Assembly (NCBI GenBank): GCA_020697715.1
Contig: JAEHCO010000001.1
Coordinates: 192,001 to 256,000, forward strand
Direction of reading: 5' to 3'
Origin: Methanobacteriota archaeon
Lineage (GTDB): Archaea; Thermoplasmatota; Thermoplasmata; SG8-5; JAGLSY01
Length of the DNA stretch: 64,000 bases
Part shown: piece by piece, positions 1 to 64,000 of the stretch
Position numbering within the stretch: position 1 is the first letter of the stretch
Layout: each line of letters opens with the position of its first letter
Position numbers and translations under genes: made by a program
The notes under the pieces: generated by a model
What the model was told of the DNA's origin: nothing
The model's input: only the letters and a program-made list of their open reading frames with translations
Database searches by the model: none

Positions 1-33
1 GCGAGTAAACATTACCTATGATCAATATTCGCA

Positions 34-1335
34 TCATGCCACCTCCGAGATAGTGTAACGACGCTTGCCGGATTCTGGCCAGTCTATTTTATCCGGATAT
101 TTTACATCGATATCGATATCATCGCCCAGGTATTCCCTCAAATACTTCAGAAGATACTGGATATCTGTATCTGTGAATTCCGATGTCCTTACTATGTCGA
201 TCTCCAGCTTATCTATCTTTTTCTGGATTATTCTATATTCCTGTATGCCACTCACATCCTTGAAAAGATGAGGGAAGAATTCCCCGGGGAGTCTTTGACC
301 AGAAGGCGTGACTATGAAGTCATGAACTCTTCCATCGATAGAGCTCATCATGGAGAGGGAGCGTCCGCAACCACATTTTTCCATTTTGGGTGTTCCCATA
401 TCACCTATGGAGTATCGCAGCCAAGGCATGACCTGATTGTGCAGGTCTGTGATGATGATATTCCCACTCTCTCCAGGAGATACTGGCTCCCCATCTTTAA
501 GAAACTCAACAATTGAATTCTCATCGGAAATATGATATCCTTGAAGATGCTCACATTCATGGGCGATCAATGATGTCTCACGGCTACCATAGCCATCATA
601 AACCCTGCATCCGAAAGTGTCTTCTATCTTCTTTCGCTGAAAATCATACAGGTTCTCGGCAGTTGTGATGATCGCTTGCGGCTCGATGCCTTTGATATTA
701 TTATCACTGACATATTTTGCGAAAACATACATCGCTCCTGAGAACGATCGTAGGATATTCGGTTTGAATTGAATGATCTGACGAGCATACTGGCTCATGT
801 CCTCATCTGACATCTTGAAGGCATTGAGCATTAGACGACGTAGGAGAGAATGTCGTATCTTCGTACTCATCTTTTCCAGTTGTTCAATTTCGAAACTAGC
901 TCCCCATAGATCTACCATACGATCCCTGAAATTATAATGTGCCCAGTTCCACCCTCGATACCGAGCACCATTGGCCCATGCCCACATTTCCCGCTGGACA
1001 TAAAATTTTAAAGGCTCACCTGTTGAGCCACCTGTTTGGGACGGCATGGCCCTGGATCTCAGGTTCCTGGCTAACATCTTGTCCAAATTCTGACGTAGAT
1101 CATCCTTGGTCATTATAGGCAGTTTATGAAGATCTTCCTTGGTCTTGATATCGTCAGGCTTAAGATCTAGTCGCCTGAACATATCATGATAATATGGCAC
1201 GTTCTCGTAGGAGTTCTTTATCAACGCTCTCAGCTTGAGATTTTGGTATCGTTCGATATCCTCTCTGGGCCAATATTGGCTTTTCATCAAGAAATTATGT
1301 GTCTTGCGGACAGTTAAAGCATCGGAAATGATCAT
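34..1335 (-). CDS. Phenylacetate-CoA ligase-like / CapK-family adenylate-forming enzyme (probably linked to surface polysaccharide)
   Basis: TGGSTGEPL P-loop, YGSRE, LRYSIGD, GRVHD and SGKRR motifs of the ANL superfamily; next to a DUF1616-like gene. Confidence 0.8.
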   Translation of the reverse strand: MIISDALTVRKTHNFLMKSQYWPREDIERYQNLKLRALIKNSYENVPYYHDMFRRLDLKPDDIKTKEDLHKLPIMTKDDLRQNLDKMLARNLRSRAMPSQTGGSTGEPLKFYVQREMWAWANGARYRGWNWAHYNFRDRMVDLWGASFEIEQLEKMSTKIRHSLLRRLMLNAFKMSDEDMSQYARQIIQFKPNILRSFSGAMYVFAKYVSDNNIKGIEPQAIITTAENLYDFQRKKIEDTFGCRVYDGYGSRETSLIAHECEHLQGYHISDENSIVEFLKDGEPVSPGESGNIIITDLHNQVMPWLRYSIGDMGTPKMEKCGCGRSLSMMSSIDGRVHDFIVTPSGQRLPGEFFPHLFKDVSGIQEYRIIQKKIDKLEIDIVRTSEFTDTDIQYLLKYLREYLGDDIDIDVKYPDKIDWPESGKRRYTISEVA

Positions 1336-2243
1336 TTAACGATCACCCACAGATGAACTTCATACTCGGTTTCAACCCCATCTATGTACAATTGCCAGAC
1401 TACCTTATGCTTACCTGGGTCGGGTATGTTGAATGTAATGATATCTTCAAATATCCCATCATGATCCAGTGTTATATCCCTTTCAAAACTATTATCACCT
1501 GTGAAACTAAAAGTTTGATCCCAATTGCTACCATCATTGATAGTGGTTGCATTTTCAATTCCAATAATTACCTTATAATTGACTTCCTCATATTCATGAC
1601 ACCTGATACCAACAATAATTGAGGCTGTGCCATTGGTAGTCATGTTCAATGTATAATTCTCGGCGGTGCCATTTGAGTCCAGTATATATAATTGTGAATA
1701 TCTCTCTCCATCACTTGGTGTCATTAATACATAGGCAAGAACACAGCCAGATAATACTAATACCACAGAAATCATAATAACAAATAATTTCTCGGTCTTA
1801 TCTGATGGTAATAATGTCTGGGGCATTGGTAGAGCTATGTGGTACCTTTCTTGCTCCGTCAGCTGTTGCCGTCGCATGTATGCGAATATTGTTAATATTA
1901 TCTGAATGATAAAAAGGCCTGCTAATGTGGAAGATAGTGTGATCCCATTTGAAGTGAAATTCAATATGAGGCCAATTACCGAAACCACTACTATACTAAG
2001 ACCGAAGCTCAAGGCAATTCTTTCCATATTGCCAATTCCATCTTTACCTGGCCAGAGAATTGCTACGAGAGCGTATCCTGGTATGAACACAAGCAAAAAA
2101 GTCCCAAAGATCACTCTGATAAAATTACCATCAGGCAAAACTATGGCTACAATTACCGCCACAACGGACCACAATAAAAGAAGTATTAGATCCAATGGAT
2201 GTTTTTCACTCTCTACGGTTTCATTTGAATTAGGAGATCTCAT
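1332..2243 (-). CDS. DUF1616-family membrane protein
   Basis: FIPGYAL...ERIALSFGLSI motif, about 5 TM helices, C-terminal domain ending HLWV. Confidence 0.8.
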   Translation of the reverse strand: MRSPNSNETVESEKHPLDLILLLLWSVVAVIVAIVLPDGNFIRVIFGTFLLVFIPGYALVAILWPGKDGIGNMERIALSFGLSIVVVSVIGLILNFTSNGITLSSTLAGLFIIQIILTIFAYMRRQQLTEQERYHIALPMPQTLLPSDKTEKLFVIMISVVLVLSGCVLAYVLMTPSDGERYSQLYILDSNGTAENYTLNMTTNGTASIIVGIRCHEYEEVNYKVIIGIENATTINDGSNWDQTFSFTGDNSFERDITLDHDGIFEDIITFNIPDPGKHKVVWQLYIDGVETEYEVHLWVIVK

Positions 2244-2911
2244 CAGTCATCCCCCCCTAAAACCCCTCTCTTGAGATAATACTTATGACCTATATAGCTC
2301 TCCACAGCCGGATCATGAGATGCGATAATGACAGTGGCACCAAATTCCTTATTGGCCTTTTTGAAGGCTTCCATCACGATATCACAATTATCCATGTCAA
2401 GAGATGCAGTGGGCTCATCTGCAAGTAGGACCGTTGGATTATTGGCCAGAGCTCTGGCAACTGCCACTCTTTGTCTTTCACCACCACTTAATTCATTTGG
2501 ATATTTACTTGAATATTCATACAGGTCGAATGTCTTCAGAAGCTCCCTCACCTTCCAATCACCATCATGCCATTTTGCTATTTTCATTGGCAGTAGGACA
2601 TTCTCAAAGACTGTAAGATCATTTATAAGGTTATGAGCCTGGAAGACAATGCCGATCTTGTGAAGTCTGATACTAGCTAATTCCTTATCAGACAATTCTC
2701 CAGTATTGTATCCATTTAGGAATATTTGACCTCTTGAAGGAGTGTCTATGCAGCCTATCAAGTTAAGTAATGTTGTCTTTCCACTTCCAGACCTACCTTT
2801 GATCAATACCATATCATTTGACTGGATGGTCATATTGATCCCTTTAAGGATCTCTTTACGATCATCATAGGATTTCCATACATCCTTCAGTACTATGTCC
2901 ATTTGCTTCAT
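2243..2911 (-). CDS. ABC transporter ATP-binding protein (LolD/FtsE/MacB-like)
   Basis: GRSGSGKT, LSGGE, LLADEPT, SHD. Confidence 0.9.
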   Translation of the reverse strand: MKQMDIVLKDVWKSYDDRKEILKGINMTIQSNDMVLIKGRSGSGKTTLLNLIGCIDTPSRGQIFLNGYNTGELSDKELASIRLHKIGIVFQAHNLINDLTVFENVLLPMKIAKWHDGDWKVRELLKTFDLYEYSSKYPNELSGGERQRVAVARALANNPTVLLADEPTASLDMDNCDIVMEAFKKANKEFGATVIIASHDPAVESYIGHKYYLKRGVLGGDD

Positions 2912-3001
2912 GATGTGACCTTCAGCTTTCCCTGGAATTATAGGATATAATCCTAATCTGATTTAATATTAAATCCTTTCGGAGTTCTATATTATTGTGG
3001 C

Positions 3002-3706
3002 TCATTCAGATATTACGGGAGTGGTGACAAAGGCATTCTTTCTTCTTATTAGCCTCAGCCAGCTATGTTCATGTTTGGTGCGTCTCATCTTGACACATCG
3101 TATTCGAAGCTGAACATCTGTTTCACCAACGTCATGTAATCGCAGGTAAATGATGCCATCTGCTAGAAAATCCTCATTATTGGCCACCATCAGCTCACTA
3201 CCATGTGTGATCTCCGATATCAGGAACACTGTTGAATCCATTTCTCTTAAAAATCTTATGAAATGAAAGAGATCGACCCTTGGTGAATTGAGCTCGGCCA
3301 AAGAATAAAGAGCTGCTAGAGAATCTACCACGATGAAATCAAAATCCTCCACCTCTGCCCTTTTCTGTATGTATTTACTCAATATACCGAGCCAATTCCG
3401 TCCATGTTCCTCTTCCTGATGACCCATCCTTATCTTTCCCACATCGACCATGTATAATTCCAGGTCGTCCAGACCGGTCATTCCAAGATCCTGCATGGCT
3501 CCTTTAAGACCTTCATACCCTTCTTCGAGAGAAAGATACAGGCCGCGTTTATGTTCTCTCTTCGCATTCTCGTACATTATGCTGAAAGTTAGGGATGTCT
3601 TCATGGTGCCTGGTGTTCCACATATCAATACAACATGCCCTTTGGGAATCCCTCCACCCAGGTTCTCATCGAAGCCCTCAATGTAAGTTTTGATCTTTTC
3701 TACCAT
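3002..3706 (-). CDS. KaiC/RAD55-family RecA-like ATPase
   Basis: GGGIPKG, Walker A variant GTPGTMKT, SLEE, VVDS, ADGIIYL, KMR. Confidence 0.85.
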   Translation of the reverse strand: MVEKIKTYIEGFDENLGGGIPKGHVVLICGTPGTMKTSLTFSIMYENAKREHKRGLYLSLEEGYEGLKGAMQDLGMTGLDDLELYMVDVGKIRMGHQEEEHGRNWLGILSKYIQKRAEVEDFDFIVVDSLAALYSLAELNSPRVDLFHFIRFLREMDSTVFLISEITHGSELMVANNEDFLADGIIYLRLHDVGETDVQLRIRCVKMRRTKHEHSWLRLIRRKNAFVTTPVISE

Positions 3707-3862
3707 GGAATCAACTCAAGTATACTCTATAGTACCCAGATAGCGATAATGGTATTAAAATGTGAAGTATGGATGTACCATACGATTGGAAATATATCCT
3801 TAAGATGTGAACAGGTGAAATGTACACAATAAATTTATACCTATTTTTCATTACTCTGGAAT

Positions 3863-4423
3863 ATGGCTGATAATGACATCTTTCTTCCAAAGAAAATGTT
3901 CCTCACGAAGGGAATAGGTAAGCATAAAGAGAAGCTCAGTAGCTTCGAACTGGCATTGAGAAATGCAGGGATCGAGAAATATAATCTGGTAAGGGTATCA
4001 TCCATTTTCCCACCTGGTTGTAAGATCATTCCAAAATCCAAAGGCCTGGGTATGCTGAAGCCAGGGCAGATCGTGTTCTGCGTAATTGCCGAGAATGCAT
4101 CCAATGAACCGAATCGCCTTATGGCCGCCTCTATTGGTGTCGCGATACCAAAGAATACCGAGCATTATGGATATCTTAGCGAGCATCATTCCTTTGGGCA
4201 GAAGGAGAAGGTCGCGGGGGAGTATGCTGAAGACCTGGCGGCGGAAATGCTTGCCTCCACATACGGTATATCCTTCGATGTCCATGCCAGCTACAATGAG
4301 AAGAAAGATTTCTTCAAGATAGACGGCAGGATAGTCAATACAAGAAATCATACCATATCGGCAGTATGCGATAAGAATGGGTTATGGACGACCGTCATAT
4401 CAGTCGCGGTCCTCGTACTCTAG
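3863..4423 (+). CDS. pdaD: Pyruvoyl-dependent arginine decarboxylase
   Basis: SFELALRNAGIEKYNLVRVSSIFPP containing the Ser-Ser autocleavage site; GYLSEHH. Confidence 0.92.
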   Translation: MADNDIFLPKKMFLTKGIGKHKEKLSSFELALRNAGIEKYNLVRVSSIFPPGCKIIPKSKGLGMLKPGQIVFCVIAENASNEPNRLMAASIGVAIPKNTEHYGYLSEHHSFGQKEKVAGEYAEDLAAEMLASTYGISFDVHASYNEKKDFFKIDGRIVNTRNHTISAVCDKNGLWTTVISVAVLVL

Positions 4424-4469
4424 AATATCTAAGTTATATCAATTTCATAGGGTCGGACTTTGAGATTTT

Positions 4470-5831
4470 TCAACTTCTCAATGTTCGAGTTATCGCAAAT
4501 TCTTTATTTCGCAATGCGACAGGATGATATGGATTGATCTTCAATACTTCTTCATAACACTGTATGGCCTCGTCGAACTTCCCTTCTGATTGAAGAAGAG
4601 CTGCTTTATTAAGCCAGACCCCGATATCCATACTATCGAGCTTCAGGGCCTTATCATAGCATTCCAAGGCATCTTTATTATTGCCAAGTACCCTGTAAGT
4701 GACACCAAGATTGGACCATATACCCGGATCCTTCGGACTTATCTCCAAGGCCTTGCGATACCAAATTATTGCCTCATCGGTCTTGCCCAATGTTCTGAGC
4801 AAAATACCTTTATTGGACATCAGATCTGCATCACTTGGATTAAGTTCAAGTGATTTGTCATAACACAATAAAGCCTCTCCCAGCAATCCAAGACGATGCA
4901 GTGACACGCCCTTATTGAACCAAGCCCAGGAATCATTGGGGTTCTCTTCTAAAGCCATATCAAAACATTCGACAGCCTGTTCGCTTTTGCCCATCTTTTC
5001 CAGAGCGACCCCTCTATTGAACCAAGAATCATCATCTGGCCTTGTATTGAAATCATATGCTGATATTTCATCTTTGGTTAGATCAGACATGTGCTTCTTG
5101 GTCTCAGATGATTTCTTAACAGGGGGTTCCTCGACCTTTGGTGGCTTTTCTGGTTCTTCCTCTATGGCTTCTTCATGTGCAGGCTCTTCAGTATTCTTTG
5201 TCTTGAGCTTTCCGGATATTTTAGCTTCATGCCTTGAAGGAATTACCTTTTCATCTGATTCCAATGATGGTTTCACATGATCTGCTTTGAATTCATAGCC
5301 ACAAATGTCACATGTGTCTACATCTGTGTGCCACATGGCACCGCATTCAGGACATTCTAACTTATTTCCGGTCAACATTATATTTCGCACATCCTTTATC
5401 TGGTCGAACTTTCTGGCCAAAGCACTGGATATCTCCTCATTTATGGAACCTGGATTCAAAGGCACTATGAGGCTGGAACCATTCTTAGCCGCATATTTAC
5501 CTAGATCTGATAGGAACTCTTCCGTAACATCATATCCGTTCTCCAATATTAGATATTCGACCTCGTCTATCATCACAATGCATTCTTTATGGTCCTTCAT
5601 GAACTTCTTCAAGCTCTTTAGAACCTCTCCAGTGAGTACTTTGGGATCTGCGGGGTCTGAAAGCCAAATGAATTCCGCCTTCTTAAGGTTATACTCTTTC
5701 TTCAGCTTGCGCGGAAGTTTGGTGGTCAGGCATATACATGGGATCCCATGTTTATCGAATTCTGCAAAAAGCTCAAAAGTAAAATGTGTTTGTGTTTCAT
5801 ATATCAGATGATTCTTACCTCTTTCTATCAT
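4470..5831 (-). CDS. DUF835 domain + zinc ribbon + TPR protein
   Basis: N-terminal CLTTKLP...IWLSD...IDEVEYLILENGY (DUF835 pattern); CPECG..CDICG; about 5 C-terminal TPRs. Confidence 0.8.
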   Translation of the reverse strand: MIERGKNHLIYETQTHFTFELFAEFDKHGIPCICLTTKLPRKLKKEYNLKKAEFIWLSDPADPKVLTGEVLKSLKKFMKDHKECIVMIDEVEYLILENGYDVTEEFLSDLGKYAAKNGSSLIVPLNPGSINEEISSALARKFDQIKDVRNIMLTGNKLECPECGAMWHTDVDTCDICGYEFKADHVKPSLESDEKVIPSRHEAKISGKLKTKNTEEPAHEEAIEEEPEKPPKVEEPPVKKSSETKKHMSDLTKDEISAYDFNTRPDDDSWFNRGVALEKMGKSEQAVECFDMALEENPNDSWAWFNKGVSLHRLGLLGEALLCYDKSLELNPSDADLMSNKGILLRTLGKTDEAIIWYRKALEISPKDPGIWSNLGVTYRVLGNNKDALECYDKALKLDSMDIGVWLNKAALLQSEGKFDEAIQCYEEVLKINPYHPVALRNKEFAITRTLRS

Positions 5832-5853
5832 TCTACCTTCCCCATATTATGTT

Positions 5854-7662
5854 CTACGTCAATCCTCTCCTTTCCAGTTCTTTCAAAGCAATGTCCCTGT
5901 TCTTGGCTGCAAGCCTTCTCCCAGGGTCTATCTGCATCGCTTTGTCATAACATTCTATTGCTTCCTTCAGGAGACCCATACTACCAAGGACAACACCTTT
6001 ATTGCTCCAGACCCCCGCATCCCTTGGATTGATCTCAATGGCCTTATCATAAGCTTCTATGGCCTCTTTTATCCTTCCTACACTTCTCAGAGCAATACCC
6101 TTATTGCTCCAGATACTTGAATCGCCTGGGTTTACAGCAAGGCCTTTATTGTAAGAGTCAATGGCTTCATCAACACGACCCAATGTCCTCAATGCAATTC
6201 CTCTATTTCCCCACACTTCGCTATCATTTGGATTGATCTGGGTTACAAGGTCATAACATTCAAGAGCCAGTTCTATCCTTCCTAACATCTGAAGGACAAC
6301 ACCTTTATTGAACAAAGATTCGGCATGAGATGGGTCTATGGCCAAGGCGCTGTCATAATATTTTATGGCATCTTCAAACTTCCTCTGCCTTCCAGCAGCG
6401 ATCCCCATATTGAATTTTTCACTGACCTGAGACTTCTCGGTTGGTGAAAGACGTCTTTTAGCAAGCCTTCCTTTGATATGCTTCTCCATTGCATCGTTTA
6501 TGTCCATTGAAAGAGAATCCAAGTTCTTACGGGAACCTCTAAGCTTGCTAACATCTCCATCATAATCACCTAGCACGTTCTTGTACTGGCCTTCTACTCC
6601 ATCAATATTTTTTAGCATTGCTTTCTTTATGTCGCCCATTACCTTGTGCAGGTATTCCTCAGCCTTGCCCGAAAATATCAGAGCGACAGATACGTATTCG
6701 CCGTCTGCAATGATAATTATGTATCCTTTCACATCTATTCTACTAAATTCAGATTTTTCACCTGTCGCGAAGGAATTGTTGATGAAATCCAAAATCGCCT
6801 GTAACATACCTCCTATGAGATCCGGATCTATAAGATCCTGGTCTCTCCAGGTTTTCCTCTGAATGAGGGTGCCAGTGCTCCTGTGAATTAGATATATGTC
6901 CTCTATTTCCAGATCAGGGATGTCATCTTCTATTTCCACTCCCTGGGTAGCTAGTGGATCAGGTGGGGCATCTATTCTCAGATCCTGAGGCGTGGACATT
7001 GCTGGCTGTGATTGCGCAGCTGGCGTGTATGAAGTTGGAGAGGGGGTGTATGATGATGGCTCGGGAGAGGGGGCTGGCGCCGCCTGGGGTTGTGCGGCAA
7101 CAGGCTGGGGGGCCGGCTCCGGCTCTGGTTTGCCCGCGATCTCATTTATCGTTCCAACCATATCAAAGTCCCTGGAAAGGGTTGTGACCGTCTCTTTATT
7201 GAAGGAATTTGGATTTATGGCGATCATGATGGTCCCTCCATTCATGGATGCCAGATCATTAGTACGCTTGATGAATTTCCTTACCTTGTCATATTCATTC
7301 TCCAGAGTCAGATAGGCAAATCCGTCAAGCAGAAGTATGGACTCTTCATGTGCCTTCAAGAATTTATTGATCACTCTTGTTATCTCGAAGTCCAGTCTTG
7401 TAGGGACTAGAGTATCGGGCTCATTGCTGGAATCCGATAGCCAGTATATCTTTGCCTCTTCAGAAAGACCGTATATTTTTTTCAATTTTTTCGGGTAGAG
7501 GGTTGTTATGCATAGACCTGGAACTCCCGATCTGACCACTTCATCAAATAGTCTAAAGGTCTCGTCTGTCTTGTCCTCATAAATAAGATAGTTCAATCCT
7601 GTGTCAATAGCCGTTTGCCTCACCCCTGAGTCTATTATAGGGATGTTATATGGCTTTACCAT
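5854..7662 (-). CDS. DUF835 domain + Pro-rich linker + longin-like domain + TPR protein
   Basis: GLCITTLYP...YWLSD...LLDGFAYLTLENEY; IEDIYLIH...GMLQAILDF domain; about 5 TPRs. Confidence 0.8.
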   Translation of the reverse strand: MVKPYNIPIIDSGVRQTAIDTGLNYLIYEDKTDETFRLFDEVVRSGVPGLCITTLYPKKLKKIYGLSEEAKIYWLSDSSNEPDTLVPTRLDFEITRVINKFLKAHEESILLLDGFAYLTLENEYDKVRKFIKRTNDLASMNGGTIMIAINPNSFNKETVTTLSRDFDMVGTINEIAGKPEPEPAPQPVAAQPQAAPAPSPEPSSYTPSPTSYTPAAQSQPAMSTPQDLRIDAPPDPLATQGVEIEDDIPDLEIEDIYLIHRSTGTLIQRKTWRDQDLIDPDLIGGMLQAILDFINNSFATGEKSEFSRIDVKGYIIIIADGEYVSVALIFSGKAEEYLHKVMGDIKKAMLKNIDGVEGQYKNVLGDYDGDVSKLRGSRKNLDSLSMDINDAMEKHIKGRLAKRRLSPTEKSQVSEKFNMGIAAGRQRKFEDAIKYYDSALAIDPSHAESLFNKGVVLQMLGRIELALECYDLVTQINPNDSEVWGNRGIALRTLGRVDEAIDSYNKGLAVNPGDSSIWSNKGIALRSVGRIKEAIEAYDKAIEINPRDAGVWSNKGVVLGSMGLLKEAIECYDKAMQIDPGRRLAAKNRDIALKELERRGLT

Positions 7663-7832
7663 TAAATACCTTTTTGGAGAATAATGTACTATAAATTATA
7701 ATTTCGATGTTACATGATGTGATCGAGAATTATCATAAATGATTAAAAAATCTTAATTTATGTATGTTATATGCTTCCATCATGGGTAAACAATAAATAA
7801 TACATTGTATAATCAGTAGCCAGGAGCTAAAG

Positions 7833-9146
7833 TTGATAATAATGAACAATCAACCAAAACCTAGAACTAAATACATTGTTGCTACATTGACATTGGTAAC
7901 TTTCATCATTCTAATATCAGGTATATCAAATTCGGCTGTTTCGGCCGAGCAGAGAAGGTCTATAACTTCTCAAGAAAGATATGAGACCTTGCCCTTCAGT
8001 CCTGGTAGTCTGATCATCCCGATGGATGAGAAACAGAATGATAGATTACAGGCCTTTGGCATGCTACACGCGCTCCTAAGAAATGAGACTATTTGTTATA
8101 GGCTCATTGGCCCTCCAACTACTTTCATAAAGACTATGACATATTCAAATGGGAGTAATTATTCTGGCGGCCCTATAATTTTGGTGGAGTATAATATTAC
8201 TTTATTGGCTGGTATCATAACTCAATTCTCCGAGGTCACCATACATGAGGTGTCTGAGACATTCATAGGGCAAAAGGTCTATAAGATCCAGGAACCTACA
8301 AAGATATTGATAATAGGGAGAGAAGGCACTGACTATCAAGAAAGCCTGTCTGCCGAATTATTGAATAATATGAAGATACCGTATAAGGTGAAACAGATCT
8401 GGCACATCTATCCCGATTCAACAGATTTCTTGGACAATGACCTTATAATCATCGAAGATCCCGGCCAGAACGGAGAAATGAGGACTTGGAAGATGGAGAT
8501 GATAAGAACAGCTGTGGCCAGTGGCAGGAACTTTATATTCATTGGCAAGGCCATCAAGGATCTAGTGGACATATTTCCAATGTGTGTGAGCACTTATGCT
8601 GTGAACAGTGAGGTGAATTATCAGGCCACATTTGACAATATCGGTGAATCACCATCTCAGTATCATGGATCTGAGATCATCAATGTGACCACAAGTAAAT
8701 TTATAGCCACAACGCCCGTGAACCCTGATCTGGACCTCAAGCCCATGCTTTATGCAGATGGATATGATGCCCAGATACTATTCGCTTCCTATTTCAGATA
8801 TGGGGATGGTACTGTGGAATTATTCTCATTCGATCCAGAGAAACAGAATGGAGAAATGAGAGAAATGGCTTCCATATTCCTTGGCAATAGGTTCGTGCAA
8901 GCTCCACCAGCTCCATTGAAACCACCAGTTCCTTTGGCACCATCCGCAATGCCTATGCCATCACCGGCCTTACCGCCGCCGCCGCCACCGCCGCCGCCAC
9001 CACCACCAAGCGTGCCAATGGCTACAGCGGCTATCCCCGCACAGTACCTATTCGCAGGATTTGCAGGTCTTGCTTTAGGTGATAGATTGAAGGGCAAGAC
9101 CAAAACAAAAACTGCCGTAAGACAGAAGATCAAGATAAGTACATGA
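7833..9146 (+). CDS. Secreted/membrane-anchored hypothetical protein with polyproline linker
   Basis: N-terminal hydrophobic signal; P12 run; C-terminal hydrophobic segment and Lys-rich tail; true start may be ATG 7842. Confidence 0.7.
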   Translation: MIIMNNQPKPRTKYIVATLTLVTFIILISGISNSAVSAEQRRSITSQERYETLPFSPGSLIIPMDEKQNDRLQAFGMLHALLRNETICYRLIGPPTTFIKTMTYSNGSNYSGGPIILVEYNITLLAGIITQFSEVTIHEVSETFIGQKVYKIQEPTKILIIGREGTDYQESLSAELLNNMKIPYKVKQIWHIYPDSTDFLDNDLIIIEDPGQNGEMRTWKMEMIRTAVASGRNFIFIGKAIKDLVDIFPMCVSTYAVNSEVNYQATFDNIGESPSQYHGSEIINVTTSKFIATTPVNPDLDLKPMLYADGYDAQILFASYFRYGDGTVELFSFDPEKQNGEMREMASIFLGNRFVQAPPAPLKPPVPLAPSAMPMPSPALPPPPPPPPPPPPSVPMATAAIPAQYLFAGFAGLALGDRLKGKTKTKTAVRQKIKIST

Positions 9147-9149
9147 GGG

Positions 9150-10385
9150 TTGAATATGAAAACAATTAGAATGCTAGGATTTGCAATCGTGATATCGCTC
9201 CTATTCACTATGACAATGGACATCGTATGTTGTCAGGATGAAGTAGAAGTTCTGGATGAGGGAACAAGACAGGGATTCATAGGATGGCAACATGTTGATT
9301 TTGATGAGAATTTGGAGGTGGACTATGCACCAATTCACCCCAAACCTACGGATCCAGTTACCATAACCCTCAGATCTCTTGAGCCAGAGGTTACCATAAA
9401 CACGGCTTATATGGATGTCACGGTCACTTATCCTCAAGGTGGTGTCGCCACTGGTGGAAGGACATTCCTGAGGATCAGTGAAACGGAGATGAAGTGCATG
9501 ATAGGCCCATTTGATTACAATGGGACCACGGTGACATTCTTCATCAATGCCTATGATTATAATAATGTCCAGATGCAATCTTCAGTATACACGATCAATG
9601 TGGTGGGAGAAGAGAGAACTGGCGGATGGCAAAGATTGACCTTTGATGGGAATATCAATCTTACACAAACTCCCGTATCTCCAAATGCCAGTGAACCTGT
9701 CAATATAATTGTCGAATCCCGTGATGGAGTTCCTATAGAAGGGGGGAATCTGTATTTCGTCTACAAGCCAATAGATGGCGATATTGAGTCTGGTGGATGG
9801 GCTTTCGATAGAGTGAACATGACGACATTGGAAAGGGAGATACCAGGTAATTTCCACGATGCAGGTGCAAATATATCATACTGGGTGGTCGTATGGGATG
9901 AATACAGTAATCTGACAAAGTCAGAGCCCATGAATTACTCCATACCGGGAGTTGTTATGTTCAATTACCCGTTCATATATACAGTAAGAGAAGATAATGG
10001 AGATATCGACAATTCGAAATGGTATCCGGATATGATAATATTCATGTCCTTTGCCGTGATGGCAATAATGATAGTCCCACTTTACACCTTCATTTACATC
10101 AAAGAGGTGAAGATAAGAAAGAAGAAGGGTGATCTGATCATAAAAGAAAGTGAGAAAGAGATCCTGGGTGGGATGAAAGAAGATGATGATCTGGAAGAAG
10201 ATCATCAAATATTGGATGGAACTACTGATCAATACAATCTGGAAGTTGAAGGAAATGGCGAAGCCATGGACGGAATGATGGAAATTGAAGATACAGTAGA
10301 GATGGAAATAGAGGATCCAGTGGAGGACGAGATACTGGATGAGACTGAGGATCAAAAACCCAAGAAAGGAAGGTGGTTCAAATGA
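9150..10385 (+). CDS. Type I membrane protein with two Ig-like repeats and an acidic cytoplasmic tail
   Basis: Signal peptide; repeated GWQ..xFD.N..P..P modules; one TM near residues 296-318; D/E-rich C-terminus. Confidence 0.7.
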   Translation: MNMKTIRMLGFAIVISLLFTMTMDIVCCQDEVEVLDEGTRQGFIGWQHVDFDENLEVDYAPIHPKPTDPVTITLRSLEPEVTINTAYMDVTVTYPQGGVATGGRTFLRISETEMKCMIGPFDYNGTTVTFFINAYDYNNVQMQSSVYTINVVGEERTGGWQRLTFDGNINLTQTPVSPNASEPVNIIVESRDGVPIEGGNLYFVYKPIDGDIESGGWAFDRVNMTTLEREIPGNFHDAGANISYWVVVWDEYSNLTKSEPMNYSIPGVVMFNYPFIYTVREDNGDIDNSKWYPDMIIFMSFAVMAIMIVPLYTFIYIKEVKIRKKKGDLIIKESEKEILGGMKEDDDLEEDHQILDGTTDQYNLEVEGNGEAMDGMMEIEDTVEMEIEDPVEDEILDETEDQKPKKGRWFK

Positions 10386-13042
10386 ACACAAGCATGGCTA
10401 ATCCCGGAGCATATGGGGTGATCAGTAATCTAAGAAAAATAGCCTCACGAGAATCAAAAGAGCCTAAAATGGTCATGGTTTTGTTATTCTTCATCCTGGG
10501 ATTGTTCGGATGTACATGGATACCTTTCCTCCCACTGTGGATGTCCATACTTGTGGCATTCGTCATAGCTGCGATATCATACGGCTTTCCCTACCTTTCA
10601 ATGATAGTGCTCAGCATCTTCGTGATAGGGGCTGCCGGATACCAGACACCGGAATTCGGACTTTTCATGCTGCTGTTTTCCATGGTCGTGCTGGTAATAG
10701 CGATGTTCGATTGGAAATTGGGATACTTGGTATTTCTATCAATATTCCTTTCCAGGTTCGGTCTTTCACTTATGGTCCCGATAGTGGCAGCTACACTATT
10801 TCCTTTATTATTATCAATATCCACTATCGTGATTGCGGGAGTGTTCCTCACCTTCATGGTCACATGCGGGAATATGACGATCGCCGGTATGCTGGTAGGC
10901 CCTGTGCATGATACCAGCTTCATTGTATTTTACAAACCAGAGATCGTTGATTTCATACCTTCGGACCTCGGTGTCGCCCTTGGATACTTACAGGATGCGG
11001 ATATGAGCATGATGGGAAATATCATAGCTGATAATCTGGGACTCACCATCATGCCGATAATTCAATTGATCCTCTGGGCATTCGTGGCCTTCCTCGTTTA
11101 CATGCTTTTCAACAGGAAGAAGATACAGGGAAGGTTCAATATCGCATTGACCCTCGTACCTTCAATCACCGCGATGATGATATTCATTAATTCCATAAAT
11201 CTCATGCTCACACCCACACCTGATGCTATCAACATGGGATATATGATCTTACCCATGGTCATAGCTTCTATTCTCATTGGAAGAGTTGGGCATGAATTAT
11301 ATTTCATATACTTCACGAATTTGGAAGTGGAGACCAATGTTGGAACCCGGATATCGGATATGGATAATCTAGGGGAGAGCAGCTTCCAATTGATAGGGGG
11401 TCTGGATGATGTTAAAGAGGACATCAAAGAATCCATAATGATGCCGCTTCTGATGAATGAGGTCACCGCCAAATATGGGGTGGAAGCACCTCATGGTATC
11501 CTTCTATTTGGACCTCCTGGCTGTGGAAAGACAATGCTGATGAAGGCATTGGCCAATGAGCTTCGAGTGGAGATGATCACCATAAAATGTTCCGATATCA
11601 TGTCAAAATGGTATGGTGAGAGTGAGAATAAACTAGCGGACTTATTCGAAACTGCAAAGGAGAGAAGACCATGTATCATCTTCTTTGATGACATGGAAGC
11701 GATGGCCAAGCACAGGGATCTTTATGCTGGAGATGATGTCACACCAAGGCTTCTCAGTATCATGCTGGCAGAGCTTGATGGTATGGACAATGCCGCAGGC
11801 ATCATACTTGTGGGTACCACCAATAAGCCAGAGTTGATAGATCCAGCTCTTCTAAGGCCAGGAAGGTTCGACAAGATCATATACGTACCTCCGCCATCTG
11901 TCGAAGAGAGGGTGGAGATCCTCAAGGTCCATCTTCGTAACAGACCTCTGGAAGATGATATCGACCTTCGCCTCGCAGCATTGAAATCAGAAAGGTTTTC
12001 AGGAGCTGACCTTTCTAATCTTGCCAAAGAGGCCGCTGTTCTCGCAATGAGGAGATCTGTAGAAAGTGGGGAAGATTCGTATATCACTGGTGATGATCTT
12101 GTGGAAGTGGCTACGACAGTCAAGCCCAGTATTAATCTGGCCATGCTGAAAGAATATGAGCTTCTCAAGATGGATTATGAAAGGAAGATGCATCATAGCG
12201 AGAGGGATGAGAAGTGGCAGAAGATCAAATGGGAAGATGTTGCAGGCGCGGATAGAACAAAGAAGGATATCCGTGGGTATATTGACATCCTGACCAAAGA
12301 GCCCAAGATATTGGAAGATTTCCGCCTGAAAACAGGACGAGGGATGTTATTGTTCGGACCTCCTGGTTGCGGAAAGAGCCATATTATGAAGGCCGCGGCC
12401 AATGAGCTGAAGATACCTTTACAGATCATAAGCGCACCCGAGATGATTGGATCTGGTTTGGGAACCATGCCAGTTAATCAAATATTCTTCCGAGCGAGAG
12501 AGAACACACCTTCAATTCTGATGATAGAGAACATCGATGCCCTGGGATCAAGGGAATCATTCGAGAATCCAGAGGCTTTCAATGTGATATCCCAGATACT
12601 TGACGAGGTGGACAATGTCGAGGCCAGGGAGCATGTGCTTATAGTGGCGACCACCAATGATCCGGACAGCCTTCACCCCAGCTTGATGAGGCCAGGCAGG
12701 TTCGATAAGATATTCCTGGTACCACCTCCAAGCTCCAAGGCCAGAAAAGAGACCTTTAAAATATATCTGAAAAACATACCAACAGCACCCGATGTCGATA
12801 ATGAGCTACTGGACATACTGGCAATGAAGACCAGCGGATACAGCAATGCGGATATAGCCGCCATAGTCGATGAAGCAAAGCTTACAGCGGTCGTCAACAA
12901 TGATCCTGGTGGCGAAGTATGTGAAAGGGCTGTGTGCAAGGACCATCTATTGAATGCGCTGAAGATGGTGGAGACATCCATTACCAAGGAATATCTGGAA
13001 TCGACAAAGGCATTCATGGAGCGCTATAAGGTGAGGAAGTAA
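10373..13042 (+). CDS. Membrane-anchored CDC48/VAT-like double AAA+ ATPase
   Basis: About 310-aa polytopic N-terminus; two GPPGCGK[TS] Walker A and two RPGRFD SRH motifs; SKWYGESE pore loop in D1. Confidence 0.9.
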   Translation: MVQMNTSMANPGAYGVISNLRKIASRESKEPKMVMVLLFFILGLFGCTWIPFLPLWMSILVAFVIAAISYGFPYLSMIVLSIFVIGAAGYQTPEFGLFMLLFSMVVLVIAMFDWKLGYLVFLSIFLSRFGLSLMVPIVAATLFPLLLSISTIVIAGVFLTFMVTCGNMTIAGMLVGPVHDTSFIVFYKPEIVDFIPSDLGVALGYLQDADMSMMGNIIADNLGLTIMPIIQLILWAFVAFLVYMLFNRKKIQGRFNIALTLVPSITAMMIFINSINLMLTPTPDAINMGYMILPMVIASILIGRVGHELYFIYFTNLEVETNVGTRISDMDNLGESSFQLIGGLDDVKEDIKESIMMPLLMNEVTAKYGVEAPHGILLFGPPGCGKTMLMKALANELRVEMITIKCSDIMSKWYGESENKLADLFETAKERRPCIIFFDDMEAMAKHRDLYAGDDVTPRLLSIMLAELDGMDNAAGIILVGTTNKPELIDPALLRPGRFDKIIYVPPPSVEERVEILKVHLRNRPLEDDIDLRLAALKSERFSGADLSNLAKEAAVLAMRRSVESGEDSYITGDDLVEVATTVKPSINLAMLKEYELLKMDYERKMHHSERDEKWQKIKWEDVAGADRTKKDIRGYIDILTKEPKILEDFRLKTGRGMLLFGPPGCGKSHIMKAAANELKIPLQIISAPEMIGSGLGTMPVNQIFFRARENTPSILMIENIDALGSRESFENPEAFNVISQILDEVDNVEAREHVLIVATTNDPDSLHPSLMRPGRFDKIFLVPPPSSKARKETFKIYLKNIPTAPDVDNELLDILAMKTSGYSNADIAAIVDEAKLTAVVNNDPGGEVCERAVCKDHLLNALKMVETSITKEYLESTKAFMERYKVRK

Positions 13043-13043
13043 G

Positions 13044-13382
13044 ATGGAAACGATCTCCTGGATACTGATCGTATCTATCGTGGTATTCATCCTCCTCGGG
13101 GTCTGGGGTATCAAATTCCCCAGGGCGGGAAAGGATTGGAACAAAAGCCGATCCGAGACCATGTCCATGATATTCAGTATGTTGATCTTCCTGGCCATGT
13201 TCCTCATGTTGTGGTATCTGATGGGAGTCATTGAATGGCCTGATGCCATGGATCTTATTGTCTGGATCTCCGCCATAACGTTCTTTGTCCTGATAATACT
13301 GGCAATTGTCCTTCCCAAAGGTACAAGACTGAGGCTTGGTAAGAAAGATAATAAAATTCAGGCTGCGGACGATGATGACTGA
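13044..13382 (+). CDS. Small 3-TM membrane protein
   Basis: Starts 2 nt after the AAA stop; three hydrophobic segments. Confidence 0.7.
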   Translation: METISWILIVSIVVFILLGVWGIKFPRAGKDWNKSRSETMSMIFSMLIFLAMFLMLWYLMGVIEWPDAMDLIVWISAITFFVLIILAIVLPKGTRLRLGKKDNKIQAADDDD

Positions 13383-13414
13383 AGAATGGACATGAATGGA
13401 TCAAAAAAAATTTA

Positions 13415-13439
13415 TCAGGGGTGTTTGAAACACCCCTGA
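13415..13439. terminator. Hairpin between convergent genes (probable bidirectional terminator)
   Basis: TCAGGGGTGTTT-G-AAACACCCCTGA perfect inverted repeat with an adjacent A8 tract (U-tract on the minus strand). Confidence 0.65.
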
Positions 13440-13514
13440 CAATTGTTATTTTTCAGGGTCCATCTTGGATGGATATTGATTCATCTGTGGTGAATCGACT
13501 TTCATCAGAATTCT

Positions 13515-14774
13515 TCACCTATGATGAAGATTCTTTGCCGCTATCACACTCAATCCATTCTTGGTCAAAGCATCTGCCGTCCTATTGATAGCCAGGTGCT
13601 TGTCCATGTAGTTCTGTGTGAGGTCTTCCATCATCCCGTTCTTTATGACATCGGCCTTGGGTAGGAAGTATTCCAGTATGTCAGATGGGTGGCTTCTTGA
13701 CTCCTCGATGTCCATGTCCCCGCCTTCGTGCTTGGCGCTGATATTCGGAACGGTCTTGGCAATATGCATCAATTCATCACGGCGATCGTATGGCTGGCGC
13801 ACGATGCTCTTGTATGATTCGAATATGTGATGTTCGAACCTGACCACATCGTCCAAGCTCATGGCCTTCCTGATCTCCGCACTTATCTCGATGGTCTCAT
13901 TGTTCACTGAATTGGAGAAGTTGAAACCGATCAGTGATGTTGTGCCGTCTCCCCTGCTGAACAATTTGGCACCCATCAGGGTCCAGAATATGGAATATGG
14001 ATTGTCATTACCCATGAATACCGATATTTTAAATTCATTGTTCACACCTAGCTTGTGAAGCATATAGGCCAGCATCACAGTTCCTGGGTTGACATTGAGC
14101 ACTTGATTGACACCGTAATTTGTGTAATAATACAGGAACTCGTCTATCCATTTGAGTCCGTGATCATTTGGCTGGCCCACACCACCGAAATAACCAGTGA
14201 TGGTCTCCGGACCACCAAGATGTACATTGGATCCGTCTGTTCCTTTTGTGTCCAGGGTCTCGCACACACTGGCTCCGACGATCTTCATGGCTGCCTGAAC
14301 TGCCAGAAGGTCATCATCGTCCTCCTGTTCCTTCATCATTCGAACGCGGATGAAACGACCAGGCATCAATTCCTGGTTGGCTATTGCCTGTCTCGCTTGC
14401 TTCATGAAGAAAGGAAAGTACTGAAGAGCACTGATCTCCAGAGTTACGGCGATGTCATCATCGAACTCCAGGCCAGTGGCATTATCGCCCACTATCTTCT
14501 TCTTGTAATCCTGGATGCTGATGAAGGCTCCATTGTCCCTCTGCTCTATCAGCCACTTCAGATCTGCCAGGTATGGTGAGTTCTTGGCTTCCAGTTGGCC
14601 GAGGAGATTTTCCAGCTTTCCAGCCTCCTCCGCCTTTCTGTTTATCTCAGCCACTCCACCATACTTGTCAATGATAGCAAGTAGATCATTGACCAGCTTA
14701 TTATCTGGATCCATTAGAAAATCATTTACCTCATTCAATCTTTTATCGGATATCTTTAACAGTTCTCTGCTCAT
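13515..14774 (-). CDS. Conserved-looking hypothetical soluble protein, possibly an enzyme
   Basis: Long ORF with GGAGG SD; Gly-rich motif TLDTKGTDGSNVHLGGPETITGYFGGVGQPN; family not recognised. Confidence 0.7.
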   Translation of the reverse strand: MSRELLKISDKRLNEVNDFLMDPDNKLVNDLLAIIDKYGGVAEINRKAEEAGKLENLLGQLEAKNSPYLADLKWLIEQRDNGAFISIQDYKKKIVGDNATGLEFDDDIAVTLEISALQYFPFFMKQARQAIANQELMPGRFIRVRMMKEQEDDDDLLAVQAAMKIVGASVCETLDTKGTDGSNVHLGGPETITGYFGGVGQPNDHGLKWIDEFLYYYTNYGVNQVLNVNPGTVMLAYMLHKLGVNNEFKISVFMGNDNPYSIFWTLMGAKLFSRGDGTTSLIGFNFSNSVNNETIEISAEIRKAMSLDDVVRFEHHIFESYKSIVRQPYDRRDELMHIAKTVPNISAKHEGGDMDIEESRSHPSDILEYFLPKADVIKNGMMEDLTQNYMDKHLAINRTADALTKNGLSVIAAKNLHHR

Positions 14775-14829
14775 ATCTTTGCCTCCCCTTGGGTTGTATC
14801 AGGTTAATAGAATGTGATTAATAAAGATT

Positions 14830-15270
14830 GTGAAGTATCATAAGGATTTTAAGGCACGGGACCATGCTGAACATGTGGACTATGAAAAGACACTTGAGGA
14901 TATCCAGGAAGCTCTGGAGCTATTAGCCAGTCAACCAAATATTCCGATCATCGTGGAAGGCCGCAAGGATGTCAGGGCCTTACGGGAGCTTGGAATTGAA
15001 GGTATCGTAATAGTTCTAAATGATGGTAATTCGATCATCGACACTTGCACAAATCTATCTAAAGAACATAAAAAAGCCATAATTCTCACAGATTGGGACA
15101 GGAAAGGAGGGCAACTGGCTCGCCTGCTGATGGAAGCACTGGAGGCTAATGACATGAGATACGACAATGATATCAGAGCCACGATATCCAGACTGTCGAA
15201 AAAGGAAATTAAAGATATTGAGTCGCTACCGAAATACCTGGCCAGGCTGGAAGAGATGGCAAAAGGGTAG
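14830..15270 (+). CDS. Toprim-domain protein (UPF0292 / RNase M5-like)
   Basis: IIVEGRKD and ILTDWDRKG Toprim motifs; start may be GTG at 14875. Confidence 0.85.
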   Translation: MKYHKDFKARDHAEHVDYEKTLEDIQEALELLASQPNIPIIVEGRKDVRALRELGIEGIVIVLNDGNSIIDTCTNLSKEHKKAIILTDWDRKGGQLARLLMEALEANDMRYDNDIRATISRLSKKEIKDIESLPKYLARLEEMAKG

Positions 15271-15391
15271 GCATAAGGGCATTGACACTACAAGGGCGGG
15301 TGTCAACGATGTCCCAATGTGGTGGGGGTCTGGAAGGCGGGCGGACTAATTATTCACAACAACCCTTTTATCCCACCGAGCCAATACGCGA

Positions 15392-15889
15392 ATGGAGGAA
15401 TTCGATATGGAATTATTAACAGTCAAGATCAACAATCCGGATGAGTTGAACATCATCATAGGTCAGTCACATTTTATCAAGACCGCGGAAGACATCTACG
15501 AGGCCATGGTGAACACCGTGCCCAATGTGAAGTTCGGTGTCGCTTTCTGCGAGGCCTCGGTGAACCGTTTGGTCAGGGTGGAGGGGAATGATGATGAATT
15601 GAAGAAGCTGGCTGCGGAGAATGCGTACGCGATCTCCGCCGGTCACATATTCTTCCTCATCATGAGGGACGCATTCCCGATCAATGTCCTCAGGTCGATA
15701 AAGAACGTACCTGAGGTTTGCAATATATTCTGCGCGACCGCCAATGCCGTTGAGGTGGTAATCGCTGAAAGCGAGCAGGGGCGTGGGATACTGGGCGTTA
15801 TAGATGGTCAGCCCCCACTTGGGATCGAGGATGCGGAAGCAGAGGCCACGAGGAAGGAATTCCTGAGAAAGATCGGATACAAAAGATAG
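15392..15889 (+). CDS. DUF355 adenosine-specific kinase-like protein
   Basis: IIGQSHFIKT, FCEAS, FCATAN, GRGILGVIDG, FLRKIGYK. Confidence 0.88.
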   Translation: MEEFDMELLTVKINNPDELNIIIGQSHFIKTAEDIYEAMVNTVPNVKFGVAFCEASVNRLVRVEGNDDELKKLAAENAYAISAGHIFFLIMRDAFPINVLRSIKNVPEVCNIFCATANAVEVVIAESEQGRGILGVIDGQPPLGIEDAEAEATRKEFLRKIGYKR

Positions 15890-15943
15890 TAGCGGACTTA
15901 AGAAATCCAAATACCTAAATATCGTCGATCATTTGTACCCTCG

Positions 15944-18232
15944 ATGGTAGAGGAAAGCCAGCCTGTTAGTGATACGAAAGTCGAGGTCAAATTGAAGAGA
16001 GACCTCGGTCTCTTCAGTATTTTGATGATCGGGCTTGGGCCGACACTTGGTTCCACCATCTTTCTTCTTGTAGGATTTGGGCTTGAGATCGCCGGACCTG
16101 GACTTGTACTTGTTTTTGTCCTGAACTTCATTGTCACGGTCTTCACAGCCATGGCCTATGCCGAGCTCAGCAGCGCCTTCCCCGATACTGGCGGAGGATA
16201 TCTGTGGGTGAAGGAAGGTATGCCCCAGCCTATTGGTTTTCTGGCAGGCTGGATGTCCTGGTTCGGGCATTGTATCGTGACCAGTTTCTATGTCTTTGGT
16301 TTTGGGAAGGGAGTGATGTGGATACTGGAGGCGAATGAGATCGCCATACCCTTTGACGCGGATCTTCTTGTGAAATCATTGGCTGTCGCGGTGTGTTTGG
16401 TCTTCATCCTCATCAACTACAGAGGAACGAAAGAAACTGGTAAGTCCAGTATCTACATCACACTTATCCTGATAGCGATCATATCCATATTCATCATTTC
16501 CGGAGTCATCTATATAATTCTAAACCCAGGAGCGCATGGAGGGGATGTGACCTCGGTCGTCAGCAACCCGATACCAAATGGCTGGGGCTCGATCCTGATA
16601 GCTATGGGATTCACATTCATTGTTTTCGAGGGTTATGAGATAATATCTCAATGTGGAGAGGAATGTATCGACCCTCTCAAGAACGTGCCAAAGGCCAGCT
16701 GGTTATGTATCATCATATCCACCATCATATTCGTTCTGGTGGCCGCTGTTTGTACAGGGGTGATCGACTGGACGACCATCGGGCACACGGTAGCAGGGGA
16801 TGATGTCGTGGCCCATGTGGCAGACATCACCATTCCCAAATACGGAATACTACTGGTGGCCACAGGTGTTATCCTCGGAACACTGGCCGCGATCAATTCC
16901 ACCTTATTTTCATCATCCAGAGTGTCATACGCCATGGGTCGTGATGGAGCCCTTCCGGATGCCTTCGGCACACTCAGCAAAAAGAAGAACACACCTCATG
17001 TGGCCATATTCACCAGTGGAGCCATCGTCATAATGATGACATTGTTCCTCCCCATCGAGGATATCGCCGCGTCAGCCGATATCATGTTCCTCCTGCTCTT
17101 CTTCTTCGTGAACCTGGCTGCCATCACACTAAGATACAAAAGACCGGATATCAAGCGCCATTACATGATGCCCTTCTTCCCATGGGTTCCGATTATCGGC
17201 ATTGGAACAAAATTTGTCCTGGCCATAGGATTATGGTGGGAGTTCCCAATGGCTTGGGTAATTGCTGTCGTGTGGATCGAGATCGGCCTGATGGCCTTCT
17301 ATTTATATGGCGGAAAGGAAAAGATCGAAAAGACCGATCACCCGGATGAAGTTGCTGAAAGGGCGAGCAAGAAGAAGGGTAAGAAATACAAGATACTGGT
17401 ACCTGTTACAAGCGATGAGCAGAAATCCCTTGTTAAATTCGCCGCCCTGGTCGCCAGAGTGGAGAATGCGGAGGTATACCTGGTAAAGGTGATCGAGCAG
17501 GCAAAAGGAGATCACCTGGATTCGATGGCCTATAAAGAACTGGCACCTCATATCAAGGTAGTGGACAAGCTGAAGAAGATACTTGACAGAGAGCAGATAA
17601 AATGCCACAGTAAAGTCCTGATCTCCAGACTGGCTTCCGATGCTATACTGGATCTCATAAATGAAGAAAAGATCGATCTGACAATAATCGGATGGAGGGG
17701 GCAGACAAAGCCTGGTCAGATCTTCGGACACAATATTGATGAAATGGTCCAGAAGGCGAACAGTGATGTCATCGTGTTCAAATCCAAGGAGATGGGCAAG
17801 GAAGTGAAGAAGATACTCGTGGTCTCAACCCCTGAGTGGCATTCCAGTTATGCAACCAATTATTCTATCCTTATCGCGAAACAGGATTATTCCCACATCA
17901 CGATATTCAGCGCAAGCGCGACCGAGGCTAAAAGAATAGAGGAAGACAAGTATGCGGACAAATTGACACAATTATGCCATATTCATGATGTTGAGCATAC
18001 GAAGAAGGTCATCATGGTCGATAATATCGAGGATGCCATAGTGAAAGAGGCTGCTGATCATGACCTGGTTGTCTTCGGAGCCGCAGAAGAGTGGACATTG
18101 AAGAAGTATGCCTTTGGTAGCATGCAGGACAGAATGGCGAAAGGCATACAGAAACCAATACTCATGGTGAGGAAGATCACACATAGGTCATCCAGCATAT
18201 CTGATGATCCTGCATCAGATAAAAAGGATTGA
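15944..18232 (+). CDS. APC-family amino acid permease with C-terminal universal stress protein domains
   Basis: YAELSSAFP..GGGY, SRVSYAMGRDG, about 12 TMs; KILVP and two USP-like domains. Confidence 0.9.
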   Translation: MVEESQPVSDTKVEVKLKRDLGLFSILMIGLGPTLGSTIFLLVGFGLEIAGPGLVLVFVLNFIVTVFTAMAYAELSSAFPDTGGGYLWVKEGMPQPIGFLAGWMSWFGHCIVTSFYVFGFGKGVMWILEANEIAIPFDADLLVKSLAVAVCLVFILINYRGTKETGKSSIYITLILIAIISIFIISGVIYIILNPGAHGGDVTSVVSNPIPNGWGSILIAMGFTFIVFEGYEIISQCGEECIDPLKNVPKASWLCIIISTIIFVLVAAVCTGVIDWTTIGHTVAGDDVVAHVADITIPKYGILLVATGVILGTLAAINSTLFSSSRVSYAMGRDGALPDAFGTLSKKKNTPHVAIFTSGAIVIMMTLFLPIEDIAASADIMFLLLFFFVNLAAITLRYKRPDIKRHYMMPFFPWVPIIGIGTKFVLAIGLWWEFPMAWVIAVVWIEIGLMAFYLYGGKEKIEKTDHPDEVAERASKKKGKKYKILVPVTSDEQKSLVKFAALVARVENAEVYLVKVIEQAKGDHLDSMAYKELAPHIKVVDKLKKILDREQIKCHSKVLISRLASDAILDLINEEKIDLTIIGWRGQTKPGQIFGHNIDEMVQKANSDVIVFKSKEMGKEVKKILVVSTPEWHSSYATNYSILIAKQDYSHITIFSASATEAKRIEEDKYADKLTQLCHIHDVEHTKKVIMVDNIEDAIVKEAADHDLVVFGAAEEWTLKKYAFGSMQDRMAKGIQKPILMVRKITHRSSSISDDPASDKKD

Positions 18233-18288
18233 TCATTCACTATACCTGCTAGTATTGACGAAGTATATTGTTGATGGAATATTTTAGA

Positions 18289-19656
18289 TCAATTGAAGGA
18301 TGATAGTGCTATTCCATCCTTCTTCAATCTATCGTGAAGAGCCTTGATGAGCTCAGATCGTACAATATCTCCCTGGGATGGGTCCAAAACCCAGGCATTG
18401 ACACGGTAGATCGACGTATCCTTTGATATGGACAATAATCGGACAGTTATCGGATACTTAGGATCCTGGCCAGATACACCTGCGGATGAAGCCGTGATAG
18501 TATTCTCAATAACCTGGAAATCAACTTCTGAGCTTAATGGTATATCGATATCCAATCTAAGACCATCGACTGTAGTGAAGTTGTGAATTGTGGAATCCAT
18601 GACCTTGTTATTTGGAATATCCATGAAATCTCCGAAATTGGTCCTCACCCTTGTGAAGATCAGGTGCTGCTCAACTACCTCTCCAACATCCTCATCACCC
18701 AATTTGACCCAGTCGCCTTTGTTAATGCTGTCAGTAAGCAGGAGTATGACACCGGATATGGCATTCTTCATGCCTGGGGAGGTTCCGATTATCAGTAAGA
18801 TGGAAAGAGTTAATCCAATTATGACAAAGACAACTAGTTCCATATGCATGAATCCAAGAATATCCAGTATGATCATCAAGGTTAAAACAAAAGCCAGCCA
18901 GTAAAGCAAATATCTGATCAAGTTCTTCAGCAGATCGATGAGTTTATTTGGGAATTTCGTAGGCTTGGACTTGAAGTCATCCAGCATCATTGACAAAAGC
19001 TTTCCTACAAGGTACAGTACCACAATAATAGTGATGAGCGAAAGAACTTCCTGAAGGATCAGTGTCCCATCCATCCCAGTTATGCCAGTGACCTCGAATA
19101 TCTGATCTCGAACTTCCTGATTGGGGGTGGTTAGAAGACCTACAAGGAAAGCGATGACTATCCCGAAGAATAGAAGTATGTATTTGACAAAGCCCTGGGC
19201 GAAGTCCAGTATACCTGACTTCACCATATTATCAGGATCTCCTTTTGCTTCTTCACCCTTAATGGAGATCCAGACCGAGCTGAGCTGGGCTAGCAGTAAG
19301 AAACTGAAAAAGGTCACTCCAGCCATTAATATGAATATATAATCTAGAGTTGTTTCAAAGAGAGTGAGGAAAAGTTCGATCTCCAGTAATGCGCCTACAT
19401 AAAGTATGGAGATAAGAACGAAGATGATGCTCATTACCCGAACTGCCGTGAATACGGAGTCCAATGTTCGGTCATCCACATATGTTCTTTCTTTCAATTT
19501 GAGAAAACTGATATATCTTGATATATGAGAGAAGATAAACAGCAATACGGTGAACAAGACTATACCAATTACCACTAGGAGTGCGTAGTCTCCTGGTCCT
19601 GCTTCGTTCATGATACCAGTCATTGTTTCCGAACTGCTTGCTAACATATTATCCAC
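18289..19656 (-). CDS. mscS: MscS-family mechanosensitive channel with an extended N-terminal TM region
   Basis: NAISGVILL...GDWVKLG...G.V.....T......IPN. Confidence 0.85.
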   Translation of the reverse strand: MDNMLASSSETMTGIMNEAGPGDYALLVVIGIVLFTVLLFIFSHISRYISFLKLKERTYVDDRTLDSVFTAVRVMSIIFVLISILYVGALLEIELFLTLFETTLDYIFILMAGVTFFSFLLLAQLSSVWISIKGEEAKGDPDNMVKSGILDFAQGFVKYILLFFGIVIAFLVGLLTTPNQEVRDQIFEVTGITGMDGTLILQEVLSLITIIVVLYLVGKLLSMMLDDFKSKPTKFPNKLIDLLKNLIRYLLYWLAFVLTLMIILDILGFMHMELVVFVIIGLTLSILLIIGTSPGMKNAISGVILLLTDSINKGDWVKLGDEDVGEVVEQHLIFTRVRTNFGDFMDIPNNKVMDSTIHNFTTVDGLRLDIDIPLSSEVDFQVIENTITASSAGVSGQDPKYPITVRLLSISKDTSIYRVNAWVLDPSQGDIVRSELIKALHDRLKKDGIALSSFN

Positions 19657-19719
19657 AATGGGATGAAATAATCGATTATTTATATTTATGCACAGAAGCT
19701 AAGGGATATGATACAAACA

Positions 19720-22700
19720 TTACTGGGGCAGGGATGCTTTCCTCTTCCTGCGAACTATGCTGAATATGACCATTGGCATGAAGATGACGAATGCAAGTGC
19801 GCTGTATTCGGATATGATGATCACCATCGTACCAGATGCGAACATCACCCATGTTATTCCAGCATTGGCATTACTGCCTGCTGTGAAATGTGGCGCACCG
19901 ATCAGGACATCTATTTTATTATCTCCATCCAGGTCGCCAACCTTACAGACAGACCATCCAAAGTGTGAACTGGCATTGGCAGAATAATTTACATAATCCG
20001 CATTGGCGGCGCTTATCGCACTAGCCATAGTGGCAGAGCCATTGAAGATATACACCGCTCCTTTTCCACTACTGTAATACGGTGCTCCGACAATGACATC
20101 GTCGTATGTGTCACCATTGAAGTCATCCAAGCCATGAACGGAGTAGCCGAACTTATCACCGGAGGTTTCGCCTGTGAGAGTGACGGCTATCTTGCAATAC
20201 TTGTAGCTTATAGTTATTGAGGAAAGGACTGGAGTATAGCAAACCTGTGTTGTGCTCATCACTATCTTGTATCGGAGATCGTCGCCCTGGGCTTCCCCGC
20301 CTGTGAAAGAATACTCAATTCCATCAGAAACAGCGGTGTAAGTGGTTCCACCATCACGTGACACGGAGACCGTCATGCTGGCTCCGTTCGTCACCGCTGT
20401 CCAATCCGCGGTCATTGATGTTATCTGACCACTGACCGCCGTTGTGGAAGATTCATAGGTTCCTGGTGTGTTGTATTTATACACATTCACATCATCAATC
20501 CAGACATCTGACATCCCTGCTGTTCCAGAAAGGAAGGTTATGGCACTCATAGAGTCCACTGTAGCGACATTGGCCATAAGGGCATCCGTGTATTCCAGTG
20601 TACCGTTGATGAACATATCGAACTGATCATTGTCACAATCTGCTACAACGGTTATAGTGTACCAGCAACCTGTAGCATAGGGCATTATTACCTCGGTACT
20701 GTCTCCGCCCTGGAAGTCCCTAACACAGATATCACCATCAATGAACTGCATCTGGAAAGCAAAGGTCGCGCCATCGAATCCAGCCATGGAAAAGTAGTCA
20801 TCCGCGGTCTGAGATTCGAAATATATCTTGAACTCCATACAGACAAAACCTGTAGCATCCGTGAAAGTGTCATCTATCTGGATGTTCTGGTCCACACTGT
20901 TCGTATCGTTAAAGTTAAGACCATTAGAGGCCGAGACCGAGTAAGTGTCATCAACAGCCACATCACACCCAGTACCTTCTGCCGTTATGGTCCACCCAGT
21001 TGGATCATTCCCCACGGTCTCTCCGGTATCAAAATTATCTTCATATGTTATGGTCTTATCGAGCATCAGGTCTCCACCGGAGGAGGCGTATATGTTTGTG
21101 TTAGGATTTGCCGATGCCAGACTGCTTCCAGTAGCCGTGAAATCAGACTGAGATGTATCTGTCCTAGAGCCAGTTCCATCTATGTCCCCTCCCTTGTATA
21201 TGTAGGCATTGCCATTTGAAGTTCCAGGAGCTCCAACTATAACATCATCATTGCCACTATTATCTACATTTCCAGCACTGGCCACGCTCCAGCCAAATTT
21301 ACTCTGAACAGCGGCCCCGGAAACATGGAGGTACATGTGATCGATATAAACAGTATCAAGGTTGGAATCTCCAGACGTGGCATCCACCACCCCAATATAT
21401 AGAGTTCCAGTATAGGCATCCAGGGTGGCGTCCGAGTATGTCTGATATACATCATCATCACTTGTCTTGGTCATATCCAGCATCTTGGTCCATGTATCTA
21501 CAGCTCCTGTTCCAGCAGTGGAATAATAAAATTCGAAATTCTCACTATCCAGATCTGTCCTGTACCCATCAAGATAGAAGGTGGAATCTGTCCCAGCAGT
21601 AACGGACATGGTCCATTTATGTTCTAATCTAGTAGAAGCGATCGATACGGTGGTGTTCACACACATGAAATCGATTTCTAAAGTGTCTGCCTGACTATTG
21701 GCAGAAGTATTGTCAATAGCGCCGACATAGAACGCTCCTCCGGTGAAGCCATCTGCATCCAGATCGAAGGTGTAAGTTGTCTGGGCCTGGGCGTCGACAG
21801 AGAACATGTAAGTCCATGCGCTAGTTCCAACATCTCCAGAATTTGTTGTGGCATAATAGAACATAAATTCATCATTTGGACTGCCACCTGAATCCCAGCC
21901 AGCACGTAGTTGGAACTCATACTGATCGGCAGATGCGGGTGTTGATGTGAAGGTCCATTTATGTTCAAGGCTGTAATGTGGCACAGCTGTACTGTCCATG
22001 GTCACATTCACATCATCCAGCCATACTGCTTCACCACTTCGCATTGATGCAGCACGCCACTGGATCTGGAAAGCACTATGCAAATATTGCGAGTCGGTTA
22101 TAGTCTCTTGATAATTGTACCATGTATCCTCGGTAGTTTGCAGGGTTGCCAAATCTTCTATGAGGTCCCAGGTTCCGGTATTGTCATAGTAATAGAGGGT
22201 GTAATCATTGGGATCGGCATCATCTTCGCGCCACCAAAAGTCAACATCAATGCTTGTTGCAGATGAAGTATCCATTGATGGGGATTGAAGAGTGCCAGAT
22301 AAGCCAGGATTTGCACCATCGAAATCTGCAGAATATGAGCCCGTATGGAACTGATCTGTTTCTGGATTCCATACTGTTCCTGCGGCTTCAGTCCAATCGG
22401 TGGGCCAAGAGGTGCTCTCAAAGCTCTCTGTGGGAATCAGAGTAGTAGTACTGCTGCCCCCAGTGATCTGGTACTCTACAATGTCCTGGGTTGTTCCATC
22501 CTGGTCTGCCGTATCAGTGTAATCATTTACATTTGAGCCAGAATCTGATTCATTATATGTTTCTGAAGTAGCAAAATCCTCATCATAGACAGCTGCAGAA
22601 CTTACCTCAGTTATGCTCTGATAGCCATCATTCTGCGTCTGAGTATTGGTGTGGGTGCCGGAGACCGTGCCAGTGTCTGCAACATCAGCCCCTGTGGTGT

Positions 22701-25700
22701 AATCGGTCGTCAAGAAGGCTTTTTCCGATAGTAGCTCCTTATATGGAACTGATGTGAAATACAAATGATCCACATATAGAGTGTCATTAACAGTATTGCC
22801 TTCACTACTATCAGTATCAATGACTCCCACATAGACAGTTCCTGAGAGACTGCAAAGAGTGTCATCCGTATATGATTGATATGCGTCATTTTCTGTTGTC
22901 TTGGTCACGGTCAGCATCTTGGTCCAGCCAGAGTCACCTACTGTTCCTGTGCCCGTTGTTGAATAATAGAAGTCAAAGTCATCTCCTTCTGTATTGGAAG
23001 TGTGGTTTGCCTCGAGGTAGAACGTGTTCTGAGATCTGGAGGATATGGACACATTCCATTTATGCTCCAATCGGCTTACTTTCGGAGTGTAGGTCACCAC
23101 TATATCGTCCACGTATGCATCCTCATTGAGAGCGGATCTGTACAGATAGAATCGTATTGCCAGATTTGGATTGTTGTTGGCAGAAGCTGGCAGGAGGAAA
23201 GATTTGTCTGCATAAGCCAAGTCCCCTGTCAGTTCTTCAAGTATGACATAGCCGGAACCGACATCATACTCTGCTCTGAAATAATCCACTCCCGAATCCA
23301 ACCCGGTTGCGGCAACGGAGTAAGATAGAGTTATGCCCTCTTTTCCAGTTGAATCTATTGTCCTGGCTATGTGATTTGTAGTAACTGAATTTCCGCTTCC
23401 CAGGTCGCAAGAATATGTGCCAGTATTGACGTTCTCAGTACTCGCAGCAGGATCCCCAGTGACAGTCCATCCACCAGTCGTCAGATCGCCGCTTTCAAAT
23501 CCATCACTGAAGAATGATATGCCGCCCCCTGAACCGCCTCCCCATACTTCTTCAATCTCTTCATAACCATCATTACTGGATTGGGTACTGGTGTAGGTAT
23601 TGGTCAAGGTCCCACTGACATTCCAATCTGTATCGGCAGTCTCCAATACAGGTAGACTGAACACATAGGCTCTCTCATTACCTGGTTCACCGATTATGAC
23701 CTCGCTTCCTGCTGTGCCATCCGTGTTGCCAGCATCGGAAACAGAGAAGCCGAAATTACCATTGGACACTGTACCGTTCAATGATACATCTGCTGTCGCG
23801 GCTGTTGTTGGAATGCTTCCGTCTCCGTAGAAGATATAGGCCTTACCTTTGCCCGAGTTGGCATATGGAGCGCCGACAATGACATCGTCATTATTGGCAT
23901 TATTGTAATCACCTGCTCCACTCACGCTCGCCCCAAAGTCATCCCCACTGGCTCCACCAGTAATAGTGACATTCGCGCTCGTAGATGCTAGGTCCCAACT
24001 GCCATCACCGGTAACCTCCTCCCAGTTGAGACCCTTTCCATAAAATATGTACGCATTGCCATTTGTCGTATCTGGCGCGCCCACTATAATATCGTCATAA
24101 CCATCATTATCTACATCACCAGCATCACTCACATCCCAACCGAAATGGTCGCCCGACGCCGCGCCCGTTATGGTGACATTGGCAAATGCCGCCTGCATGT
24201 AATTGCCATTCGATGAGTTGAAACCGTAATATCCGAAGAATACGTAAGCGCGACCTTCATTGCCGCTTGCACCTGGTGCTCCAACCACCACATCGGGGTA
24301 ATTGTCATTATTGACATCGCCAGCATATGACACGTTCCATCCAAATAGATCACTGGCCGCTGATCCATTACCTGATGTGACCTCACTTAACTGTAGCATA
24401 TCCCCGGCCATTGGAGCTTCAGGATCAGGAGCGGAGCGAGTTACTGGTAATGTAAGGGGAGTGTCTTCCTCAATGGCTGTATCTGAATCCTCATTCCATG
24501 AGATGGTCTCGAAAGAGGCTGATATATCCTCCACAGTCTGTATATCCAGCATGACCTCCAATTGTTTGGTATCATATTGGAAATCAGGCATCTGGATGTC
24601 TGCCCAGCTCCATTCTCTCTGCGATAGGCCTGTGAACTCTCTGGTAAATGAAGATTTGATCTCACCGTATTTACCACTGAATTCTATAATGTAATCCACA
24701 CCCAGCCCGGAGCGAGAATATCCCGTAGAGGTGTCATTGTCCACATCCACATAGATCGTGGAGGTGTCATAGCCATTCAATGGTGGTATGTGGTCAGGAC
24801 CGATGTATTTGGTCACTTTGGTATCCTCATTATAGAGTTCTTCATCAGTTCCGCCTGCATCGTGGTCTATCTCGCCATCACCATCATCGTCATTGGATTC
24901 CGAGTCCGGGATCCCATCATTATTGAAATCATGTTCATAACCAGGTTCATACTGATCCAATATACCATCACCATCACTATCTACCTGGGCAGTGGTGGTG
25001 GATGGAGGTGGTGGCGTGGAAGAAGGTGCCCTTGCAGTGGCAGTTAGAGGTACACTAGCCCCGCCCATGATATCGCCATTTGACCTCATATAGAAGGCTA
25101 ATTTTGTACCATCATTATAAGCGCCATATCTGCTGATATCTATGGAGGTGCTGGATCCTGTATCAGGCTCTCCTATTTCATCATTGGAAGCGGAGGACCA
25201 ATCACTGAAACCACCGTCTATCATTACCCCGAACGGAACAACATCAATGTATCCAAGGTCATAACTGGAAGATTCGGTATTTAGAGAAGCTACTCCATCG
25301 ACCACTGATATTCCAGCAGAGCTTGTTATTTCCGCGCCCAGTGTTGTTCCGGAGCTGGCAGATGCTGATATATCCACTTCCAATGTAAAGCTCTGTGTCT
25401 GTCCTGCAGGGATGGTGGTTCCCATGGCGAGGCTTAATGTTGATGATAATTGTGATGTCTCTACCACGGTGCTACCTGCGCTATTCAATACCCTGACAGA
25501 AGATATTGATGACAATGGAATCGTTCCTTTTAATGTGACCTGGACAGAATCCAGGACCGCATCTATTTCTGTTGCTGTGACATCGAAAGCGAGAAGCGAT
25601 TGACCAGATCCAGAAAGGATCTCCGAGCACGAACTTCTCTGTTCGACAGTGAGTATGGCTAAAGAATTACTGACCAGATGATCTGAATGATCATGGTATC

Positions 25701-28395
25701 CGTCATATGATTGTGAATGTACGGCGATCGTCACAGGGCCAGGATCCACCATGTCCAAAGCAGACCAAGCCACTTGTGTCTCGACCGTCTGTGCTTGTGA
25801 TCTGGCAACTATGCTTCCAACCGAGGTGAAGCCACGCCAATCATCATTGTCACTTCCTCCGAAAGAATTGAGCTGGGAGCTGATCACGTTTCCGTTCCAA
25901 CCCTTTATCTCTATCATGAAATTAGCGCCCATCTCTTCAAATTTGTAGCCTGTTGTGGGATCTTGGTCCGTGTCAATGAACAAGTGGAAAATATCAACAA
26001 GACCAGCATCGTTAATGGGCTCGCCTGCCATAATCTGGCCACCATCCACCACGTCGATGTAGAATGATAGGTATTTGTCATCATTGTTCTCCGCGGCCAC
26101 ACCGACAATATCTATATTGGGATTGAAATCCACACCTTCTGATGATGATGTGGTCTCACCGACACCTTCCCAGTCGGAGAAATCTCCATCGATCACTATG
26201 CTATCATTTTCGACTGCTGGTGGGGAGAAAGACACCATGGGTACGAGCAGAAGGAGAACGGCCACCAAAGGAATGATGTATAGTTTCCATTTATTGCGAC
26301 GGGCTTCTCTATTGAATCTAGCTCCTCCAAGACCATTGGTCATACCGGTCCCATTTGTCAAACCATTAGTCATGCCACTTCTTAATGCCCTCAGACCATT
26401 GGTAAGGCCATTTGTAACACCATTCGTAAGACCATTGGTAAGGCCATTTGTAACACCATTCGTGAGGCCGTTGGTCAGACCATTCGTCATGCCGTTTGTA
26501 CGACCGAGACCATTTGTCAAACCATTAGTCATGCCGTTTGTACGACCGAGACCATTTGTCAAGCCATTAGTCATGCCGTTTGTACGACCGAGACCATTTG
26601 TCAAGCCATTAGTCATGCCGTTTGTGCGACCGAGACCATTTGTCAAGCCATTGGTCATGCCGTTTGTACGACCGAGGCCATTTGTCAAGCCATTAGTCAT
26701 ACCGTTTGTACGACCGAGGCCATTTGTCAAACCATTGGTCATACCATTGGTTCTTCCCTGGCCCTTACTGCTAGCTTTGGCCAGGCCATTCGTCATGCCT
26801 TTACGAAGGCCATTCGTCATACCCCTGTCCTTCGCTACTGGCGACTTGGATTGAAGTGGCTTGGTGACAGATTCTATCATTCTCGCTTCATCATCTGAAA
26901 CAGGCTCGGGTGCGTGAGGCGTGGCCTCCGCGCCTTCTGAGAATAAATGGGCCAGTTCATCGATCGCCGATTCCTCTTCTTCTGAAATGTCAGGAACAGG
27001 GGCCTTGAAAACCTCTGGTTCAGAATCCAGAGGTTTAACAGTTGATTCGATCAGATCGATCTCATCATCATCGAGATCCAGAGAACTCAGATCTTCAGAA
27101 AGATCAAGGTCTAATGAATCTAATTTACTCGTTATGCTATCCAAGATCTCTGATTCTTCCTCAGAGACCTCTGTTATATTTCCTGGCAGGTCCTCATCTT
27201 TGTCATCCAGCTCAAGAATGTCATTTTGGATCTGTCTCTGCTCTGCCAGCCAGACCTCCTTGTCCACCTCGGAATCATCCTCCACGGATTCCAATTCAAG
27301 GAGTAGATCTTCCATATCATCATCTGTTTCGGTGATGGTGGTCGTCACACCAAGCTCCATGGCTCTTTTATAACAAGATGCGGCCTTCTTATGTTCGCCC
27401 ATCTTGGTGAAGACCTCGGCCTTCATGTTCCAAACACCAGGATAATTAGCATCGATCTTGGTGATCTCGTTCAGAGCCTGAAGAGCCTCGTCATTCTTAT
27501 CCATCTTTGACAATACCTCGCCTTTCAGGAACCATTGTTCTATGTCTGAAGGATCTGAACTTATAACAGCCTCTATATCGGCCAACTGTGAAGCCAGATC
27601 AGAATCAACATCATCTTCTGCTTCATCTTTGAACTTCATTCCACATTGATAACAGACATTATCTCCCACTTCCAATATCGTAGCACAAAGAGGACACGCG
27701 AATTCCTCGACTGTTTCTTCAATGTTCAATTCATCTATGACTGGTTGTCCTATCCCCTCGGATTTCTCATCCAGTGTGACGATTATCTTGATCTTCTGAG
27801 CGGACTTAAGACCTATGCCTTCTACCGAGGACAGCTCATCCACACTTGCCTCTCTCAGGTCGTCCACTGACCTGAATCCCGCATTGTATAGCGCTTTTCC
27901 CTTTAGAGATCCCAAACCAGGCACTGAGGTCAATAATTGAATGGCCTTTGTCTGTCGCTGTCTATGCGGATCAGCCATTTCCTCGGATACCATTTGCTCC
28001 AATATTTGATCCACACTTTCTCTCGATGACAGTGTATGACTGAGTGGATGGGCTTGACTGGATGAGGTATCTTTGAGGTTTTTAAGAAGTAGATCACTGG
28101 AACCATTGTAATTTCCAATTCCAGCTTGGGCTCGAGCCATGTTCAAAGTAAGTCCCGGAGTATTTGGAGCCAAAGCATTGACCTTGTCAAAACATTTGAG
28201 TGCTTCTTGATCTTTACCAAATGATAAAAGGGTCTCTCCATGAGCCATCCATAGTCTTGGATTATTAGGATTGGCATTGAGCAATCGCTTTTGTCTTTCC
28301 AGAAGTGATTCACTAACCTTGACAGGCTTGGTATCTGAGGCTTTTCCCCATTTGGCGATAAAATCCTCAGTGAATCGCTTTTTCTCTGGTGCCAT
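19720..28395 (-). CDS. Giant membrane-spanning protein: TPR-HhH-Zn ribbon-TPR-acidic-(TNG)n-TM-ectodomain with 7 FG-GAP repeats and a PEF-CTERM-like tail
   Basis: Single ORF (track start 28473; ATG 28395 has a GGGAG SD); TPRs, VPGLG/VEGIG HhH, CPLC..CYQCG, TM LYIIPLVAVLLLLVPMV, GDxNxDxYxDxxVGAP repeats, C-terminal ISEY-TM-RRKRK. Confidence 0.85.
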   Translation of the reverse strand: MAPEKKRFTEDFIAKWGKASDTKPVKVSESLLERQKRLLNANPNNPRLWMAHGETLLSFGKDQEALKCFDKVNALAPNTPGLTLNMARAQAGIGNYNGSSDLLLKNLKDTSSSQAHPLSHTLSSRESVDQILEQMVSEEMADPHRQRQTKAIQLLTSVPGLGSLKGKALYNAGFRSVDDLREASVDELSSVEGIGLKSAQKIKIIVTLDEKSEGIGQPVIDELNIEETVEEFACPLCATILEVGDNVCYQCGMKFKDEAEDDVDSDLASQLADIEAVISSDPSDIEQWFLKGEVLSKMDKNDEALQALNEITKIDANYPGVWNMKAEVFTKMGEHKKAASCYKRAMELGVTTTITETDDDMEDLLLELESVEDDSEVDKEVWLAEQRQIQNDILELDDKDEDLPGNITEVSEEESEILDSITSKLDSLDLDLSEDLSSLDLDDDEIDLIESTVKPLDSEPEVFKAPVPDISEEEESAIDELAHLFSEGAEATPHAPEPVSDDEARMIESVTKPLQSKSPVAKDRGMTNGLRKGMTNGLAKASSKGQGRTNGMTNGLTNGLGRTNGMTNGLTNGLGRTNGMTNGLTNGLGRTNGMTNGLTNGLGRTNGMTNGLTNGLGRTNGMTNGLTNGLGRTNGMTNGLTNGLTNGVTNGLTNGLTNGVTNGLTNGLRALRSGMTNGLTNGTGMTNGLGGARFNREARRNKWKLYIIPLVAVLLLLVPMVSFSPPAVENDSIVIDGDFSDWEGVGETTSSSEGVDFNPNIDIVGVAAENNDDKYLSFYIDVVDGGQIMAGEPINDAGLVDIFHLFIDTDQDPTTGYKFEEMGANFMIEIKGWNGNVISSQLNSFGGSDNDDWRGFTSVGSIVARSQAQTVETQVAWSALDMVDPGPVTIAVHSQSYDGYHDHSDHLVSNSLAILTVEQRSSCSEILSGSGQSLLAFDVTATEIDAVLDSVQVTLKGTIPLSSISSVRVLNSAGSTVVETSQLSSTLSLAMGTTIPAGQTQSFTLEVDISASASSGTTLGAEITSSAGISVVDGVASLNTESSSYDLGYIDVVPFGVMIDGGFSDWSSASNDEIGEPDTGSSTSIDISRYGAYNDGTKLAFYMRSNGDIMGGASVPLTATARAPSSTPPPPSTTTAQVDSDGDGILDQYEPGYEHDFNNDGIPDSESNDDDGDGEIDHDAGGTDEELYNEDTKVTKYIGPDHIPPLNGYDTSTIYVDVDNDTSTGYSRSGLGVDYIIEFSGKYGEIKSSFTREFTGLSQREWSWADIQMPDFQYDTKQLEVMLDIQTVEDISASFETISWNEDSDTAIEEDTPLTLPVTRSAPDPEAPMAGDMLQLSEVTSGNGSAASDLFGWNVSYAGDVNNDNYPDVVVGAPGASGNEGRAYVFFGYYGFNSSNGNYMQAAFANVTITGAASGDHFGWDVSDAGDVDNDGYDDIIVGAPDTTNGNAYIFYGKGLNWEEVTGDGSWDLASTSANVTITGGASGDDFGASVSGAGDYNNANNDDVIVGAPYANSGKGKAYIFYGDGSIPTTAATADVSLNGTVSNGNFGFSVSDAGNTDGTAGSEVIIGEPGNERAYVFSLPVLETADTDWNVSGTLTNTYTSTQSSNDGYEEIEEVWGGGSGGGISFFSDGFESGDLTTGGWTVTGDPAASTENVNTGTYSCDLGSGNSVTTNHIARTIDSTGKEGITLSYSVAATGLDSGVDYFRAEYDVGSGYVILEELTGDLAYADKSFLLPASANNNPNLAIRFYLYRSALNEDAYVDDIVVTYTPKVSRLEHKWNVSISSRSQNTFYLEANHTSNTEGDDFDFYYSTTGTGTVGDSGWTKMLTVTKTTENDAYQSYTDDTLCSLSGTVYVGVIDTDSSEGNTVNDTLYVDHLYFTSVPYKELLSEKAFLTTDYTTGADVADTGTVSGTHTNTQTQNDGYQSITEVSSAAVYDEDFATSETYNESDSGSNVNDYTDTADQDGTTQDIVEYQITGGSSTTTLIPTESFESTSWPTDWTEAAGTVWNPETDQFHTGSYSADFDGANPGLSGTLQSPSMDTSSATSIDVDFWWREDDADPNDYTLYYYDNTGTWDLIEDLATLQTTEDTWYNYQETITDSQYLHSAFQIQWRAASMRSGEAVWLDDVNVTMDSTAVPHYSLEHKWTFTSTPASADQYEFQLRAGWDSGGSPNDEFMFYYATTNSGDVGTSAWTYMFSVDAQAQTTYTFDLDADGFTGGAFYVGAIDNTSANSQADTLEIDFMCVNTTVSIASTRLEHKWTMSVTAGTDSTFYLDGYRTDLDSENFEFYYSTAGTGAVDTWTKMLDMTKTSDDDVYQTYSDATLDAYTGTLYIGVVDATSGDSNLDTVYIDHMYLHVSGAAVQSKFGWSVASAGNVDNSGNDDVIVGAPGTSNGNAYIYKGGDIDGTGSRTDTSQSDFTATGSSLASANPNTNIYASSGGDLMLDKTITYEDNFDTGETVGNDPTGWTITAEGTGCDVAVDDTYSVSASNGLNFNDTNSVDQNIQIDDTFTDATGFVCMEFKIYFESQTADDYFSMAGFDGATFAFQMQFIDGDICVRDFQGGDSTEVIMPYATGCWYTITVVADCDNDQFDMFINGTLEYTDALMANVATVDSMSAITFLSGTAGMSDVWIDDVNVYKYNTPGTYESSTTAVSGQITSMTADWTAVTNGASMTVSVSRDGGTTYTAVSDGIEYSFTGGEAQGDDLRYKIVMSTTQVCYTPVLSSITISYKYCKIAVTLTGETSGDKFGYSVHGLDDFNGDTYDDVIVGAPYYSSGKGAVYIFNGSATMASAISAANADYVNYSANASSHFGWSVCKVGDLDGDNKIDVLIGAPHFTAGSNANAGITWVMFASGTMVIIISEYSALAFVIFMPMVIFSIVRRKRKASLPQ
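26332..26823 (-). repeat. Coding tandem repeat: 7 x 42-bp units (GRTNGMTNGLTNGL) plus further TNGx tetrads
   Basis: Gly-Arg codons recur every 42 bp (26501-26753); units differ at synonymous positions. Confidence 0.95.
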
Positions 28396-28597
28396 GGTCT
28401 CCCTGAATCCCTTGCATAGGTGATCGTGGAAATGTGACGCCTGTTTATTTATCGGTCTATTAGGCGTGCGCAATATTGTTTAATTTACCATATACATTAA
28501 AACATAATGCATGGGGATATAATAAGGTTCTATGCAATATATTACATCGACTATTTTAATTGTTAATATTTATATAACAAAAAAGTTTTAACAATAC

Positions 28598-29326
28598 TTA
28601 GGCCAATGCTCTCTCGATCGGATAATAGGGGATCTCCAAACGTTCAAGGTTATTGCCTATGTTTATCGTGATGACAAGGCCCCTTCCCTTTATTTCCTTT
28701 ATTTCAGGATTGAGGAATTCGGCCTTCATTCTCTTAATAAGACTTGCCCTGAAGGTCTTCAGGCTTGATCTTTCTATCCTTGCCAAGTCCTTGATCTTAC
28801 TTGTCGGGTAATATCTCAGGTGCCTGCCATCCTTCAATACAGATATCAAGCCAGAACCTTCCAATCTATCGAACATAGATCGGGAATGATTCTTATCTTC
28901 CAGGGCCATCTTCAATGCCCCTGTGCTTGAGCCGGGTTCCTTCACTATCTGCTTGAAAACAATATTATGAGAAGGGTCGTTCAAAAGACTGAGAGCTCTT
29001 TTGGAATCGTCCTCTTTCAGCATACCTGTTGGGAAATACACCATCCTGTTGAAATAAGATTTACTCTGCACATAATCTCTATCCTCAAGAGCATCCAGAT
29101 GCCAGATGACAGTTGGTCGAGAAAGGGCAAGTTCTGAAGATATACGAGAAACAGTGATGCATGGTGTTAGACATAGAAGCTGGAATATATTTTTCCTATT
29201 ATGGTTCGAGATCACACTGGCTTTCCTTCGAGAGCTTGTGGTCTCTTCTTTATCAGGGAGCTTGTCCTCGACAACCCTTTTCAATGCATCTCCTATCTTT
29301 TCCATTGGAGACCGCCTAGCCCTCAT
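28598..29326 (-). CDS. Tandem winged-HTH (ArsR-like) transcriptional regulator
   Basis: RKNIFQLL...P...SRISSELALSRPTVIWHLDALE, plus a second wHTH (EPG...LEGSGLI...DGR). Confidence 0.8.
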   Translation of the reverse strand: MRARRSPMEKIGDALKRVVEDKLPDKEETTSSRRKASVISNHNRKNIFQLLCLTPCITVSRISSELALSRPTVIWHLDALEDRDYVQSKSYFNRMVYFPTGMLKEDDSKRALSLLNDPSHNIVFKQIVKEPGSSTGALKMALEDKNHSRSMFDRLEGSGLISVLKDGRHLRYYPTSKIKDLARIERSSLKTFRASLIKRMKAEFLNPEIKEIKGRGLVITINIGNNLERLEIPYYPIERALA

Positions 29327-30239
29327 CGATCAGCTCATATTCTGAAAGAATTTGAGTCAATATATACTCTGGATCCAGATGGCCAATATCCTCTTCTGAT
29401 AATTTATTGATGGTCCTGATAAGGCTCTGCTTGACCTTGGGTGTCAGCTTCGCCTTCTTATCTGCGGGCAATTGCTCAAATATGCCATTCAGCAATGAGG
29501 TCATGTCCACAATGTTCTTTGGAACTTGATTGGCAAGTTTGGCTCTTTGAGTGATTATGCCACTTCCTCTAACGATCGTGTACGGATGCCAAAATTTGCT
29601 GTGCCTGCTACTCCGGCACTTGATGATCTTCATTTCTCTTCTTTCAGGGCTATCGTGACTTCTGTATCTGAGGTGAATGACATTATCAGCCAGGTACATC
29701 GGAATTACCAACTCCGGTCCTGATAGATCACCAACAACACCATGTTCCTCCAGGGTGCACACCACCGTTCCTATGTTCCTCGTCCCCCTGAGAAGTGATG
29801 AAACTAAGTCTCTTTGCTCGTACTTATCCTCGGTGGACCAGAGCACGGGTGTAAGGGGATCGATGACTATCCTGGCATTATATCCTTGCCATTCATCAAC
29901 AAAGCCCGCCAATTCTGTTTTGATAAAATCCGAGAACTCGCGGCCACCGGCATCGACGAAGATCAGCATCCCTTTATCAATATAATCCTCAACATCTTCC
30001 CAACCCATTTCTATCACGCCCTTGATGATCTGCTTCGGGCTCTCATCAAGAGTTATGAATATGGCATCTTCTCCCAATTCCAGACCTCGCTTCAGGAAAT
30101 AAGTTGCAAAAGTGGTCTTGCCAGCACCGGAAGTTCCGATAACCGCAGTTATCGTATTCTCATTAATGCCTCCGTCCATCAGACCGTTCAGTCCATAGAC
30201 ACCACTCTTGATCTTTTTCAAAGGTATGTGGCTCACCAT
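29316..30239 (-). CDS. KaiC/RAD55-family ATPase with C-terminal helical extension
   Basis: SGVYGLNGLMDGG, GTSGAGKTT, TLDE, VIDP, LADNVIHL, KCR. Confidence 0.87.
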   Translation of the reverse strand: MVSHIPLKKIKSGVYGLNGLMDGGINENTITAVIGTSGAGKTTFATYFLKRGLELGEDAIFITLDESPKQIIKGVIEMGWEDVEDYIDKGMLIFVDAGGREFSDFIKTELAGFVDEWQGYNARIVIDPLTPVLWSTEDKYEQRDLVSSLLRGTRNIGTVVCTLEEHGVVGDLSGPELVIPMYLADNVIHLRYRSHDSPERREMKIIKCRSSRHSKFWHPYTIVRGSGIITQRAKLANQVPKNIVDMTSLLNGIFEQLPADKKAKLTPKVKQSLIRTINKLSEEDIGHLDPEYILTQILSEYELIDEG

Positions 30240-30448
30240 CCAAGGGAATCCAATTTCTTTTCTTTCTTCGTGGCCTTCTTGAATTCCTTGTAGTGTTCCT
30301 TGCAGATCTTCACCTTGCTACCACTGCCAGTCAGGCTGTGATTAAGTTCTTTATCCACCTTCTTCCTTGATAAGGACCGGGTTGATTCATTATCGCAGTT
30401 GGAGACCTCGCATATGATGATCTCATCTGACTTTCTTTCTCTGGCCAT
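30233..30448 (-). CDS. Small Zn-binding protein (CxxxxC...CxxH)
   Basis: CEVSNC...CKEHYK; stop overlaps the KaiC start. Confidence 0.75.
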   Translation of the reverse strand: MARERKSDEIIICEVSNCDNESTRSLSRKKVDKELNHSLTGSGSKVKICKEHYKEFKKATKKEKKLDSLGW

Positions 30449-30502
30449 TGTATTCTTTAATCATGTATGGATATTAAAAGGTATCGAAGATAATGCCAAA
30501 GT

Positions 30503-30645
30503 TTGAACCTCCCCGCCCATCGTTGAACTCCTGACGAGGTTTCCGAATAGGGAGCACTCTGTGTTTGTCACTTGCTGGGTCATCGAATATAATACCCCGC
30601 CCTGCTGAATATTTTGCGATTGTTCCAGACGGGGCATGCTTGAAT
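30503..30645 (-). mobile_element. Non-coding repeat element copy A; IS200/IS605-like miniature element or structured RNA
   Basis: About 80% identical by eye to 38806-38946; hairpin TGCCCCGTCTG..CAGGGCGGGGTA and end GATGGGCGGGGAGGTTCAA. Confidence 0.6.
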
Positions 30646-30797
30646 GCAAATGCCTTGCAGGGATTCAGCAGGATTTTATCCTCACCCAGCTTCACAAGCT
30701 ATTCTCCCAACAAAGGTGGGTCTTATTGTTTTCTCAGTGTGGAGGGGGCCTAGAAGGAGGGCACAATAGTAAAGAGAATATCTACCTCTGGCCTTCA

Positions 30798-31274
30798 TCA
30801 TCTGGCATCGTCCATTATCTCTCTCAAAAATATATCGGCCGCTTCCATCGCATTCTCTTTATTGGCCGGATAAGCTCCTGTCTTCAGGGAACAATCTATG
30901 ATGTTCCTATCATCCGCAAGCACGATCTGGCCTTCATAAGCCATATCCTTACTCAGTCTGATATGGAGATTGCAATTATCGTCCATCCTGTCATCCATCT
31001 TTTCGAGCATTTCCTCTATTATTCCAGTGCCCTTCAGCTTCTTGAGGAAGGCCTTGATGTCCCGATTCCTTGAGATCGTGGCCTCCATGATGGTGATGGA
31101 ATTGCCAAAATGGCCTTCTGTCCTTATTTCGGATTTCTCGGCATCGGCTACGATGAAGGTCAGTGCTTTCCTGACCTTGTCCTCGGATTCCGTTGCCTGG
31201 ATGAATGTTCTGAAATGCACTCTTAGGAACGCCATTGACCCATAATGATACATGATGTATCTAAAAGTTAGCAC
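30798..31274 (-). CDS. DUF54 / COG1325 predicted RNA-binding (exosome-associated) protein
   Basis: ATESEDKV, EGHFGN, LHIRLSK, AYPA; true start probably the internal Met of MAFLRVH. Confidence 0.8.
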   Translation of the reverse strand: MLTFRYIMYHYGSMAFLRVHFRTFIQATESEDKVRKALTFIVADAEKSEIRTEGHFGNSITIMEATISRNRDIKAFLKKLKGTGIIEEMLEKMDDRMDDNCNLHIRLSKDMAYEGQIVLADDRNIIDCSLKTGAYPANKENAMEAADIFLREIMDDAR

Positions 31275-31330
31275 TAATTATCACTTAATTATAAAAAGCA
31301 GTTATTGTATCCCCATGCGGGTGAGGCAAA

Positions 31331-31876
31331 ATGATCGAAATAAGATTTCATGGTCGGGGAGGCCAGGGAGCAGTTATTGCATCCAATATTCTTGCTGAAG
31401 CAGCATTCCTTGAAGGTAAGTCAGTTTCAGCTTTCCCATACTTCGGTGTGGAAAGAAGAGGAGCCCCGGTCACCGCGTACACGAGAATAGACGATAAAGA
31501 GATCAGAGTGAAGTCCGGTATCTATGAGCCAGACTATGTCATAGTGATGGATCAATCGCTTATCAAAGCAGTTGATGTTGTTGCTGGGCTCAAACCTGGT
31601 GGAAAGGTAATAATCAATACCACCAAGAGTCCTGGTGATTTTGATCTTGGAGAAGCTGAGGTTCATACTGTGGATGCCACTGGCATCGCAATAGACAATC
31701 GACTTGGAAGCAAGGCAGCTCCTATTGTGAACAGTGCTATTCTTGGTGGTTTTATTAAGATATCTGGCGTGGTGGAACTTGATTCACTCCTGAAAGGTGT
31801 GAGGTCTCTTGCTCCTGTGAAGAAGGAAGAGAATGCGACCGCGGCCGATCAGGCTTACTCAAAGGTGGTGAGTTAA
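31331..31876 (+). CDS. porG: 2-oxoacid (pyruvate/ketoisovalerate):ferredoxin oxidoreductase gamma subunit
   Basis: [21 protein letters not shown]. Confidence 0.92.
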
Positions 31877-32157
31877 TGGGTATGGAAAAATACAAGGGAT
31901 ACAAAGACCTGCCAATAATGCCAATAACCGACACCCCATCGACTGTCAACCAGACAGGGTTCTGGAAGACCTTCAAGCCTATTTTCGAGAAGGACAAATG
32001 CATAAAATGTAACATATGCTGGAAGTTCTGCCCCGAGCCCGCGATAACACTGGATGAAGAAGGATATCCAGTGATCGCATTGTTCCACTGCAAGGGATGT
32101 GGAATATGCGCGAATGAATGTCCAAAGGACGCGATAAAGATGGTAATGGAGGAGTGA
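31876..32157 (+). CDS. porD: 2-oxoacid:ferredoxin oxidoreductase delta subunit
   Basis: TGFWKTFKP, CIKCNICWKFCP, CKGCGICANECP. Confidence 0.92.
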   Translation: MGMEKYKGYKDLPIMPITDTPSTVNQTGFWKTFKPIFEKDKCIKCNICWKFCPEPAITLDEEGYPVIALFHCKGCGICANECPKDAIKMVMEE

Positions 32158-32159
32158 TC

Positions 32160-33350
32160 ATGGTTAAAGCAGTTATTAGTGGAAATTCAGCATCGGCCTA
32201 CGGTGCGAAGATTGCAAAAGCAGAAGTTATCGCGGCCTATCCAATTACACCTCAGACCTCCATAATCGAGAAGATAGCCAGCTTTGTGGCCAATGGCGAG
32301 TTCAAGACCGAATTCGTCAAAGTTGAAAGTGAGCACAGCGCGATGGCCGCGTGTGTGGCAGCCTCCCTTACTGGAGCAAGGACCTACACGGCCAGTTCCT
32401 CACATGGTTTACTTCTCATGCACGAGATGCTGATATGGGCGTCTGGCGCGAGAACGCCTATCGTGATGTCCAATGTCAATAGAGCGAATGGCCCACCTTG
32501 GAGCGTGTGGGCGGATCAGCATGATACGATGGCCCAGAGAGATACTGGGTGGATGCAAATATATTGTGAAAGCAATCAGGAAGTGCTTGATTCTATATTG
32601 ATGTCTTATAAGATCGGAGAATCACCCGATATCATGATACCATCCATGATAATCGAGGATGCTTTCATTCTTTCACATACCGTGGAGCCAGTTGATATTC
32701 CGGATCAGGATGCGGTGGATGATTTCCTGCCTCCTTTTGCCCCGGAAAAGAAATTGGATCCAGATGACCCACATGGCTTTGGAAGCCTCGTGATGCCTGA
32801 ATGGTATATGGAATTCAGATATAAAATTGCAGAATCCATGGATCTGGCCCGTGACAGGATCAGGGAAGTGGAGAAGGACTTCGAGAAGAGGTTCGGAAGA
32901 TCATACGGTGGTCTGATGGACTTCTACGAGGTGGAAGACGCGGACGCCGTCCTGATGATAGGTGGAAGTGTGGCCAGTACGGCCAAGGAAGTCATTGACA
33001 AGATGCGCAAAGAAGGTAAAAAAGTAGGATTGGCGCGTGTCAGATACTTCAGGCCCTTCCCTGTTGACGAGGTCAGATGGCTGGCCAAGAAGGTCAATAA
33101 GATAGGGGTCGTCGACCGCAGTTACTGCTTCGGCCATGGTGGACCGATAGCGGCTGAAGTTTATGGCGCGCTCTTACCCACTGGCGACAGACCGATAGTT
33201 AAGAATTTCATAGCCGGCCTTGGTGGAAAGGACATAACTCCAGAAGTCCTGGAGAGGCTCTTCAACAAGATGCTGGTGACCAATGAGAGCGGAACGGAGA
33301 AAGAGATCGAATGGGTGGATGTCAAAGGACATAGCTTGGGGGTTGAGTGA
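32160..33350 (+). CDS. porA: 2-oxoacid:ferredoxin oxidoreductase alpha subunit
   Basis: AYPITPQT, VESEHSA, RYFRPFP; ATG 32160 follows GGAGTGA. Confidence 0.92.
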   Translation: MVKAVISGNSASAYGAKIAKAEVIAAYPITPQTSIIEKIASFVANGEFKTEFVKVESEHSAMAACVAASLTGARTYTASSSHGLLLMHEMLIWASGARTPIVMSNVNRANGPPWSVWADQHDTMAQRDTGWMQIYCESNQEVLDSILMSYKIGESPDIMIPSMIIEDAFILSHTVEPVDIPDQDAVDDFLPPFAPEKKLDPDDPHGFGSLVMPEWYMEFRYKIAESMDLARDRIREVEKDFEKRFGRSYGGLMDFYEVEDADAVLMIGGSVASTAKEVIDKMRKEGKKVGLARVRYFRPFPVDEVRWLAKKVNKIGVVDRSYCFGHGGPIAAEVYGALLPTGDRPIVKNFIAGLGGKDITPEVLERLFNKMLVTNESGTEKEIEWVDVKGHSLGVE

Positions 33351-33351
33351 T

Positions 33352-34266
33352 ATGGCGAAGTTAACTATTCCAGAAGAAGAACTGATGTACCCTGGACATG
33401 TAGGATGTCTGGGCTGCGGAGCGACACTGGCCATGAGATACATGCTCAAGGCTCTGGGACAAAGAACGATCATCAGTGTGCCCGCATGTTGCTGGGCCGT
33501 CATGCCAGGTGTGTTCCCGCTCACCTGTCTGAAGATCCCCATGCTGTACACGGCTTTTGAGACCACTGGAGCCTCGATATCTGGTATCAGGGCTGCATTG
33601 GATGCGAAGGGCATCGACGATATCACTGTGGTAGGCTGGGCCGGTGATGGTGGAACCGCGGATATCGGTATCCAGGCATTGTCCGGAGCTGTGGAAAGAG
33701 GTACGGATGTGATGTACGTGATGTATGATAATGAAGCATACATGAACACGGGCGTGCAGAGAAGCTCCGCCACACCAACTGGAGCATGGACGACCACCAC
33801 GCCAGTCGGTTCAACAAAGGACTGGAAGAAGATGCCGAAGAAGGACATGGTGGAGATCATGGTCGCACACAAGATACCATACACCGCGACAATGAGCATC
33901 GCATATCCTGAGGACATGATCAAGAAACTTCAGAAGGCTCAGAAGATCAAGGGTCCGAAATTCATCCACATCTACGCACCTTGCCCAACAGGATGGCGCA
34001 TGGCCCCCGATAAAACTGTAGAGATCGCGAAGATGGCCACAGCTTGTGGCGTATTCCCACTTTATGAAGTTGAGAATGGTGTTTACACAATAACCCGAAA
34101 GCCAGAATTAAAACCTGTAATGCCATATCTAGCATTACAGGGCAGGTTCCGACATCTTCCCCAGGAAGAGCTGGATGGCATTCAGAATGAGATTGATAAG
34201 AAGTGGAATAGACTTCTTAAATTAGAAGAATTTACTAAGGAACTAGACGAAATGGAGGGAGATTGA
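33352..34266 (+). CDS. porB: 2-oxoacid:ferredoxin oxidoreductase beta subunit
   Basis: GHVGCLGCG, GDGGTADIG (TPP motif), DNEAYMNTGVQRS, PCPTGW. Confidence 0.92.
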   Translation: MAKLTIPEEELMYPGHVGCLGCGATLAMRYMLKALGQRTIISVPACCWAVMPGVFPLTCLKIPMLYTAFETTGASISGIRAALDAKGIDDITVVGWAGDGGTADIGIQALSGAVERGTDVMYVMYDNEAYMNTGVQRSSATPTGAWTTTTPVGSTKDWKKMPKKDMVEIMVAHKIPYTATMSIAYPEDMIKKLQKAQKIKGPKFIHIYAPCPTGWRMAPDKTVEIAKMATACGVFPLYEVENGVYTITRKPELKPVMPYLALQGRFRHLPQEELDGIQNEIDKKWNRLLKLEEFTKELDEMEGD

Positions 34267-34293
34267 ATGCGAGAGCGTAGCGATTGCATTCAA
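34263..34293 (+). promoter_or_regulatory. 31-bp palindromic element upstream of iorA (second copy upstream of paaK)
   Basis: TTGAATGCGAGAGCGTAGCGATTGCATTCAA; 28/31 identical to the reverse complement of 38231-38261. Confidence 0.6.
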
Positions 34294-34342
34294 AAGTTCG
34301 AGTATCTCTCGAACTTCGATTCAATAAAGGAGTGGTTTTAAT

Positions 34343-36223
34343 ATGGCAATGCACCCGGTACTTGACAAGGACGTGAACAAGAAGATATTCCTACTTGGGA
34401 ATGAAGCTATCGTGAGAGGGGCACTTGAAGCTGGACTCGATGTCGCGGCCGCTTATCCAGGAACTCCATCATCAGAGATCGGCAATACATTTGACAAGAT
34501 GGGCGATGACGCGGGAGTGTACTTCGAATACTCCACCAATGAGAAGGTGGCCATGGAAGTGGCTGCCGCTGGAAGCGCATGTAATCTTAGAGCCATGACC
34601 TTCATGAAGCATGTGGGACTCAATGTCGCCGCAGACGCGTACATGACCATCGCGTACACAGGTGTCAGAGGTGGTATGTTGATGGTGTGCGCGGATGACC
34701 CTTCATGTCATTCGAGCCAGAACGAGCAAGACAATCGTTATTATGCGAGATTGGCCAATATCCCGATGCTCGAGCCTTCATCATGCTCCGAGGCAAAGGA
34801 GATGACCAGACTGGGCTTCGATCTTTCTGAAGAGATCGAACTTCCCATACTTCTAAGAACGACCACCAGGATCAATCACATGAGAGGGATCGTGAACCTC
34901 GGACCTCTTGTACCTGGAAAGGGAAAGGGTTATTTCGACAAGGATCCAGGCAGGTTCGTCACCATACCGGCTCATGCCAGGACAGGCCATATCAACCTTC
35001 TGAAAAGAATGGAGAAGGCGATGGAGATATCGGAAAACTCGCCTTTCAACAAGGTCATCGATCTCGGAGGAGACGAGATCGGCATCGTGGCCTCGGGAGC
35101 GGCTTACAATTATGTTATCGATTACATGAAAAGCAATGGGATCAAAGGCAAGGTGCTGAAGCTCGGAATGAGCCATCCAGTGCCTGAAAAGATGTGTGCG
35201 GATTTCATGGCCTCGGTCAAGATGGTCGCTGTCGCGGAAGAAGGAGAACCACTCCTGGAGAACGATCTCAGCAAGATCGCTTATCAGAGGGAGCTGAAGG
35301 TCAAGATATACGGCAAGAACACGGACCATTTCTCAAGGCGCAATGAATACAGTCCAGATACCATAAAGGCTGGGCTAGGCAAGCTCTTGAACATTCCAGT
35401 TAATGATAATAAGCTGGTCCCAAGAAAAGTGGAACTTCCAACCAGGCCACCAAGCCTGTGTCCGGGATGTCCACACAGGCATACTTACCATGCCCTGAAG
35501 AAAGCACTGGGTCAAAAGTTCAAAGAAGCAATTTATTCCACGGATATTGGATGCTACACTTTGGGTATCCAGTCGCCACTGAACAGCGCGGATTTCCTGC
35601 TATGCATGGGATCCAGCGTGGACGCGGCCGGTGGGTTTTCAAAGGCCACCGACCAACCAGCACTGGCCTTCCTCGGAGATTCAACCTTTTTCCATTCTGG
35701 AATTCATGGATTGATCAATGCAGTATGGAATGAACACAAGTTCGTTTATACAATTCTGGACAATCGAACAACAGCGATGACCGGCCACCAGCCAAACCCA
35801 GGTATGGGAAGGCGTGGAGGCGGTGCACCAAGCAAGGGCTCGGACATTGAGAGCATTGTCCGAGGTTGCGGTGTGGAGTTCGTTAGGGTTGTGGACCCTA
35901 ATGACATCAAAGCCACTACACAGGTTTACAAAGAAGCACTGGCATATGATGGATTGGCAGTCGTTATCACTAAAAGGGCATGCGCTTTGCTTGAAGTGCG
36001 TGAGTGGAAAAAAGAAGGTTCTTTCACACCATACCAGGTGGATCAAGAGAAGTGTAAGAAGTGCAAGGTGTGCATCAATACATTCGCATGCCCGGCCATC
36101 GAGCTGGATAATGAAGGTGTTGTATCCATCAATGAGGAATACTGCAATGGATGCAGTGTGTGTGTACAGGTATGTCCCTTTGGAGCCATTGGCCCAGTTA
36201 ATGATACAGGGGTGAAACAATGA
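34343..36223 (+). CDS. iorA: Indolepyruvate:ferredoxin oxidoreductase alpha subunit
   Basis: LLGNEAIVRG, YPGTPSSE, MKHVGLNVA, SSQNEQD, CPGCPHR, GDSTF, two C-terminal 4Fe-4S motifs. Confidence 0.95.
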   Translation: MAMHPVLDKDVNKKIFLLGNEAIVRGALEAGLDVAAAYPGTPSSEIGNTFDKMGDDAGVYFEYSTNEKVAMEVAAAGSACNLRAMTFMKHVGLNVAADAYMTIAYTGVRGGMLMVCADDPSCHSSQNEQDNRYYARLANIPMLEPSSCSEAKEMTRLGFDLSEEIELPILLRTTTRINHMRGIVNLGPLVPGKGKGYFDKDPGRFVTIPAHARTGHINLLKRMEKAMEISENSPFNKVIDLGGDEIGIVASGAAYNYVIDYMKSNGIKGKVLKLGMSHPVPEKMCADFMASVKMVAVAEEGEPLLENDLSKIAYQRELKVKIYGKNTDHFSRRNEYSPDTIKAGLGKLLNIPVNDNKLVPRKVELPTRPPSLCPGCPHRHTYHALKKALGQKFKEAIYSTDIGCYTLGIQSPLNSADFLLCMGSSVDAAGGFSKATDQPALAFLGDSTFFHSGIHGLINAVWNEHKFVYTILDNRTTAMTGHQPNPGMGRRGGGAPSKGSDIESIVRGCGVEFVRVVDPNDIKATTQVYKEALAYDGLAVVITKRACALLEVREWKKEGSFTPYQVDQEKCKKCKVCINTFACPAIELDNEGVVSINEEYCNGCSVCVQVCPFGAIGPVNDTGVKQ

Positions 36224-36819
36224 GTCAACTAAGAATCGTCATAGTCGGCGTCGGAGGACAAGGAGTGCTTTCAGCCGCCAAGAACATAGGAGGAGCCGCG
36301 CTGGAAGCCGGACATGGCGTAGTCATGTCCGAGGTTCACGGAATGGCCCAGAGGGGCGGCGTGGTCGTCTGCAATATCTGCATCGGGGATCTGGACAGCT
36401 CGTTGATCGGCAATGGAGAGGCTGATGTGATACTGTCATTCGAGCCTATCGAGGCCTACAGAGCGCTTAATCTGGCTAATAAAGATACTATCATAATCAC
36501 CAACACAGCTCCCGTGATACCAGTCACAGCATCCATCGGCGAGATGAAATATCCCGATCTGGATGATATCTTCTCAGCAATTGGCGAGGTCAATTCCAAC
36601 TTGATAAAAGTGGCTGCCACGGAACTGGCTAAAGAAGCAGGAACCGCTTTGGCCGCCAATACCGTCATGCTCGGAGCTCTAGCCGCGACAGGAAAGATGC
36701 CTGTAAGCGCGGATGATCTGAAGAAGTACATGTTGTCCAAGGTACCACCGAAGACCGTGGAAATGAATGGCAAGGCCTTTGACATGGGTGTAAATGCCTG
36801 CAATACGGGCAAGTGCTGA
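36220..36819 (+). CDS. iorB: Indolepyruvate:ferredoxin oxidoreductase beta subunit
   Basis: GVGGQG, SEVHGMAQRGG. Confidence 0.93.
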   Translation: MSQLRIVIVGVGGQGVLSAAKNIGGAALEAGHGVVMSEVHGMAQRGGVVVCNICIGDLDSSLIGNGEADVILSFEPIEAYRALNLANKDTIIITNTAPVIPVTASIGEMKYPDLDDIFSAIGEVNSNLIKVAATELAKEAGTALAANTVMLGALAATGKMPVSADDLKKYMLSKVPPKTVEMNGKAFDMGVNACNTGKC

Positions 36820-36881
36820 TTCGATATACTGGCAGTACTGAGATAACTGTATCAGAGATGGTATATGAAATAATGGAATCG

Positions 36882-36913
36882 AGGAAAAAGTAAAGCTCGC
36901 TTTACTTTTTCCT
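36882..36913. terminator. 15-bp perfect inverted repeat between convergent iorB and paaK
   Basis: AGGAAAAAGTAAAGC-TC-GCTTTACTTTTTCCT, overlapping the paaK stop. Confidence 0.65.
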
Positions 36914-38203
36914 ATTATCTTCCACCCTCTTTGCCTTGATCGTGGTCTGTTCGATCGAACCAGGATCCAGAACATTCACTGTTGGACCGAGAGTTATGAC
37001 CGCTTTTATTCCGATAGCCAGAGTCTTGGCCAATGTCTCCTTCTCGGCTTCAGATATGATCTTTTTAGTTTCCACATCCACCTTCATCTGATCCATGATA
37101 CCTTCTGTGTAAAGCGTGATCTTGTAATTGGTCCCCACAGCGTCATTGCCCATGAGCACGTGCTCGATCTGGCTTGGGTAGATATTGGTTCCACGGATGA
37201 TTATCATGTCATCGCTTCTTCCCTTGATCGGTGCGTGTTTCACATGCGTACGCCCGCACTCGCATCCACCATCATAGATGAATGACAGATCTCGAGTCCT
37301 GTATCTGAGGATCGGCATGCCTTCTTTGGTTATTGTGGAAATGACCATCTCGCCCTCTTCCTCAACACCCACTGGCTCACCGGTCTTCGGGTCTATTATC
37401 TCGAGCAGGAAATGATCCTCCCAAAGATGCAATCCATCATGCTGATCGCAGTCCGTTGAAACTCCCGGACCGCACATTTCCGTCAATCCGTAAATATCAT
37501 GGACGTCCATGTTCCACGTGTCGCATAATTTCTTCTTCAGGCCAGATGAGAACATCTCGGCTCCGAAAAGACCATTTCGGACTTTCAAGTCTTTATCTGG
37601 CTCCAGGCCCATTGAAAGTGCCTTCTGGCCCAGGTAAGCCGCGTATGAAGCCACACCTGAAACAAAAGTGACGCCGTAATCTTTCATCAATTGCAACTGG
37701 CGCTCGGTCTGGCCACCACCCGAAGGAACAACAAGCGCTCCCACTTTCATGCCCCCGTAATGGAAGCCGAAAGCTCCTGTGAAAAGACCATATGGGATCG
37801 GGTTCTGGAAGACGTCTTTCGATGTCAATCCACTCATGGATAAACATCGAGCCATAACCTCCGACCACACATCCAGATCATGTTGTGTGTAGCAAACCGT
37901 GATCGGATTGCCAGTGGTTCCGCTGGACGCGTGCAATTCGATAGTGTTCTCCAGATCAGTTGCCATCAGACCGAAAGGATAATTGTCCCTCAGATCGTTC
38001 TTGACAGTGAAGGGGATCTTCTGAATATCATCCAGTGTCTTGATATCCGATGGTTTGACACCCACCTTGTCAAGGCCGTTCCTGTAGAATGGGACATTGT
38101 CATAAGCGTGCTTGACAACTCCTCTTAGATTCTCTAGTTGAAGACTTTTCAACTCCGGTCTCGGCATTGTTTCCAGTTTCTTATTGAATATGAAATCCGA
38201 CAT
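36902..38203 (-). CDS. paaK: Phenylacetate-CoA ligase
   Basis: LRDNYPFG, HASSGTTG, YGLFTG, YGLTEMCGPG, RYRTRD, GRSDDM. Confidence 0.9.
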   Translation of the reverse strand: MSDFIFNKKLETMPRPELKSLQLENLRGVVKHAYDNVPFYRNGLDKVGVKPSDIKTLDDIQKIPFTVKNDLRDNYPFGLMATDLENTIELHASSGTTGNPITVCYTQHDLDVWSEVMARCLSMSGLTSKDVFQNPIPYGLFTGAFGFHYGGMKVGALVVPSGGGQTERQLQLMKDYGVTFVSGVASYAAYLGQKALSMGLEPDKDLKVRNGLFGAEMFSSGLKKKLCDTWNMDVHDIYGLTEMCGPGVSTDCDQHDGLHLWEDHFLLEIIDPKTGEPVGVEEEGEMVISTITKEGMPILRYRTRDLSFIYDGGCECGRTHVKHAPIKGRSDDMIIIRGTNIYPSQIEHVLMGNDAVGTNYKITLYTEGIMDQMKVDVETKKIISEAEKETLAKTLAIGIKAVITLGPTVNVLDPGSIEQTTIKAKRVEDNRKK

Positions 38204-38230
38204 CTAATTCCTCCATCACATTTCGGAATT

Positions 38231-38261
38231 TTGAATGCAATCACTTCGTTCTCGCATTCAA
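38231..38261 (-). promoter_or_regulatory. 31-bp palindromic element in the paaK 5' region
   Basis: Minus strand reads TTGAATGCGAGAACGAAGTGATTGCATTCAA and ends 28 nt before the paaK ATG. Confidence 0.6.
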
Positions 38262-38371
38262 TTTCCACTTCCTCACGCATATGATATGAGCTATCATAAG
38301 CTCAACATCAAATCTAAGCTAAATTTATCTGGCACTTATTCGACCATGGCCGATAAAGTGCCAGGCACCGA

Positions 38372-38665
38372 GCTAGTCGCCCGCACCACGCACTGGTTAG
38401 TCATTGACCTTCTCGGTTCCGCAACCCTGAGAGCGTCGGTAATATGTGGTAAGGCTGCTCCCGTCAGGGCCTGACCCGGTCTCCACAATCAAGGAAATAA
38501 TACCGCCCTCCGGCTGCATTATTTTCCACTTCCAACCCCAAAGGACAGAACCTCATGGTCGGACAATGGTCCAACACGGGGCCGGTTACGCCGTACTCGG
38601 CCGTCACCCCTGCTAAAGACGATTTCAGTGTATAAGGGGACGCCTACCCCCCCGGTTAGCCTAGC
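38372..38665 (-). ncRNA. ffs: Archaeal signal recognition particle RNA (7S)
   Basis: About 295 nt; helix 1 GCUAG/CUAGC; Alu-like 5' GGGGGGGUAGGCGUCCCC; helix 6 GCC-GGAG-GGC; helix 8 UCAGGCCC-UGAC-GGGAGCAG. Confidence 0.92.
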
Positions 38666-38687
38666 ATTTGAGGTTAATGAGGAGGCA

Positions 38688-38696
38688 TATATAAAA
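38688..38696 (-). promoter_or_regulatory. TATA box of the SRP RNA gene
   Basis: TTTTATATA on the minus strand about 23 nt upstream of the RNA 5' end. Confidence 0.65.
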
Positions 38697-38805
38697 CTTA
38701 GCGGTGTAGAATCAAGGCAATGTCACAGTAAGGGTGGGTCTCAGTGTATTCTCAGCGAGGTGGGGGCGGAGCCAGGTGGGGGCAATGTGTTAACAAAGCA
38801 ATTAT

Positions 38806-38946
38806 ATTCAAACATGCCCCGTCTGGACAATTCAAAGAATATTCAGCAGGGCGGGGTACTCTCAGTGATGTGCTAGCGAGTGACAGTCACAGAGTGCTCT
38901 AATATTCGAAGCCCCGTCAGGAGCTCAGCGATGGGCGGGGAGGTCA
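38806..38946 (+). mobile_element. Non-coding repeat element copy B; IS200/IS605-like miniature element or structured RNA
   Basis: Ends GAAGCCCCGTC...GGGCGGGGAGGTCA, resembling IS200/IS605 right ends; homologous to 30503-30645. Confidence 0.6.
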
Positions 38947-39010
38947 TCCTTTCTAAAACCCCAAACACGATGGGCGAGGAGCCGGGTGGGCGCGATACAA
39001 GATACCAGCA

Positions 39011-39988
39011 CTACCGCCAAACAACATCAACGTCATCTGTCCGGTATCTCTGATCCACCTTTGTCTCGCTGATGTCATGCGCAACTCCTGCTTTATTCAT
39101 CAACAGGCCGTTCCAGGCTATCATGGCCCCATTGTCCGAGCATAGAGGGCCAGGAGGAACGAACATCCTGGCATCTCTCTCACTGGCCATTATCGTGACC
39201 ATTTCCTGCAATCGCTTATTCTGGGCCACACCTCCACCCAGAAGTACTTCCGATGTGCCGAGATGTGCCATCGCCCTCTCGGTGACCTCGACCAGCATGG
39301 CGAAAGTCGTTTCTTGAAGACTATGTGAGATGTCTTCAATTTTGTGTTTTTCCTTCTTGGCCAGTGCGGCTGTCAGGATGCCGGAAAAAGCAATGTCCAT
39401 ACCCTTGACCGAATAGGGTAGGTCAAGGTATTGGTCTCCATCCCTGGCCATCTTCTCAATGGTCGGGCCTGCTGGGAATGGCATGTCCATCTCTCGCCCG
39501 AATTTATCCAACATGTTACCGATGCCAATGTCCAGTGTTTCTCCAAAAACACGGTATTTTCCATTGGCAAAAGCGATCACCTGGGTATTGCCTCCGGACA
39601 CGTACAGAAGAACTGGATCCTGGCAATCGAACATTCCACGACCTATTTCCAGGTGCGCGACGCAATGATTCACGCCCACTATTGGTTTTTTCAGGGTGAG
39701 GGATAATGCTCGTGCCATCGTGGCCCCGGTACGGAGACACGGGCCCAATCCAGGTCCCTGGGCGAAGGCCACTACATCGATCTCCTGCTTGGATATACCA
39801 GCTTTCTCCATGGCCAGCTTCAATACAGCTGGGCCTTTGTCCGCGTGGTGGTTGGCCGCTTCTCTTGGATGGATACCGCCCTGCTTCGGGCTGTACATGA
39901 TGGTCTCATTGGCGAGTATTCGGCATTGTTCATCCACAATACCAACCCCGAAGCTGTGGGCTGTGGATTCAATTCCCAAGCATATCAT
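39011..39988 (-). CDS. kae1: tRNA N6-adenosine threonylcarbamoyltransferase Kae1 (KEOPS)
   Basis: LGIESTAH, GGIHPREAA, GPGLGPCL, VNHCVAHLE, SGGNTQ, DNGAMIA. Confidence 0.95.
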   Translation of the reverse strand: MICLGIESTAHSFGVGIVDEQCRILANETIMYSPKQGGIHPREAANHHADKGPAVLKLAMEKAGISKQEIDVVAFAQGPGLGPCLRTGATMARALSLTLKKPIVGVNHCVAHLEIGRGMFDCQDPVLLYVSGGNTQVIAFANGKYRVFGETLDIGIGNMLDKFGREMDMPFPAGPTIEKMARDGDQYLDLPYSVKGMDIAFSGILTAALAKKEKHKIEDISHSLQETTFAMLVEVTERAMAHLGTSEVLLGGGVAQNKRLQEMVTIMASERDARMFVPPGPLCSDNGAMIAWNGLLMNKAGVAHDISETKVDQRYRTDDVDVVWR

Positions 39989-40104
39989 TGGACTTGGATA
40001 ACTCTAGTCGGTTAAAAAACTTCTTGATAGGATCTCTTGATAGTATCCGATGATAATCATTTACCAATCTTCGCTATGTCCAGCATCGCGTTCTGACAGA
40101 ATGC

Positions 40105-40356
40105 TTATTTTCCAATATTCGCGATATCCAGCATTCTGTTCTTTATATTGATCGCACCCTCAGTGGTGATATCATTGTGAACGAGGATCGGCATGTCCTT
40201 CTCTATAAGCTCGTAATAAGCTCCATGAGCCATTCCATCCACCGTGGTCATATCCATTATCTGGACATCCAGACCATCGGGTATCTTTCCCTTCAGATAG
40301 TCGCATTTCTGGCAACCTGGTTTCGTAAATAAAATTACATCCTCTGTCAAGTGCAT
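40105..40356 (-). CDS. Glutaredoxin/NrdH-like redoxin
   Basis: FTKPGCQKC and a cis-Pro-like MPIL motif; TTG start after GAGG. Confidence 0.7.
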   Translation of the reverse strand: MHLTEDVILFTKPGCQKCDYLKGKIPDGLDVQIMDMTTVDGMAHGAYYELIEKDMPILVHNDITTEGAINIKNRMLDIANIGK

Positions 40357-40438
40357 CCCTCTTCAGAAAGGGTATATTGAAAAGGGTTAAAAAGCTTTGG
40401 TTTTCCTTTCATTTTTCTTTCGTTTTTATGAGATTGTA

Positions 40439-41164
40439 TCACGTATTTGAAGGTACCAGAAATATGTCCGTCTCATCATCCATCATGATCTGCCAACTTC
40501 CAGTTCCCGAATAGTACTGGAAGGTGCCAGTGACTTCTATCTTCGAACCTGTGTCGTGATCGCCTATCATGTCATTGTCAAAGACCACACAGGCCAGTCG
40601 ATATGTTGTGTCATCATAGACATCTTGAAGTTCAAATCCCATGCCTTTCGTGCCATTGGCATCGGATATGATATACGGGTCTTCCATGGTTCCATTTGTA
40701 TGGATCAGCATGCCATCGAATATATCAGGAGAACGAAGTAATTGGGAGATGGGTATCGTGGTCTCTCCAGCAGCCTCGATGCTGAGAATATCATCGGATG
40801 AAGATACCACTAATTCGAAGACATCTTGATAGGTTTCTATGATCCCGGTGAACTGGAATACAGCTCCTGGAGTTGGCCCAGGTTCGTCATCCACATAGGC
40901 ATTATATGCATCAGATTGGACATAAACGACAATGCTGGCATTGGTCTCAGGATCCACGAGTTCGCATGACATGGAGCCGTCCTCCATCATGATCACGCTT
41001 TTTACAGTGCCGATGACCTTTGCGAGATAGCCCACGTCCTCATGCCCGATGTCCACGATGTTCATATCCTGAGGTTCGATGGTCGCTGTATAAAAATAGA
41101 GGCCGATTACCCCGGTGACAGATATAGCAATGGCGAATGCCAATAGCTTTCTATTATCCAGCAT
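40439..41164 (-). CDS. Membrane-anchored protein with two OB-fold-like domains
   Basis: N-terminal TM; V.GTV...G..FQFTGIIETYQ..FEL and G..IEVTG.FQYY...WQI OB patterns. Confidence 0.65.
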   Translation of the reverse strand: MLDNRKLLAFAIAISVTGVIGLYFYTATIEPQDMNIVDIGHEDVGYLAKVIGTVKSVIMMEDGSMSCELVDPETNASIVVYVQSDAYNAYVDDEPGPTPGAVFQFTGIIETYQDVFELVVSSSDDILSIEAAGETTIPISQLLRSPDIFDGMLIHTNGTMEDPYIISDANGTKGMGFELQDVYDDTTYRLACVVFDNDMIGDHDTGSKIEVTGTFQYYSGTGSWQIMMDDETDIFLVPSNT

Positions 41165-41168
41165 GGTA

Positions 41169-42362
41169 TCAACCCAATCCGCGAGATTTCAACAGACTTC
41201 GGACCTTATCGGCCAGCACGGTGGATGGAATATCGGGAAGTGATATCAGGGTCGTCTTTCCAACATGACCCTTACCGGATATCCTGAGGCTCAATAGTCC
41301 ATGACCATCCAGCTCCTTTAGATATTCCCAGAACCGGGTATGCGCCCGGGGAGTTTGCTCGAACTCCTCGGAGGCTATTGCATATGCTTTCTCGGCCTCA
41401 CTGGTCGTGATATAAGCCTTGGACCTTATGGCCATCGAAATGCCCAGCAATGCCAGTAATTTATGATCGGACAATGGGGTCATGATGGATTCGGTTATCA
41501 CGGAGTGTGTCATGGCCTTTGCAGATCTTATGTGATCTGGGGCGATCATTTCAGAATTTTCCTCACTGGCCATCATACCGGAATTCTCTAAAAGTTCTAT
41601 TCCAAATCGAGCATCACCCCATTCGGAAGAAATGTCCGCGATAAGCTCCACGGTCTCGTCCTCGATGGTTCCCGGATACAGGGCCAGTTCCACCCTGTCC
41701 CTGAGGATGTCCCATAATTGTTGCTTATCATAATTTTCGAATTGAATTGTATTGGTTCGCTTGAAAGTCGATAGTGTGGCCGGGTCAAGGAATTCGTAGA
41801 TCGGTCTCTGAGATATCAGAAGAAGTGATAATCGATGCTCCCCACCCATATTCTCCTCGTCGAACCTGGATAATGCATATAGAAGATCGGTGCCCGATCT
41901 CTTTATCAAGACATTGATCTCATCGAGAACGACGATGAGATTTACATTCTTCTTATCAATATGCTTTCTCAATATCTCCAGCATCTCCGTGGTGGAGAAG
42001 CCCCGATCCGGAAAGCCCTTGTCGAAATGATCGATAATCTTCAGAAGCACGCTGGCTGCCGTATTCCTCGCACGGCAGTTGACCACCACGAATTCCAGGC
42101 CCTTGTTCTTCTCATTGGCCCATTCCTTGAAATCGATGCAGAAACGTTTGGACAGAACGGACTTGCCAGTGCCCACATTACCTGTGAGAAAAGCACGCTG
42201 GCTCATATTCCCCTCTACTGTTTGTCGGAATATGGAGAACAGACGTTGCATCTCCTTGTCCCTGTGCACCAGTGACTGCGGTACGAATTCAAAGGATAGC
42301 TTGGCTGGATCCTTGATTATCTTCTGCTGATACTCGTCAAAGGGAGGCATCTCACTCAACAA
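41169..42362 (-). CDS. cdc6: Orc1/Cdc6 replication initiator
   Basis: LSFEFVP..LVHRD, GNVGTGKS, VNC, VLDE, GDAR, C-terminal wH. Confidence 0.92.
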   Translation of the reverse strand: MLSEMPPFDEYQQKIIKDPAKLSFEFVPQSLVHRDKEMQRLFSIFRQTVEGNMSQRAFLTGNVGTGKSVLSKRFCIDFKEWANEKNKGLEFVVVNCRARNTAASVLLKIIDHFDKGFPDRGFSTTEMLEILRKHIDKKNVNLIVVLDEINVLIKRSGTDLLYALSRFDEENMGGEHRLSLLLISQRPIYEFLDPATLSTFKRTNTIQFENYDKQQLWDILRDRVELALYPGTIEDETVELIADISSEWGDARFGIELLENSGMMASEENSEMIAPDHIRSAKAMTHSVITESIMTPLSDHKLLALLGISMAIRSKAYITTSEAEKAYAIASEEFEQTPRAHTRFWEYLKELDGHGLLSLRISGKGHVGKTTLISLPDIPSTVLADKVRSLLKSRGLG

Positions 42363-42474
42363 TATGATGCTTATATAAAGAATATTTCTTAATTAATAAA
42401 TAAATGAAAGGCTTAGATCCTATAATTTAATGCGAGATATTTATCGATCATAGATATGATAAATAATTGATAGC

Positions 42475-42714
42475 TCAATCATTAATGTTGAGGGCTATCA
42501 ATGTCTCGGTTGATTTGATCCCCTCAACAGCCCTCACATCATTCACCACTTGTGAGAGCATGGTGGCAACATTGTCGCCATTGATAGTCACAATAATATC
42601 ATAAGTTCCAGTGACAACATCGACATGACCAATTCCTTTCAAGGTCTTGACTATATCGACCACCTCCTCCAAATGGCCAGTTCCCACTTTAATTAGAACA
42701 TATATTGTTTCCAT
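42475..42714 (-). CDS. Stand-alone Lrp/AsnC ligand-binding (RAM) domain protein
   Basis: METIYVLIKV...VVTGTYDIIV...GIKSTETLI; start re-set to ATG 42714. Confidence 0.85.
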   Translation of the reverse strand: METIYVLIKVGTGHLEEVVDIVKTLKGIGHVDVVTGTYDIIVTINGDNVATMLSQVVNDVRAVEGIKSTETLIALNIND

Positions 42715-42745
42715 TATCTCACTCTCTGATAGTTTATGGAGATAA

Positions 42746-42916
42746 TCATTCCATGGAGATCGCGGTGCTTGGGCACTCGTCAACGCAGATCCCGCAATCG
42801 ATGCATGAATCGGCATCCACTTTTGCGACATCGTTCATGGAGATGGCCCCTTCTGGGCAAGCATCGACACAGATCCCGCAAGCGGTGCAATCTTCTGATT
42901 TTACAACAGCTGGCAT
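42746..42916 (-). CDS. 2[4Fe-4S] ferredoxin, 56 aa (not in ORF track)
   Basis: MPAVVKSEDCTACGICVDACPEGAISMNDVAKVDADSCIDCGICVDECPSTAISME; AGGAGG SD. Confidence 0.95.
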   Translation of the reverse strand: MPAVVKSEDCTACGICVDACPEGAISMNDVAKVDADSCIDCGICVDECPSTAISME

Positions 42917-43065
42917 ATTCATCCTCCTATACTTATTGAACCCTGATGTGATAAGGGGTTTAAATCCCTTTTGTTTGTATGTAAAGGGATCGCAGAAGGT
43001 TTTTTATAATGTAAATCAAATATCTTACATGAAGCGAATTCGATGTTCGTTTCGGAGGAGTAGAC

Positions 43066-43314
43066 GTGGGCACAATAGATAAGTATAGCTTAGACAGGAT
43101 GAAAGGAGCGAGGATCGAGATCTCTTTTGACTGTCCGCAATGCAAGAAACAGAGAATAAATATGGTTGCGGATGGTGATCTGGACTTCTGGGATGGAGTT
43201 AAGTGTCATAAATGTGGCGCTAAGATAATCCTAGACAGCTTCAGCCTTGCTGTGATCAAGGAGAATGGCAAACCGGTGGCCAGTAAATCGGATGATGCCA
43301 TGGCGATGACCTGA
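43066..43314 (+). CDS. Small zinc-ribbon protein
   Basis: CPQC...CHKCG; GTG start after GGAGG. Confidence 0.7.
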   Translation: MGTIDKYSLDRMKGARIEISFDCPQCKKQRINMVADGDLDFWDGVKCHKCGAKIILDSFSLAVIKENGKPVASKSDDAMAMT

Positions 43315-43432
43315 ATCTTGTTTCGAGCTGCATAGTGATCGATACGATAGTGTGAGGCATGGCCATCTGTTTTTATTGAGGACACAAAGTCTATCCGATA
43401 ATCATAAGTCAACGTAATCGATACCATCGGCC

Positions 43433-44458
43433 ATGAAGCTCTTGGTCGAATTATCTGGAGAACAGCCAGCCATGGCTTTGTCCGAGGCAATGGGCGCTTG
43501 TCATGTGACATCACCCGTAGAGGATGTGCTGGGTGATGAACGAGCCGCGCTGGTCGACCAGGACATTGGAATGGCGGTCATAGACACGACCACCAGCTCT
43601 GATGATCTTGCTTCTCGTCTGGCATTGTGCTGGAACATATCCGAGTATCTTTTCTCCTTCATGGATATGGACATTGACGAACTCTTCGGAGCATTGGATC
43701 TTGACGGGAGATCATTCGCCATAAGGGTGAAAAGGACACACGATCTGTGGATACCGGAGGACAGCCAGCATCTCATTGACAGGATAGGCCAAGTGCTTGG
43801 AAGAACTGGCCGTGTTGACCTCAAGGACCCGGATATCACGCTCAGGATCATCATGGGCAAGAGACTTCACGCGGGTTGGTTGCTTCATGAAATTGATCGC
43901 AAGAGCTTCGAGGACAGGAAGCCCAAGAATAGGCCTTTCTCACACCCGATAAGCCTTCATCCGAGGTATGCGAGAGCATTGGTGAACCTGGCGCGTGTAC
44001 GGGCTGGCGACAGGTTACTGGATCCCTTTTGTGGAACTGGCGGCATACTGATCGAGGGAGGACTGGTCGGTGCTGACATCATTGGTTCCGACATAGACCC
44101 AAGAATGATCGAGGGGTGCGAGATGAACCTCGAGCATTATCTGGGCAAGGACTCTGGATCACAACTTCACGAACTGGATGTGGCAGATATAGAAAAGTTT
44201 GGAAAGGTGGATGCGATCGTTACCGATCCACCATATGGGCGATCTGCCAGTACTGCGAAGGAAGACGTGGAAGAGCTTTACATAAGGGCCTTTGGGTCTT
44301 TTGTAAAAATATTGAAATCAGGAGGAAGGTTAGCTATCGTGTTCCCTGACATGGAATTTGTGAAGTTGGCGGAAGAATATGTGAACCTTCTGGAGGTGCA
44401 TGAGCTCTTCGTCCACCGCAGCCTGACAAGACATTTCTGTGTTTTTGAAAAGATATGA
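43433..44458 (+). CDS. trm11: tRNA (guanine-10-N2) methyltransferase Trm11/TrmG10 (THUMP + MTase)
   Basis: RPFSHPISLHPRYARALVNL, LDPFCGTGG, TDPPYG. Confidence 0.88.
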   Translation: MKLLVELSGEQPAMALSEAMGACHVTSPVEDVLGDERAALVDQDIGMAVIDTTTSSDDLASRLALCWNISEYLFSFMDMDIDELFGALDLDGRSFAIRVKRTHDLWIPEDSQHLIDRIGQVLGRTGRVDLKDPDITLRIIMGKRLHAGWLLHEIDRKSFEDRKPKNRPFSHPISLHPRYARALVNLARVRAGDRLLDPFCGTGGILIEGGLVGADIIGSDIDPRMIEGCEMNLEHYLGKDSGSQLHELDVADIEKFGKVDAIVTDPPYGRSASTAKEDVEELYIRAFGSFVKILKSGGRLAIVFPDMEFVKLAEEYVNLLEVHELFVHRSLTRHFCVFEKI

Positions 44459-44490
44459 TGAAGATTCCCAGATTTTAAAACATGGCGACA

Positions 44491-46059
44491 CTAGTTTCTT
44501 AATTCGAGGAATACCGTGAGCTCTTTCATGAACTCGTTCTCAAGGCCAGGTGCATTCTCCCTAGCATAGACACGGATGGTCACATTTCCGACCACATTCG
44601 GAGGTATGGTCATTCGTAATGTGATATTGACAGTATCCTGTAGATCCGGCTCGATATAGAACTCCGAATTAGCAGCTGGAGTATCATCTTCAAGCCACAA
44701 AGTTGCATTGGCCAGACTATAGTTCGTACTGGTGACTCCGATGGATACATTGGATTCCACATTTCCGGCAAAGGTCAGTATTATCAGCTCGGTTTCATTG
44801 ATCCAGTTAGTGGAGGAAGTGTACATGGTGATCGAATGGGAATCTGTGAGAGCATTGTCGGTCCCGACAAGATGAAGCTGTGTATCATATTGTATGGGCT
44901 CGACACTGAATGGTATCGGAACAAAACAAAGCACGAGTATGAGGGCGGCTGTAACACCTAATGCTTTTCTCTTGCCATCCAATTTTGTCACATCGTTCAA
45001 TGGTGGCGGATGCCTCAGACCCATCATCATTATGAGCATGGCGAAGATGATCCAGCCAGTGTACCACATTCCCATTACCAGCATCAATCCAAAGGCCGCG
45101 TAGCTGGCATATCTTGCTTTGTCCCCCAGGACGGCTCTGGCAATATGGCCACCGTCAAGCTGGCCAGCAGGAAGAAGATTGAGGGCGGTGACGAATATTC
45201 CCACCCAACCAGCGAAGGCCAGTGGATGGAGTACTATATCTTCTGGTATGAAAAGAAGATTCCTGATCATGATAAAGAAGGTTGACTCGCCTATCATCAA
45301 TGCCCCGCCACTAGTGGTGCCATAGCCAGCTGGTATCGTGATATCCGCTGATAGGATCAAACCTATTGCAGTTACTGGGATAGCCACGAGGAAACCAGCT
45401 ATAGGGCCGGATATGCCGATGTCCAGCAATGCTTTTTTATTCGGTATTGGTTCCCTGATGCTGATAAAGGCTCCCATAGTACCCAATGGTGGTATGAATA
45501 TCGGGGGCACTGGTATGAAAAAAGGAAGGGAAGCGGCCACACCATGTCTCTTGGCGGCCCAATAATGAGCCATTTCATGCACTCCCAGGATCAGCATCAA
45601 AGGTAGAGCAAAGAAGAAGGCCCCATTTGCAAGATTACTGAGACTGAAGATATCCATGTATGAATCGTATTCCATAGCATTGCTTGGGATCAGGAATATC
45701 CATAGAACCGCACCTGCCAAAATTGTGGTTATAATGGTCGCGATCAGCATGACGATATTGATGTTCTTTGACTTGAATTTCATGTCTGGCTGTTTAACAA
45801 CATGGATTATGTATTCCCCGCCCTTGTACTTCAAGATGGGGATGAAATTCTGGGATTTCATCTCAATACGGAGGGCTTCGAATCCGCCCTCCAGCTTATC
45901 TGCCGCGATATTGCAGGAAAGGGAAATGGTATTGAACTCCACACGTACTTCGTATATTGGAAAATACTTGCCAACTATGCCCTTGACAGTTTCAAGATCA
46001 TCCGAGAAGCTATCTGGCCGGGGTGGTGGAGGTATATTAGACCAACTGTCCATATACAT
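44491..46059 (-). CDS. Site-2 protease (M50) with C-terminal extracellular domain
   Basis: HEMAH, GTMGAFI, GPIAG, NLLPAGQLDGGH. Confidence 0.92.
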   Translation of the reverse strand: MYMDSWSNIPPPPRPDSFSDDLETVKGIVGKYFPIYEVRVEFNTISLSCNIAADKLEGGFEALRIEMKSQNFIPILKYKGGEYIIHVVKQPDMKFKSKNINIVMLIATIITTILAGAVLWIFLIPSNAMEYDSYMDIFSLSNLANGAFFFALPLMLILGVHEMAHYWAAKRHGVAASLPFFIPVPPIFIPPLGTMGAFISIREPIPNKKALLDIGISGPIAGFLVAIPVTAIGLILSADITIPAGYGTTSGGALMIGESTFFIMIRNLLFIPEDIVLHPLAFAGWVGIFVTALNLLPAGQLDGGHIARAVLGDKARYASYAAFGLMLVMGMWYTGWIIFAMLIMMMGLRHPPPLNDVTKLDGKRKALGVTAALILVLCFVPIPFSVEPIQYDTQLHLVGTDNALTDSHSITMYTSSTNWINETELIILTFAGNVESNVSIGVTSTNYSLANATLWLEDDTPAANSEFYIEPDLQDTVNITLRMTIPPNVVGNVTIRVYARENAPGLENEFMKELTVFLELRN

Positions 46060-46100
46060 TGATATAAAGTGGGTACTTAATAAGATTATGCAAGAATAGT

Positions 46101-48812
46101 CTATTCATCCTTGGCTGGCTTCTTCTTTTTGGATTCTTTTGCCAGTTCGATAGCACGCTCTCTCATCTCTTTGGCCTTTTCAGGGTCAGAACCAGGAACT
46201 GAGACCTGTGCGAAATCAGGTTTCCCGCCACCACCAGTCTTGAATTTCTGAGCAAGTGACTTGGCTATAGATCCACAATCGATCTCTCCTGATGAATCAG
46301 TTACATAAAGGACAGGTGGTCTTTCTTCAATGTTCAGGACCGCGAAGGAATCAGGATATTGAGATATCAACATTGAAGTGTTCTTTGCCATTGCGATCGA
46401 GCCAGGCACTGCAGTGGTGATGTAAAAGATACCATCCACTTCTTCTGCTTCTTCTCTGATCTTATCAACTAATTCTGTCGAATCCTTCTTCTCATCCTTC
46501 TTCCGAGCCCTGGATTTCTCCTTCCATTCCTTATGCATGGTCTCCACGGTCTCGGTGATCTTCTCATGGCTGACGCCCAATATCTCACTGGTGGTGGACA
46601 CCGTGTCATGATGGGTCTTCATCCACTCGTAAAGCGGACGGCCAGCAATGAATTCCAATCTTAGAACTCCATCCTGAATTCTACGGGTTCGCAGGAGCTT
46701 GATGAGGCCTATCTCAGTTGTTCGGGAGCAGTGAATTCCACCACAGGCCTCCACGTCAACACCCCTCACATCGATTATCCTCAGCTCGCGGCCAGGCACC
46801 GCCCCGCCCTGGTACAGCCTCATACCGTACTTCTTCTCGGCATCGGTCCTGTTCATGATATACGAATCAACAGGAATGTCCGCTATGACATAGGCATTGG
46901 CCTTTTCTTCTATCTCATGAAATTGATCAGGGGTGAGACTAGCATAATGAGTGATGTCTAATCTGGCCATATCCTCGCTCTTGTGGGCCCCGCTCTGCCA
47001 GATATGGTTTCCCAGAACTTCCCGGGCCGCGGCATTTATCAAATGCACCGCTGTGTGATGGCGCATGAGCTGTCTGCGACGTGGCCAGTTCAATTTTCCT
47101 GTAACTTCCATGCCTTCGGTGATCACATGGTCTTCATTGTCGATCGTATGGACCACCACATTTCCTATTGCCTGAACATCAGTAACCTTATATCCGCCCA
47201 GGGTGCCAGTGTCATTCTCCTGACCTCCCCCTTCGGCATAGAAATATGTCTTATCCAGAACAATATCCTTTCCAATGACCTTGATAACCTTGGCCTTGAA
47301 ATCATGAGTGTGGGAATCGGTGTAATATCCTAGCTCCGTGGGAGGGGCGTCTATTTTCCGAGTTTCATCAGCATCCTCTTTCTTCTCTGGAGCCTCATGC
47401 CTTCTGGCAACAGCCTGGTAGAAATCATCAGGTATGTCAAAATCAACACTGGCAAATTCCTGAACAACCTCTGGATTCAGTCCATGGGAGTCGTAAAGGT
47501 CCACCAATTGCTCTGTGCCAAAGGTCTTGTTCTCCGCCTTCATCTTCTCCTCCAGCCTGGTGATGAGGGAATGACCCTTTTTCAAAGTCTCCTCATACTT
47601 CCTGGATTCGACCTCGACCAGTTCCATGATATCGGAGCTATTTTCTTTGAATTCGGGGAATTCGTCCTTGAAATAATCGATATGACTGGCCACCATCTCC
47701 ACAAGAGGAAGTTCCACACCCAATGCGCTCATTGCCCTTGTCGCTCTACGTACCAGCAAGCGGGCGAAATACCCAGCCTTGACATTGGAGGGCATGATGC
47801 CATCATTCAGCATGAATGTGAGCGCCCTTGTGTGATCGCAAACAACGTAAATATTCTCCATTGGCTTTGTCTCGGTCTCCAGCTCTTCCACAGACAGTTC
47901 CATTCTCTTCGCCACTTGCTGTCTGAGTTCCCTTAGGCTTCCAGGATTGTCTATATTAAGTATGCCCGAGACCTTGGAGAACTCGCCCATGATCTTTTGA
48001 TCTGGCTTCACCCCTGAAAGGTTCTTCAATTTCTCCAATGGAGGACCGAAGACAGCCTCATAAGCACTGGATGTGCCCTGTGATATCCAGGATAATCTTT
48101 CAAGACCATAGCCTGTATCCACGACCTGCATGTCCAGCTTGGTCTTCGTACCTCCAGACTCAGCATACATCATGAAAACAAGAGTGGCCAATTCCACCCC
48201 ATCGACCATGACCTCCAGGCAAGGACCGGAGTTGCCACCGCCCTTCCAATCCGCCTCGATGTATGTTAGGCGATCATCAGGGATGCCGAAATCATTCCTG
48301 TAAAGAAGATCACAAAGCTCGACAGTTCGATCTTTGAAATAAATGAATTTATCCTGTTTATTGAAAACATGGTGAGCCATCATCTCGAACATGGTGAAAT
48401 GACTGCCAGTCCTTCCCACATTATCTATGTCATTGAACCTCACGCATGTCTGGGATAGAGTTAATGGATTTGCTGGTGGCTCCACAACGCCGCTTATCAC
48501 CCACGGCTGAAAGCCATAGATCGAGGCCTGTGTGAAGAATACGTCATCTCTCCATCTGGCAGTTATCGGGTATCTCTTTATCCGCGTGTGATCGTGCCTC
48601 TCGAAGAAGCTCAGATACTTCTCCCTTGTCTCGTGAAGTGAATATTTCTCCTTTGTTGGAGAATTACCTATGAAAGAGTACTCTATGCACGGAGATTCGC
48701 CACAAAGGTCCCTCTCTGTCCTGGCCCAGAAAAAGCGGCCACACTTGCCGCATTGCTGCCTGAGAAAGTCTTCTGTCTTGAAGAAATCCAGTTCGTACTC
48801 ACTCGCGGTCAT
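46101..48812 (-). CDS. alaS: Alanine--tRNA ligase (archaeal type)
   Basis: ARWRDDVFFTQASI, FEMMAHH, DTGYGLER, editing motifs HHTAVH/ACGGIH, GGGKPDFAQ. Confidence 0.97.
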   Translation of the reverse strand: MTASEYELDFFKTEDFLRQQCGKCGRFFWARTERDLCGESPCIEYSFIGNSPTKEKYSLHETREKYLSFFERHDHTRIKRYPITARWRDDVFFTQASIYGFQPWVISGVVEPPANPLTLSQTCVRFNDIDNVGRTGSHFTMFEMMAHHVFNKQDKFIYFKDRTVELCDLLYRNDFGIPDDRLTYIEADWKGGGNSGPCLEVMVDGVELATLVFMMYAESGGTKTKLDMQVVDTGYGLERLSWISQGTSSAYEAVFGPPLEKLKNLSGVKPDQKIMGEFSKVSGILNIDNPGSLRELRQQVAKRMELSVEELETETKPMENIYVVCDHTRALTFMLNDGIMPSNVKAGYFARLLVRRATRAMSALGVELPLVEMVASHIDYFKDEFPEFKENSSDIMELVEVESRKYEETLKKGHSLITRLEEKMKAENKTFGTEQLVDLYDSHGLNPEVVQEFASVDFDIPDDFYQAVARRHEAPEKKEDADETRKIDAPPTELGYYTDSHTHDFKAKVIKVIGKDIVLDKTYFYAEGGGQENDTGTLGGYKVTDVQAIGNVVVHTIDNEDHVITEGMEVTGKLNWPRRRQLMRHHTAVHLINAAAREVLGNHIWQSGAHKSEDMARLDITHYASLTPDQFHEIEEKANAYVIADIPVDSYIMNRTDAEKKYGMRLYQGGAVPGRELRIIDVRGVDVEACGGIHCSRTTEIGLIKLLRTRRIQDGVLRLEFIAGRPLYEWMKTHHDTVSTTSEILGVSHEKITETVETMHKEWKEKSRARKKDEKKDSTELVDKIREEAEEVDGIFYITTAVPGSIAMAKNTSMLISQYPDSFAVLNIEERPPVLYVTDSSGEIDCGSIAKSLAQKFKTGGGGKPDFAQVSVPGSDPEKAKEMRERAIELAKESKKKKPAKDE

Positions 48813-49045
48813 TGATTGGGGAAATAACCAACCGTTAATAAAGTTAATTAGTAAGTTATAGTGATTTAATTATACATTGATTATTACTTTTAGGCGGTTA
48901 TATGGTGCACGAACCACAGAATGGAAAATAATGAGATATTGGTTAATGCGCCACATGCCCTTTCTGCATTTTTTATGTGGGTATGTGGTGCATTCCCCGG
49001 TTATAACCAAATTCGATTTATATATGATAATAAACAATTGTCTTA

Positions 49046-49252
49046 GTGGGCAGGATGAGGGCTCCCCAAGATAAAGCTTGGGAGATGAGCCCTTATTGAA
49101 TACATCCCACACGTGGGGATTATTCAATAATAGGCAAGAGTATGAGGAGGCAGGAAGACCTGACGGGCAAAAGATGTCAGGTCCAATGAATTCAACCCAA
49201 GCATGGGATGGATCAATATAGGGTAGCCTATTGGACCACCAGGAGGATACGA
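49046..49252 (+). promoter_or_regulatory. Structured 5' leader, candidate cis-regulatory RNA
   Basis: TATA at 49017-49025; hairpins at 49056-49095, 49093-49130 and 49157-49183; alternative stem 49180-49187/49230-49237 before the SD. Confidence 0.45.
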
Positions 49253-49471
49253 ATGAAGAAAGAAAAGGGATACGAATACGAGCTATACATCACCAACCTC
49301 GACCCAGAAAGGAAGAGGACGAAGAGCATAGGGCTTAGTTCCAACGTTAGCTTTTCATCGGATACTGGTATGGAGTTCTGCAATTTGGGATTCTGCAATA
49401 TCCGGTTCAAGGGAACATTCAAAACCGAGGTGGTCCGCTTGCCCACACACAAAAATGTCATGCTTGCTTAA
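49253..49471 (+). CDS. Small hypothetical protein (72 aa)
   Basis: AGGAGG at 49241-49246, ATG at 49253; no recognised family. Confidence 0.45.
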   Translation: MKKEKGYEYELYITNLDPERKRTKSIGLSSNVSFSSDTGMEFCNLGFCNIRFKGTFKTEVVRLPTHKNVMLA

Positions 49472-49502
49472 GAGCATGACCATATTTATTGAAAAATTGA
49501 AT

Positions 49503-49530
49503 TAGCTTGAGCTGTTTTTAGCTCAAGCTA
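49503..49530. terminator. Hairpin between convergent genes
   Basis: TAGCTTGAGCT-N6-AGCTCAAGCTA, an 11-bp perfect inverted repeat. Confidence 0.6.
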
Positions 49531-49567
49531 CATCTACTAAATAAATCTAAGAAATAAAAGATTTTAC

Positions 49568-50731
49568 TTAGATCACTTTCTTTTTGGCAACCTTTTCTTG
49601 CTCGATCTGAGTTCCGCAAGCATAGCACATGACTGCGTCTCCACTGATCATAGTGCCACAGGATGGACAGGCGATCTCTTCGTCGCCACCAGCTTCCTCA
49701 GCAGGTGCATCTTCAGCAGGTGCATCGCCACCAGCATCTTCGATCTGGGTTCCGCAAGCATAGCACATGACTGCATCGTCGCTGATCATGGTGCCACAGG
49801 ATGGGCAGGCTTTCTCGCCATCGCCACCAGCTTCCTCGGATGGGGCTTCTTCAACAAGCTCGACCTCGGGTTCTGCTGGAGCTTCTTCCTCGGCTGGGGC
49901 TTCCTCTTCTGCTGGGGCCTCTTCCTCGGCTGGGGCTTCCTCTTCTGCTGGGGCCTCTTCCTCGGCTGGGGCTTCCTCTTCTGCTGGAGCCTCTTCCTCG
50001 GCTGGGGCTTCCTCTTCTGCTGGAGCCTCTTCCTCGGCTGGGGCTTCCTCATATGGAGCCTCCTCAACTGGTGCTGGAGCAGATGCGGCCTGTGCAGCCA
50101 CACCTCTAAGGGATTCCTCTTTCTGAAGGAGTTCCTGCTCTCTTTCCATCAGCTTCTTACCATCCTCTATGATCTTCTCCTTATTGGAGTTGAGATCCTC
50201 CTCTTCCTTGGCCAATGTCTTCTCTCTCTCGAGAAGCTCTTCGCCCTTGGCCATAAGTTTGTCCACGATTCCTTTCAATTCTTCGTGGGCTTTTACCTGT
50301 TCCTCCTCCCTAGCAACGATAGCGTTCCTTTTCTCAGATATCTCGCCCTCAACTTTCTGGATATCTTCCATTTTTGAGTAGATCTCTGATTCTCTTGTGG
50401 CCAGATCCTGTTGTTTAGTGTTTATCTCGGACTCTCTGGATTCAAATCCCTTCTCCAGATCCTGGATCCTCGCCTTCTCGCTTTCGAACGCTTGCTTATC
50501 TGAATCAAGTTGGCTCTTCATCGAATCAACTTCACTCTTCATTGATTCGATCTCGCTGGTCTTAGAATTAAGTTCGGCCTCCTTGGCCTCGAATGAAGCT
50601 TTGAGCTCCTCAACTTCCTTTTCCTTCTCAACTACAGCATTCTCTTTGTTGCGCAGCTCTTCTTCTTTGCTCTTAAACTGTTCAGCCTGCTTTTGCATGA
50701 CTTCCCATAGTGATGGTTCTTCTCCGCCCAA
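49568..50731 (-). CDS. Coiled-coil + (EEAPAE)n linker + double zinc-ribbon protein
   Basis: About 200-aa E/K heptad region; repeat linker; two CPSCGTMIS.DAVMCYACGTQIE copies; TTG start after GGAGG. Confidence 0.85.
   Translation of the reverse strand: MGGEEPSLWEVMQKQAEQFKSKEEELRNKENAVVEKEKEVEELKASFEAKEAELNSKTSEIESMKSEVDSMKSQLDSDKQAFESEKARIQDLEKGFESRESEINTKQQDLATRESEIYSKMEDIQKVEGEISEKRNAIVAREEEQVKAHEELKGIVDKLMAKGEELLEREKTLAKEEEDLNSNKEKIIEDGKKLMEREQELLQKEESLRGVAAQAASAPAPVEEAPYEEAPAEEEAPAEEEAPAEEEAPAEEEAPAEEEAPAEEEAPAEEEAPAEEEAPAEEEAPAEPEVELVEEAPSEEAGGDGEKACPSCGTMISDDAVMCYACGTQIEDAGGDAPAEDAPAEEAGGDEEIACPSCGTMISGDAVMCYACGTQIEQEKVAKKKVI
49871..50066 (-). repeat. Coding 18-bp tandem repeat (EEAPAE, about 11 copies)
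   Basis: Alternating cttcctcggctgggg / cctcttctgctgg units. Confidence 0.9.
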
Positions 50732-50835
50732 TTAAATTCCTCCAATTGTCTATTGTTTAAATTGCCCAACTTATGCCCAGTAAACATCTGATATATTAAG
50801 TAATTTTGCACGTGTTTTATCTGTTAATATACTGT

Positions 50836-51588
50836 TTACATCTCCGTGTCAAATATGGGGCCTAGCACGACTATGCCGCCCTTACCTATCTCGATAGCAT
50901 GCTTTTCCATGCTATGATGGCTCGCCCTCATCTTCTCAACTTGTAGATATCTGATCAGCTTGCCCCGATTCCTATCCAGGCCAAGCATTATTATTCCATC
51001 CACCAGGAAACCTTCATTACCCAGCAGATTTGACTCTCCACCGATGGATCTCTCCATTATTGCGAAACAGATAAGATTATTATCTCTTATCATTTTGAAG
51101 AAATAGAACATCTTCTTTCTCATACTATCGGTATCTTCCATCAATGAGTAGAGAGCGCCCAATGAATCAAGAGCGAACACGGTGAATTTCTCCCCATGCT
51201 TCTTCTTGAAATGAACTATCATCTTTTCTAAGAATTTTAAATAATCTGTCTCATCTCCACCTTCTACCACTCTGTCTATCTCACGCAGGTCTGTGAAATC
51301 ACTTATCTGCATATTGGTGGAAAGATCAACACCCAGACTTTCCATGTTCCTGACATGGCTCTGGACAGTCTCCTCCAGAGTTGTGTAAAGACCGAATCCA
51401 TCTGTATCCTCTAGATACTTGGAGAGCAAAGTATAGCAAAAGCTGGTCTTCATAGATCCTGGTGGACCTGTGATCAATACTATTGCTGGTGGTTTTATGT
51501 CCGTTCTGAATACCTTATCCAATCCACTGACCGAGTTCTTGAACAATTTTTCACCCCTTTTCAGATACAGGAGATAACAATTAAACAT
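50836..51588 (-). CDS. KaiC/RAD55-family ATPase
   Basis: SVSGLDKV, GPPGSMKT, TLEE, ALDSL, LVDGIIML, EKMR; start may be TTG near 51546. Confidence 0.85.
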   Translation of the reverse strand: MFNCYLLYLKRGEKLFKNSVSGLDKVFRTDIKPPAIVLITGPPGSMKTSFCYTLLSKYLEDTDGFGLYTTLEETVQSHVRNMESLGVDLSTNMQISDFTDLREIDRVVEGGDETDYLKFLEKMIVHFKKKHGEKFTVFALDSLGALYSLMEDTDSMRKKMFYFFKMIRDNNLICFAIMERSIGGESNLLGNEGFLVDGIIMLGLDRNRGKLIRYLQVEKMRASHHSMEKHAIEIGKGGIVVLGPIFDTEM

Positions 51589-51630
51589 TTATATTTACCC
51601 ATTGTGGTGGAGCAATGCATGTCCGGGTCA

Positions 51631-52758
51631 TCATTTATGCATTAGCTTGGCCAGTTCACGTATCGTCGCCCAGTCAGCATCTGTACGGATGCCTTTTGTA
51701 TCATAATGTACCGTGGAAGCTTGAAACCCTTTATCTTTTAAGGATTTGACAAATAATTTAGTATTTGGAGGATGGACCTTGCATTTACTGGCTATTTCGT
51801 CCGTCATGTAAATATAAGATGGTGAAGGGATCTCCGCTTTCAGATCCCTGAGCAAATTTATAGAATCTGTCGATATAGACATATCCGGGTCTTCGGATTC
51901 GCGAACCATGTCACCCAATAGATCCTGGTCATTGAGAGATCCAAGCCATAAAGGACCTCCATGGATAGCTCCTTTTTCAGGCCAGGGCACTGTTGTGTAA
52001 CCTCCATCCTTACTCCATATGATGAAACCAAATTGTTTGAGCAATGCGTCTGCTGGCTTCGCCCCTCTCTTCATTCTGAAATAACATCTGAAATAATGAC
52101 CGGAGAAGTATGAGAGGATCGGTATCGCGGCCACATCGAAGACAGCCGCCCTCTTTATTGTGTTTCCCACCAGTATACGCAGGCCAGTATCATGCATCGT
52201 CCCCTTATGAAGGGGTCTCGAACCATAACGTCTGATGCATGTCGTGGGGTATGTGCCACAGAGCGGAGCGGTGTCGGTGGCGGTTATCGATAATATTCCT
52301 CTACTTTTGACGGCGCGAATGGAGCCATCCAGGAAATCAACTGGAGATCCAAAAGGGTCTATGTCAACCCAATTGTATTTCTTTTCAGGGAGCAGGCCAT
52401 GAAGTCCATGATTTGATGGTATCACTCTGTCCCCTCGATCCCAATGTTCCGTGTTCTTCAGGATAAGCTCAAAGGCTTTCGGGCTGTGATCATTGATCAC
52501 TATTTCACAATCATGTTTGCCTTCTTCGTAAAGACGCAGCCCCTTCGCCCCTGATGCGGCGAGGCCATCCAATATGTTCCAGCCATCCTCCGCGATCACC
52601 CTCTCGAAAAGAACTGATATATCGCGATTGCCCCTCATAGCGGGATTGTAAAATACAGGTTCGGATCTGGCCATCGGGCCATTCAGGTGTTTGGTGGATG
52701 GAACGAACATCGCTGTCGCTCCTTCGATTATCTCATTATAATTATCGGCCTGGGTCAA
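51631..52758 (-). CDS. trm1: tRNA (guanine-26-N2) dimethyltransferase
   Basis: VFYNPAM..NRDIS, DIDPFGSP, TATDTAPLCG, GPLWLG. Confidence 0.93.
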   Translation of the reverse strand: MTQADNYNEIIEGATAMFVPSTKHLNGPMARSEPVFYNPAMRGNRDISVLFERVIAEDGWNILDGLAASGAKGLRLYEEGKHDCEIVINDHSPKAFELILKNTEHWDRGDRVIPSNHGLHGLLPEKKYNWVDIDPFGSPVDFLDGSIRAVKSRGILSITATDTAPLCGTYPTTCIRRYGSRPLHKGTMHDTGLRILVGNTIKRAAVFDVAAIPILSYFSGHYFRCYFRMKRGAKPADALLKQFGFIIWSKDGGYTTVPWPEKGAIHGGPLWLGSLNDQDLLGDMVRESEDPDMSISTDSINLLRDLKAEIPSPSYIYMTDEIASKCKVHPPNTKLFVKSLKDKGFQASTVHYDTKGIRTDADWATIRELAKLMHK

Positions 52759-52771
52759 GTCAGACCTCCGT

Positions 52772-53365
52772 TCAGAGAAGCTCTCCTTTGATGAGCTTCA
52801 TTATCTTATATGGGAGAAGATTTCGGTTAACAGGAGTTACTTCCAATATCCTGACATCGTCCCTGCGCCGGATATCCTGTAAAAGAGGGTTCCTTGATTT
52901 CTTGTGAAGTGTCAGAAGCATCATCTTGTCAGAATCAAGAGCATCCTCGACAACCTTTACAAAACCCGGACTCTCGACCTCCATCTTGCCAACCTCGTCG
53001 ATGATGATCATATCCGCATTATCGATCGCTCCTTGAATGGCCTTCACACCTAGAGATTCCAGGGCCTTCTGATCGACCCCATAAGGACCGACGGATAGAG
53101 TGGATTCGATATTGATATGTGCGAATTTGCGCTTCTTGCCAGTCATCCAGTCCTTGATGTAGAAGCCTACTCTTTTATTTCTGAAAATAATGGGTTCGGT
53201 AACCATACCGCCCACTACTATATCTTCAGCCTCGACCATCTCGATTATCTTCAAAAGTGTTTGTGTCTTCCCCGAACTGGGTAGACCAGTAATGCCTATT
53301 TTTACTACTTCGGATGCTTTAACATCCTCTTGCCCACTATCATCTGTACCCATATGGATATCCAC
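52772..53365 (-). CDS. THEP1-family nucleoside triphosphatase
   Basis: KIGITGLPSSGKT, RVGF, IIDEVGKME, VTPVNR. Confidence 0.9.
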   Translation of the reverse strand: MDIHMGTDDSGQEDVKASEVVKIGITGLPSSGKTQTLLKIIEMVEAEDIVVGGMVTEPIIFRNKRVGFYIKDWMTGKKRKFAHINIESTLSVGPYGVDQKALESLGVKAIQGAIDNADMIIIDEVGKMEVESPGFVKVVEDALDSDKMMLLTLHKKSRNPLLQDIRRRDDVRILEVTPVNRNLLPYKIMKLIKGELL

Positions 53366-53486
53366 CGTACTGTTCTTATTCCATCCGGTATGGTTTCATC
53401 CTTTATAATATATTCCGCTCTATAATAATATTAGGATAATGTACAGAATGGCATATATGTCTAACTGAATACCAAGAAAATATGGG

Positions 53487-54950
53487 TTATCCATCTCTGG
53501 CTCTGAGGATCATCTCCCCGACCATCTTATCCGCAAGTTGAAGGAACTCGTCCTCCTTCCCAGCCTCTATGGTGGCTCCAGCCGCGACATTGTGACCCCC
53601 GCCTATGCCTCCGATCTCCTCGGTTATCTTGCTCATCAGCTCGGAAAGATCGATACCCATGGCTGCCATATCGTCGGTCGATCTGCCAGATACCTTGACC
53701 CCATCCTCCGCATCTGAAAAGGCGAATATCGGCATGTGCTTGGGTATCTTACCAGAGCCAAGCACCATACCGGCGACTATCCCGATCACACTATCCAGTA
53801 TCTGATCTCCAGCATGCACATATTGAATATTGTCCATGGTCTCGATGCCCATCTCTTCTATAATCTTCATGGACTGCACCAGATATTTCTTATGTCCGCC
53901 TTGAAGATCAAAGGCCTGGTTCAGGTACGTGGCTCTGTCACCCTTACATACCTCGAAAGCGACCTCCGCCTTCCCATACCTTCCGCATGAATTGAGCAGG
54001 GTGGCGAATTCCTTGGCCTCATGAAGTGATGTGCCTGGCTTTTCATTTACAAATAGATAAATTTCAGATAATAATTCCTCTCGAGAGGCGAAATTGCTCA
54101 GCGCGGAAAGAAGGCGACGCTGTTCCATCCTATCCAGATCTGACCACGATCTCCACTTCTCCCCGGCCTTGAGGTCGATATCCAGACTCATGAGGAAGTT
54201 CATGCACGCTCTGTAATTCCCGCTCAAACCTATGAGCTCGGGATCGGAAGTGTACTGGATGAGCTTGTAAAGAGGGCGTGTTTCCCTTCCATAAAGCCCG
54301 ATATCCACGATAGCTTCCATTGCTCCGGATTCGATAGCGTCCTCCAATATCTCACGATTGGTCCCTATCAATTTCCCTTCCCCTCGGTCTTGAAGATCAC
54401 CCACGGCTCCAACTATCGCGATGCTGGCCAGCCATTTCAATTCGGGAGCGAGTTCCCTTGCCACGAGATAAGCTGTTCCGGCTCCGCTTATGTCGGTGGA
54501 GCCGTCCCGCCCCACGAGGTGTGGGTTCACTTGCAAGATGTTCGATGTAACAGGAGTGGGCGTGCCGGATGCCTCGGAAAAATCAAATAGGGTTTTGGGA
54601 GAAGATGATGTTGAAGTTCCCACATCCTCCTTCTCCTCAAATGTCTCGACCTTCACCTCGGATGGCACATGGTGATCGGAAATCACGGCATTTAGGTTAC
54701 CCAGCATATGGACATACCCACTGCCAAGATCCGTGAACCATATCAGCTCGTGGTTCCCGGCCTCGAGATCGGCTATGAGCTTCTCATCCAGTTTCTTGAC
54801 GAATCTGATCTCATTCTTGATCCCGATGTGATCCAGAACATAGGAAGCGATACTGCCCGATGATATGCCGTCAGCATCAATATGGCTGATAATAAGCACG
54901 CTGGATGCATCCCTTAGCCGCTCGGCGACCTTCTTCGCAGCTTCCTTCAC
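53487..54950 (-). CDS. RecJ-like DHH/DHHA1 phosphoesterase
   Basis: SHIDADG, TDLGSG, SDHH, GAVGDLQ, NSCGR, GGGHNVAAG. Confidence 0.9.
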   Translation of the reverse strand: MKEAAKKVAERLRDASSVLIISHIDADGISSGSIASYVLDHIGIKNEIRFVKKLDEKLIADLEAGNHELIWFTDLGSGYVHMLGNLNAVISDHHVPSEVKVETFEEKEDVGTSTSSSPKTLFDFSEASGTPTPVTSNILQVNPHLVGRDGSTDISGAGTAYLVARELAPELKWLASIAIVGAVGDLQDRGEGKLIGTNREILEDAIESGAMEAIVDIGLYGRETRPLYKLIQYTSDPELIGLSGNYRACMNFLMSLDIDLKAGEKWRSWSDLDRMEQRRLLSALSNFASREELLSEIYLFVNEKPGTSLHEAKEFATLLNSCGRYGKAEVAFEVCKGDRATYLNQAFDLQGGHKKYLVQSMKIIEEMGIETMDNIQYVHAGDQILDSVIGIVAGMVLGSGKIPKHMPIFAFSDAEDGVKVSGRSTDDMAAMGIDLSELMSKITEEIGGIGGGHNVAAGATIEAGKEDEFLQLADKMVGEMILRARDG

Positions 54951-55021
54951 GTCAGGGTGTATGGACTTCCAGTAATAAGTAATTGCGCTGGGGTGGGTGA
55001 AAGTATAGGGACAATTTCATA

Positions 55022-55708
55022 TCAGGTTATCAGGTCTAATTCTATTCGTCCATCCTCGACCATTATTATGCGGTCCGTTCGCTCCGCGATCTTCCTATCA
55101 TGGGTCACGATCAGGAAAGTGGTGCCATATTCTTCATTTATCTGCCTCAGAAGCCGATAAACACTGTCGGTCGTATCTGTATCGAGGTTGCCAGTTGGCT
55201 CATCAGCCAGTATCAATTTGGGATTGTTTATCAAGGCACGGGCAATGGCCGCCCTCTGCTGCTGGCCGCCTGACATTTCCGTTGAGAGATTGTTCTTCAC
55301 TGCATCCAAACCTACGAGTCCCAACAATTCATCCGCCCTCTTCTCTATCTCCGAAGTGGTCTTTCCATGCTGGATAAGATACGGCATTAGCACATTTTCC
55401 CGTGCCGTGAACTCTGGCAAGAGATGATGGAATTGGAAGATGAAACCAAGACTCTGATTTCTAAGGCTGGCCAACTGATCCTTGGTCATCGTGTCCGTTC
55501 TCTGGCCAGCTATCTCCACAGTGCCTTTCGTGGCCTTATCCAGGGTGCCTATGATGTTAAGAAGGGTGGATTTACCACTACCCGATTGGCCAACCAGTGA
55601 ATTGAAGCTACCTTCCTCCACCTTCAGATCGATGTCGAAAAGAACCTGGGTCTCGATGGCTCCCGAATATATCTTGCTCACTTTTTGCATATTTATCATA
55701 TCAGCCAT
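55022..55708 (-). CDS. ABC transporter ATP-binding protein (LolD-like)
   Basis: GQSGSGKS, FQFHHLLPEF, MSGGQ, ADEPTGNLD. Confidence 0.92.
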   Translation of the reverse strand: MADMINMQKVSKIYSGAIETQVLFDIDLKVEEGSFNSLVGQSGSGKSTLLNIIGTLDKATKGTVEIAGQRTDTMTKDQLASLRNQSLGFIFQFHHLLPEFTARENVLMPYLIQHGKTTSEIEKRADELLGLVGLDAVKNNLSTEMSGGQQQRAAIARALINNPKLILADEPTGNLDTDTTDSVYRLLRQINEEYGTTFLIVTHDRKIAERTDRIIMVEDGRIELDLIT

Positions 55709-56855
55709 TGCGTATCACCTCGATGGGGTCGAGTTTTCTGGATTTGATCGCTGGAAGTAAAGATGCCATTGCCGACGCGATGACGGCAATGAGTCCGGAC
55801 AATAGCAGGAAATTGATATCAAAGGATGATGATATTATCGAATCACCACTGCTGGATAGAGCCTGGATGAAACCATAAAAAAGGATGGCTCCCAATAAAA
55901 CGCCCATGATGGCCCCGCCTATGCCCAGGAGCAGACCTTGATAAAGGAATATCAGACTGGCCTGGCTATCCTTGATCCCCATTGCCTTGAGTATGCCGAT
56001 CTGCCGGGACTTCTGAACCACGGTTATTGAAAGTATACTGGCTATGCCGATGACCACCGAAAGGAGAACGAAGGTCTGGATCATGTAGCTGGAGGCTCCC
56101 TGTGATGCCAATGCGCTGAAGAAATCCGGATTGTCATCCTTCCAGTTATTGACCGTGATCGGAGAATTACCAAGAGCCGCCGCCACTTCCTCCGCGGTAC
56201 TGTCTGTCGTGAAGATGTCCGTGGTCTGGGTCTCTATCGATGTTATATTATCTCCAAGGCTATAAATGGACTGGGCCGAGGCAATGTTCACGATGATCCA
56301 TCTTTCATTGACGATCGCCGATCCCAGATCGTAAATGCCAGACACCCACAATGTGAAAGTGTTCTGGGAAGGAGTGATGATATCAAGACCATCACCGACT
56401 GAAAGTGTAAGATCGGTAGCCAGCTCCTTTCCAACAAGGACTTGGGTGTCATTGGTCGGGACATCGCCCTCATATGTGTTCTCGGCCAGCTCGTATATCG
56501 CTTCTGCCTGGGTCATGTCCAGACCCCTTACTAAAATAGAATTGGACTGACTGCCTTTGACGATAAGGGCGGGTGAATCCACGGCAGGAGATACTGCCGT
56601 GATACCATCTATATTCTGAATGCCAGCTACCTTGCTTTCCCAATTGTCTATAATGATCTCATCCTCTGCCGGGAATACAGTCACATGGGACGCGTTCCCC
56701 GTGGTCTCCTCCAGAAATCCTTCCTGTAGATTTGTGAGAAGCTGGCCGACGAATATCTGGACCGCGATACCAACAGCCAGACCCATCATTATCAAAAGGG
56801 TCTGCATCTTGCTGGACTTGAGAAATCTAAGAGCTATCTTGAAGGAGACCATCAT
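55701..56855 (-). CDS. FtsX/LolE-like ABC permease
   Basis: 1+3 TM layout with large extracellular loop; QIGILKAMG; LDPIEVIR. Confidence 0.9.
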   Translation of the reverse strand: MMVSFKIALRFLKSSKMQTLLIMMGLAVGIAVQIFVGQLLTNLQEGFLEETTGNASHVTVFPAEDEIIIDNWESKVAGIQNIDGITAVSPAVDSPALIVKGSQSNSILVRGLDMTQAEAIYELAENTYEGDVPTNDTQVLVGKELATDLTLSVGDGLDIITPSQNTFTLWVSGIYDLGSAIVNERWIIVNIASAQSIYSLGDNITSIETQTTDIFTTDSTAEEVAAALGNSPITVNNWKDDNPDFFSALASQGASSYMIQTFVLLSVVIGIASILSITVVQKSRQIGILKAMGIKDSQASLIFLYQGLLLGIGGAIMGVLLGAILFYGFIQALSSSGDSIISSSFDINFLLLSGLIAVIASAMASLLPAIKSRKLDPIEVIRNG

Positions 56856-57496
56856 TCCACCGCCAGCTTGGATATCTCTTCGATGGTCTGCATCTCCATG
56901 TCCGCTCCTATCTCCTTGAATAAATTTGGCTTGTCTACAAACGCCTGGCCACCAACGATCACTGTGATATCGGGATAAGACTTTTTTATCAACAATATCA
57001 CTTTCTGGGTCGCCATCAGATTATAAGAATTTGTAATGCTCATCGCCACGTATTTGGGCTTTTCCACCTCGATAGCGGATATGATCGAGGTGAGTGGGGT
57101 ATTGGCTCCAATGAATGTGACCTCGAAACCACTAAGTGTGAAATAATCAGCCACCATCCTGGCACCTATCTCATGAAGCTCCTCGGTGGGGCAGACGACT
57201 AGAACTCGCTGGCCTTTGCGATCCCCGAACTTTTCCTTGCTGGCTCCAGCCACCCGGAGATAACAGGATTCTATCACTGTTCGGATTATCGAACTGCGGG
57301 CATGCTCCTTCCATATGCACTCGGCCTCTGGCACATCGCAAATGATCTCATAAAGGGCAGGTGTGAGTATATTCTGGTACAAGTCCACTATACTGGAAAC
57401 CTTACCAGAATCAAGCCAGCCATTGACAAGCTCTATACATCCGGCCTTGTCATTCTTCTCTATGAGTCCGATGAATTCTCTCTTTAATTCCTCCAT
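56852..57496 (-). CDS. Stand-alone cobalamin-binding protein (cap + B12 Rossmann domain)
   Basis: LTPALYEI...WKEH; PTEELHEIGARMV; IGANTP; VGGQAF. Confidence 0.8.
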   Translation of the reverse strand: MEELKREFIGLIEKNDKAGCIELVNGWLDSGKVSSIVDLYQNILTPALYEIICDVPEAECIWKEHARSSIIRTVIESCYLRVAGASKEKFGDRKGQRVLVVCPTEELHEIGARMVADYFTLSGFEVTFIGANTPLTSIISAIEVEKPKYVAMSITNSYNLMATQKVILLIKKSYPDITVIVGGQAFVDKPNLFKEIGADMEMQTIEEISKLAVE

Positions 57497-57555
57497 GAGG
57501 CTGAATCTGATAGGTTAGTGATAAGTCTTTTTCCTAAATTATTTGAGATGGGGAG

Positions 57556-58092
57556 TTATCTTCCAGGAGCCTTGCCTTTTCTCGACTTAACTGGCCTTTT
57601 AGGGTTATTGTGATCCCTAACATTGCCCTTCTTCATCTGCCCAGACCTCTTGCCTTGTCTGGGTTTCTGACCTCTGGCCTGGCTCTGCTTCTGGCCCTGT
57701 TTCTTATCCTGCTTGGAGCCCGGTCTTATTTCGTATGACTTGCAGATGGCCTTGTTCCCACTGTCAATGCCTTTTTTATTGCAGAATCCCTCCACCCAAT
57801 ATGTGCAATTGGAGCAATTGTATTCGTCTTCCTCCAATTTCCTTTCCACAGTGGTGAAGGCCACGGACACCATGCCGGAACCCACGCTGTATCGGAAGGA
57901 CTGGTAGGGGATGTTCTTCCACTTGCAGTAGATGGTGGAAGCTGATGGAGGGTCGCGATCGTCATAGTATCCTTTATCCGGATCATCTCCTCCTCTGGCT
58001 GCCACAATGGATGTCATGGATCTACAACCTGGGCAGAAGATTGCCTGGCCAGTTTCGACCAGTTCTCTACATTTTGGACAATACCGCTTCAT
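57556..58092 (-). CDS. Cys-rich hypothetical protein with basic tail
   Basis: CPKC..CPGC and CSNC...C...C clusters; K/Q/R-rich C-terminus. Confidence 0.6.
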   Translation of the reverse strand: MKRYCPKCRELVETGQAIFCPGCRSMTSIVAARGGDDPDKGYYDDRDPPSASTIYCKWKNIPYQSFRYSVGSGMVSVAFTTVERKLEEDEYNCSNCTYWVEGFCNKKGIDSGNKAICKSYEIRPGSKQDKKQGQKQSQARGQKPRQGKRSGQMKKGNVRDHNNPKRPVKSRKGKAPGR

Positions 58093-58231
58093 CGTGTCAC
58101 TTCTATACCTTCTATGATGTTATAGGATTTAATCATTATCCGGCCAAAGGAGTGCGCGCACCAAATATTGGAAATGGGAAAAGGATTATAGAACAAAACA
58201 TGGTTGTGTTATTAAAGATGGAGTGAAATAA

Positions 58232-58726
58232 ATGAAAATATGCCTAGCTTATGCGTCAAGGACCGGGAATTCGGAACTTATAGCCAATCAATTAATATCG
58301 AAACTGGAAATGAGTGGAAATTCGATAGATGTCATTAAGATCGAACCTGAAACAATGCCAAGGTTCTTTGGAGCTGGAGCCAAGAGCATGAAGCAAGAGG
58401 AGATGAAGCTGAAGAACACGGAGGTCGATATTGGCCAATACGACCTGTTCATCATCGGGGGTCCAGTATGGGCCGGCAGACCATCGCCTTTGTTCGCGTC
58501 CTTCTTGGAATTAGTAAAAAATGCGGAAGGAAAGAAAGCGGCTTATTTCGTCACCCAGATCACTCCCATTGGAAAGAATAAAGAAATGCCAGGTGTGATG
58601 AAAAACAACCTGAACAAGAAAGGTTTTGATATCGTAGGTGAGCCATTGATCCTGCGAATGAAGAAAGGTGAATTTCTTGATGGGGAAGAGAATATTGATG
58701 ATTTTGTGAAAGCCATAGGGGAATAG
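58232..58726 (+). CDS. Flavodoxin-family protein
   Basis: YASRTGNSE, IGGPVWAG. Confidence 0.85.
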   Translation: MKICLAYASRTGNSELIANQLISKLEMSGNSIDVIKIEPETMPRFFGAGAKSMKQEEMKLKNTEVDIGQYDLFIIGGPVWAGRPSPLFASFLELVKNAEGKKAAYFVTQITPIGKNKEMPGVMKNNLNKKGFDIVGEPLILRMKKGEFLDGEENIDDFVKAIGE

Positions 58727-58767
58727 ACGGAAGTAATCCGAAGGTTAATTATCATCCTCCGCAATAA

Positions 58768-59739
58768 GTGGAAGAGATGAAAAGAGCTGCAATATCTATC
58801 TGGATCATGTCCATCATGATGATCTTAATATCAGTATCATTCAACAGCACGGCATGGAGCAATGGCGGATATTCAGATGATATAAATAATCCAGATTATG
58901 GCACTCATGATTGGATCGCGGAGAAGGCTCTGGCCATGCTTCCTGTGAATGAAAGCCAGTACATCCGAGATAATTTCAATCAATACCTGTATGGGACAGA
59001 GCTACCGGATAATCCTGTTGGATTATTCAATGATGGAATTGCGGACACCTCCAATCATCATGTTTATTTCGAAATAAGTGGTACTGTTACAGATAATGCA
59101 AGTGCGGATAGAGCTGAAGCAATGTATGATGATGCTATGGCATATATTCTGGTCCATGATTATAAGAATGCTAGTAAATGCGCGGGGGAGATGACCCATT
59201 ATATTTCGGATCTGGCTGTATTCGGGCACGTGATGGGGTATTTCACAGCCTGGGGAGAAGAGTCTCATCATTTAGATTATGAGACCTATGTATTGGACCA
59301 TCAGGCGGATTTCAAATCATACATCGTGTTCGACGGGATATTATCCGAGATCTCGGCTTATGATGCCACCATTGAACTCGCCCATGACACAGCATTCGAT
59401 GATGGGGGAACTGGAAGGGATTGTCTATGGATGGATCAGAATATGCCAGAGCTGGACCATAGCTGGACAGATAGTGATTTTGAGGATAGAGCAGGGAGAT
59501 CCATGAACCTGGCTGTGAACCTGGTAGCCGATGTCCTGCATACTCTGGCGATAGAGTCGGGATATACTGGCTCTGAGACACCTTCAGTGGACGATACTGA
59601 TACAGATCCTGTAAATGATGATACAGAAGCAGAAGAGACACCGGCAGATGAAATACCTGGCTTCGAGCTCTGGACCATGTTGCTGGCCATGATGATCGCG
59701 ATTGGGATAGTGAGGTTCAAAAACAGGGACAAAAGATAA
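58768..59739 (+). CDS. Zn-dependent phospholipase C / S1-P1 nuclease-like secreted enzyme with PGF-CTERM
   Basis: Signal peptide then mature N-terminal W(SNGG), THDWIA, LPD, HYISD, HH..YE; IPGFE-TM-basic tail. Confidence 0.8.
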   Translation: MEEMKRAAISIWIMSIMMILISVSFNSTAWSNGGYSDDINNPDYGTHDWIAEKALAMLPVNESQYIRDNFNQYLYGTELPDNPVGLFNDGIADTSNHHVYFEISGTVTDNASADRAEAMYDDAMAYILVHDYKNASKCAGEMTHYISDLAVFGHVMGYFTAWGEESHHLDYETYVLDHQADFKSYIVFDGILSEISAYDATIELAHDTAFDDGGTGRDCLWMDQNMPELDHSWTDSDFEDRAGRSMNLAVNLVADVLHTLAIESGYTGSETPSVDDTDTDPVNDDTEAEETPADEIPGFELWTMLLAMMIAIGIVRFKNRDKR

Positions 59740-59817
59740 TTTGACTTCATCTTAAAACCTACATGTAGCCTAATTCTATGAGTCGCGGGTATATACACTC
59801 GCACGATTTTAGGCATC

Positions 59818-61572
59818 ATGACTCCCATAATGTTACTGATCGCCATCATGGTCTTCACTCTGATCGGCTGCGGCTTCGGAATATTGACCGGACTTATACC
59901 AGGAATTCATGTGAACAATGTCGCTCACATGGTGCTTGTCTCCCAGACCGTGATAATATCACTGGCCACCATGCTTTTCGGCTGGGCCGGACCCGAGACC
60001 AAGGATATCATAATCATCATATCCAGCCTGATAATCGGAACAGTCGTCACCCATACTTTTCTGGATTTCATTCCTTCGGTATTTCTGGGGGCCCCGGATG
60101 GCGATACCGCGCTTTCCGTCCTGCCAGGACACAGGATGTTGATGGAAGGTCGTGGCTTCGAGGCTGTCAAATGCTCGGCCACTGGTAGCTTTGGAGCGAT
60201 GATATTCGCTCTTATCCTACTAATCCCACTGAGGCTGTTCATCGGCGAGCCAGTCAATGCCTATGTCGCCTTCGAGCCCTTCATTCATTTTGTCCTGATC
60301 TGCGTCAGCACCTTCCTGATACTTGGAGAGACCGCCAGTGCCAAAGAGGAGTTCAATCTGAACGATGTGGAGATGAAGGGATTCGTAATGAGTGGGAATG
60401 TGGGCGTGGATCATTGCGCCCACAGTTCCATGCTGAAACCAGATATGGGTGAGCTGGACGCGGAAGGCTTGGAGATGAGCGCCATGCACGGCACTGTGGA
60501 GAACGTATTGGGCGATGAGACGATAATACTGGCAGATGATAAGAGCAGGTCGAAGGTCAAGGTCCACCTCCACAAGTGGAATCATCGAGTTCCGGAGGTC
60601 GGCCAGCAGGTCGTGGCAATTGGTGATGTAGTTCCAAAGGTGACATGGAAGGACCATATGCTGAAGCGCGGTATGGCATTGGGCATCTTTCTGCTATCTG
60701 GAATATTGGGCATCATACTCCTGGCCCCCTCTGGTCTTGTGGGCCAGAACCTCTACTTGATAAGATTCGCATCCTCAGATACTGGCATCATCTTATTATT
60801 CCCGATGTTCACCGGGCTTTTTGGTCTTTCCACCATGCTGCTCAGCCTGAAGGATAAGCCAGTCATTCCAAAACAAAATACCGAGGATGTGAAGATCAAT
60901 GTCAGCCCCAGGAGGCAGTTGAAAGCCATAGTTTCCGGAAGCCTGGCCAGTGTTTCGTCATTGTTCCCAGGGATATCCAGTGCGATCGCCACGATGATAG
61001 CTGTCAATATGCACGGTAACAAAGACAGCGAGGGCGCGAAAGGTGGCAAAGGACAGAAGGGGAGGGGGAAGAAGGATCGCAAATGTAAAAATGAAAGAAA
61101 TGAGAATGATGAGGCCAGTGAGTTCATCATTTCGGTTTCCTCGGTCAACACATCAGTGGGGATAATCAATTTACTAGCACTGTTCATAATCATGAAGTCC
61201 AGGAGCGGGGCGATGAAGGCAGTGGAGGCGATAATGGGCCCGGATATATCTCCCTGGACCACGATATCCAATGTGCCACTGGAGCTGGCATCACTTTTGG
61301 TCGCGGCCCTGCTGGCATCCATCGTCGCTCTGTGGCTCACCCTGAAGTTCGGAAAGATATTTGCCACCCATTTCAGCAAGATAGATTATGAAAAGTTAGT
61401 ATGGGTGGTCATCGTGTTCCTTATCGGCATGATCGGCATATTCTCCGGAATACTGGGTCTTGTCATATTGGGTATCACGACCTTCATGGGATTGATCCCT
61501 CCATTGATGGGTGTGAAAAGAGTTCATTTGATGGGGAGCTTGGTATTGCCAGTCATCATGTATTTCATGTAG
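59818..61572 (+). CDS. TctA-family (tripartite tricarboxylate transporter) permease with soluble insertions
   Basis: GLIPGIHVN, HTFLDFIPSVFLGAP, SVLPGH, RSGA, RVHLMG. Confidence 0.85.
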   Translation: MTPIMLLIAIMVFTLIGCGFGILTGLIPGIHVNNVAHMVLVSQTVIISLATMLFGWAGPETKDIIIIISSLIIGTVVTHTFLDFIPSVFLGAPDGDTALSVLPGHRMLMEGRGFEAVKCSATGSFGAMIFALILLIPLRLFIGEPVNAYVAFEPFIHFVLICVSTFLILGETASAKEEFNLNDVEMKGFVMSGNVGVDHCAHSSMLKPDMGELDAEGLEMSAMHGTVENVLGDETIILADDKSRSKVKVHLHKWNHRVPEVGQQVVAIGDVVPKVTWKDHMLKRGMALGIFLLSGILGIILLAPSGLVGQNLYLIRFASSDTGIILLFPMFTGLFGLSTMLLSLKDKPVIPKQNTEDVKINVSPRRQLKAIVSGSLASVSSLFPGISSAIATMIAVNMHGNKDSEGAKGGKGQKGRGKKDRKCKNERNENDEASEFIISVSSVNTSVGIINLLALFIIMKSRSGAMKAVEAIMGPDISPWTTISNVPLELASLLVAALLASIVALWLTLKFGKIFATHFSKIDYEKLVWVVIVFLIGMIGIFSGILGLVILGITTFMGLIPPLMGVKRVHLMGSLVLPVIMYFM

Positions 61573-61679
61573 GATGATTACATGAGATCATATGGGGCCG
61601 AATCCCAGCATAGCTGGGAGTCGGATATAGAAATATTTTTATATCCTTGAGGATATTTACATCTTTGGGGTAATGCATA

Positions 61680-61793
61680 ATGCGTGACTTCGACGAAGAT
61701 GATTATGACTACGATCTCGACTACGGCGTTTGCCAAGCTTGTCACAAACGTAAAGAACTCAATTACGATGGAGTATGTTGGGATTGTGAATGA
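61680..61793 (+). CDS. 37-aa acidic zinc-finger micro-protein (not in ORF track)
   Basis: MRDFDEDDYDYDLDYGVCQACHKRKELNYDGVCWDCE; TTTTTATAT at 61636 and GGGGT SD-like sequence upstream. Confidence 0.65.
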   Translation: MRDFDEDDYDYDLDYGVCQACHKRKELNYDGVCWDCE

Positions 61794-61896
61794 TGAATGA
61801 ACAAAGATTATGAGAATATTCTTTGAACCCCTTTCCGGTTTTTTCAATGATCAGCGTGAGCGAGGCTGGTTGACTAGCAATAAGTACTGCTGGTCA

Positions 61897-62748
61897 TTAT
61901 CCAGTATGAACCTCGACTATCTGCAAACTCAGATCACTGGCTCTGGTACTGTGGGTGAGCCAGCCCAGAGAGATGACATCCGCGGACTTCGCATATTCCT
62001 CTATGTTATCTGGGGTAATGCCGCCAGAAATCTCTATCACGATATCCGGATCGATCTTTCTAACTTCCTCAGCAACCGCCTCCACCTCGAAGGGCGCCAT
62101 ATTGTCCAGCATGATGATGTCCGGTCCTGCTTTCGCGGCTTCTATAGCTCCACCCATGTCCACCACTTCGACCTCGATCTTGATGCGCTGGCCGCCAGGT
62201 CCAGGGTTGCTATCAGAGTATGACTTCGCCTTTTCAATGGCGAAGGTTATAGACCCCACCATCATCAGGTGATTGTCCTTGATAAGAATTTGATCGTACA
62301 GACCCACACGGTGACTGACCCCCCCGCCCAGGACGACCGCCTTCTTCTCATACTCTCGAAAACCCGGCGTGGTCTTTCGAGTGGCCGATATCTTGACATC
62401 CGGGTTGATCGCATGGCACTTGTCAATAAGGTCTCGAGTGGTGGTGGCGATCCCGCTCATCTTGCACATGAAATTCAGTGCAAGTCTTTCCGTTCTCAGA
62501 AGTTCACGAGCCCCGCCAGTTATGCTCAAGATCTCCTGACCGTCCTTGACATGATCACCGTCCCGGAACTTGGGGATCGCTCTCAATCCCTCATTCTCGA
62601 AGATCTTCACAGCTTCTTCCAGGCCCGCGATTACGCAATCTTCCTTGGCGATTATCCTGGCTCCTGCTCTTTCGTTGCTCAAAAGAGCAGTGCTGGTCAC
62701 ATCGCCTGTACCCAGGTCCTCTGGTAGAAAATCATAGGGCTCTGTCAT
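61897..62748 (-). CDS. nadC: Nicotinate-nucleotide pyrophosphorylase (quinolinate phosphoribosyltransferase)
   Basis: EDLGTGDVTS, ERLALN, TRKTTPG, HRVGLYD, IKDNH, MLDN, SGGI. Confidence 0.95.
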   Translation of the reverse strand: MTEPYDFLPEDLGTGDVTSTALLSNERAGARIIAKEDCVIAGLEEAVKIFENEGLRAIPKFRDGDHVKDGQEILSITGGARELLRTERLALNFMCKMSGIATTTRDLIDKCHAINPDVKISATRKTTPGFREYEKKAVVLGGGVSHRVGLYDQILIKDNHLMMVGSITFAIEKAKSYSDSNPGPGGQRIKIEVEVVDMGGAIEAAKAGPDIIMLDNMAPFEVEAVAEEVRKIDPDIVIEISGGITPDNIEEYAKSADVISLGWLTHSTRASDLSLQIVEVHTG

Positions 62749-62802
62749 GCTGATATCTCCGTCATGCTGTCTGTCATGTTATCCATGATAAAAAAGGTTT
62801 GT

Positions 62803-63456
62803 TCAGCAATCGGGCTGATGATCGCCATTATGGATCTTTTTGACGATCTTTCTGGACCTGGCTATATTGATGGCCGCGTCCTTATCGGATTCCATGTTCT
62901 TGGTAAGCTTGGTGGTCTTGAACTCGTTCATGAGTTCGACAACAGTGAAGGAATCGGCCACATTATCCAGTATGAAATCCCTTGACTCCGGGGCTCCATT
63001 GCCCATCTTCAGTCTGGATGTCCTGAAAATATAGCTATCCAGCATATGATGGATTATCTCCGCGCATTTATCCCATGATCTGGCCTGACTGACCTCCAGA
63101 ACCTCATTGTTGACAAGGACAGCGATACCCGGTTCCTTGCCCGGATCCACTCCTATGACGAGTTCCTCGAAGATCTCTATCCCGGTCAATGCCTGGAATG
63201 CCTGTCTTATGCCTTTGTAAATATCATCCACGGGGATGATCGGCATGGAGCTTCCCCAGGCGGTTCTCTCCACCTTATCCACATCGCACTGGCTTGTCAA
63301 TATCACGCCAATGTCCATGGGTGGTGCTTCTCCAAAGTTCAAGCTTCTGAAAGGAAGTCCTCTGAATCGCAGTTCCTTGACCAGATCGAAAAAAAGCCTG
63401 GAATCGCCGGTCAGTAATCCGATTATCTTCTTGTCATCATTAACCTGATTGTTCAA
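62803..63456 (-). CDS. Hypothetical protein with RNase H-like (YqgF/RuvC-like) C-terminal domain
   Basis: VIGVDPG..PGIAV, MGNG, NEFKTT, D..AA.NIA. Confidence 0.6.
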   Translation of the reverse strand: MNNQVNDDKKIIGLLTGDSRLFFDLVKELRFRGLPFRSLNFGEAPPMDIGVILTSQCDVDKVERTAWGSSMPIIPVDDIYKGIRQAFQALTGIEIFEELVIGVDPGKEPGIAVLVNNEVLEVSQARSWDKCAEIIHHMLDSYIFRTSRLKMGNGAPESRDFILDNVADSFTVVELMNEFKTTKLTKNMESDKDAAINIARSRKIVKKIHNGDHQPDC

Positions 63457-63465
63457 AAGATCCCT

Positions 63466-63990
63466 CTATTGATCCATAAGTGAAAAATCGAACTCGCACA
63501 TAGGGCAGGCGGTCGCATTATCATCCACTGGCGCACCGCATAATTGACAATGGATGGATTCGTCCATCAGGATATCCTCGACATCTGGTGTGAATATCGG
63601 GCCGATAAGGTCCTTGGTCCCATCCCATACATCCATATCCCCATTCCAATTCTCCGCAACCTTGCCGAACTTCTCTTCGATGATCTCCAGCGAGCGTGCG
63701 ACCTCATGGTTCATCTTGGCCGTTGCCCTTCCCGAATACACCACGGCCAGATAGAAGTTCTTTGCCAATTCGATCATGATATTCTTATTCTCGAACTCCA
63801 GTTTCTTCAATGACCAGGTGCCATCCCCAAAGGCATCTTTCACAAAAGACTGGACTGCTGTCAACATACCTATGGTGACATCGTAATCCACCTCGGTGTT
63901 CTGCTCAATGTCCATGAACTCGATGAGGCATCCGCTCTTGTGTACGAGGAATACTTCTTCGATGACCGGGGTATTATCTTCAGAGCCCAT
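63466..63990 (-). CDS. Longin-like domain + zinc-ribbon protein
   Basis: IEEVFLVHKSGCLI...GMLTAVQSFVKDAF...LAVVYSG; CQLCG..CPMCE. Confidence 0.65.
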   Translation of the reverse strand: MGSEDNTPVIEEVFLVHKSGCLIEFMDIEQNTEVDYDVTIGMLTAVQSFVKDAFGDGTWSLKKLEFENKNIMIELAKNFYLAVVYSGRATAKMNHEVARSLEIIEEKFGKVAENWNGDMDVWDGTKDLIGPIFTPDVEDILMDESIHCQLCGAPVDDNATACPMCEFDFSLMDQ

Positions 63991-64000
63991 GGAATGTCCA

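Follow-up and report, generated by a model that had tools for sequence, protein, structure and literature searches.

The 64,000-nucleotide stretch of DNA analyzed here (the window) contains a single intact open reading frame (ORF) at 19720..28473 of the minus strand, the strand that carries all features of the giant gene and its upstream neighbors described below. An ATG at position 28395 opens a giant protein of 2,891 amino acids (aa); this start is backed by the conserved N-termini of relatives, which are of the type "MAPxKKRFTEDF." All the features listed in an earlier, sequence-only reading are present in this one intact frame (19720-28395, minus strand). Among them are TPR matches at residues 39 to 94 and 271 to 348 (Pfam), IDGxFxDW motifs at 735 and 1059, D.D.DG motifs at 1139, 1169, 1427, and 2211, and LEHKW motifs at 1776, 2143, and 2257. 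The product of the frame is a real surface protein of giant size, and its source is an uncultured, non-methanogenic Thermoplasmata archaeon. A methanogen identity was dropped since McrA was not found in the 93.8%-complete genome.

Two genes precede the giant gene. The first (29316..30239) codes for a single-domain KaiC-like ATPase of 307 aa (Pfam PF06745 KaiC, 128.5 bits) that matches KaiC in the Protein Data Bank (PDB; E = 2e-36) and the archaeal proteins PH0284, PH0186, and SSO2452. Its Walker A motif, G(T/S)SGAGKTT, is invariant in 10/10 sequences, and the mean column identity is 80%. It overlaps by 11 nt with the second gene (28598..29326), which codes for a tandem-wHTH protein of 242 aa with winged-helix regions at residues ~41 to 97 and ~120 to 186. 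Matches of this protein are to Pfam HTH_24 (41-87) and Penicillinase_R (150-186) and to an NCBIfam ArsR/SmtB-type HTH (37-97); it contains no hydrophobic segment (the top 19-residue hydropathy is 1.35) and is soluble. As read from the sequence, an AT-rich spacer of 202 bp (28396..28597) separates the wHTH stop codon from the giant ATG and is a candidate for a promoter of the giant gene's own.

The giant protein begins with a peptide motif, "KKRFTEDFIAKWGK" (28342..28383; residues 5 to 18), in which K6, F8, T9, D11, F12, K15, and W16 are invariant in alignment A2. All 11 relatives examined have this motif, as has P0153. The motif's only other match among ORFs of at least 100 aa in the genome is in a second giant preceded by KaiC and wHTH genes, on contig C31, with a pattern fitted after both genome copies had been seen. 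It is absent from eight family members near which those genes were not found and from a third giant, on contig C22. When residues 1 to 140 were compared by BLASTP with the motif-plus-TPR region of the C31 giant, the TPRs aligned and the motif regions stayed unaligned. The combination of N-terminal motif and TPR block was found only in members linked to the KaiC and wHTH genes.

The predicted cytoplasmic domains follow the motif. TPR block 1 (28066..28323; residues ~25 to 110) matches Pfam TPR_14 (46-89) and TPR_CcmH_CycH (39-94) and is helical in the AF2 model, with a pLDDT of ~90. An (HhH)2 domain (27787..27939; residues 153 to 203) matches Pfam HHH_5 (PF14520) with 50.5 bits against a cut-off of 27, and its AF2 pLDDT is ~85. 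Its hairpins read "PGLG" and "EGIG," G160, G162, G193, and G195 being kept in at least 90% of 14 sequences. By sequence, it matches in the PDB the N-terminal extension of haloarchaeal eL32 (1e-7), the Hjm/Ski2-type helicase 2zj2 (1.5e-7), RadA, and Pol X/lambda. Domains of this kind bind the DNA backbone without sequence specificity and may also mediate protein-protein contacts. Next comes a Cys4 zinc ribbon (27631..27705; residues 231 to 255) with CxxC at 234 and 248; its match to Pfam Zn_ribbon_3 (E = 7e-5) scores 22.5 bits, below the cut-off of 27, and C234, C237, C248, and C251 are invariant across the same number of sequences, 14. TPR block 2 (27355..27624; residues 258 to 347) is matched by TPR_19 (275-327) and TPR_8/TPR_1 (321-348) and has an AF2 pLDDT of ~90. 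A protein homolog search with residues 1 to 380 was dominated by TPRs and returned four proteins, one of them named "tetratricopeptide (TPR) repeat protein."

The head is joined to the membrane by an acidic linker (26836..27348; residues ~350 to 520; 27 to 33 D+E per 100 residues), which is probably disordered, and by a basic, membrane-adjacent (L/M)TNG repeat region, predicted to be cytoplasmic (26326..26826; residues 524 to 690). The latter contains 32 TNG units, counted within residues 527 to 689. At the DNA level it is a 42-bp tandem repeat (26480-26742) of 6.3 copies with 95% matches, the copy number being as assembled and uncertain. Relatives that reach the first transmembrane (TM) segment have 12 to 33 NG dipeptides before it.

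The protein has only two hydrophobic segments, at residues ~703 to 725 (TM1) and ~2850 to 2884; the ectodomain is therefore ~2,125 aa long. TM1 is flanked by "RFNREARRNKWK" on its N-terminal side and by an acidic stretch on its C-terminal side. Together with the basic cluster (26221..26325; residues 691 to 725), it is kept in relatives and is predicted to act as a signal-anchor with the N-terminus inside. Six K/R immediately precede TM1, and the 15 residues that follow it contain none. The second segment is followed by "RRKRK." The cytoplasmic location of the N-terminal ~700 aa, as well as the anchoring at both ends, had been proposed before, and both proposals agree with this prediction, which was made from hydropathy and the positive-inside rule only. 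The distribution of N-X-S/T sequons, 21 in the ectodomain versus 3 in residues 1 to 702, is consistent with it.

Two readings would undo this picture. In one, the gene is an assembly or annotation artifact, in which a cytoplasmic TPR/HhH gene was joined to a surface-protein gene or the frame was held open by a collapsed repeat. The 42-bp tandem repeat with its 95% identity does lie in the junction region, and short-read assemblers can collapse or expand such repeats. However, the same colinear layout, with the repeat, TM1, and the ectodomain's membrane-proximal pedestal included, was found on contigs of 11 relatives in other assemblies, where four ORFs of 1,993 to 3,204 aa are complete (L011, 2,875 aa; L014, 3,204 aa; L015, 2,947 aa; and L021, 1,993 aa), and in two paralogs within the genome. 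Since colinear full-length relatives occur in other assemblies, a misjoin is ruled out and the ORF is real and non-chimeric; the artifact reading is largely refuted and extremely improbable, and doubt is limited to the copy number of the repeat. In the other reading, the N-terminal part lies outside the cell, where it serves as a DNA receptor of the ComEA kind. A weak NCBIfam comEA match (E = 1.6e-3) and the occurrence of HhH2 domains outside cells, in ComEA, speak for it. Yet the protein has no signal peptide and no hydrophobic segment ahead of residue 703, the charges flanking TM1 and the C-terminal "RRKRK" both fit an N-inside topology, the sequons are concentrated past TM1, and the head carries a Cys4 zinc ribbon and TPRs. 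We consider an extracellular N-terminus very improbable.

The ectodomain starts with a predicted extracellular pedestal (24436..26220) made up of IDGxFxDW module 1 (residues 726 to 925), a spacer (926 to 1050) that reads as Ig-like, and module 2 with a DxDxDG insert (1051 to 1320). Its alignment has 29 invariant columns, and the same pedestal is present in the C31 and C22 giants and in shorter family members. Module 1 is a β-sandwich in the AF2 model (pLDDT 63.7), for which Foldseek found nothing in the PDB at E ≤ 0.001. The ethylbenzene dehydrogenase γ subunit, CBM9, and glucodextranase came closest (E = 7.8e-3 to 4e-2; TM scores of 0.34 to 0.42), a weak hint at a CBM9/DOMON-like sandwich rather than an assignment. 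No usable match to residues 726 to 1320 was obtained in the ESM Atlas.

Beyond the pedestal, Pfam FG-GAP (PF01839) matches six stretches with 99 bits against a cut-off of 22.1, the best stretch being 2749-2784. Combining Pfam with a profile of the repeats themselves, repeats 1 to 4 were placed at residues 1346 to 1600 (23596..24360). Repeat 5 (21154..21303; residues 2365 to 2414; E = 2.4e-17 against the profile of repeats 1 to 4) and repeats 6 and 7 (19861..20163; residues 2745 to 2845; E = 4.6e-14 and 5.2e-11 with the repeat profile) are separated from these and from each other by two inserts. Insert 1 (21304..23595; residues 1601 to 2364) carries three LEHKW modules and, at 2264-2353, a weak NCBIfam choice-of-anchor J match (E = 1e-3). 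The repetition of the LEHKW modules shows only in motif matches and in off-diagonal matches when relatives are compared by tblastn; with the giant protein compared to itself by BLASTP, zero internal repeat pairs appeared at E ≤ 1e-6. Insert 2 (20164..21153; residues 2415 to 2744) is a lectin/CBM-like region in which residues 2529 to 2625 match Pfam Sialidase-like_CBM (E = 3e-4, under the cut-off). In all six complete sequences (this giant, L011, L015, L014, L021, and P0145), the number of FG-GAP repeats is exactly seven, split by inserts at differing positions: 4+1+2, 2+2+1+2, 3+1+3, and 3+4. Judging from these repeat counts, the distal head is probably one seven-bladed, integrin-α–like FG-GAP propeller with large binding modules inserted between its blades, the last of which would lie beside the C-terminal anchor. 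The earlier label "integrin-like" is thus apt for the head.

The protein ends in a tail resembling a sorting signal (19720..19860): "..IIISEY," a hydrophobic helix of ~18 residues, "RRKRK," and the stop codon, i.e., three parts, in the order short motif, TM helix, and basic cluster, at the extreme C-terminus. The tails of relatives read VPVPEF, VPEF, IPEF, or IIPEF at the same place (L014, L015, L021, and P0145 read PEF). The 60-aa tail gave no match at E ≤ 1 to the PEF-CTERM model TIGR03024 (at least 23 bits together with PEF were required), and it is not among the seven TIGR03024 matches of the genome at E ≤ 1. The proposal of a PEF-CTERM–like signal therefore stands as far as homology to the PEF-CTERM tails of relatives goes and falls as regards the tail itself, which has SEY instead of PEF and fails TIGR03024. 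The archaeosortase substrates known to us begin with a signal peptide, unlike the giant protein, which starts with a 700-aa predicted cytoplasmic head and a signal-anchor. The genome encodes two archaeosortases, ArtA and an ArtC-like one. The latter, a 415-aa ORF on contig C1, passes the exosortase/archaeosortase signature TIGR04178 (55.8 versus 23 bits), and its best family is TIGR03762 ArtC, at 64.8 bits under a cut-off of 100. According to a passage that cites Haft et al. 2012 (PMC5244752), PEF-CTERM proteins go with archaeosortase C. The three-part C-terminus, the PEF of relatives, and the ArtC-like archaeosortase are like that system; the SEY motif without a TIGR03024 match and the sub-threshold sortase are unlike it.

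As the sequences show, the giant is one member of a Thermoplasmata family in which the chassis is constant and the distal head varies. The order of the chassis is (HhH)2–Zn-ribbon–TPR head, acidic linker, xNG repeats, TM, two-IDGxFxDW pedestal, variable head, and PEF-type tail. A constant N-terminal part with a variable ectodomain had been suggested in the sequence-only reading and was borne out by the homolog survey, while the view of the architecture as exceptional was not, since the genome alone encodes three giants that have HhH2, Zn ribbon, linker, xNG repeats, TM, two-IDG pedestal, variable head, and PEF-type tail in common. Of the 301 genomes sampled from the class, 37 have a family match at E ≤ 1e-25. 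Within the order, 20/21 genomes have such a match (4/4, 12/13, 2/2, and 2/2 in families f1 to f4), and among the 301 sampled genomes the full head (residues 1 to 380) is present in this order only. In the class's other families, shorter members of the protein family (1,150 to 1,320 aa) are present. A soluble HhH2-Zn-TPR paralog is present at about one per genome.

The KaiC-like ATPase, the tandem-wHTH protein, and the giant protein form a cassette that is conserved across the order. Among the 11 loci of a first set, retrieved with the closer alignment A2, the order KaiC, wHTH, giant on one strand was observed in 10; at the eleventh, the contig breaks off within the wHTH region. The wHTH gene is present in 11/11 of these loci and in L034 to L036. 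The gene order is the same in L034 and L036, and L035 is the same contig as L021. When distinct loci with enough upstream sequence were counted, KaiC was upstream of the giant gene in 12/12. Across cassette loci, identity is 59 to 95% for KaiC and 32 to 80% for the giant's head. The paralogous cassette on C31 codes for a KaiC 52% and a wHTH protein 25% identical to those in the window, followed by a giant of 2,301 aa. The cassette was not found within ~7 kb of seven more distant family members (L027 to L033; two of the contigs are short) or beside the C22 giant. Linkage to KaiC thus characterizes only some members of the family and is an addition to the chassis rather than one of its properties. 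The conservation of a downstream MscS-like gene extends no further than the same-genus locus L011, and the gene was for this reason placed outside the cassette.

KaiC-family domains are also fused to the same parts. The genome contains an HhH2-TPR-KaiC fusion (L025), and P0145 combines a KaiC-family domain with the full chassis. The P0145 domain, with 34% identity over 71 aa and a degenerate Walker A motif ("GPSGVEK"), is only distantly related and is not the KaiC of the cassette. Co-folding of KaiC with head residues 1 to 380 gave a score of 0.52 (runs of 0.49, 0.52, and 0.57; best control, 0.00), with at least 43% of contacts shared between runs and a partner pLDDT of at least 65. The mark used is reached by 58/80 solved complexes and 2/110 mismatched pairs. 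The score is a pass in the weak range: passes at or below 0.60 include just 7/80 solved complexes and both passing mismatches, so that such a pass is wrong more often than right unless the guess is already likely.

The reading that we slightly favor is a giant double-anchored surface protein with a propeller head, encoded in a KaiC-wHTH cassette, with KaiC docking on its cytoplasmic head. The exposed head would bind a ligand, a surface, or a neighboring cell. The cytoplasmic head would dock the KaiC-like ATPase, probably via the N-terminal "KRFTEDFxAKW" motif and the TPR block. Depending on its state, the ATPase could then control how active the wHTH regulator is, perhaps at the 202-bp region upstream of the giant gene; alternatively, the ATPase may set the state of the surface protein from inside. 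HhH2 may provide a nucleic-acid contact that is not sequence-specific, or a protein contact. A "one-component" device, as proposed earlier, does not fit, since the conserved unit consists of three genes and HhH2 is the only nucleic-acid-binding fold in the giant chain. A DNA-sequence-specific output, if there is any, lies more plausibly in the separate wHTH protein than in HhH2. Outside-in signaling by the giant protein is an inference; plain transcriptional control of the giant gene would explain the conserved adjacency equally well.

Such control is part of a purely structural reading, in which the giant is an envelope or adhesion protein whose head moors to nucleoid DNA (through HhH2) or to proteins (through TPRs), KaiC and wHTH regulate transcription only, and no information passes through the giant. 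The head is also present in relatives from the class's other families and in the C22 giant, near none of which KaiC/wHTH was found, and it therefore has a KaiC-independent role; the soluble HhH2-Zn-TPR paralogs and the AT-rich spacer, a possible promoter that the wHTH protein could control, point the same way. Against this stand the restriction of the N-terminal motif and TPR block to cassette-linked members, the KaiC fusions, the weak co-fold score (0.52 versus 0.00), and a conservation of KaiC far above the need of an ordinary local regulator, and we regard the structural reading as somewhat unlikely. It appears quite improbable that the giant is a membrane-tethered factor whose ectodomain is shed and whose TM1 is cut by a site-2 protease, freeing the HhH2-Zn-TPR head to act on DNA. 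This would make use of the nucleic-acid-binding fold in the head, of the conserved prolines in TM1 of relatives (e.g., "..IIPLVAV..VPM.."), and of the three M50 protease loci in the genome, one of them in the window at 45106-45615. However, (HhH)2, not being sequence-specific, is a poor output for a transcription factor, and ~350 residues of linker and repeats would remain on the freed head. The link to a site-2 protease suggested in the earlier reading was not upheld either: none of the three M50 loci is adjacent, and the gene in the window is ~17 kb away and unlinked.

KaiC docking on the cytoplasmic head could be part of a more elaborate scheme, an archaeal counterpart of integrin-type signaling, which we consider unlikely as a whole. 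In such a scheme, the propeller head would be held in a loop between the two membrane anchors; mechanical load or ligand on the propeller would be passed through TM1 and a turn-rich (x-T-N-G)n spring to the cytoplasmic HhH2-Zn-TPR head, whose N-terminal motif would recruit or release a KaiC-like hexamer and so switch the wHTH protein. An inside-out direction is conceivable as well, in which the ATPase would alter the adhesive state. If the cells are wall-less, the scheme would resemble the surface "leg" proteins of gliding mycoplasmas, which are ATPase-driven.

In integrin α, the seven-bladed FG-GAP propeller has an I-domain inserted between blades. The giant resembles it in its seven FG-GAP repeats, large inter-repeat inserted domains, single TM helix, and plausible role in surface adhesion. 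In contrast to integrin α, its cytoplasmic part is N-terminal and huge, its orientation is opposite, it has a second, C-terminal anchor, and its inserts are elsewhere; we know of no β-subunit partner. The likeness appears to be at the domain level only, with nothing in the sequence to suggest common descent of the whole protein.

To our knowledge, little is known of information transfer from surface to genome in archaea beyond borrowed bacterial two-component systems, and we know of no KaiC-like ATPase with an identified surface input. The cassette is a concrete, testable three-protein system, comprising a surface protein whose exposed head is integrin-like, a strongly conserved KaiC-like ATPase, and a DNA-binding regulator, and hints at a link between cell surface and gene control. 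According to passages in PMC5847659 and PMC6393860, KaiC-like ATPases were proposed as archaeal signal-transduction hubs (Makarova, Galperin and Koonin 2017, mBio). As far as those passages describe such modules, the likeness lies in the single-domain KaiC-family ATPase with intact Walker A, its conserved pairing with a wHTH protein, and the fusion of KaiC to TPR/HhH, and the difference lies in the third partner, here a giant double-anchored surface protein. The architecture and the cassette were not found described in literature searched outside Makarova et al. 2017 and its supplements, which may list the neighborhood. What appears undescribed is the seven-repeat split head and the KaiC-wHTH cassette; the parts themselves are already known.

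RadA/Rad51-type proteins combine an N-terminal (HhH)2 domain with a RecA-superfamily ATPase. While the two parts are on separate polypeptides in the cassette, one of them a membrane protein, and there is no sign of recombination, (HhH)2 again stands alongside an ATPase of the RecA superfamily (KaiC family), there is a weak match between the HhH2 domain and the N-terminus of RadA, and the HhH2-TPR-KaiC fusion in the genome unites such parts in one chain. The family also reveals a modular plan for giant archaeal surface proteins, in which a constant head and pedestal would carry a seven-blade propeller that takes varied inserted binding domains; this plan can guide the annotation of the many giant ORFs in metagenome bins of Thermoplasmata that are unnamed or labeled "TPR repeat."

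The giant protein is encoded by a single open reading frame (ORF) on the minus strand (19720..28473 in the ORF listing of the window). Translation from the ATG at 28395, the end coordinate chosen in the sequence-only reading, yields 2,891 amino acids (aa), and this start is supported by the N terminus M..KKRFTEDFxAKW, which is common to 11 relatives. The domains listed in that reading were recovered by Pfam: TPRs (residues 39-94 and 271-348), a tandem helix-hairpin-helix domain (HHH_5, residues 153-203; 50.5 bits, cut-off 27), FG-GAP repeats (99 bits), and a zinc ribbon (residues 231-255) that scored below its cut-off (22.5 bits, cut-off 27) and whose four cysteines are invariant across 14 sequences. 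Its list of motifs also agreed with our motif count, which placed IDGxFxDW at residues 735 and 1059, LEHKW at 1776, 2143, and 2257, D.D.DG at 1139, 1169, 1427, and 2211, and 32 TNG units within residues 527-689. A 42-bp tandem repeat (window 26480-26742; 6.3 copies, 95% matches) underlies the TNG region and specifies its 14-residue unit; its copy number differs between relatives.

The window (contig C11:192001-256000) belongs to a 2.12-Mb genome in 34 contigs that is 93.8% complete and in which McrA was not found. Archaeal neighbor genes encode a Cdc48-type AAA protein, an adenosine-specific kinase, and pyruvate:ferredoxin oxidoreductase, and related contigs are labeled as uncultured Thermoplasmata, Methanomassiliicoccales or Thermoplasmatota MAGs. 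A misjoin between the two halves of the gene, a possibility raised with the original prediction, is excluded because relatives from other assemblies have the identical colinear layout; four of their ORFs are complete (L011, 2,875 aa; L014, 3,204 aa; L015, 2,947 aa; and L021, 1,993 aa). The copy number of the 42-bp repeat may be wrong in a short-read assembly and is the only point about the gene that is still uncertain; that the gene as a whole is an assembly artefact is exceedingly improbable given the layout of these relatives. A hydropathy scan with a 19-residue window detected only two hydrophobic segments: TM1 (residues ~703-725), with six K/R within the 12 residues before it and an acidic stretch after it, and a C-terminal segment (residues ~2850-2884) followed by RRKRK. 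From hydropathy and the positive-inside rule, both ends of the protein are predicted to be cytoplasmic, as had been proposed for the N terminus, and residues 726-2850 to be outside. The distribution of N-X-S/T sequons, 21 in the outside part versus 3 inside, fits this topology. An extracellular N terminus, which would conflict with both the flanking charges and the sequon counts, is very unlikely.

Queried with residues 1-380, an exhaustive HMMER search retrieved 14,165 proteins at E ≤ 1e-3, most of them generic TPR proteins. The whole cytoplasmic head was matched colinearly by few proteins (P0002, with 80% identity, and P0003-P0006; P0002 is the same sequence as L011, and P0005 the same as L021), and many matched just the HhH2-Zn ribbon-TPR submodule (residues ~150-360), at their own N terminus. 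Matches at E ≤ 1e-25 occur in 37 of the 301 sampled genomes of the class, and within this sample the full 1-380 head is confined to the window's own order, in whose families any match at this threshold was seen in 4/4, 12/13, 2/2, and 2/2 genomes. Five further families contain the submodule in ORFs of ~950-1,240 aa. As read from the sequences, the recurrent layout begins with optional extra Zn ribbons, HhH2, a Zn ribbon, and TPR. An acidic linker and xNG repeats of the LTNG, RVNG, or INGL type lead to a basic cluster with a TM helix, beyond which lie IDGxFxDW modules, a P-x-F type tail, a second TM helix, and a closing basic cluster. Similarity to the TPR2 block (E values of 1e-6 to 8e-4) is also seen in two TPR-rich ORFs of 458 and 613 aa at window ~4600-6150 (G000:C11:196638-198135) and is probably generic to TPRs.

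The studied genome encodes three giants of this family: the studied one (2,891 aa), one on contig C31 (2,301 aa), and one on contig C22 (1,693 aa). All three have HhH2, at least one Zn ribbon, the linker, NG repeats, a TM helix, a pedestal of two IDG modules flanking a spacer, with a DxDxDG-rich insert in the second module, and a PEF-type tail at the end. Their distal parts differ, with FG-GAP repeats and inserts in the studied giant, DUF11 repeats in the C31 giant, and another repeat in the C22 giant. The survey of homologs thus bore out the earlier expectation of a constant N-terminal part with a variable ectodomain, and the membrane-proximal pedestal proved constant too. In the C31 giant (paralogous cassette at G000:C31:47445-56058; L022, L026), HhH2 is accompanied by ~ten Zn ribbons and TPR; RVNG repeats, a TM helix, the same pedestal, its DUF11 repeats, and an IIPEF tail complete the chain. 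The C22 giant (G000:C22:50041-55122; L023) has a repeated head of ..PHISYYN..LKYAKW units and an APEF tail. In a soluble paralog (L024, G000:C28:146277-147872), Zn ribbons, HhH2, a further Zn ribbon, and TPR are followed by an acidic linker, and the C-terminal helical domain is conserved and has no Pfam match. Relatives of this paralog are P0047, P0087, P0100, P0105, P0111, P0127, and P0149, and second matches in the genome sample point to ~1 copy per genome across the order.

To count FG-GAP repeats in the ectodomain, a profile was built from the four contiguous repeats at residues 1346-1600 of the studied giant. It detected exactly three more, at residues 2365-2414 (E = 2e-17), 2745-2800 (E = 5e-14), and 2808-2845 (E = 5e-11), for a total of seven. 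Seven repeats were found in all six complete sequences (the studied giant, L011, L015, L014, L021, and the library protein P0145), split in different ways (4+1+2, 2+2+1+2, 3+1+3, and 3+4). Because the count is fixed at seven while the insertion points move, the distal head is probably one seven-bladed propeller of the integrin-alpha type that serves as a scaffold for inserted domains. These six sequences share the repeat count and the presence of inserted domains with integrin alpha subunits. The last blade stops a few residues short of the C-terminal signal, which would place the propeller close to the loop's membrane end.

AlphaFold2 modeling of residues 1-380 (14 sequences) gave domains that are confident singly (pLDDT ~90 for TPR1, ~85 for HhH2, ~80 for the Zn ribbon, and ~90 for TPR2) in a relative arrangement that is not fixed (pTM 0.33), and the modeled cytoplasmic head resembles a string of beads. 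The solved structures nearest to HhH2 by sequence are a haloarchaeal eL32 extension, an Hjm-type helicase, RadA, and Pol X/lambda. Pedestal module 1 is predicted to form a beta-sandwich (pLDDT 63.7, pTM 0.67) with only weak, CBM9/DOMON-like matches in the PDB.

Directly upstream of the giant gene and on the same strand lie the gene for a KaiC-like ATPase (29316-30239, minus strand) and, overlapping it by 11 nt, the gene for a soluble protein containing two winged-helix regions (wHTH; 28598-29326, minus strand). When both proteins were used in tblastn searches, the order KaiC, wHTH, giant was found in 10 of 11 loci of relatives, the exception being L018, whose contig ends inside the wHTH region. 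Two more loci, L034 and L036, have the same order, and L035 and L021 are one contig; the cassette is thus present in 12/12 distinct loci having enough upstream sequence. Identity across loci is 59-95% for KaiC, 32-80% for the head of the giant, and 23-83% for wHTH, and the KaiC Walker A motif is invariant. A paralogous second cassette (KaiC 52% and wHTH 25% identical) precedes the C31 giant. The C22 giant is without an upstream KaiC/wHTH pair, and a search around seven more distant family members, two of them on short contigs, likewise turned up no pair; the KaiC link is therefore confined to part of the family.

Three further observations bear on the KaiC link. An N-terminal motif, [FILV][TS]xDF[IVLM]x[KRQ][WF], whose pattern was fitted after both copies had been seen, is restricted, among ORFs of at least 100 aa in the studied genome, to the two giants linked to a cassette, where it lies ~80 residues ahead of a TPR. 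All 11 relatives and P0153 also carry it; the C22 giant and eight family members not found in a cassette lack it. BLASTP did not align the motif regions of the studied and C31 giants. The motif is a lead for a putative KaiC connector. KaiC-family domains are also fused to parts of this family. In L025 (G000:C11:486799-488169), a 456-aa protein, HhH2 and TPRs are joined to a KaiC-family ATPase domain; identity to the cassette KaiC is 24%. P0145 (2,142 aa) has the full chassis, FG-GAP plus FG-GAP_3 repeats, and a tail reading IIPEF, all behind a distant KaiC-family domain (34% identity over 71 aa, Walker A degenerate); its Pfam matches also include MEDS and DUF7504. Last, co-folding of the KaiC-like ATPase with residues 1-380 scored 0.52 (runs 0.49, 0.52, and 0.57) versus 0.00 for the best control, which counts as weak support. 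In calibration, the mark was reached by 58/80 solved complexes and 2/110 mismatched pairs, and at scores ≤0.60 only 7/80 solved complexes passed, together with both passing mismatches. Agreement between runs covered at least 43% of contacts, partner pLDDT was at least 65, and no interface was reported.

Starting from the observed architecture, family, cassette, and repeat counts, we propose a loop-shaped giant protein, anchored at either end, whose binding head is built on a propeller and whose cytoplasmic head serves as the docking site of the KaiC-like ATPase. ATPase and wHTH would link transcription to the state of the surface protein or, alternatively, determine this state from within the cell. 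The NG repeats, of which relatives have 12 to 33 NG dipeptides ahead of TM1, may provide a flexible, basic juxtamembrane spacer; Asn-Gly sequences favor tight turns and deamidate readily. It is possible, though we hold it less likely than such coupling, that the giant is a purely structural anchor under ordinary transcriptional control. Release of the head through intramembrane proteolysis is a distinctly unlikely alternative. The parts of the proposed device are all of known kinds, and their combination appears to be undescribed: a literature search covering article full text returned no description of the architecture or the cassette, and an earlier mention is possible in work on archaeal KaiC-like ATPases or in supplements. 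Of three public relatives returned for residues 1-380, two are unnamed and the third bears the name TPR repeat protein.

Other genes of the window include an MscS-type channel (18289-19656, minus strand), 63 bp downstream of the giant gene, and a fusion of an amino-acid permease with two universal-stress-protein domains (15944-18232, plus strand). Among loci reaching that far, both accompany the giant gene only in the same-genus L011. A 419-aa ORF (13515-14774, minus strand) has no Pfam family at E ≤ 0.001. At 45106-45615 (minus strand), ~17 kb from the giant gene, lies an M50 (site-2 protease) domain, part of a 537-aa ORF; linkage to the giant gene was not seen.

The tail of the studied giant consists of a motif, a helix, and a basic cluster. 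It had been described as PEF-CTERM-like, and this description holds for its layout and for the VPVPEF or IIPEF found in relatives at the site where the studied giant and its same-genus relative have IISEY; the tail itself did not match the PEF-CTERM model at E ≤ 1. One protein only, on C30, passed the PEF-CTERM cut-off in the studied genome. The genome encodes ArtA (120 bits, cut-off 75) and an ArtC-like enzyme that passed the family signature and missed the ArtC cut-off (64.8 versus 100). According to a statement in PMC5244752, citing Haft et al. 2012, archaeosortase C recognizes PEF-CTERM. As judged from sequence, processing of the studied giant by an archaeosortase is possible. The ArtC-like gene (C1:5365-6612) is located in L009 (G000:C1:1445-10499) beside a 1,242-aa ORF, and ~3 kb from it lies a further paralog of the cassette wHTH gene (C1:9765-10499; 23% identical).
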